A stretch of DNA of 56,994 nucleotides from a virus (taxonomy: Duplodnaviria; Caudoviricetes). The notes under the pieces were generated by a model. That model ran no database searches. It was not told the DNA's origin and saw nothing but the letters and a program-made list of their open reading frames with translations. A program made the translations under genes and the position numbers. The stretch spans positions 1-56,994 of IMG/VR virus record IMGVR_UViG_3300014613_000030; one strand, written 5' to 3'. Positions 1 to 56,994 of the stretch are shown in pieces (positions within the stretch are counted from its first letter, which is position 1; every line of letters begins with the position of its first letter).

Positions 1-47
1 CAACACCAAGGGCAGTTATACTTAAATCCCTCAAAATTAACCATCTC

Positions 48-236
48 TCACCTCCAAATATTTTTATCTCCATCTAATTTCCAACCTCTCATGATCCCCT
101 TCAGCTTCCATTTGAGAAGCCTGTCAACCCGTTGCTGAAGCATCTCCACCCGGTACTCCCTCTGCACCGGCGCGTAGGCCAGCGGAGGGCCGGACAGGTG
201 GGCCAGGATAAGCAATGTTAGAGATAGGCGGGTCAT
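48..236 (-). CDS. Small hypothetical protein with hydrophobic N-terminus
   Basis: 62-aa ORF; its start overlaps the stop of the upstream gene (TAATG). Confidence 0.55.
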   Translation of the reverse strand: MTRLSLTLLILAHLSGPPLAYAPVQREYRVEMLQQRVDRLLKWKLKGIMRGWKLDGDKNIWR

Positions 237-442
237 TAGGCAACCCTAAATCCTTGGAAACCGCACTTCTGACAATGGACCTCTTTTTGCGGAGGGTTAC
301 TTGTCAGAGTGCTGTTTGGATAAGTATCCCATAGTTCTTCGCCACATGAGCAAGCAATTCCATTAGGATGAGACTTCGTTAGGTCAATTGTATCATCCCA
401 ATCCCTTCTACGATCAAAATTGAATTCATCTAATGTTTTCAT
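236..442 (-). CDS. Small Zn-ribbon protein
   Basis: CSCG...CQKCG; probable start MKTLDEF at 442 behind an AGGAG RBS. Confidence 0.65.
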   Translation of the reverse strand: MKTLDEFNFDRRRDWDDTIDLTKSHPNGIACSCGEELWDTYPNSTLTSNPPQKEVHCQKCGFQGFRVA

Positions 443-467
443 ACTTTTTCTCCTTTCAATAGACGGG

Positions 468-674
468 TCATTTGAGTGGGAAAAGCCCACCGCAGTTTAT
501 GCATGGCCCCATAATAGGTCTATCACACTCGCACTTCCTGTCTGTTTCTGGGGCCTTGGTAGCCAGATCCAGGAACTTACGGAGTCTCGGGATAGCATCA
601 TACCGAAAAATGGTATCTCCTTTCCAAAACCCCGCCTCCTTAGCCATCTCTCTTACCTCGTCGTCGCTGTACAT
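468..674 (-). CDS. Small hypothetical protein with C-terminal Cys cluster
   Basis: CECD...CINCGG; GGAGG RBS. Confidence 0.6.
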   Translation of the reverse strand: MYSDDEVREMAKEAGFWKGDTIFRYDAIPRLRKFLDLATKAPETDRKCECDRPIMGPCINCGGLFPLK

Positions 675-675
675 A

Positions 676-1833
676 TCATCCCTCCAGGGCCTTCTTGACG
701 GCCAGTCTTAGGTCGCTTGCTATCGTTCTCCACCCCCACCAGTCAGATCGTAGGGGTCCAGGCTCACCGTCCTTTTCATACATATCTGCAATGGCGAGAA
801 TTCTTTGAGGAATATTTCTCAGCTTCTCGTTCTCTGCTTCTAGATAGTCAGCGTACTGCTGGTATTCATCAAGTAGCATTTGTACAGCAGACGCGGTATA
901 CGGTATCCAGTTAGGTCTTTCTATCGCTGCCCTCCTTTCAATACTTTCCTGCAGATGGCTACGATGTTTCATCTCATGCATTACATCAAGAAAGGTCTTG
1001 TGTGCTTCTCCTGCGTCTTCAATCCGGTTGCCTTTATAAATCATACCATCCTTATCTAAGCGCATCACTTCAGTCAGACTATTCCCAGTAAAAAACTTGA
1101 AAGTATTGCTATTATCCTTAATAGCAGAATTGAGTTCGTTCCAATGAACTTCCGTCTGGGGTTTTTCAGTCTTGTCTTTCATCTTTTTTCTCCCTTCAAT
1201 GCTTCCAGGTGAATGCCAAGAGTTTGAGCAAATGGAATTTTCAACCTTGCCACAAATAGGGCAGATGTCGTTTACTTTGCCGAGCTCAACATATTTATAC
1301 TCTTTTTTTAATTTCGCTTTCATTTCTCTTGCCCATTCAGCATCATCCTCCATGGAATAATACTTCTTCATAATTCTTTGCAAACTTTTATGGGCTGACC
1401 ATTCAAAAATTGCCTTATCTTCTTTGATATGATACCAATCAAGATTTAAGGGGCATTTTTCCTGGAATGTTACATCAATCCAGCTTTGACCGGGGTCCCA
1501 AGCGGCTGGCGAATGCTCGAAGTAAACTTTTTTCAAAAAATCGATATGTAATCCCAGCTTAACCTTTTCTTTGTTTATAACATGTATTTTCCTTGCTATG
1601 CATATTTTTACTGTGTCACATTTATAGCATTTTGTTTTGTACTTACATCCGCAATGTTTTACAGCATATTGCAATGATGGTTTTATTGATCCTGTGCAGT
1701 GATGTACTTCCTCTAATCTGTGTTCACCAAAAGCCATATCTGTATCCAAATGATGAAACTTATTAATCAGATCCAGTTGTGGCTGACATTCACATATACG
1801 TTGGATAACATCTCCCCCTATGCTTCCTCCCAT
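676..1833 (-). CDS. Hypothetical protein, possibly a fusion of several small genes
   Basis: 385-aa ORF with Cys clusters and an internal in-frame GGGAG...ATG at 1182. Confidence 0.6.
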   Translation of the reverse strand: MGGSIGGDVIQRICECQPQLDLINKFHHLDTDMAFGEHRLEEVHHCTGSIKPSLQYAVKHCGCKYKTKCYKCDTVKICIARKIHVINKEKVKLGLHIDFLKKVYFEHSPAAWDPGQSWIDVTFQEKCPLNLDWYHIKEDKAIFEWSAHKSLQRIMKKYYSMEDDAEWAREMKAKLKKEYKYVELGKVNDICPICGKVENSICSNSWHSPGSIEGRKKMKDKTEKPQTEVHWNELNSAIKDNSNTFKFFTGNSLTEVMRLDKDGMIYKGNRIEDAGEAHKTFLDVMHEMKHRSHLQESIERRAAIERPNWIPYTASAVQMLLDEYQQYADYLEAENEKLRNIPQRILAIADMYEKDGEPGPLRSDWWGWRTIASDLRLAVKKALEG

Positions 1834-1980
1834 ATTATTTTCCTTTCTAAATTTAGGATTTTTTTATTTTCCATATCTCCCCCAGTTTATCGTAAACTAT
1901 GTTAAATGGTAGTAATCTATTTTTAATAAACTCATCAAAGGCTTTGGCCGTTTTATTCTCCAGAGAAATCCGCACCTTCG

Positions 1981-2160
1981 TTATCTTCCATCTTTGATTT
2001 CAAACTCTATCAGCGTTTTATTGTCCTGCTGCTGTATTATTTCGTTTAACATTTCTGTTCGTTGCTGGAAGTCATAGCACAAATAACCAACTACGTTTTT
2101 TGATAAACTGCTCTGCAATAAGATTACCAATCTAACTATCTGTTGTTGTGTTAATTTCAT
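1981..2160 (-). CDS. Small hypothetical protein (59 aa, not in ORF track)
   Basis: Hand translation MKLTQQQIVRLVILLQSSLSKNVVG...EIKDGR*; GGAG upstream. Confidence 0.5.
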   Translation of the reverse strand: MKLTQQQIVRLVILLQSSLSKNVVGYLCYDFQQRTEMLNEIIQQQDNKTLIEFEIKDGR

Positions 2161-2305
2161 CTGTTATCTCCAAATTAAGTGGATGGTTTTCTGCTTCCGG
2201 TGATTTTCCAATACGCTCTGGGCAAACAGCAATGGCTCTAAACAGAGCGTCTTTTGGCAATTCTGACGATACTGATTTATGGCAGTACCAGCACCAAAGT
2301 CTCAT
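2132..2305 (-). CDS. Small Zn-finger-like protein
   Basis: MRLWCWYCHK...VCP; RBS AAGGAAGG before ATG at 2305. Confidence 0.55.
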   Translation of the reverse strand: MRLWCWYCHKSVSSELPKDALFRAIAVCPERIGKSPEAENHPLNLEITDEINTTTDS

Positions 2306-2318
2306 TTCTTCCTTCCTT

Positions 2319-2567
2319 TTAAATGTCCAATCTATCAAGTTCATAGATTGATTTGGATAACTCATCCGTCTTTGGTAAAAAGTCAGTGTAATGATTATGC
2401 AACAAATATCCAATGAATGATCCTACAGCCCAAGGTCCAAAAGTCCACCAAACCCCTAAATATACATCTAAAAGGAAGGCGGCTATGTTGGCTCCAAGGC
2501 AAAGTTAAAGTGCCCAAATTAAGATCTTGCCTATTCTATTCTGCTTATAACATTCGCATTTATACAT
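2319..2567 (-). pseudogene. Small membrane-protein gene interrupted by an in-frame TAA
   Basis: AAGGAGG RBS, then MYKCECYKQNRIGKILIWAL*LCLGANIAAFLLDVYLGVWWTFGPWAVG...RLDI*; internal TAA at 2505-2507. Confidence 0.55.
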
Positions 2568-2574
2568 TTCTTCC

Positions 2575-3204
2575 CTCCTTTTAAATATATCAGAAGCATC
2601 ACCTACTCTATTACCTTCACTATAATTTCGACCTGCTTGCCCTCAAACTGCAAAAGAGGAATAGTCAGTATTGAATTATACCCTTTATCTTTTACATCAC
2701 CATAGTCATATAAAGGTTCTTCAACACGAAGAACGGTCCCTACAATATGTAAACCCATCTTTTTAGGACTGTCTTTTATTCCTACCATTGTTTTACTTTC
2801 TCTTGATTTGGATTCAGAACTCTTCCCTTTTCCTATGTCTACATTATTACTTGTGATAGATAATTTTGTTTCTGGTGAAACTGGACCGAACTTTTTTCCG
2901 CATTGTAAACAGGTTGATGAGCCAAATCCACAAAGAGACCAAGTTCTCATTTCTATTGTGTGTTTACAAATATCCTTCGCCGGATGTAAAATGTTCTTAA
3001 TGCATGTAACATCTTCTGGGACATATAAGAGGTGAGTTCCGCAATCCAAGCATGTCAATGTTGGTTCGGAAATCCAAAAAGTATTTTCTGACAACCCCTT
3101 TGGTTTTTTATAATTTCTGAGTTCACAGTTTAAGTGTTTACAAAAATTAATTTTATCCGTTTCTAATTCTGTCATAATTTTATCTCCTTTTAAATATATC
3201 AGAA
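2575..3204. repeat. 21-bp direct repeat CTCCTTTTAAATATATCAGAA flanking one gene
   Basis: Identical copies at 2575-2595 and 3184-3204. Confidence 0.85.
2603..3175 (-). CDS. Cys-rich hypothetical protein
   Basis: Two CKH...CxxCG units; start MTELE at 3175 after AAGGAG. Confidence 0.7.
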   Translation of the reverse strand: MTELETDKINFCKHLNCELRNYKKPKGLSENTFWISEPTLTCLDCGTHLLYVPEDVTCIKNILHPAKDICKHTIEMRTWSLCGFGSSTCLQCGKKFGPVSPETKLSITSNNVDIGKGKSSESKSRESKTMVGIKDSPKKMGLHIVGTVLRVEEPLYDYGDVKDKGYNSILTIPLLQFEGKQVEIIVKVIE

Positions 3205-4316
3205 TCCATTTCAATTTTGGCTTTTCGTAATATATCTAATCCCACCGTTTCTAATGTATCACTTTTTAAACTTAGTTTTTCGGATAATATACTTGAATAT
3301 TTTGAAACTATTGATTCTGCATTTGATGTGTCTTTGATTATGATTCCTTTATTTTCTTTTCTTCTTTTTTGATTTTTAAAAGTTATGAATGACACACCAA
3401 GCCCTTTAAGTTTTTCAGTTATTTTTCTTTGATCCATATATTCGCTTGTATCATTATTTATGCGTAGGATATTTCCATCAATTCTTTTAGGAGGCACTCG
3501 GTCTAAATCAGAAAAATTTATTACTTTAAACTTTGGGGCATCTGGAATTACAAAATATCTTTTATTTAAGTCAAAGTTTATAATATGATATCCATGTTCA
3601 TTGTTTGTTTCGCTAAAGTCCAATGGTATTAGGGATGATGTATAGAATCCTTTCCCTTTATAAAAAACCTGATATTTATGGATGTGGCTTGCTATCACGA
3701 AATCAAATTTGTTAGATATAAGTTCTTCATCAATACCAGATTTAGCTTTTGCTTTTTTGTTAAAGTATGAGCCTTTTATTGTTCCATGAATGATGAGAAC
3801 ATTTTTTGTTTTTTTGTTTGGTTCATACTCTTTTATAGTTGAAATTACATTTTTATCACTACAAAAAGGGATGAATAAAAAATTTATGTTTCTTATCTTA
3901 ATGGTAATTGGTGATTCAAGAACCACGTGATTAGGGATTTTGCTAATTGCAATGAATGGACTTAATACTGTTTTTTCTCCATCTAAGTCATGATTGCCGG
4001 AATTTATAATAATTTTGATATCCGAAAATTCCATGAAAAACTTTTTTAGAACTTCTTCAACAGGGTAGTCAAGTAATCCAGTATGTATTATATCTCCATT
4101 CATTATCAATGGCAGTTCAAGTTTTCTAGCTGTATAGCCGACTTCCCACATTGCCTTTTCTATATCTCTTAATCTTCTTGAGACAATTTGATCATGGTTA
4201 TTATAGGGATAGTGGTTATATGCATGAATGTCACCAACAACCACTATCCCCTGAACTATTCTGAGATTGCTTATCTTTTTAATTGTTACCTTTGTGGTTT
4301 CCATGTTAATTATCAC
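3180..4316 (-). CDS. Mre11/SbcD (T4 gp47-like) metallophosphoesterase nuclease
   Basis: GDIH, NGDIIH, GNHD, HG and SHIH motifs; next to RecA. Confidence 0.88.
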   Translation of the reverse strand: MIINMETTKVTIKKISNLRIVQGIVVVGDIHAYNHYPYNNHDQIVSRRLRDIEKAMWEVGYTARKLELPLIMNGDIIHTGLLDYPVEEVLKKFFMEFSDIKIIINSGNHDLDGEKTVLSPFIAISKIPNHVVLESPITIKIRNINFLFIPFCSDKNVISTIKEYEPNKKTKNVLIIHGTIKGSYFNKKAKAKSGIDEELISNKFDFVIASHIHKYQVFYKGKGFYTSSLIPLDFSETNNEHGYHIINFDLNKRYFVIPDAPKFKVINFSDLDRVPPKRIDGNILRINNDTSEYMDQRKITEKLKGLGVSFITFKNQKRRKENKGIIIKDTSNAESIVSKYSSILSEKLSLKSDTLETVGLDILRKAKIEMDSDIFKRR

Positions 4317-5430
4317 TAAGTAATTCTTCTAGTTTTCTTTGATATAATGGAGTTTTTATTGCTTCTTTGATTTCTTTTAAAAACTTTTCTTTACCAACTG
4401 CTCTAAAAAGTTTTTCTCCTTTTTTGGTTCTTATGGATACCGAAATCGTGTTGCCACTTTTTTCTATAATGCCTTTTTTAATTAAAGCATTTCCGAGTGC
4501 CCTGCCGGAGTCTATGCCTTGTCCAAATATTATTGGCAACATAGTCTCCTTGTACGGGGCCATGACTTTGTTTTTAACAGTTCTGGCTTTACTTTCAATA
4601 CCTATTTTTTCAGAATCAGCTGAACTAGTTTTATGGATTACTCCGGCGAATCTCAAATCAAGTCTTATTGAAGCATGAAATTTAAGTGCTGCTCCGCCAA
4701 TTTCTGTATCTTTGCTTCCATATTTTACATTTGTATCGGTTTTAATTTGATTCATACAAACAAGACATATCTGTTCACTTGATATTGGACCATTAATGTT
4801 TCTAAAAAATCGTGATAATCTTCTTGCATGTAATGCTCTAGCTTGTTCGTCTTCATCAGAAGTTGCTTCCCATTCAGCTTTCGGGGGAGCTCCTGCGATG
4901 CTATCGAACACTATAACCATAGGAACATCCCATTCATTGCCGGTTTCTACTATGTATTCTTCCTTTGCTTGTTTGAACATGTCTATGCTGACTCTCATCA
5001 TATCCAAACCTTGCTCTAGATAATCTGGTTGTGAAATAAGAAGTTCATCTAAATTTAGTCCAAGTGCTTTTGCATAATTTGGGTCAAATGCATGTTCGGT
5101 CTCAACGAGTCTAGCAATTCCTCCCATTTCTTGAACTGACTTCATCAGATGAATTCCAAGTGTTGTTTTTCCACTCGCTTCTCTACCGGATATGCCAACT
5201 ATTCTGCCAACAGGCATTCCATATTTTCCACTTGAATCTTTTGCAAGTATTCGATCTAATTCAACAGATCCAGTTTGTATTGTTTTTCTGACAATTGATT
5301 TTACATCTAGGGATGACAAAAGGGTAGTTGCGCCTTTGCCAAATTCTTTATCGGAATGTTTTATAATTCCCCTTATAAGTAATCTTCTTCTTTCGAAGAG
5401 TTTTTTTGTGTCTTTCATTTTTAGCCTCAA
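4306..5430 (-). CDS. recA: RecA-family recombinase
   Basis: TGSVELD, Walker A GREASGKTT, EHAFDP, LLISQPD, FDSIA, GGAALKFHASIRL, KNKV. Confidence 0.95.
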   Translation of the reverse strand: MRLKMKDTKKLFERRRLLIRGIIKHSDKEFGKGATTLLSSLDVKSIVRKTIQTGSVELDRILAKDSSGKYGMPVGRIVGISGREASGKTTLGIHLMKSVQEMGGIARLVETEHAFDPNYAKALGLNLDELLISQPDYLEQGLDMMRVSIDMFKQAKEEYIVETGNEWDVPMVIVFDSIAGAPPKAEWEATSDEDEQARALHARRLSRFFRNINGPISSEQICLVCMNQIKTDTNVKYGSKDTEIGGAALKFHASIRLDLRFAGVIHKTSSADSEKIGIESKARTVKNKVMAPYKETMLPIIFGQGIDSGRALGNALIKKGIIEKSGNTISVSIRTKKGEKLFRAVGKEKFLKEIKEAIKTPLYQRKLEELLSDN

Positions 5431-5472
5431 TTTAAATTTAATTTTTCATAAAGATTTATAAAAAATTATCCA

Positions 5473-5691
5473 TCAACAAATTGCTATTCCGAGATTGCAG
5501 ATTGCAGTGAGACGAAGATTTAAGGTCCAGACTGTAAATGTGAAAACTGATAGAACCATTGCGGTAACAAAAGAAGAAAATTGTGGGAAGATTATGTCAG
5601 AAATAGTTGCTGGAATTAAAGCAATTATAAACATCCATGTTCCAATTCCTAAAACTAGATCTTGCCATATTATATTTTTTGTATCTTTCAT
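5473..5691 (-). CDS. Small membrane protein
   Basis: Two to three hydrophobic segments; ATGA overlap with the upstream gene. Confidence 0.6.
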   Translation of the reverse strand: MKDTKNIIWQDLVLGIGTWMFIIALIPATISDIIFPQFSSFVTAMVLSVFTFTVWTLNLRLTAICNLGIAIC

Positions 5692-5948
5692 CCGTCAATT
5701 ACACCTCTCGCTTTAAGTAATTCCAGTGCTTGATATTCAGTGAATCCTGCATTGACGTAGGCGTCATATTTCATCTTGTAAAAATTTGCTATTCCATTAA
5801 ATGCGCTTGTTATATCTTCCGATACTTCGTCTGCTTTTTTGATCAGTTTTGAAAGATTATCGACAAAATCTCCATCGATGCTTGATCCGTCGGAATCTTC
5901 TTTTGCTTTTTTTATCATGTTTCTAGCTATTTCTTCATGAACAGTCAT
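5688..5948 (-). CDS. Hypothetical protein
   Basis: 86 aa; GAGGTG RBS. Confidence 0.7.
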   Translation of the reverse strand: MTVHEEIARNMIKKAKEDSDGSSIDGDFVDNLSKLIKKADEVSEDITSAFNGIANFYKMKYDAYVNAGFTEYQALELLKARGVIDG

Positions 5949-5956
5949 ATTTCACC

Positions 5957-7342
5957 TCACTTTTTCTTTTTCTTATTTTTTTGATTGGCTTTGGCTTTTA
6001 ATTTTTTCTTTATTTCTTCACCACTACTTTCATCGTCATCTTTTTCGAGTTCTTTTTTGATTATGTTTCTTATATCATCATCATTCATACTTGTCTTAAC
6101 TTTGATGGATAATTCATTATCCTTTATGAATTTTTTCAATGAATCCCTATTCATTGTTTTGAGTATATCTTCCTCGTCTTCTTCCTCTTCGGTTTCCTTT
6201 TCTTCTTCCTCTTCTTCTTCCTCTTCTTCTTCCTTGTCTTCCTCTTCGTCTTCCTCGTCCTCGTCTTCTTCGTCCTCGTCTTCTTCCTCGTCTTCCTCCT
6301 CGTCGTCTTCTTCGTCTTCCTCGTCTTCTTCCTCTTCGTCTTCCTCTTCGTCTTCCTCGTCCTCGTCTTCTTCGGTTTCTATCGCTGCTTTTTTCTTTTT
6401 CTTCTTAGGAGCTTCTTTCTCTTCTACCTCTTCCTCCTCCATATCTTCCTCCTCCTCTAGTTCTTCTTCTATGCCGCTTTCTTCCTCGCAAAGATCAGCA
6501 TATTCGCATTTCTTACACTTTTTATTTTTCTTATATTCGCCGAAACATTCTGGAATATCATCATCCCTTGATTTCCCCTCCCATGCATCTTTGGTTTCTG
6601 CCGGTGTTGCCGGTTTGGTTATTTCTTTTAAATCAGCAAAATTACTTTTTATATATTTAATCATGAAATCTGGAACCTTCCATGAAAAACTTTTACCAGC
6701 ATCAACTTTATAAGAAATTGTTCCAAATGTTTTCCCCTTTTTAATAATACAGATATTTCTACCTTTTTTCAAATCTGTAATATCAGTTTCATCAAAGAAC
6801 TCTGCAAGGTCATCAATTCTTGCTCCGCTTAAAGTTGCAATAACTATGCCAGCATTACATGATGTATTCCATGAACATTTGCTGCACTTTCCAAGGAAAT
6901 CACCATCTTCATCTTTTTTTACATTTCCCCAACAATCAGGTGGTGGATTATCGGATTTCCATTTTTTCTTTCCTACTTTTGTATATAATGGGCTAACATC
7001 TATTGCTTGAAACACATTAGATATCGATACACCTCTTCTAGAAGCCAATGCTCTAATCTTTTTAGACTTTGATGCTTCATCTATTTTAACTTTTTTACAA
7101 GCATGACAATCTTTTCCTGTCTTTGTACAATTACACACACCTTTTTGTTCTTCGCCGAGACCAAAATGAACCCTTCTTTGTCTCCATGGAAGCTTCTCTG
7201 TTACAGCCGGGGCAAGCATTCTCAAGAACGTTGCCCCAACATCAAACTTAAACCATGATGCTCGACTTCCTCTTCTTTTCTCTCTTTCCTCTTTATCTTT
7301 CATGATCTCTTCTTTACTTGTTTTCCCCATTTGAACTGTCAT
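5957..7342 (-). CDS. Probable Zn-binding single-stranded DNA-binding protein (gp32-like) with Cys modules and a long acidic tail
   Basis: WFKF...LRML.P, VHFG...CNC...CHAC, KGRNI.I.K.G...Y.V; about 100-aa Asp/Glu tract; lies between UvsY-like and recA genes. Confidence 0.7.
   Translation of the reverse strand: MTVQMGKTSKEEIMKDKEEREKRRGSRASWFKFDVGATFLRMLAPAVTEKLPWRQRRVHFGLGEEQKGVCNCTKTGKDCHACKKVKIDEASKSKKIRALASRRGVSISNVFQAIDVSPLYTKVGKKKWKSDNPPPDCWGNVKKDEDGDFLGKCSKCSWNTSCNAGIVIATLSGARIDDLAEFFDETDITDLKKGRNICIIKKGKTFGTISYKVDAGKSFSWKVPDFMIKYIKSNFADLKEITKPATPAETKDAWEGKSRDDDIPECFGEYKKNKKCKKCEYADLCEEESGIEEELEEEEDMEEEEVEEKEAPKKKKKKAAIETEEDEDEEDEEEDEEEEDEEDEEDDEEEDEEEDEDEEDEDEEDEEEDKEEEEEEEEEEEKETEEEEDEEDILKTMNRDSLKKFIKDNELSIKVKTSMNDDDIRNIIKKELEKDDDESSGEEIKKKLKAKANQKNKKKKK
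6168..6490. repeat. Low-complexity (TCY)n coding repeat encoding poly-Glu/Asp
   Basis: Long TCT/TCC/TCG run on the + strand. Confidence 0.9.
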
Positions 7343-7863
7343 TTATTTCTCCTTTTCTTTTTCGAAATTGCTTTTTCGACTCTTTTATCTCTCGATGCTG
7401 ATCTCACGTTGAAGTCTCCTTCTAATGCTTTTTCTATTCTGAAGATTTTTTGTCTAAGATTTGTTGCCTTCATTTCAAGTGGCTTTCCCCCTCCATATAT
7501 TAATTGTTTTGATAATTTTCTATATTTAGAAATTTTCTTGACTCTTTTTATATATTCAATACTTCCTTCGACTTTTCTCTTTGCATCATTATCAGTATAT
7601 CTTTTCTTAACTGATGATTTTAACTGTGACCATCTTCTTGCTTCCCATTTCGCAAGATCTGCTTGCAGCGAGTTTGCTTTATCTTCCAATTCGTATCCAA
7701 GGATAACGCAAAATGAATAAAGTATGTGACTTCTATTCAAATCCTCGTCTATGTCATCCTTAATGGAAAGTTCATCATACAGATTTAAAACATCGTCAGG
7801 TATTTCCTTGACGTCTGTTTTAATTGTTAAGACTGCTTTTATTGTATCGTCTGAAATAGTCAT
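7339..7863 (-). CDS. Helical protein, possibly a UvsY-like recombination mediator
   Basis: Helical pattern with TDNDAKRKVEGSIEY; translationally coupled to the SSB gene. Confidence 0.45.
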   Translation of the reverse strand: MTISDDTIKAVLTIKTDVKEIPDDVLNLYDELSIKDDIDEDLNRSHILYSFCVILGYELEDKANSLQADLAKWEARRWSQLKSSVKKRYTDNDAKRKVEGSIEYIKRVKKISKYRKLSKQLIYGGGKPLEMKATNLRQKIFRIEKALEGDFNVRSASRDKRVEKAISKKKRRNK

Positions 7864-7883
7864 ATGTTCTTCCTTATAGTTTA

Positions 7884-7919
7884 ATCTAAAGGGTCACTTG
7901 AATTAGCAACCCTTTAGAT
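7884..7919 (-). other. Intergenic stem-loop after the HU gene
   Basis: ATCTAAAGGGT / ACCCTTTAGAT 11-bp stem, extendable by G-U pairs in minus-strand RNA; no U-tract. Confidence 0.6.
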
Positions 7920-7924
7920 AATAA

Positions 7925-8236
7925 TTATTTGGATTTTCTTCCCGGTTTTTGTGAAAGTGCAGCCTTAAGTTTGGAAGACATTCGATATTTCATAACATCT
8001 TTTTCTGGAATATTTATCTTCTCTCTGGTTTTGGGATTAAATCCTATTCTCGGTTGATTATGATGAATCCTAAAAGAACCAAACCCAGGTACTTGAAGAG
8101 TAAAACCACCTCTTTTTTCTATAGCTAACGAGGATATAGTTCTGAAAGTATCCCTCATAACTTCAATGAGATCAAATAGTTTAACTTCTTCGTATTCATT
8201 TTTCTTTAATATCTTTGCAATATCAGTTAAGATCAT
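7925..8236 (-). CDS. HU/IHF-family DNA-binding protein
   Basis: GFGSF...RIGFNPKTREKINIP...KLK signature; start MILTD at 8236 after GGAGG. Confidence 0.9.
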   Translation of the reverse strand: MILTDIAKILKKNEYEEVKLFDLIEVMRDTFRTISSLAIEKRGGFTLQVPGFGSFRIHHNQPRIGFNPKTREKINIPEKDVMKYRMSSKLKAALSQKPGRKSK

Positions 8237-8879
8237 TTTCTTTAGCCTCCGTATATTTTTTACAATATTTAATAATTTCTTCAATGATTTCTTGCAATGA
8301 AATGATTTCGGGAAAATTTCTTGTAATAATTCCCATGGCATTGTTATAAAGCTCAACTATAGATGGATTGCCAATTTCCATTTCTTCTAAGCAGAATAGG
8401 ACTATTTCAAATTTATCTATTGCTTCAACAAGTCTTCCTTCTTTTGTGTTATCTTTAGAAAATCTCCAAAGTTTTATGTAATATTGTCTAACACCAAATG
8501 GAAGTTCCGAAAATAATTGGTTTTCAACAATTTTATCCGCTACAGTTCTGAGCATATTTGTTAACTCATCAGAATTTTCATGTTTTAATGGATATAATAT
8601 ATCCCCTGTTATACTCTCTTCAAGATCATGAATTAGAGCCCTTTTGATAACTTCAGAAGTGTCATATAGCATTCTCCTTATTTCATCTTCTGGATATTCT
8701 ATCTCAGATAGAGCCAGTTCATTTAAAATCCTTTTATTTTCCATGTCCGAAATTAACATGACCAAAAATGCAGTATAGTATGAATGTTCAGCAACAGTAT
8801 AACTATTTACTTTTTGTTGATTGCTACACCGCTCTATCCGTGATAAGCTTCTAACTCTTTTCAAGAATTCTAGGATCAT
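8223..8879 (-). CDS. HD-domain deoxynucleotide phosphohydrolase (YfbR/DatZ-like)
   Basis: IER, TVAEHSY, ALIHDLEESITGDI, EAIDKFE. Confidence 0.88.
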   Translation of the reverse strand: MILEFLKRVRSLSRIERCSNQQKVNSYTVAEHSYYTAFLVMLISDMENKRILNELALSEIEYPEDEIRRMLYDTSEVIKRALIHDLEESITGDILYPLKHENSDELTNMLRTVADKIVENQLFSELPFGVRQYYIKLWRFSKDNTKEGRLVEAIDKFEIVLFCLEEMEIGNPSIVELYNNAMGIITRNFPEIISLQEIIEEIIKYCKKYTEAKENDLN

Positions 8880-9054
8880 TATAATCTCCATTCAGTATGA
8901 TTGTTTCTTCAACTTCTTCATGTTTCCCTTTTCCGACTGGATCATTCGGATGCTGTTTATTGAAAATTGCTGCTGCTTTTGCTTGTGCATCTTTTTTTGA
9001 TAATCCATCTTTAATGAATTTATCTCTCATTTTCTCATAGGCTTCTGGTGCCAT
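8851..9054 (-). CDS. Small hypothetical protein
   Basis: 67 aa; strong GGAGGTGA RBS right after a promoter. Confidence 0.65.
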   Translation of the reverse strand: MAPEAYEKMRDKFIKDGLSKKDAQAKAAAIFNKQHPNDPVGKGKHEEVEETIILNGDYNDPRILEKS

Positions 9055-9090
9055 CTAGTTCTCACCTCCCTCCTTTTTTAGCAGTTTGTG

Positions 9091-9119
9091 GTTATACAAA
9101 TTCATTTGAAAAAATGCAA
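9091..9119 (-). promoter_or_regulatory. Sigma70-type promoter
   Basis: TTGCAT-17 nt-TATAAC in intergenic DNA. Confidence 0.7.
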
Positions 9120-9141
9120 CTAAAAATGTTTTGCTTCTTCT

Positions 9142-10086
9142 CTACAATATCTTTATATAACACTCTCTTTCTCCACCTAAGGCTATTTGATCTTCGCCAA
9201 TATGTGATACGTTTTTGAATCCAGATATTTTTATCGGGGTTCCCTTTTCCATATTTTCTACTTTTGGCCCAAGTCTTTTATACATATCATTCCAACATAC
9301 TATATTGAAACTTTCATTGACATTTTTTATATTCATAAGAATCATCTTTCCACGTTTGCTGTTTATGATTCTTATTTTATCTATGAATCCCGCAACAACC
9401 ACTCTATCACCAACTTCGGCCTTATAGAACATATCTATTGTAAATAACCCCTTAAGTTTATCAGGATAGATATTCTTGATTGATTTCATCAGATATGGCA
9501 TAATTTCTTTTGCAGCTTTATTCCATTCTGAAATTTTTATGCTTTTAAATTCTTCCTTATCTTTTCTTAGTTTGTGATATTCTTTTATAATATCATTTCT
9601 ATTTCCGAATTTCTTAAAAAGACTGGCTGTTATCATCTTTTTAACTACTCTTACATTTATAACTCTTCTGTCAATTCTATTAAAAAAATCTTCAAATGAA
9701 CCAAATGGTTGTTCGTCAACAATTACCCTTGCAGCTTTTGGACCTACTCCTTTTATGCTTGTTAGAGACCAGACTATTTTGTCACCCTTTATTCTAAATC
9801 GATCTTTTGAATCATTTATATTTGGCAAAAGGAATTTTACCTTATATAAGGTGCTTGATACTTCTTTTATTATAAGATATTCATCATCAGTTGCTTGTTG
9901 TAAGAAAGCACAAAAAAATTCTGTTGGAAAATGAACCTTGAGATATGAAGTTGCATTAGATACTAGAGAATAAGCTGTGCTATGAGCACGGGGAAAAGCG
10001 TAGTGTCCGAACCCCAACATATCATTCCATATGGATTCAGCTATATTTTTTATTTCTTCCTTTGTCCCGAAACCGTTTTTATCCAT
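9142..10086 (-). CDS. dnaE: DNA polymerase III alpha, C-terminal part (fingers end, HhH, OB fold)
   Basis: YAFPRAHSTAY...YLKVHFPTEF, LPNINDS, SIKGVG, FGSFEDF, C-terminal OB; has its own GGGAG RBS. Confidence 0.92.
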   Translation of the reverse strand: MDKNGFGTKEEIKNIAESIWNDMLGFGHYAFPRAHSTAYSLVSNATSYLKVHFPTEFFCAFLQQATDDEYLIIKEVSSTLYKVKFLLPNINDSKDRFRIKGDKIVWSLTSIKGVGPKAARVIVDEQPFGSFEDFFNRIDRRVINVRVVKKMITASLFKKFGNRNDIIKEYHKLRKDKEEFKSIKISEWNKAAKEIMPYLMKSIKNIYPDKLKGLFTIDMFYKAEVGDRVVVAGFIDKIRIINSKRGKMILMNIKNVNESFNIVCWNDMYKRLGPKVENMEKGTPIKISGFKNVSHIGEDQIALGGERECYIKIL

Positions 10087-10098
10087 TATATTCTCCCT

Positions 10099-10290
10099 TT
10101 AATCTCCTTCGCAGCAAATTTTGCATGGGAGATAATCATATTCCCATTTTTTGTCATTGAACACAAATATCTCTTTTGCTCTTTTTAATCCAGGACAATC
10201 TTTACTCTCGTGCGCTTTTCTATGTGGAACCCATACTAATGGGATGAATCCCGTTGTGCTAAATGGTTTTTTACTAAAATATAGTTTCAT
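10099..10290 (-). CDS. Small Zn-binding protein inserted into dnaE (resembles the Ada metal-binding motif)
   Basis: H...C...PCKIC; GGAGG RBS; ATGA overlap with the dnaE-N stop. Confidence 0.65.
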   Translation of the reverse strand: MKLYFSKKPFSTTGFIPLVWVPHRKAHESKDCPGLKRAKEIFVFNDKKWEYDYLPCKICCEGD

Positions 10291-12998
10291 TTTATTCCTC
10301 CTTTCCTTTTTTCGTCCATTTTTCTTTCAGACCACTTTTTTACAGCGGATTCTATAAATTCTTCTTTAAAAGCAAAAAAGTCTTTTTGATTCTTCGACTT
10401 TATCACCTTTCTCATTTGTTCGGATTTAATGGCATCCATTCCAGCAAATTCAGAAGCACATCTCATCACATGTTCTGAGTATACTAAGACTCCAAGGCTA
10501 TCTTTTACAACTGCTTCCATAGATGGATGTTTATAGGTTATTTTTTCTCTACCATGTTTTCTGTCAATATAGTGATCAAATGCTCCTGAAGCCAATGGGC
10601 CAGGTCTATCTGCTGAAATTGCAAATATGATATCTTCTATATTATCTGGTTTCATTAATCTTAAAAAATGTTTCATTTTAACATCGTTTAATTGAAAAAC
10701 ACCAAGATTTTCTCCTTTAGATAAGGACTTGTAAACGGCTTTGTCATCAAGTGGGATTAACTCTAATGATATTTCTTTATCATGTCTTTCTTTAATGAGA
10801 TCTATTGATTCGTTTATTATCGTCAAATTTTTGACACCAAGAATATCAAGCACAGTAGCTCCGACTTCATTTAAATATTCTTCATATGTATGAGAGTTTT
10901 CCCATTGGGTACAGAATACTCTTTCACCTCCCTTATCTGCAGACAACTTGTTAGTTCTGACAGGGAGCCAATGATGATATGGTTCTGGAGAAACAATAAT
11001 CCCTGCTGGATGTAATGATTCTGCGTATGCATTTCCTATTATTGGCTTCACATATTTGTCAAACCATTTTTTGTTATTAGCAAACCATTCTGATACTTGT
11101 GATTTTTCAAGATCTTCTTCTTTGTCTGGCATGATCTTTGTTATTTTATTTATTTCTTGATATTGAAATGGTTCAAGTTTTTCTTCCAGTATTTTTCTTT
11201 CTTTATCAGTTTTTACATTCTCAATTTTTTTCTTGATGTCGAAAGCCTCTACTCTGGCCATGTTTTTTACTGCTGCCTTGAGTTGTGTTCTTCCGAAACT
11301 TCCGACAGAACAAATATGATCATCACCATACTTGTTCTTAACATACTTTATGGCCTCATCTCTAAATGTGTGTGATATGTCCAAATCAATATCGATATCA
11401 GCCATTCTTGCCTCAATTCTAGCAGGGCTGATAAACCTTTCAAATAGTATATTGAATTTTATTGGATCCACAATAGACATTCCTATTAGCCAGAGAACAA
11501 CACTCCCATTAGCTGATCCACGAAGGGAGCATAAACAATCTCTACCTTTTAAATGTCTTATTAGATCATCAAATATTAGGATATATGAAATAACTTCCAT
11601 TTTCGTGAAAGCATCTATTTCTCTTTCTATTCTATCAAGATAAACCTTTTTGTCTCCGAATAATTCCTTGGTTTTTCCTTTTAGCCCAATTCGAACCCTG
11701 TATCTCAGATACTCTTCTTCTGATTGGCCTTTCTTGTAATAAGGAAAATCCTTTATTTCTATCTTGGGAATTCGAAGACCACCAGTTGGGATTTCATAAT
11801 TACATTTATCTGCAATTTCCACTGTGCTATTAATAGCTTCATTAAAAGAATTTTTAGGGATATACTTACACTTATTCTTCCATGTATCTTGTATCTCTTC
11901 GTATGATTTTAACCATATTGAATCACAATATGCTTCTGAAAGGTCTGAATCTATCTTCATTCTTATAACTTTTGCCTGAACTTCATGCATTCCTTTATTA
12001 ACATAGTGAACGTCATTTGTGATAACAAGTTTTATGTCTATCTCTTTTGCCATTTTTATGAGTTTAAGGTTATAGTCTTTTTGTATGTCTACACTATTTT
12101 CATCTCGTATATTGTGTAGCTGTATTTCTAAATATAAGTCGTTGCCAAAGAGTTTTTTGAGCCATTTAGCCTTATGGTATGCGTCTTTCTCACTGCCATA
12201 GACTAAGTCCTTGCCCATCAAACCCTTTAGGCAAGCCGTTAACACTACTAAACCATTGCGATGCTTTGTAAGCATTTTATAATCAATTCTTGGACGATAA
12301 TAAAAGTTTTCCTGTGACCATGACAGCTTTTGTAGAGCTAATATATTTTTATAACCATCTTCATCTTTTGCCAATAACACGATATGATTGTTTGATCTAT
12401 TATCGCCATCGTGAATTGTGGCATCCTTGACGATATATGTTTCTACTCCAAAGATAGGCTTTATTTCGAGGGTCTTAGAGACAAGATTGAGTTCCATATG
12501 TGCGGATACATTGCCATGATCTGTAACCGCCATTGCATGCATTCCAAGCTCTTTGGTTCTTTTCAAATAATCAGATGTCTTTGTTACTCCATCGAGGAGG
12601 GAATGATCTGTATGAATATGTAAGTGTACGAAAGGAGATCTGATCTTGACTTGTCTTTTCCTATTTGTAATTGGAATAAGTTGTTCAATTTTTATTGGAA
12701 GGATTGCGCTTTTGAGTTTTTTGCTTTTTCTTGGTTTAATTATTATTGAACTTTTTTCAAGAAAATATGGATTACCTTTGAACATAATAACTAATCTTTT
12801 TATGTTACTTGGTATTTTTTCGTAAATTTTTACTGGAATATTTGTTTCTTTCTGTTCTTTAAATTCATAGTTAGTTTCATACAAGAAGAATTTCCCGAGA
12901 TTTGAAAGTATAATGTATGAGTTTTCATCAACCTTTATTGATTTCACTATTTTTAGGTTGTAATCTAACCTTAATTTCTGCGAGTAATCCTTTAACAT
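10287..12998 (-). CDS. dnaE: DNA polymerase III alpha, N-terminal part (PHP and catalytic core)
   Basis: HLHIHTDHSLLDG, TDHG, GVETY, NDVHY, RGSANGS, FERFISP, DIDIDLD, HPAG, DILG, GVFQL, RPGP; about 120-aa extra N-terminus. Confidence 0.95.
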   Translation of the reverse strand: MLKDYSQKLRLDYNLKIVKSIKVDENSYIILSNLGKFFLYETNYEFKEQKETNIPVKIYEKIPSNIKRLVIMFKGNPYFLEKSSIIIKPRKSKKLKSAILPIKIEQLIPITNRKRQVKIRSPFVHLHIHTDHSLLDGVTKTSDYLKRTKELGMHAMAVTDHGNVSAHMELNLVSKTLEIKPIFGVETYIVKDATIHDGDNRSNNHIVLLAKDEDGYKNILALQKLSWSQENFYYRPRIDYKMLTKHRNGLVVLTACLKGLMGKDLVYGSEKDAYHKAKWLKKLFGNDLYLEIQLHNIRDENSVDIQKDYNLKLIKMAKEIDIKLVITNDVHYVNKGMHEVQAKVIRMKIDSDLSEAYCDSIWLKSYEEIQDTWKNKCKYIPKNSFNEAINSTVEIADKCNYEIPTGGLRIPKIEIKDFPYYKKGQSEEEYLRYRVRIGLKGKTKELFGDKKVYLDRIEREIDAFTKMEVISYILIFDDLIRHLKGRDCLCSLRGSANGSVVLWLIGMSIVDPIKFNILFERFISPARIEARMADIDIDLDISHTFRDEAIKYVKNKYGDDHICSVGSFGRTQLKAAVKNMARVEAFDIKKKIENVKTDKERKILEEKLEPFQYQEINKITKIMPDKEEDLEKSQVSEWFANNKKWFDKYVKPIIGNAYAESLHPAGIIVSPEPYHHWLPVRTNKLSADKGGERVFCTQWENSHTYEEYLNEVGATVLDILGVKNLTIINESIDLIKERHDKEISLELIPLDDKAVYKSLSKGENLGVFQLNDVKMKHFLRLMKPDNIEDIIFAISADRPGPLASGAFDHYIDRKHGREKITYKHPSMEAVVKDSLGVLVYSEHVMRCASEFAGMDAIKSEQMRKVIKSKNQKDFFAFKEEFIESAVKKWSERKMDEKRKGGIK

Positions 12999-13179
12999 AT
13001 TCTTCTCCTAATCCCTCCTTGTTATGTTCTGAATATAAATATGGTGGTTCTACATTTTCCATTTTAATCCAATTCAGCATACCAGAAAGGTTACTTACTA
13101 ATCCTTCAAATTCATCAATGTTTTTAATTACTAAAATTTGAATTCCACTCATTGATAAAAATTTCATAATGTTTTCCAA
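12928..13179 (-). CDS. Hypothetical protein
   Basis: 83-aa ORF overlapping both neighbours. Confidence 0.5.
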   Translation of the reverse strand: MENIMKFLSMSGIQILVIKNIDEFEGLVSNLSGMLNWIKMENVEPPYLYSEHNKEGLGEEYVKGLLAEIKVRLQPKNSEINKG

Positions 13180-14408
13180 TCTCCCGTAATATATTTATAT
13201 GTGTTATCTGTTATTGCTCTGTGTTGCTTAAGTGATGATAATGAATTATTAAACAATGATTCGATTTCGTTCCTTATTCCTTTTTTCTCAGAACGCCTCA
13301 TGAGCCCTTCAATTGTTGCTATGTATATATCATCTTCGAGAATATATTCCAATAATGTTAAAGCAGCCTTATATAACCCATGTTCAATTAAGATATAAGA
13401 TGAAACAGATATGAAATAATCTCTAAGTGGGGAATTTAATACATGATAGCTTTCAGGTATGTTGTTAGTGATAATTTCTGTTAAACTTTGTTCTAATAAG
13501 CTGGTAGGATCAGTAAATGCAATTAGTTTCTCAAAAACAGCTATTGCTTTTTCGATAGTATGATAAAAATCTTCCAAACTATCAAATCTGTTCATAATAT
13601 TTGGTTTGTTTGTTTCATAATAAACATTGTAATTATGGCTTAGAATATCACCGATTCTTTTTTCCATTGTCGTATAATAATGGAAAGAGGTTGCATAATG
13701 ATTATATGTTCCTAATTTTAAACCCAGAATAGATGCAATTATTTCTTGCAAAAATGTCCACTCAAAGATGTTAATGTTATATGCTCCCCATATCACATCG
13801 TTGCTTCTGAGATACGTGTAACAATTAAGTCTGTTATCTCTGACAAGAAACTGTATAAATATCGTGCATGGTCTATCTTTTGTTTTAAAATCAGGATCGT
13901 AATCCCATGTAGGGTCTGGGATCATAATTATGGATTGTCTTGTGAATTTATCTTGTTTTATTGCTTTTATAGCATTTAAAATTTGGTCGGTATTTTTTTT
14001 ATCTAATTGGGATATTTCATAATTTTTTGAAGGGGCATTCCAATTCTCATCATAAAGAAAAAATCTGTTATTTAGTACATCATAAACTCTTAAACGAGGG
14101 CCATATGCTCCTCCCCATAAGAATGGAGTATTCGGGTCAGCATAATCTACACAGTTTGGTAAAAAGAATTTAAGAAAATTCAAATCATTTCTTCCAGAAA
14201 ATACCCAAAATGTCTCTGCAATAGTTGCAGATATATTATTATACCTATATGGTTGAGTTAAAAACCTCATTCTTGGATTTGTTATAGCGAAATTATATCC
14301 GGTTATCTCTATGACATCTGTTCCTCTTGTGTGATATGGTTGCCCATCTTTTTTAAGATCGTTAAGAGAATTTCTAAATGACGAATTTATGTCAGATGTG
14401 CTATGCAT
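13164..14408 (-). CDS. Thymidylate-synthase superfamily enzyme, probably dUMP hydroxymethyltransferase (5hmdU synthesis)
   Basis: AYGPR, TRQ, KDRPC, RSNDVIWG..IN.FEW.FLQE, GTY.H...SFHYY; Asn, not Asp, near the specificity position; about 150-aa C-terminal extension. Confidence 0.8.
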   Translation of the reverse strand: MHSTSDINSSFRNSLNDLKKDGQPYHTRGTDVIEITGYNFAITNPRMRFLTQPYRYNNISATIAETFWVFSGRNDLNFLKFFLPNCVDYADPNTPFLWGGAYGPRLRVYDVLNNRFFLYDENWNAPSKNYEISQLDKKNTDQILNAIKAIKQDKFTRQSIIMIPDPTWDYDPDFKTKDRPCTIFIQFLVRDNRLNCYTYLRSNDVIWGAYNINIFEWTFLQEIIASILGLKLGTYNHYATSFHYYTTMEKRIGDILSHNYNVYYETNKPNIMNRFDSLEDFYHTIEKAIAVFEKLIAFTDPTSLLEQSLTEIITNNIPESYHVLNSPLRDYFISVSSYILIEHGLYKAALTLLEYILEDDIYIATIEGLMRRSEKKGIRNEIESLFNNSLSSLKQHRAITDNTYKYITGDWKTL

Positions 14409-14410
14409 CT

Positions 14411-14635
14411 CTATTCCTCCTCTTCTTTCATGATAGAATTAATTTCGTCTTCTTCAAGAGCTTCATCAATAGCATTACCTATGATCATTATGTCGGCTAT
14501 TCTTTTGATATTTCTTCCAATAAATAAAAGAGCAACTCCTATGAGCATTTGAACCATTATGCTTAAAAAGAAATATCCTTCAAAACTTCCCATTATCTTT
14601 TCCATTTCCATATCAGTTTCCTCCGAGCAATTCAT
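14411..14635 (-). CDS. Small membrane protein
   Basis: One TM segment and an acidic tail. Confidence 0.6.
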   Translation of the reverse strand: MNCSEETDMEMEKIMGSFEGYFFLSIMVQMLIGVALLFIGRNIKRIADIMIIGNAIDEALEEDEINSIMKEEEE

Positions 14636-15635
14636 TAGCAGACATCAAAACCAAAGTCCCGGCAAGGCTCTCAATTCTCCTTCTATTAAGATAATCATGT
14701 TCTTTAGCAAATCTTGTTGTTAGATCAAGAACTGTATAGAGGTCTAAATCAAGATTAATTGCCTCCTCTTCTTTTTCATCAATCATCATTTTTATAACGA
14801 GTTTCTCGTTAGTATCGAATTTGCTTTTTCCAACAGCATTTCTTATCTTTTTTACTTGGTCCTCGCCATGCGATAATGATTTGACCGGGTTTTTTTTCAT
14901 AATCTTAAAAGTATCTCCAAGCATTTTTCCATTTGCATCAACTGTTTTGATATTTGTATTTAGTTGGTCTAAAAATATATCTTCATTCATTGAAATTGAA
15001 TAACTCATTTTGAAACCGTTTAATAGTGGATGCTTTTCTCTCATTACTAATCCATTTGTGCAAACAAGCCTATTGAGATACGGAAAACCAGTTGTTGGAA
15101 AATGCCCAACATCACTCGACATCAATTCAAGACCGATGTTCATAACATCTCCCTTGGATACTTCTACTGGCTTTTCGGCATCAGAGGTGACAACTCTAAT
15201 TCCATAATCACTGTAGGACCCAGAGTGAAAAATATTTCTTCCTATTCCTGAGCGTTCTAGGACTTTGGTATCTCTTACAAAACGATGACTTGGTTTCGTT
15301 ATTGCCCTTACTTCATTATCTTGGGTACACATCATAATTTCTGAATCTTCAGTGTACTCTTCTTTCATCCTATTGATATCTCTAATCAACATATCAGTTG
15401 GTGCTTTTTTATAATAAAAGTTTACTGGCATCTGAAATGTCCTGAGTAAAGTCTTCATTCCTGAATCTCTCAACGGATAAGTCTTGCCTTTTACTTTTAA
15501 CCCATCTTCTTTTAAAGTCCAATCTTTAAATTCAACTGTTTGTTCTTTTTTTGTTTTATCTTGTTCTCTTAAAAAACCAAGAAAATTACTTTGCTTTTTA
15601 AAATTCTTTATTTCGTTCGGTATTAAGTCTATCAT
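14613..15635 (-). CDS. DUF932-like phage protein
   Basis: SSDVG...RLVCTNG motif. Confidence 0.6.
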   Translation of the reverse strand: MIDLIPNEIKNFKKQSNFLGFLREQDKTKKEQTVEFKDWTLKEDGLKVKGKTYPLRDSGMKTLLRTFQMPVNFYYKKAPTDMLIRDINRMKEEYTEDSEIMMCTQDNEVRAITKPSHRFVRDTKVLERSGIGRNIFHSGSYSDYGIRVVTSDAEKPVEVSKGDVMNIGLELMSSDVGHFPTTGFPYLNRLVCTNGLVMREKHPLLNGFKMSYSISMNEDIFLDQLNTNIKTVDANGKMLGDTFKIMKKNPVKSLSHGEDQVKKIRNAVGKSKFDTNEKLVIKMMIDEKEEEAINLDLDLYTVLDLTTRFAKEHDYLNRRRIESLAGTLVLMSANELLGGN

Positions 15636-15799
15636 TTTTCTTCCTCCTCGTTTTTAATTTGGTCAAGCATCGGAGACCATCTTTCATACCAATTCTTAAA
15701 TAATTTCCTATCCCCACTACGTTTAAATTCATCAAGAGCATTCATTACATCATTAAAAGCTTCTTCTAATGCCTTCCTGCTTAATTGTTCATCAGCCAT
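15632..15799 (-). CDS. Small hypothetical protein (55 aa, not in ORF track)
   Basis: MADEQLSRKALEEAF...EEEK*; GGAGG RBS; ATGA overlap with the next gene. Confidence 0.6.
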   Translation of the reverse strand: MADEQLSRKALEEAFNDVMNALDEFKRSGDRKLFKNWYERWSPMLDQIKNEEEEK

Positions 15800-16166
15800 T
15801 ATTACCTCCGTTTTTGTTTAAATCCTTTTTATAGCTATCACTAATTAATGCCCATCCAGGATAATGTAATTGAACTTTTCCGCCTACATCTTTTTCAAGA
15901 GCCAAAGCATCCATACACCACAGACATAATATCCCACCTACGCCTTCAATGCTTTTAAGGTTAGGCTTGCCCATAATTGTATTCCATATTTTGTTTTCAA
16001 CTACAGCGTCTATACTGTCTCTTCTGCCGCATCTTTGACAAGCAGAAACATCATGTCTTGGCTGGTGTAAATGGTTCAATCTACCTAATTCACTTTCTGC
16101 TACCTTTAAAGCACTAATAAGTTCATCTCTAGTCATTGCATGATAATATCTCATCATAATCTCCAT
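15792..16166 (-). CDS. Zn-finger hypothetical protein
   Basis: CQRCG...W...GGILCLWC. Confidence 0.7.
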   Translation of the reverse strand: MEIMMRYYHAMTRDELISALKVAESELGRLNHLHQPRHDVSACQRCGRRDSIDAVVENKIWNTIMGKPNLKSIEGVGGILCLWCMDALALEKDVGGKVQLHYPGWALISDSYKKDLNKNGGNNG

Positions 16167-16726
16167 TTTGGTTTTTGCCTATAAATATACAATACAGCTT
16201 TTTTAGCATAATGTGCAACGTTAAAGTTGGAGCATTCAAAGCCCAAACGTTGAAGACTCCAAGGGCGATTTCTGGTTGCTGATGGTATTTCACATTTTCC
16301 TTCTCTGCCTTTTACTGTTCTGTTAACACAATACTGACATTCTTTGTGAACAAGAAACATCAAAGTATCATAGTTCCCATTTCTTATATATCTCAACAAT
16401 AACGGGTAAGCATCTTTTGAGAGTTTTATTGTTTCTACATCATCTACTGATTTCCCATGCTTATCTATATGCGGATACTTTACTATCTTTCCTCCTTCTC
16501 TTATAATTAAATTTCCATCAATGATTTCATCGCACCAGGGGCATTTTCTTATTGTTCCAAATTTCCCCTTAAACTCATATATATCCATTATCTTTCCATC
16601 AAGCCATGGAAGAAATAAGGATGTTTGAACAGGACTTTCATTGCAATAAAGAAAACATTTATTTTGAGTTATTTTAAGCGATGGATTTTTTATTCTTAGC
16701 CTTCTAACCAATTCAAAATTTTTCAT
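16154..16726 (-). CDS. Cys-rich protein, divergent DUF2284-like
   Basis: ECQYC...KC...RPWSLQRLG resembles the DUF2284 C-terminal CxxC..C..RPSxExxG pattern. Confidence 0.4.
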   Translation of the reverse strand: MKNFELVRRLRIKNPSLKITQNKCFLYCNESPVQTSLFLPWLDGKIMDIYEFKGKFGTIRKCPWCDEIIDGNLIIREGGKIVKYPHIDKHGKSVDDVETIKLSKDAYPLLLRYIRNGNYDTLMFLVHKECQYCVNRTVKGREGKCEIPSATRNRPWSLQRLGFECSNFNVAHYAKKAVLYIYRQKPKWRL

Positions 16727-16938
16727 TTATTCACCTTTATAAGAAGATCTTCTGGGTAATGCATGAATGTTCTTTTTTTCTTATTTTTAAGAGTTCTCCT
16801 GTTCTGGTTTTCTACAATGTGCGGGCCATATGGCCTTTCAATTCCTAAATGTGTTCCTCTGAGAAATACTTCTTGTCCATCTTTAACTTCAAGCCATGAT
16901 ATTGATCTGAATCCTTCTAGTTGCGACTCGGTTATCAT
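16723..16938 (-). CDS. Hypothetical protein
   Basis: 71 aa; GGAGG RBS. Confidence 0.65.
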   Translation of the reverse strand: MITESQLEGFRSISWLEVKDGQEVFLRGTHLGIERPYGPHIVENQNRRTLKNKKKRTFMHYPEDLLIKVNK

Positions 16939-16953
16939 TTTATTAACCTCCCT

Positions 16954-17352
16954 TTACACTAGGAATAAATTTTTCTTTGGGTTATTTTTTAGAAATTTCT
17001 TTATTGTATCTTCTGTTCCACCTTTCCTATCTTTAGATATGCAAGCTATTATCTTATCAGAACTTATTGCTACATCAGTATTTCTTATAAACAATGCTGC
17101 TGGACTTCCATATTTTTTGAAGTTAGGGTAGAAAATCATTATCGGAATTCCATATTTCTTTGCTATTATTTCTGCAAAACGATCACCACCTTTTGGACAT
17201 CCACCAGAACATATCCAATCTTCTCCTTGATATAACTTAAAAAACTTTTTTTCAACCTTCTCATAAGCAACTGATGAATCTCTTCTTCTGGTTCCTATTA
17301 TGCCTATAACCTTAATTAATTCAGGAGTTTTTATCATCATCTTCCTCTTCAA
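16954..17352 (-). CDS. SLOG-superfamily (YspA/DUF2493-like) protein
   Basis: IGIIGTR, SGGCPKGGDRFA, YG..A...RN, GGT..TI. Confidence 0.8.
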   Translation of the reverse strand: MKRKMMIKTPELIKVIGIIGTRRRDSSVAYEKVEKKFFKLYQGEDWICSGGCPKGGDRFAEIIAKKYGIPIMIFYPNFKKYGSPAALFIRNTDVAISSDKIIACISKDRKGGTEDTIKKFLKNNPKKNLFLV

Positions 17353-17509
17353 CTTCTTCTATGGTGACTTTAATTGTCCTATCTTCGTAATCTCTAAATA
17401 TTTGTTCAACAGTTTCAGTATCTATAAACAATCCTTTATCTACATCTTCCCAGTTACCATAAATATTTCTTTTCACTTTGCCTATTACAACTTTAGATTC
17501 TAAAGTCAT
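17321..17509 (-). CDS. Hypothetical protein
   Basis: 62 aa; GGAG RBS. Confidence 0.6.
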   Translation of the reverse strand: MTLESKVVIGKVKRNIYGNWEDVDKGLFIDTETVEQIFRDYEDRTIKVTIEEVEEEDDDKNS

Positions 17510-17510
17510 T

Positions 17511-18137
17511 TTATTTCTCCTTCACTAACATCATAGTCACAGCTGTTAGGGAATTTATTACAGGAAATTCGTAATCAATATCTAAATTTTCCAGCATTTT
17601 ATAAACATCAATCCCTATAGCTTCAAGTGATGGGAGACATCCTCTTACGCACGGAGGGTTATCCCGATTTTCGCATTTAAAAGCACAGAGATTGCAAGGC
17701 CCTTGTATCAGACCAAAACATTTATATCCTGACTTTCTCAATTTTGCTCTATATATAGCTGTTAGTCGAGTTAGTTCCCTGCTTTGTCCTGCTTCTGTCC
17801 CCTTTAGTTGTCTTCCTTTTTTAATTTTAAACTCTATGTGGGATAATTCTTCTTTATTAACCTTCCAACTTTTTGTTCCATCATTTTTCCATACAAAGAC
17901 TATTGCAGTATCAAAAGATCTTATAAATTTTACTGTTGACTGGATTGTTTTAAATTGCTTGTATGTTTGCCAAAGATATGGCGGACAAGAAATCGAACGA
18001 GACCAAAGTCCGCAATGTAGACAGCCAAATCTTGCAATCAGATCTAATGGTATTTTTGAAGGTTTAATATATCTTATTTCAGATAAACATTCAGGAAATT
18101 CAAAATTATCAATTATTTTTTTTAATATATTTTTCAT
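17511..18137 (-). CDS. DUF2284-family predicted metal (Fe-S?) binding protein
   Basis: GCLHCG....SCPP and GPCNLC...C....PC...PSLEAIGIDV. Confidence 0.78.
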   Translation of the reverse strand: MKNILKKIIDNFEFPECLSEIRYIKPSKIPLDLIARFGCLHCGLWSRSISCPPYLWQTYKQFKTIQSTVKFIRSFDTAIVFVWKNDGTKSWKVNKEELSHIEFKIKKGRQLKGTEAGQSRELTRLTAIYRAKLRKSGYKCFGLIQGPCNLCAFKCENRDNPPCVRGCLPSLEAIGIDVYKMLENLDIDYEFPVINSLTAVTMMLVKEK

Positions 18138-18314
18138 TTAATCAGTATCCTCTGGCTTATTATTTAAGAGTGCAGCATTCTTCAATTTATTAATAAGACA
18201 TAAATGACAAGTACACTTATCTCTTAAACTTATTATCTTACAGCTACCAAAATGATAAGGTCTCCACTGATCCGTTAGCATAGATACTATTTCTGTTATC
18301 TCTTCTTTATTCAT
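18138..18314 (-). CDS. Small Cys-containing protein (58 aa, not in ORF track)
   Basis: MNKEEITE...CTCHLC...EDTD*; abuts both neighbours. Confidence 0.55.
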   Translation of the reverse strand: MNKEEITEIVSMLTDQWRPYHFGSCKIISLRDKCTCHLCLINKLKNAALLNNKPEDTD

Positions 18315-18470
18315 TTATTTTTTCTCCCTATTCCTTATGGGCTTTTCCCTATATTTTTGAACCGTGAATAAACTGATATTTAATCTTTTTGATATAATTT
18401 TTCTAGACAATCCCTCGTTTGCAAGTTTTTTGATTCTCTCAATTTTCTCATTCGAAAGTCTTTTAGTCAT
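18315..18470 (-). CDS. Small helix-turn-helix protein (51 aa, not in ORF track)
   Basis: IKKLANEGLSRKIISKRLNISLFTVQKY matches a resolvase-type HTH pattern. Confidence 0.65.
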   Translation of the reverse strand: MTKRLSNEKIERIKKLANEGLSRKIISKRLNISLFTVQKYREKPIRNREKK

Positions 18471-18804
18471 TTAGTAATTCCTTTGCATGACTGATTGCTA
18501 ATTCAATTTCATTTATCGTAAACTCTTCACTTAGGGTATTATTATCCTCTCTATGCCATCGAACAAAAAAACCATTATCATCTGAAATAAGCCATAACCT
18601 TTTAGTTCCTAATCCTTGTATCGGAGAGGAATATGGAGAGTTTCCGGCCCTCAGGTCTTCCCCGAAAACAATATATGGGCCTTGGTATTTATCAAACGAT
18701 TTAATAACACCATTCAATGCTTTTGCGACAGCAGCATGTATAGGCCATTCTTCTCCATTTGAATCAAATCCATTTTGATCTATCCAACTCATTTCTCCAG
18801 TCAT
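18463..18804 (-). CDS. Hypothetical protein
   Basis: 113-aa ORF within the operon. Confidence 0.7.
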   Translation of the reverse strand: MTGEMSWIDQNGFDSNGEEWPIHAAVAKALNGVIKSFDKYQGPYIVFGEDLRAGNSPYSSPIQGLGTKRLWLISDDNGFFVRWHREDNNTLSEEFTINEIELAISHAKELLND

Positions 18805-18805
18805 T

Positions 18806-19105
18806 TTATTTTCCTTTCTTAATGAAGTCTACATCTTCTGGAAAAGCAAATTTGTCATTAGAATGGTCCGATAATTTTATTCTAAGTAATTTTATTGTTT
18901 TAATCTTCGTTAGATATGGTTGGCCGATGGGCCCGAGAAGAGGATGACTATCACCTGAATTATATATGCCTTCTTGCTTATAGGCTAATCCCACATACCA
19001 TCCGATTTTGTATGTTTTTTTCTTGGACCATATTCTTTTCTTTTCTATATATTCTGGAAAAGCAAAAGCTTTTATTCTTACTTTACATCCTATTTCTTTA
19101 GTCAT
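18806..19105 (-). CDS. Hypothetical protein
   Basis: 99 aa; GGAGG RBS; ATGA overlap. Confidence 0.7.
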   Translation of the reverse strand: MTKEIGCKVRIKAFAFPEYIEKKRIWSKKKTYKIGWYVGLAYKQEGIYNSGDSHPLLGPIGQPYLTKIKTIKLLRIKLSDHSNDKFAFPEDVDFIKKGK

Positions 19106-19290
19106 TTAACGTCCTCCTTCTTTTTATTTTCTTCATTCATTTTTAATATTTTCGGTAATGTAAGGCATACTATAATAATAAATGAAATAAATGTCACCAT
19201 AAGATTGTTTCCAGAGGGCCATATTAGGTCTATGAAAAAAGATTCAATAACAAAAACTATACTGTAGAGTATTATTAGTCCTATATACAT
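19102..19290 (-). CDS. Small two-TM membrane protein
   Basis: Two hydrophobic segments; GGAGG RBS. Confidence 0.65.
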   Translation of the reverse strand: MYIGLIILYSIVFVIESFFIDLIWPSGNNLMVTFISFIIIVCLTLPKILKMNEENKKKEDVK

Positions 19291-19304
19291 CTTTCAATCC
19301 TCCT

Positions 19305-19826
19305 CTATGTTTTTAGATGTTTCACGTATGTTCTTTTTTTAATGCATGACTTTGGTTTCGCCAATAAAGCAAGTTTTCTAACTGTGTTAAGTCCCCTCCT
19401 TATATGTTCAAGTTTTAATCCAGCATTTCTGCAAGTTGCATATATGTTTAAACCAAATCCCTCTCCTACGGTCATATACCTATTTAGGTTTTTAATTTTG
19501 ATGAACCTTTTAGCTCTCTTGTGTACAATATTATCTATCGTTCTTTGCCAATATAATAGATTTTTACATTGCCTTTCTGTCCAATTAGGATGAGCTTTCT
19601 TCATTTTCATGGCATGGTTTTTTAAATCAAAGTTTTTGAAAACGAGATACATGGGCTCATCTAAATCAAATACATTTTCAAATTGATATTTATGTGCAGA
19701 TGAGAATTTACAACGAGGATAATTTTTACAAAATTTCTTTTCATAATATGGCAAAGCACACCATAAGTTTGATCTTTTGACAGATACTGTTTTTATATGA
19801 TTTCTATTTAACCTTAGAATAAACAT
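19305..19826 (-). CDS. DUF2284-like protein
   Basis: WCALPY...CKNY..C, NLLYWQ, EGFGLNIYAT...AGL.LE. Confidence 0.55.
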   Translation of the reverse strand: MFILRLNRNHIKTVSVKRSNLWCALPYYEKKFCKNYPRCKFSSAHKYQFENVFDLDEPMYLVFKNFDLKNHAMKMKKAHPNWTERQCKNLLYWQRTIDNIVHKRAKRFIKIKNLNRYMTVGEGFGLNIYATCRNAGLKLEHIRRGLNTVRKLALLAKPKSCIKKRTYVKHLKT

Positions 19827-19841
19827 TGCTTCTTCTCTATT

Positions 19842-20135
19842 TTATTCTCCTAATTTTAGACTTAATTCATAAAGTTTTAACGTCCAATATCCAGACATTG
19901 TTATTGAATACGGTCTACCGAACATTCCGCATTTTAGTCCCAAAATTCCATGTACATCATAGAGCCATATGATTCCTCTCGGATAAATTCCAACTTTTTC
20001 TACAACATCATTAACCCAAGGTTGAGGCATTGCCCAGTCATAGTTTACTCCTTTTTCTTGGAGTTCATCTAATCCTAATTCTTTTACTCTTTGTCCAAAA
20101 CTCGGAAACCAATCTATGGATGGATTATAATCCAT
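19842..20135 (-). CDS. Hypothetical protein
   Basis: 97 aa; GGAGG RBS. Confidence 0.7.
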   Translation of the reverse strand: MDYNPSIDWFPSFGQRVKELGLDELQEKGVNYDWAMPQPWVNDVVEKVGIYPRGIIWLYDVHGILGLKCGMFGRPYSITMSGYWTLKLYELSLKLGE

Positions 20136-20145
20136 TTTATCCCTC

Positions 20146-20454
20146 CTATTCTTTTTCTTGGTGCATTTCTTTAGTACATTTACTTTTTCTTTCCCATCTT
20201 GATAAAATCATTCTAACTTTTCTACTTCGATATTCATGTTTGACTAAATATTCCAATGTTAAGGCTCCACTATGATCTAAATATGGAGAAACTATTATCA
20301 ATTTAACTGGTCTTCTTGATCTTGTATATTTCGATGCTATTCCGTCATTATGTTGATTTAACCTTCTTATGATATCAGTTGTTATTCCACAATAATAAGA
20401 GTTATCGCTGCATTTTATTAGATATACTTTCCATATCTTACTATTTGCATTCAT
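20146..20454 (-). CDS. GIY-YIG nuclease (UPF0213/YhbQ-like)
   Basis: VYLIKCSDNSYYCGIT.D..RRL.QHN.G...KYTR.RRPV...A...E. Confidence 0.9.
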   Translation of the reverse strand: MNANSKIWKVYLIKCSDNSYYCGITTDIIRRLNQHNDGIASKYTRSRRPVKLIIVSPYLDHSGALTLEYLVKHEYRSRKVRMILSRWERKSKCTKEMHQEKE

Positions 20455-20836
20455 TTAATTTCATTTCTTCTATTATTTGAACTGCTCTTGCCCATCTTTG
20501 TATTGTTGATTTCTTAATTGTTTTGACAGTGATTGTTACTTTATCAGGATAATTATGGAAAGTTATTTTCCCATCTTTATCAATTGATTTCTTCGCAGTT
20601 ATCCAGGGATTAGCTCCATTTAGATGATGGTTCCATATTAGTAGTGCTATCGGGATAACATTTTCAGTTATTCCGATCTCTGTTAAAAGGTGGATAAGTC
20701 CTTTAATTCTTTCAGTAATTCCCGAATTAAAGAATACTCTTAAAGATTTTGTTCTTAATACGTCTAATCCTATCCCTTCTTTTTCGAATCTTTTATTAAT
20801 CTTACCGGCCAATTGCTGATCGATTCTTTTTGCCAT
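20441..20836 (-). CDS. Hypothetical protein
   Basis: 131 aa; GGAGG RBS. Confidence 0.7.
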   Translation of the reverse strand: MAKRIDQQLAGKINKRFEKEGIGLDVLRTKSLRVFFNSGITERIKGLIHLLTEIGITENVIPIALLIWNHHLNGANPWITAKKSIDKDGKITFHNYPDKVTITVKTIKKSTIQRWARAVQIIEEMKLNECK

Positions 20837-20852
20837 TTTATTTCCCTCCTAT

Positions 20853-21884
20853 TTATTTCTCCTCCCAAGGTCTTTGTACTGGTTCGGTATATGGTTTTCC
20901 TTTAGTGGCTATCCTTACGTTAGCCACATCGCGCATTGTCGGTTTCGACATAGCTTTCTTTCCAAGCTTATCTGGCAATAAACCAACTCTGTATGATCTC
21001 GTCGTGCATCCTAAACATACACCTCCATTCATTTGTTTTCGCAAACCATGATATAAAAATTTTCTTGCTGATTTAAAATACTTATTGTTCCATAGATCAT
21101 CTATTCCATCATAATTAACAATATTTCCACACTTATAAATACCTCTAAAATCATCACAGCATAAAGCAACATTGCCATCCCATCTTATACTCATCTCCCT
21201 AAACGGTTTTGCACATCTCTTATTATCCATTGCATTACTTAATGGAAAAGCACACCCACAATGGTTGGACAAGTGTGAGTGGGTCCCATATGTTTGTTCG
21301 GAAATATCTCTTATTACTACAAGATGACGATCACTTGGTTTTCTCCTTGTATGCGGAGATGCTTTTTTGTTATCTGGATAAAAAAATAATTCTGGAAACA
21401 ATTTTTTTCTAAAATCATTCAGAAGTAAAATTCCATCAACAATTTTTTCACCTTTATATTGATCTAAAGCGAGAATGTTTAATCCGTAAGAAAATGCTTT
21501 ATATATATTCTTTGGTTTTAGAAAACCTATCCCATTTGAAGTCATCATTATGGAGGCCCACGGTAATCTTTTCCTAAATATTTTTATTATATCAATAAAA
21601 TTAGGATTAAGGCTAGGTTCTCCATGCATTGCAAATTCTATTCTGGAATTCCAATTTGCTTCTTTTATTCTATCTGCAATTAGTTTTGCCGTATCAATTG
21701 ACATAAAAAAGTATGGTTTACTATTCTTTCCATTTTTTTGTTTAATGCTATTTGCCCCATTATTTCTGATTCCTTGCAGTCCACAAAACCAACAGGCCAG
21801 TAAACATCCTTCAGTGAGCTCAATCTGAAGAGCGTTTGGGGGTTCTTGATGATTTGAAAGCTCTTTTCCACTGGATTCTAACAT
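20853..21884 (-). CDS. Radical SAM enzyme with SPASM/twitch domain
   Basis: IELTEGCLLACWFC (CxxxCxxC), HGEPSLNP, TSNG, CAKPF...WDGNVALCCDD...GN...CLGC. Confidence 0.92.
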   Translation of the reverse strand: MLESSGKELSNHQEPPNALQIELTEGCLLACWFCGLQGIRNNGANSIKQKNGKNSKPYFFMSIDTAKLIADRIKEANWNSRIEFAMHGEPSLNPNFIDIIKIFRKRLPWASIMMTSNGIGFLKPKNIYKAFSYGLNILALDQYKGEKIVDGILLLNDFRKKLFPELFFYPDNKKASPHTRRKPSDRHLVVIRDISEQTYGTHSHLSNHCGCAFPLSNAMDNKRCAKPFREMSIRWDGNVALCCDDFRGIYKCGNIVNYDGIDDLWNNKYFKSARKFLYHGLRKQMNGGVCLGCTTRSYRVGLLPDKLGKKAMSKPTMRDVANVRIATKGKPYTEPVQRPWEEK

Positions 21885-22623
21885 CTCGCCTTACCTCCAT
21901 TCCTTTCCATCCTGATTTAGATTTCTTTTCAACTATGCTTACAAAATCTGGATGTAGTTCTTTTAATTTTATTGCTGATTCTTTTTGGATATCATTATTT
22001 CTATAAAGAGAACATCCTCCAGGTGCATTTGTTCCCATTTGATCCCATGCGCAGTCGGTTATAATTGCATTTTTATGTCCATTTCTTAAGAAGGTCAGTA
22101 TAACATTAAAATCTTCCATCACAATTGTTTGATCAAATCTTGCATTTATTTTTGCAAATACTTTTGTATCGATTGCATGAATATTGTTTTGTCTTACACA
22201 CGTTTTAATTTTGTCCGGAAAGAATCTATTATTTCCTGATCTGGCTGAGAGCCCAACAAGCGGATAAACTTTGCATAGTTTAAACATTCTTATAAAAATA
22301 TTTTCAATCTCTTCTGTAGTCGCTTTTCTTAAATTAAATGCATTTTGATTTTTTCTTACAAAAAACAAATGATCATCATCACACATTATTATTCTTTTTA
22401 ATCCTTTTTCAATTGAATAATCCATTATCCATTGTCTTGTTTTGGCAATTCCCTCCATATCACATCGCAATACTTTATATCCTAATCTTCTATGCATTGG
22501 GGCTTCATGGGAGGGGCCTACTAATTTAATATTATATTTCCTAATGAACTCTTTTGTAAAAGAGCCATATGTATCTTGGATTCCAATTCTTCCTCTTGTT
22601 GGTATAAATATTTGTTCAAACAT
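21820..22623 (-). CDS. GT-A fold glycosyltransferase, TAGT / J-glucosyltransferase (GREB1-C)-like
   Basis: IFIPTRGR, GIAKTRQWI, IIMCDDD, MEDF...L..L..G, GGCS.YR, L...HP..V, IQWK. Confidence 0.82.
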   Translation of the reverse strand: MFEQIFIPTRGRIGIQDTYGSFTKEFIRKYNIKLVGPSHEAPMHRRLGYKVLRCDMEGIAKTRQWIMDYSIEKGLKRIIMCDDDHLFFVRKNQNAFNLRKATTEEIENIFIRMFKLCKVYPLVGLSARSGNNRFFPDKIKTCVRQNNIHAIDTKVFAKINARFDQTIVMEDFNVILTFLRNGHKNAIITDCAWDQMGTNAPGGCSLYRNNDIQKESAIKLKELHPDFVSIVEKKSKSGWKGMEVRRDVRIQWKRAFKSSRTPKRSSD

Positions 22624-22624
22624 T

Positions 22625-22822
22625 TTACGTTCCTTTATTGGTTTTTTCTAGGATATGGATTAATTCTCTTTTTTCATCAATTAGATCAATTAATTTGTTT
22701 TTTTCTTCTTCGGTTATTGTTTTTTCTTTAGTCTCATATATTATATTAAAAGTTATTTTTTTAAGGACTCTTTCATCTTGGGCGTCATCTATCCTTTTTA
22801 CGATTGAATGGTATGCGGTCAT
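22625..22822 (-). CDS. Small helical hypothetical protein
   Basis: 65 aa; coupled to both neighbours. Confidence 0.6.
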   Translation of the reverse strand: MTAYHSIVKRIDDAQDERVLKKITFNIIYETKEKTITEEEKNKLIDLIDEKRELIHILEKTNKGT

Positions 22823-23682
22823 TTTTCACTCCTTTTTTGTAATAACATCATCCACATTTTAGAAAGGTTCATATCTTCTACAGTTACAAACATACTGTTA
22901 ATTATAGATGTCGGGAAAAGAGATGCCATGTTTTTTATTATATCTGAATAAGATGATCTACTTTTATACTCTCTTCTTGGAGTAATTCCACATCTTTTTG
23001 CTACTTTAAAACCATTACTCTCTACTAACGGAATAATTTCTTCAAAAGACCACTCATATTTATGACTACCACATGATTCATTCTTCCAAACCCATTCTTC
23101 TCCTTCTTTTCTTTTTAGATTTGGAGAAGAAAGAATGACTATTCCATTATTTTTTAAATTTCTTTTTATATTGTCGAAAAGAAATGGAACTTTTTCTCTT
23201 TCTATATGTTCGATGGTTTCAAGACAAACTATGACATCGCCTTTATAAGGCATTTTTATAGGTTTAGTGAGATTAGCCAGATAGTGATTAAACCTATCAT
23301 TTCTTTTTGGTATAATATTTTTTCTTCCACCTATAAGTCTCTTTTTATTACCATCAACTCCATGATATGAAATCTTTGGCCATCCAAAGTAATTGCAGTT
23401 GTAACGCCAGTATGCATAGAATTGGCTCCACGAACAACCAAAATCAATGATTGTCATGATCCTTTTTTCTTTCAACGAAAGAAAATAATTTTTTGTCCAA
23501 TTTAATGCTATCATGAATCTTAACATTTGTGAGATATCCCATGGAGAAAACCATCTCATTTTTCTTGGATTATGTAAATCTATTGTACCATCAACGAGAA
23601 GTGAAGATTCATTTATCAAGTTTTCATCATAATATTTATGAATATAGATTTCTCCATCCTTTTTAAATTCGGAATACTTCAT
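22819..23682 (-). CDS. Class I SAM-dependent methyltransferase
   Basis: IIDFGC (motif I), YHGVD, DVIVCLETIEHI, L...G...LSSPN, H.YEW. Confidence 0.85.
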   Translation of the reverse strand: MKYSEFKKDGEIYIHKYYDENLINESSLLVDGTIDLHNPRKMRWFSPWDISQMLRFMIALNWTKNYFLSLKEKRIMTIIDFGCSWSQFYAYWRYNCNYFGWPKISYHGVDGNKKRLIGGRKNIIPKRNDRFNHYLANLTKPIKMPYKGDVIVCLETIEHIEREKVPFLFDNIKRNLKNNGIVILSSPNLKRKEGEEWVWKNESCGSHKYEWSFEEIIPLVESNGFKVAKRCGITPRREYKSRSSYSDIIKNMASLFPTSIINSMFVTVEDMNLSKMWMMLLQKRSEK

Positions 23683-23710
23683 TTTTTTCTCCTTATATTA
23701 AAGTTTACAT

Positions 23711-23746
23711 AAAAAAAGCCGAGGGGCTTTTCTTTCCCTCGGCTTT
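23711..23746 (-). terminator. Rho-independent terminator
   Basis: AAAGCCGAGGG / CCCTCGGCTTT stem followed by T7 on the minus strand. Confidence 0.88.
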
Positions 23747-23762
23747 CCTGGATGGCTACTGG

Positions 23763-24818
23763 CTACTTCTTCGTCTTCTTCTTTTTCTTCTTAGGGGCCT
23801 CTACTACTTCCTCAACAACCTTCTTCTTTTTCTTCTTAGGGGCCTCTACTACTTCCTCAACAACCTTCTTCTTTTTCTTTACCACTTCCTTTACCTCCTC
23901 TTTATCCGATTTCTTAGCTTTTGCCTTCTCTGCCAATTCCTTCCCCTTAACTACTCGATCCTTAGAAGTTTGTCCAGCTTTCTTGATTGCGGCTTTCATT
24001 CCTTTACCAAAGTCCGGTGGTAATTTCCCCAAAGGGAGAGCCGCTATTACATCATAAGGGGGTTTAGCCGAGTTAAGGTCCTTATATTGTTTAATGGATT
24101 TAATAGGAATTTCTTTGCTAGACATTCTGTTAAAAAAGAAACACAATTTGCTATCTGTATTTTTAGCACCAACTACTGATAGTACTATCACATTGCCTAA
24201 TTTAAACACAGAAAGAGATGTCTTATGGGTTACTTCAAGATCATAATCCTCAGCTATTCCATCTATAATCTCTTTAAAGGTATTAGGGATTACACCGTTT
24301 GAGATGAAGTCCTTTTTCGTTTTAGTGATCTTTTTCATCTCTTTTTTGTCAGTTTCTACAACTGTCTTCTTACCCTTCTTTTTCTTTTTAGGGGTCTCTT
24401 CCTCGTCTTCCTCCTCGTCCTCGTCTTCCTCCTCTTCCTCGTCTTCCTCCTCTTCCTCCTCGTCTTCTACTTCCTCGTCTTCTACTTCCTCGTCTTCTAC
24501 TTCCTCGTCTTCTTCCTCATCCTCTTCTTCCTCATCCTCTTCTTCCTCATCCTCTTCTTCCTCGTCTTCTACTTCCTCGTCTTCTACTTCCTCGTCTTCT
24601 ACTTCCTCGTCTTCTACTTCTTCGTCTTCTTCTTCCTCTTCGGTTTCCTCTTCCTCCAGATTTTCAGCCGTTTTGACTGCACATTTCGACTCTTCATCAC
24701 CACCAAACTCACATTTTTCAGTACAGTCTTCTTCTTCGCCATCATACATCCCGAAACATTCCGGAATCACCAACTTCTTTACTTTCTTTTTTGCTTTGGC
24801 CATGTTGTAGCCCTCCAT
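23763..24818 (-). CDS. Charge-segregated protein: Cys module, poly-Glu/Asp tract, globular core, Lys-rich repeat tail
   Basis: IPECFG..C...C...C; (EVEDE)n and (EEEDE)n; KKKKKVVEEVVEAP twice; own promoter and terminator. Confidence 0.8.
   Translation of the reverse strand: MEGYNMAKAKKKVKKLVIPECFGMYDGEEEDCTEKCEFGGDEESKCAVKTAENLEEEETEEEEEDEEVEDEEVEDEEVEDEEVEDEEEEDEEEEDEEEEDEEEDEEVEDEEVEDEEVEDEEEEEEDEEEEEDEDEEEDEEETPKKKKKGKKTVVETDKKEMKKITKTKKDFISNGVIPNTFKEIIDGIAEDYDLEVTHKTSLSVFKLGNVIVLSVVGAKNTDSKLCFFFNRMSSKEIPIKSIKQYKDLNSAKPPYDVIAALPLGKLPPDFGKGMKAAIKKAGQTSKDRVVKGKELAEKAKAKKSDKEEVKEVVKKKKKVVEEVVEAPKKKKKKVVEEVVEAPKKKKKKTKK
23774..23880. repeat. 45-bp tandem coding repeat, two copies plus a partial
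   Basis: TTCTTCTTTTTCTTCTTAGGGGCCTCTACTACTTCCTCAACAACC repeated. Confidence 0.85.
24397..24655. repeat. 15-bp coding repeats encoding EVEDE/EEEDE
   Basis: TCTTCTACTTCCTCG and TCTTCTTCCTCATCC units in tandem. Confidence 0.85.
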
Positions 24819-24856
24819 GATTTATTTTGCAAGCCTATAATGGCTCGCTTAAGAGA

Positions 24857-24885
24857 GTTATACAAAATAAACTAATTAAATACAA
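24857..24885 (-). promoter_or_regulatory. Sigma70-type promoter
   Basis: TTGTAT-17 nt-TATAAC. Confidence 0.7.
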
Positions 24886-24915
24886 TAAAAAAGTGTAGTT
24901 GTTCATTAATAATTT

Positions 24916-25977
24916 TTATAATAATTTTAACTGTCTACCTGTATTAAATACGGTTAAAAATTTACGGTTTCCGATGATCTTTATAAATTTATCTCGACTC
25001 CTAATATCATCGGGATCACCAGATTCTAAATTTATCCTTGAAACTCGCGCTTCACAAACGCTTTTTAATATGTCCGCATTTTTATTTACCTCCTTTTCAG
25101 TTACATCACTATCGAACATTATACAGACCTCTTGTGGTTCTTTTTCCGAAATAAGATGAGCTTGAATTTGTGAAATTGTTTTCTTATTACATCCTAGAGC
25201 AGGAAAGCCATGCATGGTGGTTCTTATTTGGTCTGTAATTCCTTCATGAATGAAAATTATTTTTTCATGTTTTTTTATATCATCATATCCGAACAATAAC
25301 ATTGAACTGATGGACCCATAGGGATTTAAGATCTTTTTCTTTTTTCTTTCAAAAACTTTGTTATCCGGATTCATTTTAGACAAATCTTTATATTTAGCAA
25401 GAGACTTTTTGCTAAGTTGAGAATAAGCTACGAAACTTTTATTTATTCCATTAATTATTGGGAATATTAATCTTCCCTTGTAGTATCCACTATCACAAAC
25501 ACCAATCTCTAAACCCTTCATGGTTTTGTATGAGATATCTCTTTTTTTCAGATATTTTGTTCTATGATTTAGTCTTCTATATTCTTTTGGGAGATCAATA
25601 ACGAAACCCTCTTCCTTATTAGATTCATATTTAACACTAAGATTAGTAATTAACTTAATTGAATCCAATTTTGCTATTTCAAATGTATCTCCTTCAACCC
25701 CATATAGGGCTCCATATTTGTCAAGTACATCATTATAATTTAGCCTAAAGTAAACCATTAAAAAAGCCTTATGATTACCGCTAAAACCACAACGATGACA
25801 CACGAATCTTTTATCATGTTTTGTTTTTTCAGAACCCATATTGACAAACATATGCATTTTAGGATTCTGACAATCTTTAGATATACAGTTGATATTTATT
25901 TCTTCGCCATTTCTTCCTTTTATGATTTTCCCATAAGGAAATTCTTCAAGCAGGAATTTTTTCCAATCAAATTTCAT
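24916..25977 (-). CDS. DNA primase (Zn finger and TOPRIM)
   Basis: C....C...H...CHRCG, YLKKRDI, GRLIFPI, EGITD, MFDSD, GDPDD. Confidence 0.88.
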   Translation of the reverse strand: MKFDWKKFLLEEFPYGKIIKGRNGEEININCISKDCQNPKMHMFVNMGSEKTKHDKRFVCHRCGFSGNHKAFLMVYFRLNYNDVLDKYGALYGVEGDTFEIAKLDSIKLITNLSVKYESNKEEGFVIDLPKEYRRLNHRTKYLKKRDISYKTMKGLEIGVCDSGYYKGRLIFPIINGINKSFVAYSQLSKKSLAKYKDLSKMNPDNKVFERKKKKILNPYGSISSMLLFGYDDIKKHEKIIFIHEGITDQIRTTMHGFPALGCNKKTISQIQAHLISEKEPQEVCIMFDSDVTEKEVNKNADILKSVCEARVSRINLESGDPDDIRSRDKFIKIIGNRKFLTVFNTGRQLKLL

Positions 25978-25979
25978 AC

Positions 25980-26903
25980 TTAACCTTTTAAGATATTTAT
26001 TATTATATTCTTAAGGTATGACGGATCAAGATCATCAAAACAATTTCCATCAAATTCTGGGGAATCGCATAGAGGACATCTTTCATTGTCGCAAGGGTAA
26101 CACTTTTTATAAATCTCTTTTTCTTTGGACGTAGGTATTTTTATTAGATTCTCATAAGATCCTATACTTTCAAAATCTGTATTTGCAAAAATACCTACAG
26201 TTTGTTTCCCGATAGAAACAGATAAGTCCATTAAGAAACTATCAAAACTTACAAATACATCACATAAATCAATTGCTTGAGCCAGTAGCGGAACGTCATC
26301 ATAAAAATGAGATGCAAAAATGATTTCACTTTTTGTAAAAGAATAGGAATGGTGTTCTCTTTCTATCATTTTTTCTCTTATTCTATTTCTACTTGATCCA
26401 AATATAACAATTTTGAATCCACTTCTAACTAAACTGGTTATCACTGAGTTCAATAATAATATTGAAGGCCTCATGGTTGGATCCTCATCCCCTCCAATAT
26501 TTAGGCCGACTAATTTTTTATCTCCACCCCTAATTGCACTATGCACAGCATCTATAGGATAGCTTATCTTCTCAAAATATAAACTTTCATTTTCAAGAGA
26601 ACTTGGCCAAGATATATTTGTTTTGAACCTCATTATACTTGAAACCAATGCTGTACTTAATTCTGTATTTGTTTGATGAAACACTTCTCCACATTTATCA
26701 TGTATTACTTGATCTTGAATTATAAGAAATGTTTCTGCATTCATCACATAAATTTTCGGTTTTGAAGACATTGTGGCAAATATATCAACATTTTCTAATT
26801 CAGTTACTATTGTTAAATGTTTGGGGTTTTCTCTTCTTATTGCTGAGGAATTTCTAAAAACATCTCTTTTATTTCCAGTAATTATTGCAAGTTTTCTAAT
26901 CAT
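25980..26903 (-). CDS. GT9 (ADP-heptose transferase-like) GT-B glycosyltransferase, divergent
   Basis: LAQAIDLCDVFVSFDSFLMDLSVSIGKQTVGIFANT and C-terminal CYPC...CP...C. Confidence 0.7.
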   Translation of the reverse strand: MIRKLAIITGNKRDVFRNSSAIRRENPKHLTIVTELENVDIFATMSSKPKIYVMNAETFLIIQDQVIHDKCGEVFHQTNTELSTALVSSIMRFKTNISWPSSLENESLYFEKISYPIDAVHSAIRGGDKKLVGLNIGGDEDPTMRPSILLLNSVITSLVRSGFKIVIFGSSRNRIREKMIEREHHSYSFTKSEIIFASHFYDDVPLLAQAIDLCDVFVSFDSFLMDLSVSIGKQTVGIFANTDFESIGSYENLIKIPTSKEKEIYKKCYPCDNERCPLCDSPEFDGNCFDDLDPSYLKNIIINILKG

Positions 26904-27286
26904 TCCTCCTCCTTTTCAGTTTCTTTATGACTTTTTATCATTCCCATTTCAGTCATCTTTTTAACCATTTCTCTAGAGTCTGAAACTAGTACCTCTAAAA
27001 TCCTAAACTCCTCTTCTTCGAATTCGGGATATATACTTGTTAAATTTATTTTAGAACATTGAATTACGAGTTTTCCACATAATTCTAGCACATGAGTTTC
27101 TAAAAGGACTTCTGCAAATAATCTAGCTCTCGGTGTTAAATAGTCATTCGGATTTAATTGTTCTTCCTGCAGGTCTTTCTGTATAGCACTTACAGGAGGC
27201 GGCGGCACCGGAACATTAGGTTTATCTGTGTTCTTCATTTCTTTCTCCTTTTTCAATTTGTTCTTCCTGTCTTTCCCCATATCCAA
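26900..27286 (-). CDS. Hypothetical protein
   Basis: ORF with a Pro-rich segment; probable start MKNTDK after GGAG. Confidence 0.65.
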   Translation of the reverse strand: MDMGKDRKNKLKKEKEMKNTDKPNVPVPPPPVSAIQKDLQEEQLNPNDYLTPRARLFAEVLLETHVLELCGKLVIQCSKINLTSIYPEFEEEEFRILEVLVSDSREMVKKMTEMGMIKSHKETEKEEE

Positions 27287-27545
27287 CCTAATAATATATT
27301 TCTTATCGGGATATTACAATTACGACTTAATAGTATTATGAGAATCCATGTATGAGGCATTAACAATGTTACGAAAATTCCAGCTATTACTATTTTAGTT
27401 TTTCTTTTCATTTCATTCCTCCGTAACGAGAGAGGCGGTGCAAGACACTAAGAATTATCAGGATTGTCCATAACATGATGAAAGATGTCTCTTTCCTTTT
27501 TCCAATTTCCTCCTTTTCATTAATCTTCAATTCAATGGCGACGTT

Positions 27546-28733
27546 TCAAAATACCCAATATCCTAAACATTCTTCATTCCAAGACTCCCAAACAACAGGA
27601 ATTTGTAAACAAGATGTTATCAAGTTTGTAATAACTTTAGGATAAATAAATTGCTTTTTATCCAAAAAATAATAATAACTTTCTTCTGGCAACCTATCTA
27701 AACAAGTAATAACTATCCCAGATAAATCTTTATTGCATCCAACTGAATATTTTAAAATATCAACATCTAACCAACCAACTCTAAAACTTCCTTGCCATTC
27801 ATTGTAAACATTATGAGAATCAACTAAATATTTTGTCAGCATTTCTGATTCAGATGCTAGGGGACCTTTTCCATGTCTAGTAATATATCCTCGCGTAACA
27901 CCAATGTTGAAGCATTTGGCAAATCTTTCACTTCCTATTAATCGTTTAACTTCAGATAAAGTAACTTGCCCTTTTGTTATATAAGGATGTTGCCCATATC
28001 TAGGATCAAGCATTGTTCCTTGTGATCCCTCGAAAATAACATTAGCATTTGAATCTAACATAAAAAAAAGATCATCTTTAAATTTAGTATCAATTTGTTT
28101 TTCAAGAATTTCACCAACATCTAAAAGATTTTTGAAATATCCAGGATCTATCTCACTCACCATCTTCTTATAATAATCAAAACCTTCTTGCGATAGACGA
28201 GATGCTTGATGATATTTTCGTTGTTTCCAGAATAATAATTTATTCCTTAATTGTATTCCATTTAATAAATCTTTTGCTGTTATTATTGTTTCTTTATTAG
28301 TTTTTAAATCATCAATGGTTTCACCAGTTCCAAGTCCTGTGGTGCTAAATCTTTTATCTCCCCTACTTATTTCTTTAGCTCTATTTAGCATCACATTGTA
28401 TAATGTTATAATAGGACATTCGGGATCAATGTGAAGTCTATCTATTAAATTTCCTAATCCATTTTTTTCGTGTACTTCTGCTTCCGCTAGTAAGTTCAAT
28501 GGGTCAATTACCATCTGGCTTGAAAGCCAAGTTTCAACAATATCAGAAACTGCACTTCCAGAACCGAATTGTGCAAAAATGTGGCTTTTCCCATTTTTAA
28601 CGACTCTATGTGCTGCTTGGCTTCCCCCACTAAATCTAACAATCGCAGTGGGATTAATTTTTTCAGTGAGGGCAGCAACAGTTCGCCCTTTGCCTTCATC
28701 GCCAAAAGCAAGGCCAATTACAGAATAGAGCAT
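27546..28733 (-). CDS. Divergent adenylosuccinate-synthetase-like (PurA fold) ligase
   Basis: FGDEGKG, RFSGGSQAAH, STTGLG.GET, FEGSQG.MLD, TRHG.GP, WQGSFRVGWLD, TCLD. Confidence 0.85.
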   Translation of the reverse strand: MLYSVIGLAFGDEGKGRTVAALTEKINPTAIVRFSGGSQAAHRVVKNGKSHIFAQFGSGSAVSDIVETWLSSQMVIDPLNLLAEAEVHEKNGLGNLIDRLHIDPECPIITLYNVMLNRAKEISRGDKRFSTTGLGTGETIDDLKTNKETIITAKDLLNGIQLRNKLLFWKQRKYHQASRLSQEGFDYYKKMVSEIDPGYFKNLLDVGEILEKQIDTKFKDDLFFMLDSNANVIFEGSQGTMLDPRYGQHPYITKGQVTLSEVKRLIGSERFAKCFNIGVTRGYITRHGKGPLASESEMLTKYLVDSHNVYNEWQGSFRVGWLDVDILKYSVGCNKDLSGIVITCLDRLPEESYYYFLDKKQFIYPKVITNLITSCLQIPVVWESWNEECLGYWVF

Positions 28734-28735
28734 CT

Positions 28736-29635
28736 TTAAATCCTTCTATCTCTGAATACATCTCTATTCGGTAAAAGTCCGCTATAATCAGACGCTTTTA
28801 CAGGCATTAAGTTATCTGGTATTGTATTAATAGTTTCGGCAACATCATCCATTCTCTTTCCAGTTTGCCCTCTATTTTTCATATCGGAAAGATATGCATC
28901 TTTGGATATTCCCATTCTCATCGCTATTATGCCAAGCATTGTATCAACAACTGCTTTAGGATCTTTTAGGAGCAGAAATCTTTCCCCGTATATTTGTCTC
29001 CAATCATGAATTATTCTTTTTTCATCTGCTCCGTTGTTATATATAAGATGCAAAACGTAAACTTCGAAGAGATCACTTAATCCTTGGAAAATTTCCTTCG
29101 TTTCTTTCCCATCCAGTTCTGGATAAGGACCTTCATCGCAAATAAAGAAAAAGAACCCCTTTTCCATGTTTTCAAAAGATGCTTTAGTCAAATAAAATAG
29201 GGCACACAAATCATACGATTCCATTGTTTGTCCCCCACCATTCCCTTCTAACCATATCTTTTTTAACCACTTATCAATTGCTAATCCTTTTTCAAATGGA
29301 GTAACTTGAAGAGGTGCTTCGTCTGTATAAGCATCTCCAACTGCTGAAAAAGAGACAGCAATCTCACCTTCTGGAAGATATCCTTTTTGTTCAAGCTGCC
29401 CCCAAAATACAGGCATTTTGTCATAAACAATCATGGTGTTTTCGCCCATGCTTCCTGTCACATCCAAGGAAATTATAATAGGATGTTTTACATCAGTCGA
29501 AATCCTTCGGTCACCACTTGGTAATACCGACTTATCGACTTTTCTAACATTATCGTAATGTCTTTGGGAAGTATCAGAATGACTTTTACCACTTGACGCT
29601 GAACTATAACTTCTTGAATAACTTGATCCGCCCAT
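28736..29635 (-). CDS. von Willebrand factor A domain protein
   Basis: MIDAS DVTGSM; GDAY.D.APLQV..F; EGNGGG...ESY; F..DE; MGG.SYS N-terminus. Confidence 0.85.
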   Translation of the reverse strand: MGGSSYSRSYSSASSGKSHSDTSQRHYDNVRKVDKSVLPSGDRRISTDVKHPIIISLDVTGSMGENTMIVYDKMPVFWGQLEQKGYLPEGEIAVSFSAVGDAYTDEAPLQVTPFEKGLAIDKWLKKIWLEGNGGGQTMESYDLCALFYLTKASFENMEKGFFFFICDEGPYPELDGKETKEIFQGLSDLFEVYVLHLIYNNGADEKRIIHDWRQIYGERFLLLKDPKAVVDTMLGIIAMRMGISKDAYLSDMKNRGQTGKRMDDVAETINTIPDNLMPVKASDYSGLLPNRDVFRDRRI

Positions 29636-29706
29636 TTCATTATCTCCTTATTTTAAAGATTTACTGCAATTACGACTAACAATTTATCATCCTACCATTC
29701 TTTTGT

Positions 29707-31041
29707 TTAATCTGTTACCACTGTTTCTCTACTGTTATCAATCGTTTCAATATATCTTAATAACATTACTCTGAATAATAGGTCGACTAGAATGGTTATT
29801 CCGCTTTCATCATCTCTAAATTTGTCCAATCTCAATTCAGCTTGTCTGTCATCCTCTTGTTCTTGAGTTTGGCTTATAGTTATAACCCCATCTGCCAATC
29901 TTGCTTTGTCATAGGACTCAGCAGAAGCCTCTTGCCTAACCCTGGACCCTTTTGCAGATGAACGTGCATGAGTAGTACACCATATTGGAATGTTTCTAAT
30001 TTCTGATTGCCATTTTACTCCTTCATATACTTTTTTAACTCCCAACCTAAATGATTCAGATTTTCCATGTGGGATCATATGGTCTGGTGAATCATATATG
30101 ATTAGGTTTGGCTTCCAATTTTCTTTTATTTCTATTTCTCTCAGTAAAGATTCTGTATCCATTATAGATATGGTTGAAATTGGTGCATGTATTATTTTAA
30201 GATTTCTTTTCCTTTTTCTACGAAAGTTTCGCATTATTTTATTTGCTATAACAAGATTTGAACCCGCCCATTTGAAATCCTTTATTAATGAATATGGATA
30301 ATCAATGAATCTCGAATCGTATCTGGTCTCTGTTTGAGTTATTGTATTTTCATATACAAAATGGACCGCATTATACCCGCTTATTATGGCAGAAACTCCA
30401 GTGTTTATGGAAAATATACTTTTCCCAACGCCAGACGTCCCCATTATGAGTCCCATAAAAGATTCATTTGACCTTATTTTCATTTTATCATCAAGAACCT
30501 TTAATCCCATTTTCATTATCTTATATTTTTTAGATAATGAATCTTCTTTTCTCTTTCTTTGTCTGTCTTTCCACTCTTCGAAATGTGAATGTACTTGGAA
30601 TCCAGATTTTGAAACATCGAAAACAAAAGATTCTTTTATGAGGTTTATTGCTTTGTCTACATTTCCTTCAGATCCTTCCCTTGCTGCGTTTTCTAATAAT
30701 ATTCCAAATGATTGTTTCTTAGCCCATTCTAGTATTTCTGATTCAATAAACTTTGGTGACTTTACTTTTCTTTCGAAAAGTGGGATAATTTTCTTAATAT
30801 AGTCTTTTCTTCTTTCTTCATCCTTGATTAGTCTATTTGTACTTAAAATTATTGTTTTCTTTGTTGGTAATTCTCCATTGAACTTTTCATAATGTTGATA
30901 CGCCTCATTTATTAAGAAGCGGTATGCCCCTATTGAGAAAAATTCTGGTTTTACAATTTTCTTTAGATTTGATAGCGAATTCTTATTTTTAAGAGCAATA
31001 GCGAGAATATCTTTTTGTAAAACTCTGTCTAGTTTTGGCAT
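29707..31041 (-). CDS. DnaB-like (SF4) replicative helicase
   Basis: Walker A GTSGVGKS, FVYEN, IIYDSPD, AESYDK.RLAD, KFRD. Confidence 0.85.
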   Translation of the reverse strand: MPKLDRVLQKDILAIALKNKNSLSNLKKIVKPEFFSIGAYRFLINEAYQHYEKFNGELPTKKTIILSTNRLIKDEERRKDYIKKIIPLFERKVKSPKFIESEILEWAKKQSFGILLENAAREGSEGNVDKAINLIKESFVFDVSKSGFQVHSHFEEWKDRQRKRKEDSLSKKYKIMKMGLKVLDDKMKIRSNESFMGLIMGTSGVGKSIFSINTGVSAIISGYNAVHFVYENTITQTETRYDSRFIDYPYSLIKDFKWAGSNLVIANKIMRNFRRKRKRNLKIIHAPISTISIMDTESLLREIEIKENWKPNLIIYDSPDHMIPHGKSESFRLGVKKVYEGVKWQSEIRNIPIWCTTHARSSAKGSRVRQEASAESYDKARLADGVITISQTQEQEDDRQAELRLDKFRDDESGITILVDLLFRVMLLRYIETIDNSRETVVTD

Positions 31042-31049
31042 CGCAATCC

Positions 31050-31295
31050 TCAGTTATATACGTTTCCTTTAACTTCGATATATTTTCCAATCTGTTTAAT
31101 ATCATAAATTACGCATTTCAGCAACATATTTTTCCAATATGGAATTATTGTGTAATATTTCTTTCCTTTTCTAATATTTAAATCTTTAAGCTTTCCTCTT
31201 GAAAAACCAAAAGCCACTGTTGATGGTCTTCTGTCGTTTTTTGAATCTTTTAAAAATTCCATATACTTGATGGAGTTATGACTGAGATATTCCAT
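31050..31295 (-). CDS. Hypothetical protein
   Basis: 81-aa ORF within the operon. Confidence 0.55.
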   Translation of the reverse strand: MEYLSHNSIKYMEFLKDSKNDRRPSTVAFGFSRGKLKDLNIRKGKKYYTIIPYWKNMLLKCVIYDIKQIGKYIEVKGNVYN

Positions 31296-31854
31296 TTCTA
31301 TTAGAAAGCAATAAGGCTTTCTTGATATCCCTTATAAAATATTTTTTAAGTTCAATATCTTTAGGATTCCTTTTTAAATATGAGGGATGAAACGTATAGA
31401 CAACCCTATACTTTTTTCTGTATTTTGAAACCATTCCATGATTATCTCTAACCTTATCTGTTCTTCCCGTTAGCCCCTTCCAAGGAACTCTTCCTAATGC
31501 AACTATTGTATTAACATTAGGAGAATAATCTAACTTTTTATCCAGATACTTTCTGCAAGCTTCTATTTCATCTGATTTGGGATTCCGATTTTCTGGTGGT
31601 CGACATGAAACGAGATTCAGTATGAGTATGTTCTCGGTACTTAAGTCCATAATCTTCAGTATTTTTATTAATAGTTTACCTGCTGCACCCACAAACGCCC
31701 AACCAGACAAGTCCTCAGCTCTTCCAGGACCTTCTCCGATGAAGCATAGTTTGGCTCTATAGTTGCCATTTCCCCAAACCATTTTGTTTCTATCTATATG
31801 TAGTTTGCAATCTCGACAGGACGGGCTAATAACAAATGCTGGATGTTTAATCAT
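31276..31854 (-). CDS. Uracil-DNA glycosylase family 4 (Fe-S; SPO1 polymerase-related domain)
   Basis: CRDCKL, GEGPG..ED, FVGAAG, CRPPENR.P..E..AC, HPSY. Confidence 0.93.
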   Translation of the reverse strand: MIKHPAFVISPSCRDCKLHIDRNKMVWGNGNYRAKLCFIGEGPGRAEDLSGWAFVGAAGKLLIKILKIMDLSTENILILNLVSCRPPENRNPKSDEIEACRKYLDKKLDYSPNVNTIVALGRVPWKGLTGRTDKVRDNHGMVSKYRKKYRVVYTFHPSYLKRNPKDIELKKYFIRDIKKALLLSNRNGISQS

Positions 31855-32492
31855 AGTTCAGCTATAAACTGAATCATTCCTGAAAATTTGTCTCTTGTAT
31901 CTTCTTTCATATTATGTGCTCTCCTTTTCGTTGGATATCTTTTTTTAGAATCCTCATACCCGAGCAAAATTTCAAGTATTTTTTCTCCTTCATCTATATT
32001 GTGTCTACATGAACGAATAGAATCCTTTGTTTCGCGAATCAATTCTTGAATAGCGAGTCTGAAACAATTAATCTTTTTTCTTTTATCTATTTTCTTAATG
32101 GCATTTTTATTTTCATTCAAGATTTCTAGGAATTCTTTTAAAGAAAAAAGTTCGTCTTCATATTTTTTTATTTCATCTTTTATTGTTTTCTTCATCAATT
32201 CAATTGAAACTTCTTTGTCTTGGGAAAGACGACCAAGAATATGGTCTTTCATCATCTTTTTGACGTCTTCATACATTAATGCAGATTTTGAATCTGGGAC
32301 TATGCCATTTAAATCGTAAAACTTTCTTTTCTCAACATCTAAAAGAATACTTTTTGCTTCATTTATTTTTTTGAATTCATCTTCATCTCCGCCAATATCG
32401 GGATGATGAATTTTTGCAAGTTTCTTATATGCTTCATTTATCTCTTCTTTTGAAGCGTTCTTTTTAATTCCTAAAACCTTATATGGGTTCAT
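31851..32492 (-). CDS. J-domain (DnaJ-like) protein
   Basis: NPYKVLG...AS.EEI..AYKKLA..HHPD.GGD...F..INEA...R..YD. Confidence 0.92.
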   Translation of the reverse strand: MNPYKVLGIKKNASKEEINEAYKKLAKIHHPDIGGDEDEFKKINEAKSILLDVEKRKFYDLNGIVPDSKSALMYEDVKKMMKDHILGRLSQDKEVSIELMKKTIKDEIKKYEDELFSLKEFLEILNENKNAIKKIDKRKKINCFRLAIQELIRETKDSIRSCRHNIDEGEKILEILLGYEDSKKRYPTKRRAHNMKEDTRDKFSGMIQFIAEL

Positions 32493-32761
32493 TATTCTAT
32501 CACAACCTCCATATTCTGGTTCACACTTCTCCCATCACCAGAATAGGAATGATCAATACTTTTGACATTAAACTCTCCTGCATCAATTCTTGTGACATTG
32601 AACTCTGTTTTCCCAGATCCTTTGGCTTTATAAAAGCCTATAATATCTTCAATTTTTGCATCCTTATGCCAAATAGCTATCTTTCTTTTCCTATCTGGAA
32701 AGGTGATAAGCCACGAAGAAGTAACACAGGTTTTGATAGGAATACATTCTTTATATTTCAT
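32492..32761 (-). CDS. Hypothetical protein
   Basis: 89 aa; GAGG RBS. Confidence 0.65.
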   Translation of the reverse strand: MKYKECIPIKTCVTSSWLITFPDRKRKIAIWHKDAKIEDIIGFYKAKGSGKTEFNVTRIDAGEFNVKSIDHSYSGDGRSVNQNMEVVIE

Positions 32762-33161
32762 TATGCTTATCCTCTAATAATATGTTTTCTTTCTTTATTT
32801 TATCTTCATTTGTCTTCTGAGCTTTTTCCCCATAGAACTCTTCAAGCAATTTTCCAACAGCATCAGGGATGGAGAGATATGTTTCTTTTCCGTCTGGATG
32901 TGGATTTTCACCTCCTATCCCTTTTATTTGCTTTATAACTTTTTCAACTTCAACACCGTTTCTTAAAATCATTGAAATTAATCTTCCGATCGCTTCTGCT
33001 TTAGCAGCAATTGATCTTCCAGACTTTCCAATTATAATGAAAATCTCAATTGGCTTGCTATCACTCTCATTAATCGTTACATACATTTTTCCATAAGCAG
33101 TCTTTATTTCAACCGTAAATCCGTTAAGTATTCTGGGTCTTATGATTAATTTTTCAGTCAT
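32751..33161 (-). CDS. Stand-alone TSCPD domain (C-terminal domain of class II RNR NrdJ)
   Basis: RP..L.G.T..IKT..G.MYVTIN, P.E.F...GKSG...EAIGRLIS, SIPDA. Confidence 0.85.
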   Translation of the reverse strand: MTEKLIIRPRILNGFTVEIKTAYGKMYVTINESDSKPIEIFIIIGKSGRSIAAKAEAIGRLISMILRNGVEVEKVIKQIKGIGGENPHPDGKETYLSIPDAVGKLLEEFYGEKAQKTNEDKIKKENILLEDKHNEI

Positions 33162-33164
33162 TGA

Positions 33165-33578
33165 TTATGCCTCTTTTCTTTTTTTTGGGGGGGTATAAGA
33201 ACTACTTGTTTCCACCCAATCATCTTCTTCCTCTTCATCTATTTCGTTTACTCCCGTAGATGGTTTGATTAGTCGATCTAATTTTTTAATATCTATGACT
33301 TCTAATTCTACAAGCAAACAAAGCAAATCAATTGCATTCATATCTCTAGTTAAATATAGAAATCTCTGATCATTCTTATAACATCTTGCATCTAAAATTG
33401 AGGTTGCAACATTAATGGCTTTAAAAAAGTCTCTTGCTTTATTCTCTTCAGTTCCATCTTTTATAAGTTTAAAAGTTATTATACTTGAGCAATGCATACA
33501 TCTAAATTCATCTTTTGTGAGTGTTGCCGCAAATCTTTTTACAAATTTACATACAGGACAGTAATGTCTTCTTTCCAT
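33165..33578 (-). CDS. Zn-ribbon hypothetical protein
   Basis: CPVC...CMHC. Confidence 0.7.
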   Translation of the reverse strand: MERRHYCPVCKFVKRFAATLTKDEFRCMHCSSIITFKLIKDGTEENKARDFFKAINVATSILDARCYKNDQRFLYLTRDMNAIDLLCLLVELEVIDIKKLDRLIKPSTGVNEIDEEEEDDWVETSSSYTPPKKRKEA

Positions 33579-33596
33579 AGCTTTTTTCTTGCCTCC

Positions 33597-34379
33597 TTAT
33601 GTAAAGAATTTCTTGAGATAATCATATTTGTCTTCTCTAAGATCGCGACCACGAAATCGGAAGGGAATAAATGCCTCATTCATAAGGGATTCCATCGGTG
33701 CTCCAAAGTTTTTTTCTATTTCTTCTGTTGTTGAATAATTTGAAATCAGTATTGTCGGCTTACCGTCTTCAAATCTTTGTTTGCAGATACTTAGAAATTC
33801 TGCAACCATATGTGGTGTTATTCTTCCAATTAGAGATAGTTCTTCGACAACTAAAACATCAACTCCTATAATTTCCTTGAACAAAGGTGCTTTTTCAGGA
33901 AAATTATACGTTGTATACAACAAGCCCATTAGGTCTTTGAAATAAATGTAATAACAATCTATTCCTTTTTGTAATAGTTTTATAATTAAATACAAAGCTC
34001 CTACTGTTTTGCCAGTTCCCGGATTACCGAAAAAAATCATTCCAATGCCATTGTCTACTGCCTCCTTATAATTCATTATATATCTTCTTATTACAGATGA
34101 ATATAATTGAACACTTTTACCTGTAAGTAAGTTTCCTACTGTTCTTTTTTTGAGTTTCTTATCTAATAGGTTATAACTTCTTTTTGGTATGTTTGCGAGA
34201 ATTAATTTTTTTATCCTAAATAGTTTTATCCGACAATCACATTCCTTAAATTCAGCTTCTTTATTTTTCTGCAAGAGAGATGTTGGTATAAGTCCCATTC
34301 CTCTACACTGTTTGCAATTGGGATTTCTATATTTATCTATTTTGCTTTTAAAAAATTTATATCTTTCTTCTTTTTTCAT
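33597..34379 (-). CDS. DnaC/IstB-like AAA+ helicase loader
   Basis: CKQC.G.G...CDC, Walker A GNPGTGKT, Walker B VVEEL, R....KPTILISN, G.DLR. Confidence 0.88.
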   Translation of the reverse strand: MKKEERYKFFKSKIDKYRNPNCKQCRGMGLIPTSLLQKNKEAEFKECDCRIKLFRIKKLILANIPKRSYNLLDKKLKKRTVGNLLTGKSVQLYSSVIRRYIMNYKEAVDNGIGMIFFGNPGTGKTVGALYLIIKLLQKGIDCYYIYFKDLMGLLYTTYNFPEKAPLFKEIIGVDVLVVEELSLIGRITPHMVAEFLSICKQRFEDGKPTILISNYSTTEEIEKNFGAPMESLMNEAFIPFRFRGRDLREDKYDYLKKFFT

Positions 34380-34624
34380 TTTATGTCTCTCTTAAACTTT
34401 TGATGCCAAAAGGGTTCTTCGATTGAATTCATTCCTGTAGACCTTCTTAGGGAAATTTTGCATACTGTACACCTTTTTCTAGGAATTCCTCTTCCTGTAA
34501 AAGCCATTCTAAAAGTATGCTTCCTTCTACATTTTGGGCATATGCATGTGAAATTCTCTAATCTTGGAATCAATACATGTCGACCATGTTTATCAAATAC
34601 TGGTTCTAGTTCTTTTTTTGTCAT
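34376..34624 (-). CDS. Small Zn-finger protein
   Basis: CPKC...CTVC. Confidence 0.65.
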   Translation of the reverse strand: MTKKELEPVFDKHGRHVLIPRLENFTCICPKCRRKHTFRMAFTGRGIPRKRCTVCKISLRRSTGMNSIEEPFWHQKFKRDIK

Positions 34625-34687
34625 GTCTTTATTTAACTTCTACTTTAAGGTTTGCCATTTTCATCCTCTTTTTTACAATATTTGTAT

Positions 34688-34906
34688 TTAAATCTTTGGG
34701 AAAACAAGTTCAAAAGTTTTTCTTGGATCGAAGAACCCGTAAACACGAACTTTTTTCTTTGTATTCATAAAAGTTCTAATATCCATTTCAACTCCGCTTC
34801 CAATGAGCTCTTCAAAACATTTACTGCAAATGTATCCATATACATTTGAATATCTGTTACACAGTATCTCTTCACATCCCATTCGGCTGCATCTCATTAC
34901 TCCCAT
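34688..34906 (-). CDS. Small Cys-rich protein
   Basis: MGVMRCSRMGC...C...YICSKC; AAGGAG RBS. Confidence 0.7.
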   Translation of the reverse strand: MGVMRCSRMGCEEILCNRYSNVYGYICSKCFEELIGSGVEMDIRTFMNTKKKVRVYGFFDPRKTFELVFPKI

Positions 34907-34919
34907 GACAAACTCCTTT

Positions 34920-35504
34920 TCATAAATGTCTATTTATTTTCCCTCTTACGAAATCTGACATTATATCATCCTCAATGAATTTGTCTCTTATTCCAACTTT
35001 TTGTGATTTAACTGATGTTCTTATGCCCCATTTATTTTCAAAATCATCAGGCCATCTTGTATTTCTTGATCTCCATGCAATATTTCTGTTTGCAATGAAT
35101 CTAGCAAATTCTCTCATTATATTTTTGTTTGTCAGAAAGCCTATATAATTTGAGAAATCTTTCCTTCTCTTTTCCCAATTCATAAACCCATATGTCGTCT
35201 TATACACAAAAGAGCTGAAAAAATTCATCGGAATATTATATATTTCTTCAAGAAGATATCTTGTTTTTCTTAAACGATTTATATCCCAGTTTGTCCATTC
35301 GTCAATTTTTGTTGCTTCGCGTACCAGATATATGAACCATCTGTTTTTATATTTAGTATATTGGCTTTGGGATTTATACCTGATTTTCTCCTTTTCCCTC
35401 ATCAACCTCCAACGCAACATCATTTTGCGATTAGAATAAACGTCTTCATTCTTTTCTCTTATAGCTGGCATTCTTTTTATTGGATTCTTCATCTTACAAG
35501 ACAA
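34920..35504 (-). CDS. Basic hypothetical protein
   Basis: Arg/Lys/Trp-rich 194-aa ORF. Confidence 0.7.
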   Translation of the reverse strand: MSCKMKNPIKRMPAIREKNEDVYSNRKMMLRWRLMREKEKIRYKSQSQYTKYKNRWFIYLVREATKIDEWTNWDINRLRKTRYLLEEIYNIPMNFFSSFVYKTTYGFMNWEKRRKDFSNYIGFLTNKNIMREFARFIANRNIAWRSRNTRWPDDFENKWGIRTSVKSQKVGIRDKFIEDDIMSDFVRGKINRHL

Positions 35505-35710
35505 TCTAGAGCAACTGCTTCGCCTCCGATTTCAATCCCATTTGGAGGTGGTTTTGTATCATATTGAACGCCCATATTGCATTTTAAGCATATAGCTCCA
35601 CCGCAACTCCTATTTACTGTATTAATTGTGACCATCCAAGGACCCATCTTGTGCATCCTCCAACTACATGCCGTTGCAGCTTCTTTCTGTAATTTATTTA
35701 CTGTTTTCAT
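35489..35710 (-). CDS. Small hypothetical protein
   Basis: 73 aa; CLKC; AAGGAG RBS. Confidence 0.7.
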   Translation of the reverse strand: MKTVNKLQKEAATACSWRMHKMGPWMVTINTVNRSCGGAICLKCNMGVQYDTKPPPNGIEIGGEAVALDCLVR

Positions 35711-35721
35711 ATTTTCTCCTT

Positions 35722-37392
35722 TTATCTTCTAACCACATGAATCTCTTTTATTCGTTCAGAAATAATTTTTTTCAAATCCTTAGGTGATTTTATGTACACT
35801 ATATCGAAGTTCTTTTCTTTTTCATATACTTTAATTCTATTTAATGAATGTTTGGCAAGTGTTGGAGTATGCATGTCACACATATCTAACCAGAGTACCC
35901 TTTGCAATCTTTTCCTATCAATGTCTTTGGATAAAGGATTTTTTACTTTTCTTAATATTCTACCTATTTGTTGAACAATATTCCCTTCATATTTTTCAGC
36001 ACTTGCTCTTATTCCTGCATTTGCTTCAGGAAAATCAACTCCTTCATTCAATATACTTGTACATACTATTGACCTCATTTTCCCACTAGTGAATGCATCA
36101 AGAGCTTTTTTCCTAATTACTTGTTGATCACTTCCAGATAAAAACATTATTTCTTTTTCATTAATCTTAAAAAGATCAATTGACATATTATATATATCAG
36201 TGCCATGATTTTTTTCTCGCACAAACAAAACAGTGTTCAAATTAGACCTGTGAAATACAGATAATACTTTAGCCAATACAGCACTCCTTTTTTGATTATT
36301 TGAAATACCACCAGAATATTCTTCTCTCCAGTTTTCATATTCTTCATCCTTATTGACATCAAAGGGTAATAAAAGAACTGTAGGTTTAGCCAAATATCCT
36401 TGATCTATCATCCATGAAAGGGATCTTTTGAATATTATATCTCCAGTTACTGCATGAAGCATCATATTATCATTACTTGCTCTCATATAAGTAGCCGTAG
36501 TTCCTATTCTTATAGAAGCATTATTTGTTTTGTAAATAGCTTCCTTAAAGGTCTTTGCGGGAGAATGATGTGCTTCATCCAAGAATAACACGTCTGTTGA
36601 GGATAATAGTTTTTCAGTCTTTAATTTTTTCTCTATTTTATCTTCCTTTTCGATAAGGAATTGCATTGCAGTTTTTTTCTTGGATGATTTTCTTAATCTT
36701 TCTGGATGTATCATGAACCTCGAAATCGTGTTTATACTTGCAACTGTAATCCTTTGTTCATCCCATATTCCTTCTCCGATAAATCCTATATCCTTTTTTT
36801 GAAATTTCTGCATTTCATCTCTTAATTGAGATAATAATGTTATCCCTCCAGTGATTAATAATATCTTAGCAGACTCTTCGGTATGGAGATCTATTGCTTT
36901 TATGATTAAATTGATTATTGCAGTTTTACCACCTCCGGTTGGTATATTTATTATCCCAACCATTTGCTTAAGGCTTTGTATTACTGCCTTTTTCTGATAT
37001 GGTCTTGGGATGAATCCGGCCTTAGATTTAAAAGCTTTTGCAATGGTTTCATCCTTAATGCTGTATTGTTTTCGTATATCCTTTATTTTTACCTCAATAT
37101 CATTTTTTGTTAGAATTTTTATGACTTCTTCTGAGAATCCTGTAGGAAATGATTTAAGAGTCCAGTTGAATAATCTTATTATTCCATCCCATATTCCGTT
37201 TCTATATGCTGGAGTAAAATGTGCTCCTTCGAAATAGTATGATAGTTTATTATCTATTTTGTCTAAAATGGCCATTCCGGGATTTCCATAGATTTTAGAA
37301 AAAACATTTCCAATTATGACAACAACTTTGTCACTTCTTAGATCTGATACCTTTTTCGATTCTTCTATTTTAGATAGTATGTTTTTTGACAT
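35722..37392 (-). CDS. Superfamily 2 helicase (UvsW/XPB-like)
   Basis: RPYQ, PTGGGKT, DEAHH, TAT, EGVDFP, QQIGRILR. Confidence 0.92.
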   Translation of the reverse strand: MSKNILSKIEESKKVSDLRSDKVVVIIGNVFSKIYGNPGMAILDKIDNKLSYYFEGAHFTPAYRNGIWDGIIRLFNWTLKSFPTGFSEEVIKILTKNDIEVKIKDIRKQYSIKDETIAKAFKSKAGFIPRPYQKKAVIQSLKQMVGIINIPTGGGKTAIINLIIKAIDLHTEESAKILLITGGITLLSQLRDEMQKFQKKDIGFIGEGIWDEQRITVASINTISRFMIHPERLRKSSKKKTAMQFLIEKEDKIEKKLKTEKLLSSTDVLFLDEAHHSPAKTFKEAIYKTNNASIRIGTTATYMRASNDNMMLHAVTGDIIFKRSLSWMIDQGYLAKPTVLLLPFDVNKDEEYENWREEYSGGISNNQKRSAVLAKVLSVFHRSNLNTVLFVREKNHGTDIYNMSIDLFKINEKEIMFLSGSDQQVIRKKALDAFTSGKMRSIVCTSILNEGVDFPEANAGIRASAEKYEGNIVQQIGRILRKVKNPLSKDIDRKRLQRVLWLDMCDMHTPTLAKHSLNRIKVYEKEKNFDIVYIKSPKDLKKIISERIKEIHVVRR

Positions 37393-37424
37393 ATTGCTCT
37401 CTTTATTTTCTAAATTGGTTTGTT

Positions 37425-37453
37425 TTTATACAACAGTAAACCAAAAAACGCAA
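37425..37453 (-). promoter_or_regulatory. Sigma70-type promoter at the head of the replication operon
   Basis: TTGCGT-17 nt-TATAAA. Confidence 0.65.
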
Positions 37454-37513
37454 AAATTAACCATTTTCTTTACAAGATTATGGAAGTCCATTTAATTACC
37501 TTGATACAAAATT

Positions 37514-37837
37514 CTAATTGGTTAATCTTTGCCCATCAACGATTGCATAATGGTACCATCCGTTTTTTGAACATATCTGATTATTTACATTAAGTTTGAT
37601 GCTAAATGTATTTTCAAATATTAAAACTCTCCCATCTTTAAAATATATTATAGTCTTAGTTATATCCGGACCAAATGTTGATGGTTTGTGTACATATTTA
37701 ACATCAACCGGTGTCCCTTCTGCTCTTATGTTATGAATTAGTTTAACGGAATCAGCTTTAAGTTTGGTTTCCTCGGTATTGCAACAACCTGCAATTAGAA
37801 TTAATAATATGGTCATGATAACTATTAATTTTCTCAT
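37514..37837 (-). CDS. Putative lipoprotein
   Basis: MRK + hydrophobic stretch + LIAG/C lipobox. Confidence 0.7.
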   Translation of the reverse strand: MRKLIVIMTILLILIAGCCNTEETKLKADSVKLIHNIRAEGTPVDVKYVHKPSTFGPDITKTIIYFKDGRVLIFENTFSIKLNVNNQICSKNGWYHYAIVDGQRLTN

Positions 37838-38019
37838 TCACTAACCTCTTTTTCATCATTTTCTAAAATCATTGTTTCATCTCCCAACGAAGCTCCTTCA
37901 TTAATCCAGCCGATTCCGACCCATCTATATCTGACTCCGTTGTCATTAACCAATTCGGGTAGGTTTTTACTGTTGCAGGTTACAAGTCTTTCTAATTCGT
38001 TTCTTTTAATCGTTTTCAT
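37834..38019 (-). CDS. Small hypothetical protein
   Basis: WVGIGW motif; AAGGAG RBS. Confidence 0.7.
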   Translation of the reverse strand: MKTIKRNELERLVTCNSKNLPELVNDNGVRYRWVGIGWINEGASLGDETMILENDEKEVSE

Positions 38020-38290
38020 ATGATCTTTCTCCTTAGTAAATAAAAAGAATGTGTAAAGTTTTTTTTTATTTAAACTGTTAAAATAAGATTTGAATTTGAT
38101 AGCCTATTTTCTATTTTTTAACTGATAAAATTTTTAGGTGGTTTAGACTAAAGTTGGTGTATAAGGGGGGGGAAGGGGGGGTTTATCAACAAACAACTAC
38201 TTACTAAAACCTTCACCACTTAAACATCCCATCTACTAATCCCCAATCACTTAAATAATTCATCAATTAACCTACTTAAAACTCTCTAAT

Positions 38291-38334
38291 ATCGGATCTC
38301 TGATCCGATGATAAGAGTGATATCACTCTTATCA
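38291..38334. repeat. Adjoining inverted repeats
   Basis: ATCGGATC-tct-GATCCGAT (38291-38309) and the perfect 26-bp palindrome TGATAAGAGTGATATCACTCTTATCA (38309-38334). Confidence 0.92.
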
Positions 38335-38371
38335 ATACGAAAAAACTAAACAACAAACATTTAATCTGCTC

Positions 38372-38424
38372 ATAACTAATTCCTAAATAACTAATTCCCA
38401 AATAACTAATTCCTAAATAACTAA
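38372..38424. repeat. 15-bp tandem repeat, about 3.5 copies (iteron-like)
   Basis: ATAACTAATTCCYAA at 38372, 38387 and 38402, plus a partial at 38417. Confidence 0.92.
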
Positions 38425-38429
38425 AAGGC

Positions 38430-38948
38430 TTAAGGCTTAAGGCGTACTTCATCCTTTTTAGATCGAACTACTCTCTTTGGCTTTCTCTTCATTTCTTCTG
38501 AAATGCTTATTGGTCTATCAAATAGCATTACAGATTTAGTTTTATCTGATAAGGGTCCGAAGTAAGCGACTCTCCATCCTTTTTCATAAAGCTCATCTAT
38601 TTTCTCAAGACTGATTTTATCTCCTTGCAAGGATAATATTTTAAATCTAATTCCATTTCTCACTGCTTCTTCTATTTTCATATTGGAATTTCTTTCAATA
38701 TATTCTCCATGTTCGCTAATCAGCTCTTTGCTTATTATAGCCTTAAGCATTTCAGTTCTTTCATATACTTTGTCTTCAATTATTTTGATTATCCTTTTAC
38801 TCATACTTTTAGCCACTGATTCATTAACCTTTTCATCAATCATGTCGACTGCCAGTTTGAGATCAGTTAATGATAATCTCATTTTCTTAAATTTCGATCT
38901 CAACTTGGCAACTGGATCTTCTTTGATTCTTATTGGCTTTCTCTTCAT
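38430..38948 (-). CDS. Hypothetical protein
   Basis: 172 aa; coiled-coil-like N-terminus. Confidence 0.72.
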   Translation of the reverse strand: MKRKPIRIKEDPVAKLRSKFKKMRLSLTDLKLAVDMIDEKVNESVAKSMSKRIIKIIEDKVYERTEMLKAIISKELISEHGEYIERNSNMKIEEAVRNGIRFKILSLQGDKISLEKIDELYEKGWRVAYFGPLSDKTKSVMLFDRPISISEEMKRKPKRVVRSKKDEVRLKP

Positions 38949-39496
38949 TTCACATAACCTCCTTTTACCATACTTCCTATATAACCTCCTTCTGACATGT
39001 TTAATGACCTTTTTGGTATGATCTCTCCTTCATTTCTTAATTCGTTTAGTCTTTCCCATAAGTTTAAACTTACACTGTTTTTATCTTTAATCGTATCAAA
39101 TTGTAATACGCCATATGCAGGGTCTATCTCTTCTCCTCTTTGGCTATACGCTTCAATGAATCTATCTTCTGCCATGTTCATTTCATGCCAGATAATTGAA
39201 AATTCTTCTAATGTATTAATCGGAAAAAGTATGGGCTTAAAATCATCAATCTCTTCAGCAAAGCCTTTTCTGATCAACCAATCTTTGATTTTAGGTTTAT
39301 CGTTTAACCAAATTCCGATGACTGATTGCATATCAACAAAAATTGGGGTATTAATATGAAATCCTTTATCATTACAGAATTCTTCAAACGAATGCCAAAT
39401 TATTTCTGCTTCATTGCAAGAATTAAGTATGTCTTTCACTTCTTCATATATAGATGATCTGGTTAATTCCTTAAATGTATTGATTAATTTTTTCAT
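38945..39496 (-). CDS. Hypothetical protein (paralog of 51743..52207)
   Basis: Shared WL...GFAE....F.P....T.EE...H motif. Confidence 0.72.
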   Translation of the reverse strand: MKKLINTFKELTRSSIYEEVKDILNSCNEAEIIWHSFEEFCNDKGFHINTPIFVDMQSVIGIWLNDKPKIKDWLIRKGFAEEIDDFKPILFPINTLEEFSIIWHEMNMAEDRFIEAYSQRGEEIDPAYGVLQFDTIKDKNSVSLNLWERLNELRNEGEIIPKRSLNMSEGGYIGSMVKGGYVK

Positions 39497-39509
39497 TTGT
39501 TTTCCTCCT

Positions 39510-39734
39510 TTATCTGTAAAAAGTTACGAAATCTCCAAATTCTCTTTCCAGAACGGCGAGAAGATTTTCATAATCCCCTGACATCATTTCGGCCTGAATA
39601 GGTTCCCATTTTCTACTTAATTGCTTGGACCATTCCTTGGCCATGCCTATTAAAGCAAATGCATTTCCGTTGGGTCCTGTCAGGTCGATTTCACAATTTC
39701 TCTGCTTTTTTTCTCCAATACTTTTAATTGTCAT
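39510..39734 (-). CDS. Small phage protein
   Basis: IDLTGPNGNAFAL...SGDYENL motif; GGAGG RBS. Confidence 0.75.
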   Translation of the reverse strand: MTIKSIGEKKQRNCEIDLTGPNGNAFALIGMAKEWSKQLSRKWEPIQAEMMSGDYENLLAVLEREFGDFVTFYR

Positions 39735-40009
39735 TTTTTCAATCCCTCCGTGACATTTTTCATGATTACTTTCTTCATATTATTCTCCTTTCCCTTCTTT
39801 AATCAAATCCTTAGGTGCATAATATTCATAATGTCTATCAGAAAATCTAACCTTAACTGGTCTGTTTGGTCCATAATGTTTTGTTTCTTTAATTGCAATT
39901 ATTTTAACTCTTTCTTTCGCTATATCCTCTATAACAATATCACCTACTTTTATTTCTTCTAATTTCATTTTTTCAATCCCTCCGTGACATTTTTCATGAT
40001 TACTTTCTT
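39731..40009. repeat. 45-bp perfect direct repeat flanking one small gene
   Basis: TCATTTTTTCAATCCCTCCGTGACATTTTTCATGATTACTTTCTT at 39731-39775 and 39965-40009. Confidence 0.95.
39780..39968 (-). CDS. Small beta-rich (SH3/KOW-like) protein
   Basis: IKVGDIV...VKII.I...VKVRF pattern. Confidence 0.65.
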   Translation of the reverse strand: MKLEEIKVGDIVIEDIAKERVKIIAIKETKHYGPNRPVKVRFSDRHYEYYAPKDLIKEGKGE

Positions 40010-40708
40010 AATTATCCTCATACCTATTTCTACTGACCTAACATTTACATTTAAATACATTGACAAAATTTTGTAAGTAGGAACTATATTCTTCCTTATC
40101 CTAAAGCCATTATTCCCTTGGGCTCTTCGATGGCAGTTCCAATGAAAAGTTGCGAAGTCAACAAAATTTTCTTTATTATAATAAAGTGTATCAAAAAGTT
40201 TCAATGAAAAGCTCCTTAGCCTTTTAATAAATCTATCTGGTTTGTAGACTTGTTTATTTAGATCTTTTCTTATTTTTTTAAAAAGATGTTTTTCGGCTAA
40301 TATAAAATCGCCATCAACTTCTAGTGAATCTATTGTTTCAATCAAAAGCATATTGATATCATTGGTTTTGCTGAAAATATCTTCAAAAGAAGATACTCTT
40401 TTTAGTTTCGCATTGTTTCTCCTTATCATATTTATTAAATGGTTTGTGGCGATTTTTGTAACATATGTCCTCAATGAAGCTTTGTTGCTGTCAAATGGAT
40501 TGGATAACAAGGATACAAATACTTTTTCCCTTATTTCTTGGCACAAATCATCCTGGTCAATAGCAGGGTCTTTCCAAAATGTTTTTCTCCATCTTCTGCT
40601 TATCCTTATAAGAGTCCTGTCTGACTCTTTTAGCATATTTGAAACCTTTTTCATTGAAACTTTTTTCATTTTATCGTCTCGTATTGGATGAGAATAGTTT
40701 CTTTGCAA
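39965..40708 (-). CDS. Phage RNA polymerase sigma70-family factor
   Basis: Region 2-like DQDDLCQE...FDSNKASLRTYV..IA.N..IN..R; C-terminal HTH-like segment. Confidence 0.8.
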   Translation of the reverse strand: MQRNYSHPIRDDKMKKVSMKKVSNMLKESDRTLIRISRRWRKTFWKDPAIDQDDLCQEIREKVFVSLLSNPFDSNKASLRTYVTKIATNHLINMIRRNNAKLKRVSSFEDIFSKTNDINMLLIETIDSLEVDGDFILAEKHLFKKIRKDLNKQVYKPDRFIKRLRSFSLKLFDTLYYNKENFVDFATFHWNCHRRAQGNNGFRIRKNIVPTYKILSMYLNVNVRSVEIGMRIIKKVIMKNVTEGLKK

Positions 40709-41405
40709 GTTCTCCTTCTGGGATATTATTATCTTTTTCTATTATTTCTTTTGCCCATTTTCTCATTTTGTCTGCATCATCTTTTTTACATTTAAATGTG
40801 ACTATGACACTTTCCACTACCTCTCTATACTTTTCATAGTGATCTACTTTTTCTTCTTCATGTGTGGAGAATATGTCATATGGATCTTCTGTTGTGAATA
40901 AACCTGCTGGAGATCCAATTTTCATGTTTAGCAGATTGTCATATTCATTATAATCAGTTTTTCTTTCAGAAAAATCACATTTACAGTTTTCATTATATCT
41001 TTTACATTTTACACATATTACTTTGTTAATATTGTCTATGATGTTGTTTAGATTAAGAATGACAACATTATTTTTTCCGTCACAAAGCATTTCAGCTATT
41101 GCTTCACCTACTTCACTTTCGTCATATACTATGAAAAAATGAGCAACTATTGATATAAGTTTGTCAATTCTTATATCTGTGCATCCCACATTTGTAATTT
41201 TAACAGTTGCATCAGCAACTGCAAACCACATTGTTCTAATATCTAAACTAACAATGCGGAAGTTATCAATGAAACATTGGCCGATATTTATTCTATCTGA
41301 ATTCTGGCAAATAATTTCCTTTGTTTTTTGTAGCATTACCGTATTGATAACTTCCGGTTTATTCGGGATGCCAATTATGTTTTTCATTTCTTTCCTCCTC
41401 TTCAA
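40671..41405 (-). CDS. Hypothetical protein
   Basis: 244-aa ORF with a CxxC...CxC cluster. Confidence 0.65.
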   Translation of the reverse strand: MKRRKEMKNIIGIPNKPEVINTVMLQKTKEIICQNSDRINIGQCFIDNFRIVSLDIRTMWFAVADATVKITNVGCTDIRIDKLISIVAHFFIVYDESEVGEAIAEMLCDGKNNVVILNLNNIIDNINKVICVKCKRYNENCKCDFSERKTDYNEYDNLLNMKIGSPAGLFTTEDPYDIFSTHEEEKVDHYEKYREVVESVIVTFKCKKDDADKMRKWAKEIIEKDNNIPEGELAKKLFSSNTRR

Positions 41406-41583
41406 TCTTTTTTAGTTCGCTTATACTTTCCTCCTCTATGGCCTCATAGTCGTCCATTTTTTCTTCTAATCTTTTTATTATCTTATCAATATTTTCTTCA
41501 GTTAAAGTCTTATAACACAAGAACTTGAGCTCATTGAAGATCTTTAATAGAAGGTCTCCTAAATATAAGTATAGTTTTTTCAT
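41359..41583 (-). CDS. Hypothetical protein
   Basis: 74 aa; AAGGAG RBS. Confidence 0.6.
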   Translation of the reverse strand: MKKLYLYLGDLLLKIFNELKFLCYKTLTEENIDKIIKRLEEKMDDYEAIEEESISELKKIEEEERNEKHNWHPE

Positions 41584-41614
41584 ACTTCATCTTTATCTCC
41601 TTTTATTTTTTTGG

Positions 41615-41809
41615 TTAAAAAGATGTACAAATTTCGGATAATGCTTCAAATAATAATTCTCTTTTGTTCAGGAATATATGTGATGAACTTAAAATGATAT
41701 CTTCTATTTCTGAATATGTTCTACAAACCTCTACATGGCTGCAATCATTACAGCTTTTCTTCTTTTTCTCTGTTTCTACAAATTTTCTAATTTCTGCTTC
41801 TTGTCCCAT
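41615..41809 (-). CDS. Small Cys-containing protein
   Basis: CNDCSH..VC...C. Confidence 0.65.
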   Translation of the reverse strand: MGQEAEIRKFVETEKKKKSCNDCSHVEVCRTYSEIEDIILSSSHIFLNKRELLFEALSEICTSF

Positions 41810-41812
41810 TCA

Positions 41813-42070
41813 TTATTCTCCTTTAAGATTCATAAATTTGATAGAATCTGATGTTACTAATATCATTTTTAAATCTTTTATGTTTATGATTTTTCTTTCT
41901 GTTAATGTACTTATTAATTTTGCTAAAATTTCGGTTGTATTGTTCATTATGGTTTCAATTGATTCTATTTTTCCTTCGCCATGAAATGTTCTTTCCAACT
42001 TAGATATCAAATAATCATATAATTCAATTTCTTTCTCTTTTTCCCCGATTTTTTTAACTTTTACTTTCAA
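41813..42070 (-). CDS. Hypothetical protein
   Basis: 85-aa ORF within the operon. Confidence 0.6.
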   Translation of the reverse strand: MKVKVKKIGEKEKEIELYDYLISKLERTFHGEGKIESIETIMNNTTEILAKLISTLTERKIINIKDLKMILVTSDSIKFMNLKGE

Positions 42071-42410
42071 TTTTCTTCTCCTTTTCTACTAATTTCCATT
42101 CAAGGTCTATCAATCCTAAGACCTTTAATGGTATCTTAGCTTTTTCATATTCAAATTCTTCTAATGTTATTGATTTACATCCATTGCATCTCCTTATTTT
42201 AAAAGTTTCTCCTTTCCTTGCAATAAAATATGAATTAACAATCAATGATGGGCAACAATGACATTTCTGTTGATCATTGATTGGTGCTAGTAACAAAAAT
42301 GTATCATCATTTGCTTGAACAAAGGTATAAGTTTCTCCTTCATAATCTGCTTCAATTATATAAACTTCTTTATCAGAAAAGGTTTTAATATTCTTGTTCT
42401 TCATCATCAT
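42054..42410 (-). CDS. Zn-ribbon protein (resembles 42831..43184)
   Basis: CHC...RRCNGC. Confidence 0.65.
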   Translation of the reverse strand: MMMKNKNIKTFSDKEVYIIEADYEGETYTFVQANDDTFLLLAPINDQQKCHCCPSLIVNSYFIARKGETFKIRRCNGCKSITLEEFEYEKAKIPLKVLGLIDLEWKLVEKEKKIESKS

Positions 42411-42585
42411 CTCTTTTCTCCTCTCCCTTTTCTGATTTCATGTCTAAACTTATTACTTCACCGCAATTTATGCACATTGTTTGTCCAAGCATTCCGTATG
42501 AAATATCTCCTGAATCTACTGATTGTTTGCAATTTCTGCATTTCATGTTGCCCTCCTTACTCATCTGGCATCTCTGTATCCCCAT
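42385..42585 (-). CDS. Small Zn-ribbon protein
   Basis: CRNC...CINCG; probable start MKCRNC after GGAGG. Confidence 0.6.
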   Translation of the reverse strand: MGIQRCQMSKEGNMKCRNCKQSVDSGDISYGMLGQTMCINCGEVISLDMKSEKGEEKRDDDEEQEY

Positions 42586-42847
42586 GTGGTTCTAGACCAG
42601 ATCTTATTCGGCTAATCCATTTTTGATATCCATCATCTCCGATTTCATTACAAATTGCGTCTAATAGACAGTAACCGAGTTCATCCCATCCTATAGAATC
42701 ATCATTCATTACGTGTTTTCTATAAGCTAATTTAACAGCATCTAGTAAATTTGTCATGTTATTTCCTCCATTAATTATAATTTTATTATATAAAACGTTA
42801 ATGTTCTTTGCAAGTAAAAAACTTATACTTTCATTGAATGTAGCCAC
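42557..42847 (-). CDS. Hypothetical protein
   Basis: Probable start MTNLL after GGAGG. Confidence 0.6.
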   Translation of the reverse strand: MATFNESISFLLAKNINVLYNKIIINGGNNMTNLLDAVKLAYRKHVMNDDSIGWDELGYCLLDAICNEIGDDGYQKWISRIRSGLEPHGDTEMPDE

Positions 42848-43184
42848 TTTTTGCTATCCAGTTTTCCATTATTGCTTCCTTAATTAATCCGAATTTTCTT
42901 ATAACTTCCATTTTTGACTTATCATCTATATCAAATATGGTTAAGCAATTGCAATTCAAGCATCTATGGGCAGAAATTAACATACCGTTTCCAACTATTA
43001 TCCCAAATTCTACTCCAATAGGAGTTCCACATTCGCAATAGATATCACTAACTACTGACAAACTTAGATTTCCAACCATTAAAAAATTCATTCTATCGAT
43101 TTTTAAGAAATTGTTTTTATTGATTTGAAAATGAACCCAATTTTCTGGTTCTATGAAATCTACTATATTTAATGTTGTTTGCAT
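42831..43184 (-). CDS. Zn-ribbon protein
   Basis: CECG...HRCLNC. Confidence 0.65.
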   Translation of the reverse strand: MQTTLNIVDFIEPENWVHFQINKNNFLKIDRMNFLMVGNLSLSVVSDIYCECGTPIGVEFGIIVGNGMLISAHRCLNCNCLTIFDIDDKSKMEVIRKFGLIKEAIMENWIAKSGYIQ

Positions 43185-43188
43185 GATT

Positions 43189-45075
43189 TTATATCATTTC
43201 ACGAAATTGTTTTTCAGAGATGATTTTTATTCCCAATTCTCTTGCCTTCATTGCTTTTGTTGATGTGCTATTTTCATCATTGGTTACGAGATAATCTAGT
43301 TTTCTACTTACATTTTTAATTTCACCTCCGTTTTTGGAAACAAGTTTTTCTATTTCTTCTCTAGGCTTTTCCATTGTTCCTGTAAAACAAAATGTTAGTC
43401 CGATTAGTTTGGTTGTTTTTTCTTCTTTGATGAATTTCAATCCTTTCTCTTTAAGAAATGTATATATTAGATAATATTCAGGTAGATTTACATAGAATGA
43501 TTCAGCTATTGCTGGCCCTATTCCTTCGATATTTAGAATTGCTTCTGATAGTAATTTAGCTTTTTTAAATAAAAGATCAAGAGTTTTTAGGTTAAGTTCA
43601 TTGACAATTTTTTCTGCTATTTTTAATCCTATATGTGGAATCCCAAAAGCGGCAAGAAGTTTTTGCGGAGTGGTTCTAAGAGTTTTGTTTCTTTCTTTGA
43701 GGATTGTTTCTGCTGAAATTTCTCCTAAGCCATCAACTGAGGATATTTCATTTTTTGATAGTTCATAGAATTGCATTATGTTGGAAATACTGAGTTTTTC
43801 AATTGTTTTTGCCGATATATTTTCCGCTCCAAGAGTACGCAAAAAATATTCTATCTGCATTAGTGCAGCACCTTTGCAAGACTTATTAGTGCAAGTCAAA
43901 TGCACCCCTTCTATCTTGGTTGGCTTCTGACATGTAGGACATCTTTTCGGGTAAGTAAATGTACCTTTTCTTAAAACTGACTTGATATATGGTATCACAT
44001 CCCCTGATCTTATTATTGAAATTCTTGATCCAATTCCTATGCTTTTGTCTTTAATCCATTTAAAGTTATGGCCTGTTGGATGTTCGATCTCAACACCATT
44101 AATTTCTGTAACATCTACGTGAACAATCGGTATTAGGAAATTGCTTCTTGTGATCGACCATTCAATTTCAGTTACCTTAGTTTCCACAGGTATATCGTCT
44201 ATTTTAAAGGCTATCTTGTTTTTTGGTATTTTAACATTCTCTCTTTTTGATGAATTCTTCGAAAGAACAATGCCATCTACGTCCATAGTTCTAAATTTTC
44301 TTGCTCCCTTCTCTTTCATAAAATCTTCTTTTTCTTTTATTATATTTACAAGCATTTCAATTGTGGATTGGTGTTTAACATGTTCTCTATGAATCAGAAT
44401 CCAAGGAACTCCTTCAAGGCCAATTCTCTCTATTTCTTTTATTCGCTTAACTTCTGAATCAAATTTGCTCATATCTGGATGCATCAATAGTTCATGAAAG
44501 ATAATTGCTATTTTGTTCATGTTTTGTGAATCATCCCGATTCATAATTCCAGAAGCAGCATTTCTTCTTGTTTTATACCCAGATGGCATTGCACCGATCA
44601 ATACAGCTTCTCCTCTGGCGGCAAATCTGCCATGTATATCAATACATATTGGAAAATCTTTTATATGTGACATTTTGCTTGTTATATTTTCTCCAATCTC
44701 TCCATCCCCTCTTGTTGAAGCTAATTTCAATTCACCATTAATCCATTCTGCATAAATAGACAAACCATCCATTTTTAATGATGCAAATATGCTATCCTTC
44801 TGTTCTGCCATCCACTTGGTAACATTGCCAACATTTGTCTTATCTAAGGAGCCCAGGATTAATGGTAGTTTGGTCTTATGCCTTTTAGGGGACGAACCTA
44901 CCTGTTTAAGTACGGGACTATTTGGTTTAAGCTTTCTAAGTTTATCGATAAGTCCATCAAATTCTTGGTCTGAGATTTCAGGTTGTGAGTTATAATATAG
45001 TTCTCTATGCTTCTTAATCTTGTTTTCTAAGTTTTTTATTCTGTCCATTGTCACCTCTTTTTGGTTACTATACAA
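43189..45075 (-). CDS. ligA: NAD-dependent DNA ligase
   Basis: YYN..P.ISD.EFD, SLDK, KMDG, TRGDG..GE, RGE, RNAASG, DGIV, AFK, SGDVIP, CPTC Zn finger, HhH repeats, BRCT; probable start MDRIK at 45048. Confidence 0.96.
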   Translation of the reverse strand: MYSNQKEVTMDRIKNLENKIKKHRELYYNSQPEISDQEFDGLIDKLRKLKPNSPVLKQVGSSPKRHKTKLPLILGSLDKTNVGNVTKWMAEQKDSIFASLKMDGLSIYAEWINGELKLASTRGDGEIGENITSKMSHIKDFPICIDIHGRFAARGEAVLIGAMPSGYKTRRNAASGIMNRDDSQNMNKIAIIFHELLMHPDMSKFDSEVKRIKEIERIGLEGVPWILIHREHVKHQSTIEMLVNIIKEKEDFMKEKGARKFRTMDVDGIVLSKNSSKRENVKIPKNKIAFKIDDIPVETKVTEIEWSITRSNFLIPIVHVDVTEINGVEIEHPTGHNFKWIKDKSIGIGSRISIIRSGDVIPYIKSVLRKGTFTYPKRCPTCQKPTKIEGVHLTCTNKSCKGAALMQIEYFLRTLGAENISAKTIEKLSISNIMQFYELSKNEISSVDGLGEISAETILKERNKTLRTTPQKLLAAFGIPHIGLKIAEKIVNELNLKTLDLLFKKAKLLSEAILNIEGIGPAIAESFYVNLPEYYLIYTFLKEKGLKFIKEEKTTKLIGLTFCFTGTMEKPREEIEKLVSKNGGEIKNVSRKLDYLVTNDENSTSTKAMKARELGIKIISEKQFREMI

Positions 45076-45269
45076 TTTTTGACATATTCGTATATGCCAT
45101 TATGGAGTTCTAGAGCATAAACTTCGCTGTTGATAAAATCACTCCAAATTTTATCAATATTATGTTTCTTTTTTGAAAGAAACCCCCTTTCTTCGTCTTC
45201 ACAATTTGATAAAAAATCTTCAATTTTGCTTTGAGATAATTTATTTAGCCTATCTAGTAATTTCTGCAT
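45051..45269 (-). CDS. Hypothetical protein
   Basis: 72 aa with RBS. Confidence 0.6.
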   Translation of the reverse strand: MQKLLDRLNKLSQSKIEDFLSNCEDEERGFLSKKKHNIDKIWSDFINSEVYALELHNGIYEYVKNCIVTKKR

Positions 45270-45318
45270 TTGATTTCCTTTTTGATTTTTTTCTTTTATG
45301 TTAATCCATCTTTAATTA

Positions 45319-45534
45319 TCATGGTCTAACTCCTATTAGACGAAATGCATAACAATTTTTTCTTACTTCAGATTTCTTAAGATATTTTTCGGGTATCACA
45401 ACATTTTCTTTATCTTTGATAGAAAACCATTCCTTATTTTCTATTTGCTTCTTACGATTTTTATTCTGAATTGCATTTACAAGATCTTCATATTTTTTAT
45501 CTGGAATTTCTATTTCTACCATGAATTTTGGCAT
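45319..45534 (-). CDS. Hypothetical protein
   Basis: 71 aa with RBS. Confidence 0.6.
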   Translation of the reverse strand: MPKFMVEIEIPDKKYEDLVNAIQNKNRKKQIENKEWFSIKDKENVVIPEKYLKKSEVRKNCYAFRLIGVRP

Positions 45535-45552
45535 TTAATTTATTCCTTTATT

Positions 45553-45837
45553 TTATTTCTTTACTTCCTTCTTCTTCATTTGAATATCTATTACTATGTC
45601 ACCTTCTCCGATATAAAAGGTGTTTCTTTCGGCTCCATTATTTATAATCCTTGGAATACTCTTTGCTCTCATTTCAAGGGCAAAATTTTGATATCTATCT
45701 ATTCTTGAATTTACTACATCATAAAAAGTGATGAAACCGATAGCCATTAAAGTCATTATTGCTAAAAAGAAAACTGAAATTATGGTTAAAAAGATCTTTG
45801 TTAATCTGTTATTTGCTTTTATGTATGGATCAGTCAT
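45553..45837 (-). CDS. Single-TM membrane protein
   Basis: N-terminal hydrophobic helix; GGAGG RBS. Confidence 0.65.
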   Translation of the reverse strand: MTDPYIKANNRLTKIFLTIISVFFLAIMTLMAIGFITFYDVVNSRIDRYQNFALEMRAKSIPRIINNGAERNTFYIGEGDIVIDIQMKKKEVKK

Positions 45838-45889
45838 TTAGCTTCCTCCTTTTCTGTTATCAACCTTTTAAGACACATATATTATCTTC

Positions 45890-46297
45890 TTAAGTTATAA
45901 CCTTTAATATATGACACGCCATTGTTCCTTCTGGAGTAGGCCAATATTCTTCTTCTCCTGGGTAAATGCTACTGTATTCTTCACCAAGTATATTTTTATA
46001 ATTTGAGAAATATAGATTTAGAAAAACCCATCTTCTGATATGATTCGGTCTAATCATAGGCATAACTTTTATTATAAGAGGTTCTTCTGAAAATCCATTC
46101 CTAAAAGCTGTTGCAAAAGCAATATCTCTGAAATAAGTTAATCCAACAGTTCTTACATCTGCAAAAAGTACAGAACCTTTTTTATATTTTCTGACAAGCG
46201 GGCCTAATCTATCACTTAAACCGCAATTTGTGCTTATACTTAATCTATCTGCTGTTACTACTTTCCATCCCATTTCGTATCCTATGTCATATTCCAT
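45890..46297 (-). CDS. Hypothetical protein (same family as 51304..51726)
   Basis: KVV...Y.KG...G...F...IIKV...PEG pattern shared. Confidence 0.7.
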   Translation of the reverse strand: MEYDIGYEMGWKVVTADRLSISTNCGLSDRLGPLVRKYKKGSVLFADVRTVGLTYFRDIAFATAFRNGFSEEPLIIKVMPMIRPNHIRRWVFLNLYFSNYKNILGEEYSSIYPGEEEYWPTPEGTMACHILKVIT

Positions 46298-46353
46298 TTT
46301 TATCCTCCCATATTTAATCTAGCATATCTCTGTGGTGATCTTTAGATTTACAA

Positions 46354-46542
46354 TTAAATTATTTCATATTTCACGATTATTTTATCTTCAAATTCTTCTA
46401 ATGAAACGAAACTAATTATGGGATCTTTGATTTTATTGACTTCCTTTTTTAATACCTTCAAAGCTTCATTGACCATTTTAAAAATATCCACTTTCTCATT
46501 AGTTATGTATTTTTTGATTTCTATTTTTATTGCTTTTCCCAT
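46354..46542 (-). CDS. Hypothetical protein
   Basis: 62 aa; GGAG RBS. Confidence 0.6.
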   Translation of the reverse strand: MGKAIKIEIKKYITNEKVDIFKMVNEALKVLKKEVNKIKDPIISFVSLEEFEDKIIVKYEII

Positions 46543-46551
46543 CTTTATCTC

Positions 46552-46839
46552 CTAATATTTAATTCTGCTCATTGACCTTAAATTACTCCATTCATCTGCC
46601 ATATTTATTTCACCCATCTGCCCGAACACTTGCTGATTTACCAGCCACAAGCATTTTCTGAATATAAATTGATTTGCTTCATCGAGTAATGTGTATCCAT
46701 TCGTATTATTTTCTCCGAGAATTTCTATTAATCTATTCAACATTGCTACTGTATTGACTGGTAGAGAGTTTTCAAATATTGTCTCTTCTATAAGGTGTTT
46801 TGTTCTCTTTGATATAACTTTTTCATTTTCCATTTTCAT
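46552..46839 (-). CDS. Hypothetical protein
   Basis: 95 aa; AAGGAG RBS. Confidence 0.7.
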   Translation of the reverse strand: MKMENEKVISKRTKHLIEETIFENSLPVNTVAMLNRLIEILGENNTNGYTLLDEANQFIFRKCLWLVNQQVFGQMGEINMADEWSNLRSMSRIKY

Positions 46840-47198
46840 CTCCTTATTGCTGGCTTTCTTTTTATTTTTGGTTTTTTTCTTACTTTTTTTACTTTTTTGA
46901 GAATCTTAAAAAGTTTTATAATTTCTTTATCTATTGACTTTTTAATACCGCCATGCCAGAATATGTCTTTTTTAATTGGAATGATATCATTATCCCAATC
47001 TTTCCATTTTATTCTTATCGAATTGCCACTTTTGCTAAACAGATAAACATATAGCCAATTAGTGATTCCAACAATATAATTCTTATTTTTATATTTAACC
47101 ATCATTCCTGGCATACAGGAATGTTTAGAATCTCTTTTATAACATAAATATGATACTCTTTTTATTTCCTTTAACTTCTTTATTTCTTCCTTTTCCAT
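46836..47198 (-). CDS. Basic hypothetical protein
   Basis: 120 aa; Lys-rich tail. Confidence 0.65.
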   Translation of the reverse strand: MEKEEIKKLKEIKRVSYLCYKRDSKHSCMPGMMVKYKNKNYIVGITNWLYVYLFSKSGNSIRIKWKDWDNDIIPIKKDIFWHGGIKKSIDKEIIKLFKILKKVKKVRKKPKIKRKPAIRR

Positions 47199-47207
47199 AT
47201 TGGTCTC

Positions 47208-47486
47208 TTATTTTTTTATTCCATTGTTTTCTTTCCCAGTTAATTTTTCCCAATTTCTATTTGCTGCTATATTAGCATTTTTACTATAAAGAAGGCGTCC
47301 TTTATCATCCTTTATCGGTTTGATGAATTTTAAAGCTTCATCTACTGGAATCTCTATTTTTATATTTTCAGAAAAGATTATCATTTTTTCTTTCTTCATA
47401 AAAAAGAAAATTGTTTTTCCAATTCTAAATCCATGTTTATTTTCTTTCATTATTCCCATGAAAAAGATTTGCTTTATTTTTTTCAT
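47208..47486 (-). CDS. Hypothetical protein
   Basis: 92 aa; AAGGAG RBS. Confidence 0.6.
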   Translation of the reverse strand: MKKIKQIFFMGIMKENKHGFRIGKTIFFFMKKEKMIIFSENIKIEIPVDEALKFIKPIKDDKGRLLYSKNANIAANRNWEKLTGKENNGIKK

Positions 47487-47496
47487 TTGTTACTCC

Positions 47497-48201
47497 TTAG
47501 TTAGGTAGGTAAAATTTATCTTTTATCCCAAAAAAACATTCTAATTGCCCCTTTAAAATCCAATGCCATCCTTCCCATGAGCAAATCTCCTTTTTTTCAT
47601 CATCGGTAGGAATGTTCTTCAGTTCATTCCAACATCTTGAATTGATTTCTTTATTCCATTTTTTTAATGGAGACATTTCAATCCAATATTTTCGTCCAAA
47701 AGGGAGTGTTGACGTGATAATATAATTTGTTAATATTTTGAAACTAAAGCTAAAAATGAACTCTCCGGCTTTAATAAATTCTCCGGCCTCAATGGACTCT
47801 TTGGCTTCAATAGCCCCTCCGGCCTCAATGGACCCTCCAGCCCTAATGGACCCTCCGGCCTCAATGGACCCTCCAGCCCTAATGGACCCTCCAGTTTTAA
47901 TAAGCGCTCCTGCTTTAATAAACTCTCCGGCTTTAATGAACTCTTCGACCTTAATGGATCCTTCGGTTTTAATAAACTCTCTGGATTCAATAAACTCTCC
48001 TACTTTAATAAGCCCTCTGGCCTTAATGAACCCTCCGGTATCAATGAAACCTCTGGCTTCAATGTACCCTCTGGCTTCAATGGACCATCCGGCCTCAAAA
48101 ATATTACAATTAAATTTTACATGATTTATAAATTCTATTGTTTTGCTTTCATGATTTCTGAATCTGTCTAAATCTTCTGGTTTTTCTATTATGTCTATCA
48201 T
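47497..48201 (-). CDS. Hexapeptide-repeat (beta-solenoid-like) protein
   Basis: About 19 I-[EK]-A-G-[GE]-[SF]-type units encoded by 18-bp repeats at about 47757-48098. Confidence 0.8.
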   Translation of the reverse strand: MIDIIEKPEDLDRFRNHESKTIEFINHVKFNCNIFEAGWSIEARGYIEARGFIDTGGFIKARGLIKVGEFIESREFIKTEGSIKVEEFIKAGEFIKAGALIKTGGSIRAGGSIEAGGSIRAGGSIEAGGAIEAKESIEAGEFIKAGEFIFSFSFKILTNYIITSTLPFGRKYWIEMSPLKKWNKEINSRCWNELKNIPTDDEKKEICSWEGWHWILKGQLECFFGIKDKFYLPN

Positions 48202-48324
48202 TTGTCTGTTTCCTTTTCCATTTCTTTATAAAAAGTTTCTTCCCATTTTCTTATTTCAACCTTAGAAAGTTTTCTCCATCTATTGCCATAAAAAAAGTTT
48301 CCCATTTTACCTCTTAAATGAGAT

Positions 48325-48573
48325 CTATGTTTTGACAGGTTTTCTTTTCTTTTTCTTGGTTTCATTTTTTGACAACTTGTCTATTTTTATTTTTAGTCTC
48401 AGGATTTCATTACTGCATTCGCTGTAGGTTGCCCATAGTCTGGATTTCATTATTTCTCCTTTGCTATTTTCCCCCTTGTAGATATCTTCTAATAAATCAT
48501 GTGCTTTTCTTATTAAAAGTCTTATTTCTTCAAACTTTCTCTTTTTCATTATAAGTCTTTTCATAATTACCAT
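48325..48573 (-). CDS. Hypothetical protein
   Basis: 82 aa; basic. Confidence 0.6.
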   Translation of the reverse strand: MVIMKRLIMKKRKFEEIRLLIRKAHDLLEDIYKGENSKGEIMKSRLWATYSECSNEILRLKIKIDKLSKNETKKKKRKPVKT

Positions 48574-48845
48574 TCATACCTCTTATAAGGAAATGCTTCT
48601 TTGATTATTGCATTCCAAGCCTTTCCGTTATATTTCAGTTTATGAAACTCTTTGATTGCCTCTTCATCTCCACCATGCATCAAATCATGGTCTGCATCTG
48701 TAACAATTTCCGCTACATGGCTTCTCGGTAAAACAGGATTTTCATCATTTTCTTCAAGGAGCCTTAAAACATCACCCCCGATTATATCCCATGTTCTATT
48801 TAATGCCCTTATTACTCTCTTTTTGATTTCTTTTGTCATTTTCAT
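48567..48845 (-). CDS. Hypothetical protein
   Basis: 92 aa; GGAGGTG RBS. Confidence 0.7.
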   Translation of the reverse strand: MKMTKEIKKRVIRALNRTWDIIGGDVLRLLEENDENPVLPRSHVAEIVTDADHDLMHGGDEEAIKEFHKLKYNGKAWNAIIKEAFPYKRYEW

Positions 48846-49333
48846 TCACCTCCATTTATCAATGCCTGTACTTCACTAAGGGGTCTAAACCCTCTTTTTT
48901 CACAAGCTTCACGTAAGTCTCTTTCTAAATTTGCGTTCTTTTCCTTTAGGGTATGAAAATCTTCATTTAGTTCACTATAGTCGTTTTGAAGTTTCTTTAA
49001 CTTTTCTCTTAATTTGTGGTTTGAAAGTAATATTTCTTCAGCTAATCTAGACATATCTACTTCATTGCTTTTTCTCTCTGGTGTTATAATTTTATCTTCC
49101 TTTTCAAAATTTCCAGTTTTAATTACCTTTAATGGTCTTTCTGAAATTAAATCTGCTATTTTCAATTTTACTGCTAATCTTAGAATAGAGAGTGTTGCGG
49201 ATGTGTATGTACTATTCGGAACCGTTAATCTATCGGCTTCACGGAAGAATTGATCATGACGAGTATCTATTTCCAATCCATTAGGAATTTTATCCCATCT
49301 TTCTTTTAATATTTTCCTATAACTCTTCATCAT
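48842..49333 (-). CDS. Hypothetical protein with C-terminal coiled coil
   Basis: Heptad pattern LREKLKKLQNDYSEL... Confidence 0.7.
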   Translation of the reverse strand: MMKSYRKILKERWDKIPNGLEIDTRHDQFFREADRLTVPNSTYTSATLSILRLAVKLKIADLISERPLKVIKTGNFEKEDKIITPERKSNEVDMSRLAEEILLSNHKLREKLKKLQNDYSELNEDFHTLKEKNANLERDLREACEKRGFRPLSEVQALINGGE

Positions 49334-49664
49334 CTTTTCCTTTCTCTATTCCTTTCAAACTTAATAATTCAAGTGTTCCGGGGATATATGCATCACCAAG
49401 GTCAATATCGCCTAATTCATCTTCTGCTTCCGCATAACTTTCTGCATGGATTATGTATTTTAATTTAGCCGCAACTATTGCTTCATACTCCTTGCAACTA
49501 GTTTGGTTGAATTTTTCACATTCTATGCCATTATTTTTTTCACAGTTTACTTCACAAAAATAGTCAGAATTGATTAATGTTTCTGACTGGATGAATTCTC
49601 CATGCATACATTCCATACATTTTTGCGACCAAGGCCATGAATAAACTACGATTTTCTTCATCAT
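49317..49664 (-). CDS. Cys-rich hypothetical protein
   Basis: CMEC...C...C...C...C. Confidence 0.7.
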   Translation of the reverse strand: MMKKIVVYSWPWSQKCMECMHGEFIQSETLINSDYFCEVNCEKNNGIECEKFNQTSCKEYEAIVAAKLKYIIHAESYAEAEDELGDIDLGDAYIPGTLELLSLKGIEKGKDDEEL

Positions 49665-49846
49665 TTCAAATCTCCTTCTTCGTTCGTAGTAGGTCTGAAT
49701 CTTAATAAAGCAATACTATCAATACATATCCAAATCCTTCCATCGGATGACACTTGAATGCCAAAATCACATTTCTTGTTCCCAACAGTAAGATCTTGTT
49801 CTACTGAACAAAATCCTTGCTGATGAGTTTCAGGATATTCTTTCAT
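49661..49846 (-). CDS. Small hypothetical protein
   Basis: DFGIQVS.DGRIWICID...LRF. Confidence 0.7.
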   Translation of the reverse strand: MKEYPETHQQGFCSVEQDLTVGNKKCDFGIQVSSDGRIWICIDSIALLRFRPTTNEEGDLK

Positions 49847-50136
49847 TTTAAAACTCCTTCTCGATTTTTATTAAAGTTTATTTTCTGTCCAAAATATCTT
49901 TCTACTACTCTGATGGCTATTTCTTTTGCTACGTCTTCGCCGAATTTTGTACATGGACATTGCCAGTATGATTCTGCTTCTTTGATACATATAATACACA
50001 TTGTCTGATCAGCAGCAAGATGTCCTCTTAATTCCTTATTTCCAGGACATCTCAAATCACTGAATCCGGAAAATAATATTGTCCTTAATCTTTTCATGAA
50101 AATTGCTGTTAATTCTTGTTCCTTTATTTTGTCCAT
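49843..50136 (-). CDS. Cys-rich small protein (paralog of 54399..54668)
   Basis: RCPG...CIIC...CPC; 92 bp identical to the paralog. Confidence 0.75.
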   Translation of the reverse strand: MDKIKEQELTAIFMKRLRTILFSGFSDLRCPGNKELRGHLAADQTMCIICIKEAESYWQCPCTKFGEDVAKEIAIRVVERYFGQKINFNKNREGVLK

Positions 50137-50234
50137 CGGCTCCTCTGTTATATCGTGTTTGTGGTCGTTGTTGGTTATGCATAAACACTACCATATAAAA
50201 TTTAAAGATGCCATAAAAAAGGTTATATGTTCTT

Positions 50235-50432
50235 TTAAAAAGTAACGGTGGTCTTGCTATTTTGATCTACAATTGTTTCAATTTTCAATAAACTTCTTAC
50301 TTCTTTTAGCATACAATTTGAACAGATACATCTTTCTTCAGCTTCGGCTATTGTTTCACTTTCCTTTGTGAATGGATTTAAGAACTTCCATATTTCATTT
50401 CCGCATGTATTACAGAACCATCTTGCTCCCAT
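50235..50432 (-). CDS. Small Zn-finger protein
   Basis: CNTCG...CSNC. Confidence 0.65.
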   Translation of the reverse strand: MGARWFCNTCGNEIWKFLNPFTKESETIAEAEERCICSNCMLKEVRSLLKIETIVDQNSKTTVTF

Positions 50433-50775
50433 TTTTATCTCCTTTTACATCAAAGTTTTTCAAAAGAATTTTCACTTTATCAATCTTCTTTTGCATCAAA
50501 ATGGCTTTTTTTATCAGGTTAGGAAGAGGTTTGATGTCTTCTATACAATATTCTATTCTATGAGAAACATGCTCTATGGTATTTTCAATGTCCATTTCAA
50601 GAGAAATCATTTCTTCATCTAACTCTCTAAATTCATCACGTAAAAGAACTTCGGGATCTTTATTTCTTAGACGATCTTTCATTACTTCTTTTTTCCATGT
50701 TAATTCATTAATTCGATCATTTAACGAACTTATTTTAAGTCTTATTTGTGCAATACTTAATCTATCTTTTCTCAT
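50410..50775 (-). CDS. Coiled-coil protein
   Basis: Shares NKD.EVLL....REL..E..S.E.DI with 50779..51237. Confidence 0.7.
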   Translation of the reverse strand: MRKDRLSIAQIRLKISSLNDRINELTWKKEVMKDRLRNKDPEVLLRDEFRELDEEMISLEMDIENTIEHVSHRIEYCIEDIKPLPNLIKKAILMQKKIDKVKILLKNFDVKGDKNGSKMVL

Positions 50776-50778
50776 AAT

Positions 50779-51237
50779 TTATTTCCTTTCAGAATCTAAG
50801 TTATTCAGAAGAATGGTTACTTCATCAATTTCTTTTTGTTTTCCCTTAAAAGCGGCAGTTAACCTATTAAACTCTTTTTTACCTTCTACAGACCAAACTA
50901 TTTTATTGAAATTCTTAATAGCATAGTCAATGTCTAATTCAAAAGAAAGTTTTTCATCATTTAATTCTCTGAGTTTGTTACATAAAAGAACTTCAGAATC
51001 TTTATTTTTTAGACAATCTACCTTTTTAAAGATTAGGTATTTATTATCAAAAGTTGTAATTAATTCCCATTCATCTTTTCCCATTCTATCTAAAATAGAT
51101 TGGAGCAATTCTTCTCTGTCTGTTGAAAGATTTGAGTTGCATACTTCTTGCACTGAATAACAATATTTTCTCATAATTTTTCCTTTCTTTATCCAACTGT
51201 AAATCCTCCCTGTTGAAGAATACAATAGCAAAACCAA
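50779..51237 (-). CDS. Hypothetical protein (DUF4177-like N-terminus plus coiled coil)
   Basis: KY.Y...L..MG...WELI....LIFKK; probable start MRKYC. Confidence 0.65.
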   Translation of the reverse strand: MVLLLYSSTGRIYSWIKKGKIMRKYCYSVQEVCNSNLSTDREELLQSILDRMGKDEWELITTFDNKYLIFKKVDCLKNKDSEVLLCNKLRELNDEKLSFELDIDYAIKNFNKIVWSVEGKKEFNRLTAAFKGKQKEIDEVTILLNNLDSERK

Positions 51238-51303
51238 ATTCCAATTGCTATCAATAACTCAGGCCAATATACATATAAGCACCAATATAGAAATTCAAAC
51301 ATT

Positions 51304-51726
51304 TTATTCTAAAACCTCCACTGATTCAAAAGTTATTGATCCCTCTGGAGCTTCACAGAAATCTAAATCGGTGATTGAACCTAATCGCATCGGATTTGCA
51401 GCACATCCAAGAATTATTGAAGCATGTTTGTTTGGACTACCAATTCCTTCTACTTTTATTATAATGGCATCCTGGAAATCTTCTGATTTGGTAAATGCCC
51501 TTGCATCCTTATGTTCTTTAAATGTAAAAATACCAGGAGTTTCAGGAGCTTTATTGATTATTGTTCCTTTAAGATATTTTGGGAAAAATTCAGGATGATC
51601 TTCTATGAATTTTTCAATTTTAATAATCTCCCTTTCAGTTTGACATCCAGTATTCATGGGACTTTTCCATATTCCCAAATTGGAACAATTTCTTGTTTCC
51701 TTTTCAACTACTTTATAAACAATCAT
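51304..51726 (-). CDS. Hypothetical protein
   Basis: 140 aa; GAGGAGG RBS. Confidence 0.72.
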   Translation of the reverse strand: MIVYKVVEKETRNCSNLGIWKSPMNTGCQTEREIIKIEKFIEDHPEFFPKYLKGTIINKAPETPGIFTFKEHKDARAFTKSEDFQDAIIIKVEGIGSPNKHASIILGCAANPMRLGSITDLDFCEAPEGSITFESVEVLE

Positions 51727-51742
51727 AACAATCCTCCTCTAT

Positions 51743-52207
51743 CTATATTGCTGGATTAATTCGAATATTCTCTTCATATATCTCGCCCTGAACTTTGTTA
51801 AAAAGACAACAATTGGCATCTACTAATATATCAGAAGCTGATAATTCAGATTTTCTTATTCCGAAAATCATCCATTGAACATCATCGTTTGTGTCTAAAA
51901 GATGAAATAAGACTGCTGCTTCTTCTTTAGTTTCAACACGAATTGAAAATGGTTCAAATTTATAAACTTTTTCTGCGAATCCATTTTGGACCAACCACAC
52001 TTTTGCCCAATCATTTTCTCCGAGAAATTCCTGAAATCCTTCGCATCTCACATTGATTCTTTCATTCAAAAAAAGCATGGCCTCGTTTGCCCAATTTTCG
52101 AAAATATCCCATTTATCTTCAGTTTCCTCACAGACATTTAGTCTATCTCTCACAATTTCATATACTGCTATTCTTGAAAGCTCTTTCTTTGTTTCTTTTA
52201 TATCCAT
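51743..52207 (-). CDS. Hypothetical protein (paralog of 38945..39496)
   Basis: 154 aa; AAGGAG RBS. Confidence 0.72.
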   Translation of the reverse strand: MDIKETKKELSRIAVYEIVRDRLNVCEETEDKWDIFENWANEAMLFLNERINVRCEGFQEFLGENDWAKVWLVQNGFAEKVYKFEPFSIRVETKEEAAVLFHLLDTNDDVQWMIFGIRKSELSASDILVDANCCLFNKVQGEIYEENIRINPAI

Positions 52208-52216
52208 TTTTTCTCC

Positions 52217-52576
52217 TTATACTGGTTTGAATCCAAAATAAAATCTTGGATAATCTTGGAACATCATAGTTCCTTCTACGTCATCAGATTTCCGTTTCGC
52301 CAATACAAATGGGGCTAAAAATGATTTTACTTCGAAATCCTTTCCTATTTCTGGGGTATTCCAAACTTGTCCATGTTTTGTTTCAAGTCTTTTCCTTTCT
52401 ATGTCTTCATCATTTGATTCAGTTTGTGAATTTATATCTGTAACTAATCTTCTACGAATCTTTTCTGTTGAATCGTTCATTATATGACTCCTCCTTTTTG
52501 ATCCTTGGTTTTGCTTGTTTATGGGATATGTATGGGATCTTCTTTGGACCAAACTATCCAGCCAAAAGATTTCCAC
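52217..52576 (-). CDS. Hypothetical phage protein
   Basis: W.T.E...DFEV..F.APFV...RKSD...G...FQ..PR.YF; probable start MNDST after GGAGG. Confidence 0.72.
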   Translation of the reverse strand: MEIFWLDSLVQRRSHTYPINKQNQGSKRRSHIMNDSTEKIRRRLVTDINSQTESNDEDIERKRLETKHGQVWNTPEIGKDFEVKSFLAPFVLAKRKSDDVEGTMMFQDYPRFYFGFKPV

Positions 52577-52791
52577 CTTTTATCTGTTGGTTTCCAAAAC
52601 CTATCACTACTGGTATTTTGCATTTTAATCGGTTCAAGTCCAAGAAGAGTCGGAACGGTCCTAAAAGTTAAAACGATTATTCCCATTTGTTCTTGACTTG
52701 TTGGATAGCAGTGGTCATATCTTAACATGTCTAGCGGAAAAGGTCTTGGTTCTCTATGCATTGATTTTACTTCAAAATTATGAATCCACAT
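52519..52791 (-). CDS. Hypothetical protein
   Basis: FPLDMLRYD.CYP...PT..RW.SFGW. Confidence 0.72.
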   Translation of the reverse strand: MWIHNFEVKSMHREPRPFPLDMLRYDHCYPTSQEQMGIIVLTFRTVPTLLGLEPIKMQNTSSDRFWKPTDKRWKSFGWIVWSKEDPIHIP

Positions 52792-52792
52792 A

Positions 52793-53089
52793 TTAATTAT
52801 TCTCCTTTTTCTTACTGTTTACTTTTTCCCAAAATTCACCTAACTCTAATTTTGATGGATAAACAAAAAGATGATTAGAGAGGGCAGTAATAGTTCGTTC
52901 TTTACAGTCTTCATCATCTATGGCAGTAACTTTTTTCGCAAACCAGAAGGTTAAATCGAGTTCTTTTCCAATTTCTATCATAACCATGATAGTTTTAATG
53001 TCAATTTGTCCTATGCCAAACCCAATTCCAAAAAGATCATAATCTATATAGTGTTCTATTGCATTCTGAAAGATTTCTTCTTTATTCAT
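52793..53089 (-). CDS. Hypothetical protein
   Basis: 98 aa; AAGGAG RBS. Confidence 0.7.
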   Translation of the reverse strand: MNKEEIFQNAIEHYIDYDLFGIGFGIGQIDIKTIMVMIEIGKELDLTFWFAKKVTAIDDEDCKERTITALSNHLFVYPSKLELGEFWEKVNSKKKENN

Positions 53090-53116
53090 ATTACTTTTTC
53101 TCCTTTCTCTTACTGT

Positions 53117-53428
53117 TTATAATCCTTCCATTTCATAATATTGATATCCTGGCATTGAAGACGTTAAAGGCTTCATCTTGCCCATAAGAACCTTGAAAGC
53201 AATCCCCTTTCCTCTTCTGAGTTTACTGGCTTGTCTAATTGTCACTTTGGTCTGAGCACTTTTACATGCCAGTAAGAAACTTTCTCGTAACGAATATTTT
53301 CTGTTGGTTTCTACGGTTTTCTTCTTTACATCTTCCATGTTTTTTCCTTTCATGTTTTGTGGTTTAGATCTTAAAGATTTCACGTCCATTCCAATCAATT
53401 TCAAGTCTTCTTTTCTCATCATTAACAT
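53117..53428 (-). CDS. Basic hypothetical protein
   Basis: RQASKLRRGKGIA; probable start MEDVK. Confidence 0.6.
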   Translation of the reverse strand: MLMMRKEDLKLIGMDVKSLRSKPQNMKGKNMEDVKKKTVETNRKYSLRESFLLACKSAQTKVTIRQASKLRRGKGIAFKVLMGKMKPLTSSMPGYQYYEMEGL

Positions 53429-53678
53429 CTTTTAACAATTCTCCTGCTCTGTGGATATGGGTGAGACGCTTTTGAAACTCTTCTTCAGTATATATCTCAC
53501 CTTTCGAAAGAAGAAACCCACTTGCGCTTTGTACGTGTCCAGAGTTTCCCCATATCGCATTAGTGTCATGAGTATATTTAGATGGGAGTTCATGGAAACT
53601 TCGTAAATCACAGTAGATAACTCTTCTACTAAGAAGGTTATTTCCATCTATCACCTTTTCTGTTCTTATTTTTATCAT
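53364..53678 (-). CDS. Hypothetical protein
   Basis: 104 aa; AGGAG RBS. Confidence 0.7.
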   Translation of the reverse strand: MIKIRTEKVIDGNNLLSRRVIYCDLRSFHELPSKYTHDTNAIWGNSGHVQSASGFLLSKGEIYTEEEFQKRLTHIHRAGELLKDVNDEKRRLEIDWNGREIFKI

Positions 53679-53787
53679 AGTTCTTCTCCTATATTCTCTT
53701 TTATTATCTTGTATTCTTATTCCTCTTTCATTTTACTCGCTACATACTATACAGATTACAAGGTTAATTCTTCTCTTTCCTTTATAA

Positions 53788-54213
53788 TCACAGCCGTAAT
53801 TTAAGAATTCGATATGCATCTTGGCCTGATATTACGCCTTCCTCTACTGCCTTTTTTATTTCTTCTTTTCTTTTTATATTTTTCTGTAAAAACCGTTCTA
53901 TTTCCCCATGTTCAATCCGGAGGTCCCTCCAATCTTTTATCTGATGCATAAAATTGAAATGTACCAAACCTCCAAATATGGAATATTGTTCGGAAATCTC
54001 CATCGTGTAGCTTTGTAGAGAATCTGGTAATATCTGATATCTTATAAATACGTTTATGAATTGTTCTATATTCCACGATGGTTTTATAAGTATAAAATAA
54101 TCTAAATCACTGTTTCTGCGATACCAACCAAACCTCCGACTGCCCCCCAGAAAAAAGGATAAACCTTCTCTTGTCATTTCATCTTCTACTATTTCCTTAA
54201 TTTTATTTATCAT
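53788..54213 (-). CDS. Minimal Pol-beta-superfamily nucleotidyltransferase-like protein
   Basis: FLGGSRRFG.....SDLDY (GS plus DxD). Confidence 0.7.
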   Translation of the reverse strand: MINKIKEIVEDEMTREGLSFFLGGSRRFGWYRRNSDLDYFILIKPSWNIEQFINVFIRYQILPDSLQSYTMEISEQYSIFGGLVHFNFMHQIKDWRDLRIEHGEIERFLQKNIKRKEEIKKAVEEGVISGQDAYRILKLRL

Positions 54214-54214
54214 T

Positions 54215-54397
54215 TTACTCTCCTTTAAATTCTTCTACTCTACCATTATAGTAAAGCCTCACTTTTTCTCCAGTTTCAGGATTATGCATGAAATAATATT
54301 CTTTTGAAAAGTCTTTTTCATCTACATAGCCGACATTCCTATATACTTGTTTGACCAGTTCAAAACGGTCTTTTAGATTTTCTACATCGTAGATCAT
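54215..54397 (-). CDS. Hypothetical protein
   Basis: 60 aa; GGAG RBS. Confidence 0.65.
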   Translation of the reverse strand: MIYDVENLKDRFELVKQVYRNVGYVDEKDFSKEYYFMHNPETGEKVRLYYNGRVEEFKGE

Positions 54398-54398
54398 T

Positions 54399-54668
54399 TT
54401 ATTCTCCTATATGAATTTTCTGTCCAAAATATCTTTCAACTACCCTGATGGCTATTCTTTTTGCTTTTTCTTCACCAAACCTCGTGCACGGACATGACCA
54501 ATCTACTTCTACTTCTGCTGATTCATTACATATTTCACACATGCCTACTTCAGGCCCTTCACTTAATTCCTTATTTCCAGGACATCTCAAATCACTGAAT
54601 CCGGAAAATAATATTGTCCTTAATCTTTTCATGAAAATTGCTGTTAATTCTTGCTTTGTAGTTCTCAT
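54399..54668 (-). CDS. Cys-rich small protein (paralog of 49843..50136)
   Basis: RCPG...CEIC...CPC. Confidence 0.75.
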   Translation of the reverse strand: MRTTKQELTAIFMKRLRTILFSGFSDLRCPGNKELSEGPEVGMCEICNESAEVEVDWSCPCTRFGEEKAKRIAIRVVERYFGQKIHIGE

Positions 54669-54693
54669 TTCCCCTCTCCTTGTGCTTTTAAGT

Positions 54694-54721
54694 ATTATAC
54701 AATATTTTTATACCAATGCAA
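54694..54721 (-). promoter_or_regulatory. Sigma70-type promoter
   Basis: TTGCAT-16 nt-TATAAT upstream of a GGAG RBS. Confidence 0.6.
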
Positions 54722-54730
54722 ACCTCGGAC

Positions 54731-54916
54731 CTATGTTTTTCGCGAGTTATTAATGGTTTTTCTCCTTATTCTAAAAATAGCATTGTTACAGCGTCTTAAT
54801 CTGTTCAAAGCGAGATTCGCTGTGTGATTAGACGCATATATTTTATGGAGTTTCCATCTTGTAAAGACCATTTTATACCAGGGCCTAATCATTTTATATT
54901 CTATGCGTATTTCCAT
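54731..54916 (-). CDS. Small basic protein
   Basis: 61 aa; GGAGGTG upstream. Confidence 0.55.
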   Translation of the reverse strand: MEIRIEYKMIRPWYKMVFTRWKLHKIYASNHTANLALNRLRRCNNAIFRIRRKTINNSRKT

Positions 54917-54995
54917 TACTTATCAAATCACCTCCTCCTTTAAATAATTTTGTTATTCAGTAAATTTATGACTTTTTCTTTTACGCGATAAATGG

Positions 54996-55400
54996 TTAAA
55001 ATTGAGAGCGAATTCTATTGATTTCTTTAACAAGATTTTTACCGGCTTCAGTACTCGATATATCTGTATCTTTTCCTATGGCCTCGATAGTGGCATCAAG
55101 CGCATGTCTTGCAACGTTCAAAAGGTTAGTCCATTGGGTTTCATAGACAAGATCTTCAATGCCCTCTGCTATTTGTTTATTCAATTTAATAATCTTTGCA
55201 GATTGCAAACGACTACAGTGGCCCAAAAGAAACTTGAAATATTCTGCGAGCTTATTTGGATCCTTCATATCTTCTGGATTTTCTTTTATTAATCTATAAA
55301 GAATTTTTGATTCATCAGTTCCAATTTCTGCTAATTGATACAATATATCTTTCATTTTATATTCCTCCTCTCGCTGCTCTAATAGCGATTTCAAGTTCAT
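54996..55400 (-). CDS. Hypothetical protein
   Basis: Probable start MKDIL after GAGGAGG. Confidence 0.65.
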   Translation of the reverse strand: MNLKSLLEQREEEYKMKDILYQLAEIGTDESKILYRLIKENPEDMKDPNKLAEYFKFLLGHCSRLQSAKIIKLNKQIAEGIEDLVYETQWTNLLNVARHALDATIEAIGKDTDISSTEAGKNLVKEINRIRSQF

Positions 55401-55680
55401 TTATTGTTCTGATGCAATAATCTTCATTGTCACCAATTTGCAATAATAGCCGATGGGCCATTATACATGCTTCTAGCAGCAGAGGCGAAGCTGTGAAAAG
55501 ATCGGCATTGGCTATGGTTTCTTCTATATCTGGAAAACCTGTTTTTTCACATGATTCACCATTTAGATAACCTTCAACTCGACATAAGATATGACCCTTT
55601 GAATCCCTTATAAAGATATGGTGCATCCCACCCATATCAAGTGGTTCTCGATGTGTGAACGGTCCTGGTGTATGTCCCAT
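55357..55680 (-). CDS. HTPGP-type small phage protein
   Basis: N-terminal HTPGPF and ANADL..ASP.LLEAC. Confidence 0.75.
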   Translation of the reverse strand: MGHTPGPFTHREPLDMGGMHHIFIRDSKGHILCRVEGYLNGESCEKTGFPDIEETIANADLFTASPLLLEACIMAHRLLLQIGDNEDYCIRTINELEIAIRAARGGI

Positions 55681-55716
55681 TCATTTCACCTCCTTTATTT
55701 AAGAGTCGAACATTCT

Positions 55717-55944
55717 TTACATGGGCTCTATTGTTATCTTCACCAACTCTGACCATCCCTCGACCACCCATGACTTCGCTTCATCAATGAAGGATGTGGT
55801 TGTTCCGTAATGAACGTTTTTCCCTATTTGTCTAACTCCATACATTATCACAGTTTCTTTCACTGGAGTTCGTTGGGCTAAAAGTCTTTTCCTTTCTTCC
55901 ATTTCCAATTTAAGTTTTTCAGTATGTTCTCTTTTCATATTCAT
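55717..55944 (-). CDS. Hypothetical protein
   Basis: Probable start MNMKRE at 55944 after GAGGTG. Confidence 0.6.
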   Translation of the reverse strand: MNMKREHTEKLKLEMEERKRLLAQRTPVKETVIMYGVRQIGKNVHYGTTTSFIDEAKSWVVEGWSELVKITIEPM

Positions 55945-56121
55945 CACCTCTCTTTCTCTTTCAAAATTCAATAATAGTTTTTTATCTATATTCCATATAT
56001 ACGTCCATATACTTATTAGGGATAGGGATAGGGATAAAGTTTGTTTATTCATATAGTGGTAATAGCAGGGTTATACTTTTCTTTCTCCTTTATATTAAGT
56101 ATATTTCAGTAATACAGTTAA

Positions 56122-56360
56122 TTCTTCTTAATATAGGATTCAGTAACTCAGAAGATTAAAAATGAGGAAAAGGGTTCATATCTGAAGACTTAAGATAAAT
56201 TTCTTCTCAATATAGGAGTCAGGAGGTCTGATGACTTAAAACAATAAACTCGGTTCATATCTGATGACTTAAAATAAGATTCTTTGTAACATAGGAGTCA
56301 TATCATAAGATTTAAGACAAGGAAAAGAGTTTATGTCTGAAGACTTAAAACAAGGAAAAA
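56122..56360. repeat. Imperfect ~79-bp tandem repeat (3 copies) with an internal TCTGA(A/T)GACTTAA motif
   Basis: Units start near 56122, 56201 and 56280, each TTCTT..ATAGGA(T/G)TCA..TCTGAWGACTTAA; non-coding. Confidence 0.75.
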
Positions 56361-56411
56361 ATGGAGAGGGAGCCGCCGAGTTCTTTTCCTTACTCTCTAC
56401 CTCCTTTCTGT

Positions 56412-56675
56412 TCATTTCTTCTTACTCTCTGATTTCTCTTCTTCCAACTTCTTTTTAAGGGTTTCTATTAAAGGATATATCCTATTGTACTCTTTCAGAC
56501 GTACTTTTCGTTTCCAACGGTTTATTGTAAACCGTATGGTTACGGTTATTAGTATGCCTAATAGCATTCCAAGGATAAACCAGCCAATAGCGTCGTAGGG
56601 CATCCATAGGAAAAGATGACCTTTGGTTAAAGTAATCATTGTGATCTCCTTTTGGTTATTATTTGTTACTTTCAT
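56412..56675 (-). CDS. Single-TM membrane protein
   Basis: IGWFILGMLLGILITVTI helix; probable start MITLT after AAGGAG. Confidence 0.65.
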   Translation of the reverse strand: MKVTNNNQKEITMITLTKGHLFLWMPYDAIGWFILGMLLGILITVTIRFTINRWKRKVRLKEYNRIYPLIETLKKKLEEEKSESKKK

Positions 56676-56994
56676 TCACTTTTTCCATTTAACCTTGTTA
56701 ACGGGTTATTTACCTAAATCCCATTAGTATCTTGTATCTTTTAGCGATTCAAGAAGGATTTTATTAAGAAATGGTAAGCACCCTGTGCAGAATTATATGA
56801 AAAAATGATGTGATAATGATAGTAATCAAATTTGAATGACTAATTAATTTCAGTGTCCTTCCTTATTTTCTTTTTAGTAATATACCCTATAAATACCCCA
56901 AAAAGAAAAGTTGCGATAGAGAATAAAAAGGTTATAAATATATCATATATCTCTTTATCCATTTTCTAATATACCTCCTTGGAAAGGAGAAAAG

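Follow-up and report, generated by a model that had tools for sequence, protein, structure and literature searches.

A viral gene cassette combining a TAGT-family glycosyltransferase, a BtrN-like radical SAM enzyme and a TS-fold enzyme, with a predicted role in thymidine hypermodification

The window, by which we mean the whole 56,994-nucleotide stretch of viral DNA analysed here (a linear IMG/VR fragment estimated to be ~41% complete), carries a conserved core of three genes encoding a TAGT-family GT-A glycosyltransferase (GT), a radical SAM/SPASM enzyme (rSAM) and a thymidylate synthase (TS)-like enzyme. On balance we favour, with some reserve, the reading that this locus encodes a phage DNA hypermodification built on 5-hydroxymethyl-dUMP, in which the product of the TS-fold enzyme would be glycosylated by the GT and the sugar oxidised by a BtrN-like rSAM. 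The enzymatic steps are assigned from sequence, phylogeny, context and structure, not from biochemistry. If the reading is true, the product, a glycosylated and radical-oxidised thymine derivative, would be a DNA base not yet described.

The conserved cassette and its neighbours

A preliminary description had placed a TS-fold enzyme, a GT-A, an rSAM/SPASM enzyme and a class I methyltransferase in one co-oriented block upstream of dnaE and an HD gene. Profile matches recovered all four enzymes on the minus strand where it had put them, and the arrangement is as described, with DnaE occupying two ORFs (Table 1). A GGAGG motif lies 9 nt ahead of the rSAM ATG, and the rSAM ORF overlaps the GT stop.

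Table 1. Features of the locus, with positions in the window and the matches on which each label is based
Feature	Position	Strand	Evidence or remark
HD-domain YfbR-like protein	8223-8891	-	PF12917 E 3.3e-24; downstream on coding strand
DnaE, split in two ORFs	10287-12998 and 9142-10086	-	downstream of block on coding strand
TS-fold enzyme	13164-14408	-	PF00303 E 3.6e-20; phrog_3676 E 5.6e-58; 414 aa, C-terminal extension
DUF932-like protein	14613-15635	-	structural Atlas match, DUF932 cluster, TM 0.79/0.82
Cys-rich protein, 190 aa	16154-16726	-	8 Cys; without family match; syntenic with L002
Weak SLOG-like ORF	16954-17352	-	YAcAr E 1.6e-4, 21.8 bits; phrog_289 E 1.2e-7
DUF2284 Cys-rich protein	17511-18137	-	PF10050 E 3.2e-20
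HTH_7 ORF	18315-18470		
Cys-rich ORF	19305-19826		without Pfam match
GIY-YIG endonuclease-like ORF	20146-20454		
Radical SAM/SPASM enzyme (rSAM)	20853-21884	-	Radical_SAM and SPASM domains
TAGT-family GT-A glycosyltransferase	21820-22623	-	PF20691 45.8 bits (cut-off 27.5); phrog_842 E 2.1e-45
Class I SAM methyltransferase	22819-23682	-	Methyltransf_23 E 4.3e-9; also Methyltransf_12/11
GT9 (heptosyltransferase)-like GT-B	25980-26903	-	PF01075 E 3.2e-6, 27.1 bits (cut-off 22)

We recovered 55 IMG/VR viral loci with the rSAM, of which the closest relative of the window is L002. The GT occurs in 41 of these loci, a TS-like gene in 38; the usual order is GT-rSAM-TS, with ORFs that overlap or adjoin. 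Irrespective of fold, a GT-like gene is found no more than 6 kb from the rSAM in 54/55 loci and no more than 300 bp away in 41/55. Two TAGT-rSAM fusion proteins (P0042 and P0044) occur among the best 150 family representatives, and a MAG contig (L068) bears the same cassette. The association is not uniform: a complete relative of 95 kb (G003) has two genes each for GT and rSAM but lacks any detectable gene of the TS-fold, TET/JBP or HMUDK_hel types, so the GT-rSAM pair has no strict need of a TS-like hydroxymethylase, and in another relative (G006) the rSAM is paired with a TET/JBP gene. Among cultured phages, LuckyBarnes, PhiJL001 and MW202897.1 pair the TAGT-type GT family with a TS-like gene, and none was found to carry the rSAM. 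The association of the GT-A with ThyS homologues is already known bioinformatically, the TAGT survey having reported GT-A matches adjoining such genes in the portions of its texts available to us (PMC8256090; bioRxiv 10.1101/2023.12.21.572611). Literature searches found no paper describing an rSAM as a partner of GT-A/ThyS genes, and ‘radical SAM’ does not occur in those same portions. Because the rSAM matches the pVip model (E 0.004), it may lie behind the ‘annotated viperins (pVip)’ of that survey.

The methyltransferase, the SLOG-like ORF and the DUF2284 protein are not conserved with the cassette. Joint occurrence of TS-like, TAGT, rSAM and methyltransferase genes had been proposed as a check, and the first three do co-occur, whereas the methyltransferase is found in 0/55 related loci, has no homologue in GenBank phages and returned three homologues in a search of 5.8 billion proteins. 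It is thus specific to the window, and the tailoring role first given to it, which is based on adjacency, is unproven. The earlier count of ‘up to three’ DUF2284-like proteins reduces to one; the 190-aa Cys-rich protein and the Cys-rich ORF at 19305-19826 have no Pfam match and no BLAST likeness to it. The former has an L002 homologue (33% identity, E 2e-27) and no family match. The DUF2284 protein itself, found in L002 alone among the 55 loci, has seven invariant Cys and an AF2 model (pLDDT 90.6) whose highest-ranking VIA neighbours are, with few exceptions, flavin oxidoreductases of nitroreductase-like or related kinds (best Z 8.7, borderline); it is a possible redox partner of the rSAM. The proposed SLOG protein has a YAcAr match, which falls under the 28.2-bit cut-off, and neither a homologue in the 55 loci nor a PDB relative was found; its membership is uncertain. 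The DUF932-like protein has an L002 homologue (39% identity), and 10 relatives have an unambiguous DUF932 gene (c13) upstream of their cassette. We regard the window protein as probably a neighbour that is not catalytic in the pathway; like the GIY-YIG-like and HTH_7 ORFs, it is unlikely to belong. The earlier scheme of 5hmU, glycosylation and radical-SAM tailoring fits the comparative genomics in outline, but its methyltransferase, extra DUF2284 and SLOG components are unsupported or weak.

Activation genes inside and outside the window

The observation that no TET, 5hmU kinase or aGPT-Pplase is visible in the window is borne out by profiles, a Walker A scan and BLAST. PF12851, PF18723, PF18724 and PF18751 have no match in the window at E ≤ 10, BLAST queries with two proteins of phage ZC01, the M6-type kinase and the AADT, find none, and no gene for a TET/JBP, an AADT, an HMUDK_hel protein or a P-loop kinase was found there. 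Apart from one in the DUF932-like ORF that we read as chance, the Walker A motifs of the window all belong to DnaB, RecA and an IstB-like protein. The PF18751 probe is insensitive, missing the known-type kinase of ZC01, and because the contig is ~41% complete the absence of a kinase holds for the window and not necessarily for the virus as a whole. Both points favour an alternative in which another part of the genome encodes a system that activates 5hmU (a P-loop 5-HMUDK, an HMUDK_hel/AADT-like transferase or both), with the GT and rSAM working after it or in concert with it, so that the final base would not be a simple 5hmU O-glycoside. It gains further from HMUDK_hel, an M6 gp55-like gene that lies beside the cassette in 36/55 related loci and therefore ties the pathway to established machinery for 5hmU hypermodification instead of leaving it wholly separate. 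An invariant Cys-Glu pair in this family resembles the pair in AADTs and the essential Cys/Glu that the available part of the literature describes for clade 2 aGPT-Pplases, and the family gives a weak overlapping ADDT match in PhiJL001. We nevertheless consider this alternative rather unlikely, if the most serious of those weighed here: BLAST from ZC01 revealed no P-loop kinase or AADT homologue up to 10 kb from the rSAM in the 55 loci, none was found in a complete 62-kb record (G001), and reconstitution could dispense with M6 gp55, which corresponds to HMUDK_hel in position, according to the accessible part of its source. The window and L002 also lack HMUDK_hel even though the rest of the cassette is contiguous, which suggests that the route may differ between lineages or need a partner off the contig.

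Predicted activities of the core enzymes

The invariant Cys residues of the rSAM (C26/C30/C33 plus C223, C241, C242, C289 and C292) suffice for one auxiliary cluster. It falls under the cut-off of every curated NCBIfam rSAM family, but its AF2 model (pLDDT 90.9) matches BtrN, the 2-deoxy-scyllo-inosamine dehydrogenase of butirosin biosynthesis (4m7t), with a Foldseek E of 9.2e-16 and superposes on it over near full length (VIA Z 25.1, rmsd 2.6 Å, 239/246 residues aligned, 24% identity; next entry Z 15.8). The two share the CX3CX2C motif and one auxiliary-cluster Cys set, whereas the window enzyme is ~100 residues longer and stands in a viral DNA-modification context with a GT adjacent or fused. 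The rSAM thus structurally resembles a carbohydrate-type alcohol dehydrogenase, and from the model we predict a BtrN-like twitch/SPASM dehydrogenase acting on a sugar, although resembling BtrN does not by itself define the substrate. The rSAM might instead oxidise the base side chain from 5-hydroxymethyl to 5-formyl, with the GT acting at another position or at a fraction of sites. Such a primary alcohol oxidation would resemble that of anSME, which oxidises Ser/Cys side chains to the aldehyde and is among the structural neighbours (VIA Z 14.5), and in several loci the rSAM has as tight a linkage to the TS-like gene as to the GT. We find this improbable given how far BtrN, with its carbohydrate-type substrate, stands above anSME, the nearly universal GT linkage and the two fusions, and the presence of the rSAM with GTs in the complete G003 genome that lacks a TS-like gene.

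For the TS-fold enzyme, the best phage matches are PhiW-14 gp230 and ViI-like, SPO1-like and M6-like enzymes. In an alignment of 46 sequences, Asn stands at the E. coli N177 position in the window enzyme, in the nine phage reference enzymes and in each of the 34 further enzymes from the loci, the CMP hydroxymethylase MilA having Asp there. In most of these Asn-bearing enzymes L143 is replaced by Asp, W80 by a gap and H147 by Asn or Thr, the E. coli ThyA residues being W80, L143 and H147. In the tree, whose only outgroups are one canonical TS and one dCMP hydroxymethylase, the window enzyme groups with L002 (support 0.993) and Colly_1 (0.918) within the annotated phage dUMP-hydroxymethylase clade, apart from T4 gp42 and ThyA. 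The uracil-specifying Asn and the tree position together predict a dUMP 5-hydroxymethylase. Alternatively, the enzyme could be a dCMP hydroxymethylase or an ordinary TS, with the GT glucosylating 5hmC as in T-even phages. That MilA is its best PDB sequence match, that PHROG labels the GT family ‘beta-glucosyl-HMC-alpha-glucosyltransferase’ and that characterised TAGT enzymes act on 5hmC, in the sections of the survey available (PMC8256090; bioRxiv 10.1101/2023.12.21.572611), all point this way; yet Asn rather than Asp occupies the pyrimidine-specifying position, T4 gp42 falls outside the clade, relatives bear the 5hmU-pathway marker HMUDK_hel, and the loss of W80, L143 and H147 speaks against an ordinary TS, making a cytosine or canonical product improbable. 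The HD protein is predicted to be a YfbR-like (deoxy)nucleotidase and a conserved partner of the hydroxymethylase: its cluster is found in 24/57 sources, mostly directly after the TS-like gene or the polymerase, and its homologue in the M6-like phage ZC01, ZC01_015, comes after the dUMP hydroxymethylase.

The DDD motif of the GT-A (D81-D83) is invariant across 29 homologues, and we predict from family membership that it glycosylates 5hmU in DNA. The GT9-like GT-B, which matches TIGR02195 under its cut-off (E 5.4e-6) and has a homologue in L002 only among the 55 loci, is a possible second glycosyltransferase; comparing it with the window GT-A, a c7 representative and T4 beta-GT, we saw no BLAST similarity among the four. 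A non-DNA target for the GT and rSAM (a host envelope glycan, phage protein or small molecule), their early/replication-region location being incidental, would agree with the ~65% of GT-containing contigs lacking a neighbouring base-modification gene in the available part of a published survey and with G003, which has no detectable hydroxymethylpyrimidine source, but is the least probable reading we considered, since the cassette is contiguous with the TS-like gene in both PolA-type and DnaE-type replication modules and TAGT-family members are demonstrated DNA glycosyltransferases in the accessible survey text (PMC8256090; bioRxiv 10.1101/2023.12.21.572611).

Proposed pathway and comparison with known systems

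In the hypermodification pathway that we favour, the TS-fold enzyme would hydroxymethylate dUMP, as its sequence signature, phylogeny and context suggest, and 5hmdU would replace T in replication, the HD nucleotidase probably helping to keep out dTTP. The GT-A, given its family and intact DxD, would then move a sugar from an NDP-sugar to the 5-hydroxymethyl group in DNA, yielding a base-J-like O-glycosyl-5hmU. The structure and tight genetic coupling of the rSAM suggest that it would abstract a carbinol hydrogen of this sugar or of its NDP-sugar precursor, converting the alcohol to a ketone without oxygen. In the window phage and L002, the DUF2284 iron-sulfur/redox-type protein may supply electron transfer and the GT9-like GT-B a second sugar, and the window-only methyltransferase may methylate the product.

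Like the thymidine hypermodifications of M6, ViI, PhiW-14, SP10 and PaMx11, the pathway would form 5hmdU before replication with a same-clade TS-fold hydroxymethylase; with M6-type systems it also shares the homologous downstream HD protein and, in relatives, HMUDK_hel. A radical SAM enzyme is also a tailoring step in M6, but gp53 there is, in the available part of the source, an SPL-like isomerase without a SPASM domain. The window and the 55 loci differ from M6-type systems in lacking a P-loop kinase or AADT, in whose place stand the GT-A and the BtrN-like twitch rSAM, and a sugar, rather than an amino acid or amine, is the predicted addition. The GT-A belongs to the same family (PF20691) as in the 5mYOX/TET and TAGT pathways on 5hmC, where the GT is often accompanied by secondary GTs and, in the sections available, heptose and other glycans are added to hydroxymethyl-pyrimidines (PMC8256090; bioRxiv 10.1101/2023.12.21.572611); here, by contrast, the hydroxymethyl group would come from a TS-fold enzyme on dUMP, with no TET or C5-methyltransferase. 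T-even 5hmC glucosylation follows the same logic, a TS paralogue making the pre-replicative hydroxymethyl-pyrimidine and glycosylation following replication, and T4 gene 42 likewise adjoins beta-gt, but the pyrimidine is cytosine there and predicted to be uracil here (Asp versus Asn), the T4 enzyme is a GT-B rather than a GT-A TAGT, and a radical SAM step would be added here. Kinetoplastid base J, made by the JBP1/2 hydroxylase and JGT, is of the predicted product class, O-glycosylated 5-hydroxymethyluracil in DNA; the window has no Fe/2OG dioxygenase, 5hmU would arise at the nucleotide level without oxygen, and the sugar is probably oxidised further.

Gene content of the block

The window is a linear IMG/VR viral contig of 56,994 bp, the entire record, with an estimated completeness of 41%, a GC content of ~32% and nearly all of its genes on the minus strand. 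No near-identical DNA was found among 50,697 GenBank phage records. The replication module comprises RecA, DnaB, a primase, a UvsW-like helicase, an NAD-dependent ligase, a UDG-family protein and DnaE, which is encoded as two ORFs separated by a 63-aa ORF. Profile searches placed the TS-fold, DUF2284, radical SAM (rSAM)/SPASM, TAGT glycosyltransferase (GT) and class I methyltransferase genes of the preliminary description exactly where it had called them, and the dnaE and HD genes that it put next to the block are indeed there: on the coding strand, the block is followed downstream by DnaE and a YfbR-like HD protein. Its ‘up to three’ DUF2284 proteins reduce to one, as the other two, Cys-rich ORFs have neither a family match nor similarity to the DUF2284 protein, and its SLOG call is weak, the YAcAr match being under the Pfam cut-off and covering only profile positions 30-66. 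A promoter and terminator scan of the block gave chance-level numbers (46 observed vs 53 expected, and 6 vs 5.2).

Features of the window and, where counted by tblastn, the number of related loci with a homologue
Feature	Coordinates	Strand	Profile evidence	Related loci
DnaE, HHH_6 and OB-fold domains	9142-10086	minus		
63-aa ORF	10099-10290	minus		
DnaE, PHP, core and fingers	10287-12998	minus		
TS-fold enzyme	13164-14408	minus	PF00303, E 3.6e-20, 72.6 bits (cut-off 24.3)	38/55
340-aa ORF	14613-15635			1/55 (L002)
190-aa Cys-rich ORF	16154-16726		no family match	1/55 (L002)
SLOG-like ORF	16954-17352		YAcAr (PF10686), 21.8 bits (cut-off 28.2), E 1.6e-4	0/55
DUF2284	17511-18137	minus	PF10050, 73 bits (cut-off 25), E 3.2e-20	1/55 (L002)
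HTH_7 ORF	18315-18470	minus		
Other Cys-rich ORF	19305-19826		no family match	
GIY-YIG-like ORF	20146-20454	minus		
Radical_SAM plus SPASM	20853-21884	minus	profile matches	
TAGT glycosyltransferase	21820-22623	minus	PF20691, 45.8 bits (cut-off 27.5)	41/55
Class I methyltransferase	22819-23682	minus	profile match	0/55
351-aa acidic protein	23763-24818	minus		
PurA-like gene	27546-28733	minus	PF00709, E 2.2e-55; phrog_1211 ‘PurZ’ family, E 6.8e-57	0/55
299-aa phrog_2971 ORF	28736-29635	minus		0/55
UDG-superfamily protein	31276-31854	minus	PF03167, E 3.3e-28	
GT9-like ORF				1/55 (L002)

Conservation and linkage of the cassette

Scanning IMG/VR with the rSAM protein yielded 55 related viral loci (34-54% identity), which together with MW202897.1 (L001) were compared by tblastn with 43 window proteins. 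The preliminary description had joined TS-like, TAGT, rSAM and methyltransferase genes in one pathway; the first three do recur together, and the methyltransferase drops out. It, the SLOG-like ORF and the additional ‘DUF2284’ proteins are unsupported as pathway parts, the first two being absent from all 55 loci and only one DUF2284 protein being present. In gene maps of the related loci one order recurs, [HMUDK_hel]-GT-rSAM-TS-(small ORF)-PolA-HD, in which ORFs frequently abut or overlap. When GT-like genes were counted to include TAGT, the divergent GT-A protein clusters c43 and c51 and the GT-B-like cluster c7, one lay within 6 kb of the rSAM gene in 54/55 loci and within 300 bp in 41/55, and at the sole locus without one the rSAM gene is 178 nt from the locus end. 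Cluster c43 is probably a divergent GT-A (72% probability); comparing cluster c29 with the GT profile gave no support.

Among 1.84 billion representatives, a profile search identified 520 rSAM family members at E ≤ 1e-30, and the best 150 of these 520 include two TAGT-rSAM fusions (P0042 and P0044). Only two relatives were found in 185,579 species genomes, one on a Verrucomicrobiales MAG contig that carries the same rSAM-GT-TS-HMUDK_hel cassette and the other in a Methanobrevibacter MAG, and GenBank phages gave a single weak match (23.6% identity). Taken together, the locus counts, the proximity of the GT, the fusions and the database distribution indicate that the conserved functional unit is the GT plus the rSAM enzyme, usually with the TS-like gene, and that this unit hardly occurs outside uncultured viruses. 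The conserved novelty is a triad of GT-A, BtrN-like rSAM and dUMP hydroxymethylase, which is real and narrower than first proposed, and all of whose chemistry we infer. As separate observations, the Methanobrevibacter locus (L069 7072-8861) holds two tandem, distant rSAM paralogues of ~30% identity and was negative with GT and TS-like probes, and P0050, another of the best 150 rSAM members, contains an intein with an HNH endonuclease immediately before its SPASM region.

Two exceptions bear on how the GT-rSAM pair is used. A DnaE-type subgroup of loci (L033, L036-L041, L047) has the order GT-c29-rSAM-DnaE, and its 95-kb, estimated-complete member G003 has no match to PF00303, PF18723 or PF12851. 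In G006, another relative, a Tet_JBP gene lies beside the rSAM gene, together with a weak TAGT match. These exceptions suggest that the GT-rSAM pair is a tailoring module able to join different or undetected acceptor sources. G003, the record of locus L040, also has tandem paralogues of both the GT and the rSAM gene, two of each (L040 7419-10984).

Predicted activities of the triad

The TS-like enzyme has the TS fold, with its catalytic Cys aligned with C146 of E. coli, and the CMP hydroxymethylase MilA is its best sequence match in the PDB. Uracil is specified by an Asn at position N177 of the E. coli enzyme, where cytidylate hydroxymethylases have Asp; at this position the window enzyme has Asn, as in TS, and MilA has Asp. 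We aligned 46 sequences, namely the window enzyme, 34 further locus enzymes, nine phage reference enzymes and, as outgroups, T4 gp42 and E. coli ThyA, with T4 td omitted from the tree because its gene is split by an intron. The Asn is present in 44/44 phage TS-like sequences, the L143 position is Asp and the W80 position a gap in 42/44 each, and the H147 position is Asn or Thr in all 44, while ThyA keeps W80, L143 and H147. In TS, W80 and L143 keep water from the methylene intermediate. In a FastTree phylogeny the window enzyme pairs with that of L002, the window’s closest relative (support 0.993), and next with that of the Maribacter phage Colly_1 (0.918), this group being nested in a clade of PhiW-14 gp230, SH-Ab 15599, ViI-like, SPO1-like (CP-51) and M6-like (ZC01) enzymes; T4 gp42 and ThyA, the only two outgroups in the tree, fall outside this phage dUMP-hydroxymethylase clade. 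From these sequence features, we consider it likely that the window enzyme is a dUMP hydroxymethylase. Colly_1 is the closest cultured relative of this enzyme and carries genes for a UDP-glucose dehydrogenase, an epimerase/dehydratase, a ‘beta glucosyl transferase’ and a TS-like enzyme in one run (L066 2294-7053), which suggests another uncharacterised glycosylated hydroxymethyl-pyrimidine in this cultured flavobacterial phage.

The GT is a TAGT-family member, its match spanning positions 3-205 of the 205-position profile and its D81-D82-D83, the GT-A DxD metal/NDP-sugar motif, being invariant in 29 sequences; it is predicted to transfer a sugar to a 5-hydroxymethylpyrimidine in DNA. GT relatives in cultured phages adjoin TS-like genes, in MW202897.1 (with nearby annotations of ‘glucosyl transferase’, ‘pyrimidine hmase’ and ‘hd domain’), in LuckyBarnes (order TS-GT-GT) and in PhiJL001 (order GT-gp23-TS, with a dCMP deaminase close by). 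The Tet_JBP partner usual for TAGT (PF12851) was not matched in the window and, among five relatives tested, was matched only in G006. The TET/JBP association of TAGT concerns genomic context and not catalysis.

The rSAM enzyme reaches none of the curated NCBIfam families. Its CX3CX2C triad (C26, C30, C33) is invariant, as are C223, C241, C242, C289 and C292 in a C-terminal auxiliary [4Fe-4S] domain of the twitch/SPASM type (PF13186, E 6.7e-10), and the triad plus these five Cys would fit a single auxiliary cluster. An AF2 model (pLDDT 90.9) superposes better on BtrN (4m7t, whose PDB title gives the ligand) than on other rSAM classes, both in Foldseek (E 9.2e-16, next entry 2.1e-8) and in VIA-align (Z 25.1, rmsd 2.6 Å over 239 aligned residues at 24% identity, next entry Z 15.8). 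BtrN is a dehydrogenase whose target is a secondary alcohol on an aminocyclitol. On the model, the most economical reading is that the enzyme would be a radical SAM dehydrogenase acting on a sugar, either borne on DNA or as an NDP-sugar, and a role connected with sugars is favoured by the GT-rSAM fusions and by the linkage to GTs of whatever fold.

The preliminary description saw no TET, 5hmU kinase or aGPT-Pplase, and this is correct within the window, on a contig about 41% complete. Tet_JBP, HMUDK_hel, ADDT and Ploopntkinase3 (PF12851, PF18723, PF18724 and PF18751) all gave zero matches there, and it holds no spare Walker A ORF. In the M6/PaMx11-like control phage ZC01, the ADDT (amino-acid:DNA transferase) profile was positive at E 8.5e-29, whereas PF18751 missed the ZC01 kinase, so that its negatives weigh little and kinases were instead sought by a Walker A scan and by BLAST with ZC01_012. 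By BLAST, neither the window nor any of the 55 loci contains a homologue of this kinase or of the ADDT of ZC01, whereas ZC01_013, ZC01_015 (HD) and ZC01_016 do have homologues there. The ~300-aa gene that adjoins the cassette in relatives is HMUDK_hel (PF18723, E 1.7e-51), detected with its own HMM in 36/55 loci and in neither the window nor L002 even at E ≤ 10. In ZC01 this gene is ZC01_013, which lies between the P-loop kinase ZC01_012 with its Walker A motif and the dUMP hydroxymethylase; HMUDK_hel is not the kinase. ZC01_013 corresponds in position to M6 gp55, which the published reconstitution could do without (PMC8989533, including its Table 1). HMUDK_hel proteins share an invariant Cys-Glu pair, and that of PhiJL001 has a weak overlapping ADDT match, two sequence features by which HMUDK_hel may be transferase-like. 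The 299-aa ORF of the window was considered as a divergent HMUDK_hel and rejected (hhalign probability 0.3%).

Proposed base and lineage-specific genes

To our knowledge, the thymidine pathways described so far use a kinase and a transferase to add amino acids or amines, and known phage glycosylations are on 5hmC. The combination of a dUMP hydroxymethylase, a TAGT and a BtrN-like rSAM occurs in at least 55 viral contigs and, at 50% identity, in about 520 protein clusters, and in none of the cultured phages in GenBank. This recurrence points to a class of glycosylated thymine that is widespread and unstudied and whose sugar is tailored by radical chemistry. Our specific proposal is tentative, and we would put it below even chances: an undescribed base, 5-(glycosyloxymethyl)uracil, with a keto-sugar that would be made on DNA by the BtrN-like rSAM together with, or fused to, the GT, and possibly elaborated further. 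If true, DNA would for the first time be the substrate of a radical SAM carbohydrate-tailoring enzyme, and a base-J-like nucleobase would arise by a wholly oxygen-independent route. Phage DNA hypermodifications set sensitivity to restriction, CRISPR and modification-dependent defences, and they supply enzymes for use in DNA labelling and in sequencing chemistry; the candidates offered here are the enzymes of an anaerobic route to a mark like base J, among them an rSAM that possibly acts on DNA-borne sugars.

Full-text literature searches on phage hypermodification found no published account of the cassette. Kinase/AADT pathways, an SPL-like rSAM of M6, TET-GT pathways and T-dioxygenases are covered in PMC8989533, PMC5889632, PMC8256090 and 10.1101/2025.08.14.668559, the accessible portions of which do not describe it. 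In the available text of 10.1101/2023.12.21.572611, GT-A matches divide between 5mYOX and ThyS neighbourhoods with ‘annotated viperins (pVip)’ nearby, a phage GT-B heptosylates 5hmC, and, supplements aside, the term ‘radical SAM’ is absent. The window rSAM matches the PADLOC pVip model at only E 0.004, and by this match ‘pVip’ labels near GTs may mean the present rSAM family; rSAM genes labelled ‘viperin’ near phage GTs may accordingly be modification enzymes, not defence genes.

Synteny between the window and L002 extends over DnaB, the GT9-like gene, the primase, the acidic protein, GT, rSAM, DUF2284, the 190-aa Cys-rich ORF, the DUF932-like gene, TS and DnaE. The methyltransferase, the PurA-like gene, the 299-aa ORF, the GIY-YIG and HTH ORFs and the SLOG-like ORF are not in L002. 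The DUF2284 protein has seven invariant Cys and a confident structure model, which in a wide VIA search gave top rows made up almost entirely of nitroreductase-like proteins and related flavin oxidoreductases, with a borderline best Z of 8.7, and in Foldseek gave no match at E ≤ 1e-3; our guess is that it serves as a redox partner. The GT9-like GT-B is a possible source of a second sugar, and a comparison gave no support for its membership of the GT-B cluster c7. Methyltransferase homologues number zero in GenBank phages and three in the large protein search, too few to give a clue to function. For the 340-aa ORF, hhalign with thin profiles did not support DUF932, and an Atlas structural search later gave this family. 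This DUF932-like protein and the GIY-YIG endonuclease-like and HTH_7 ORFs are likely passengers in the block. The last two separate the rSAM and DUF2284 genes, which are adjacent in L002, and look like a mobile-element insertion into the cluster.

Other genes of the window add further observations. The PurA/PurZ-family adenylosuccinate-synthetase homologue adjoins the 299-aa ORF, and its best matches are cellular PurA in the PDB and, in phages, the ‘PurA-like’ genes of cluster C mycobacteriophages (31-33% identity). The 351-aa protein between the primase and the modification genes combines Lys-rich tails with a long repeat tract rich in Glu and Asp, and may mimic DNA or be histone-like; its counterpart in L002 (7801-8898) contains a poly-Glu run and is 30% identical in the C-terminal part. 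The UDG-superfamily gene, homologues of which occur in 13/55 related loci, is here carried by a phage predicted to swap T for a uracil derivative.
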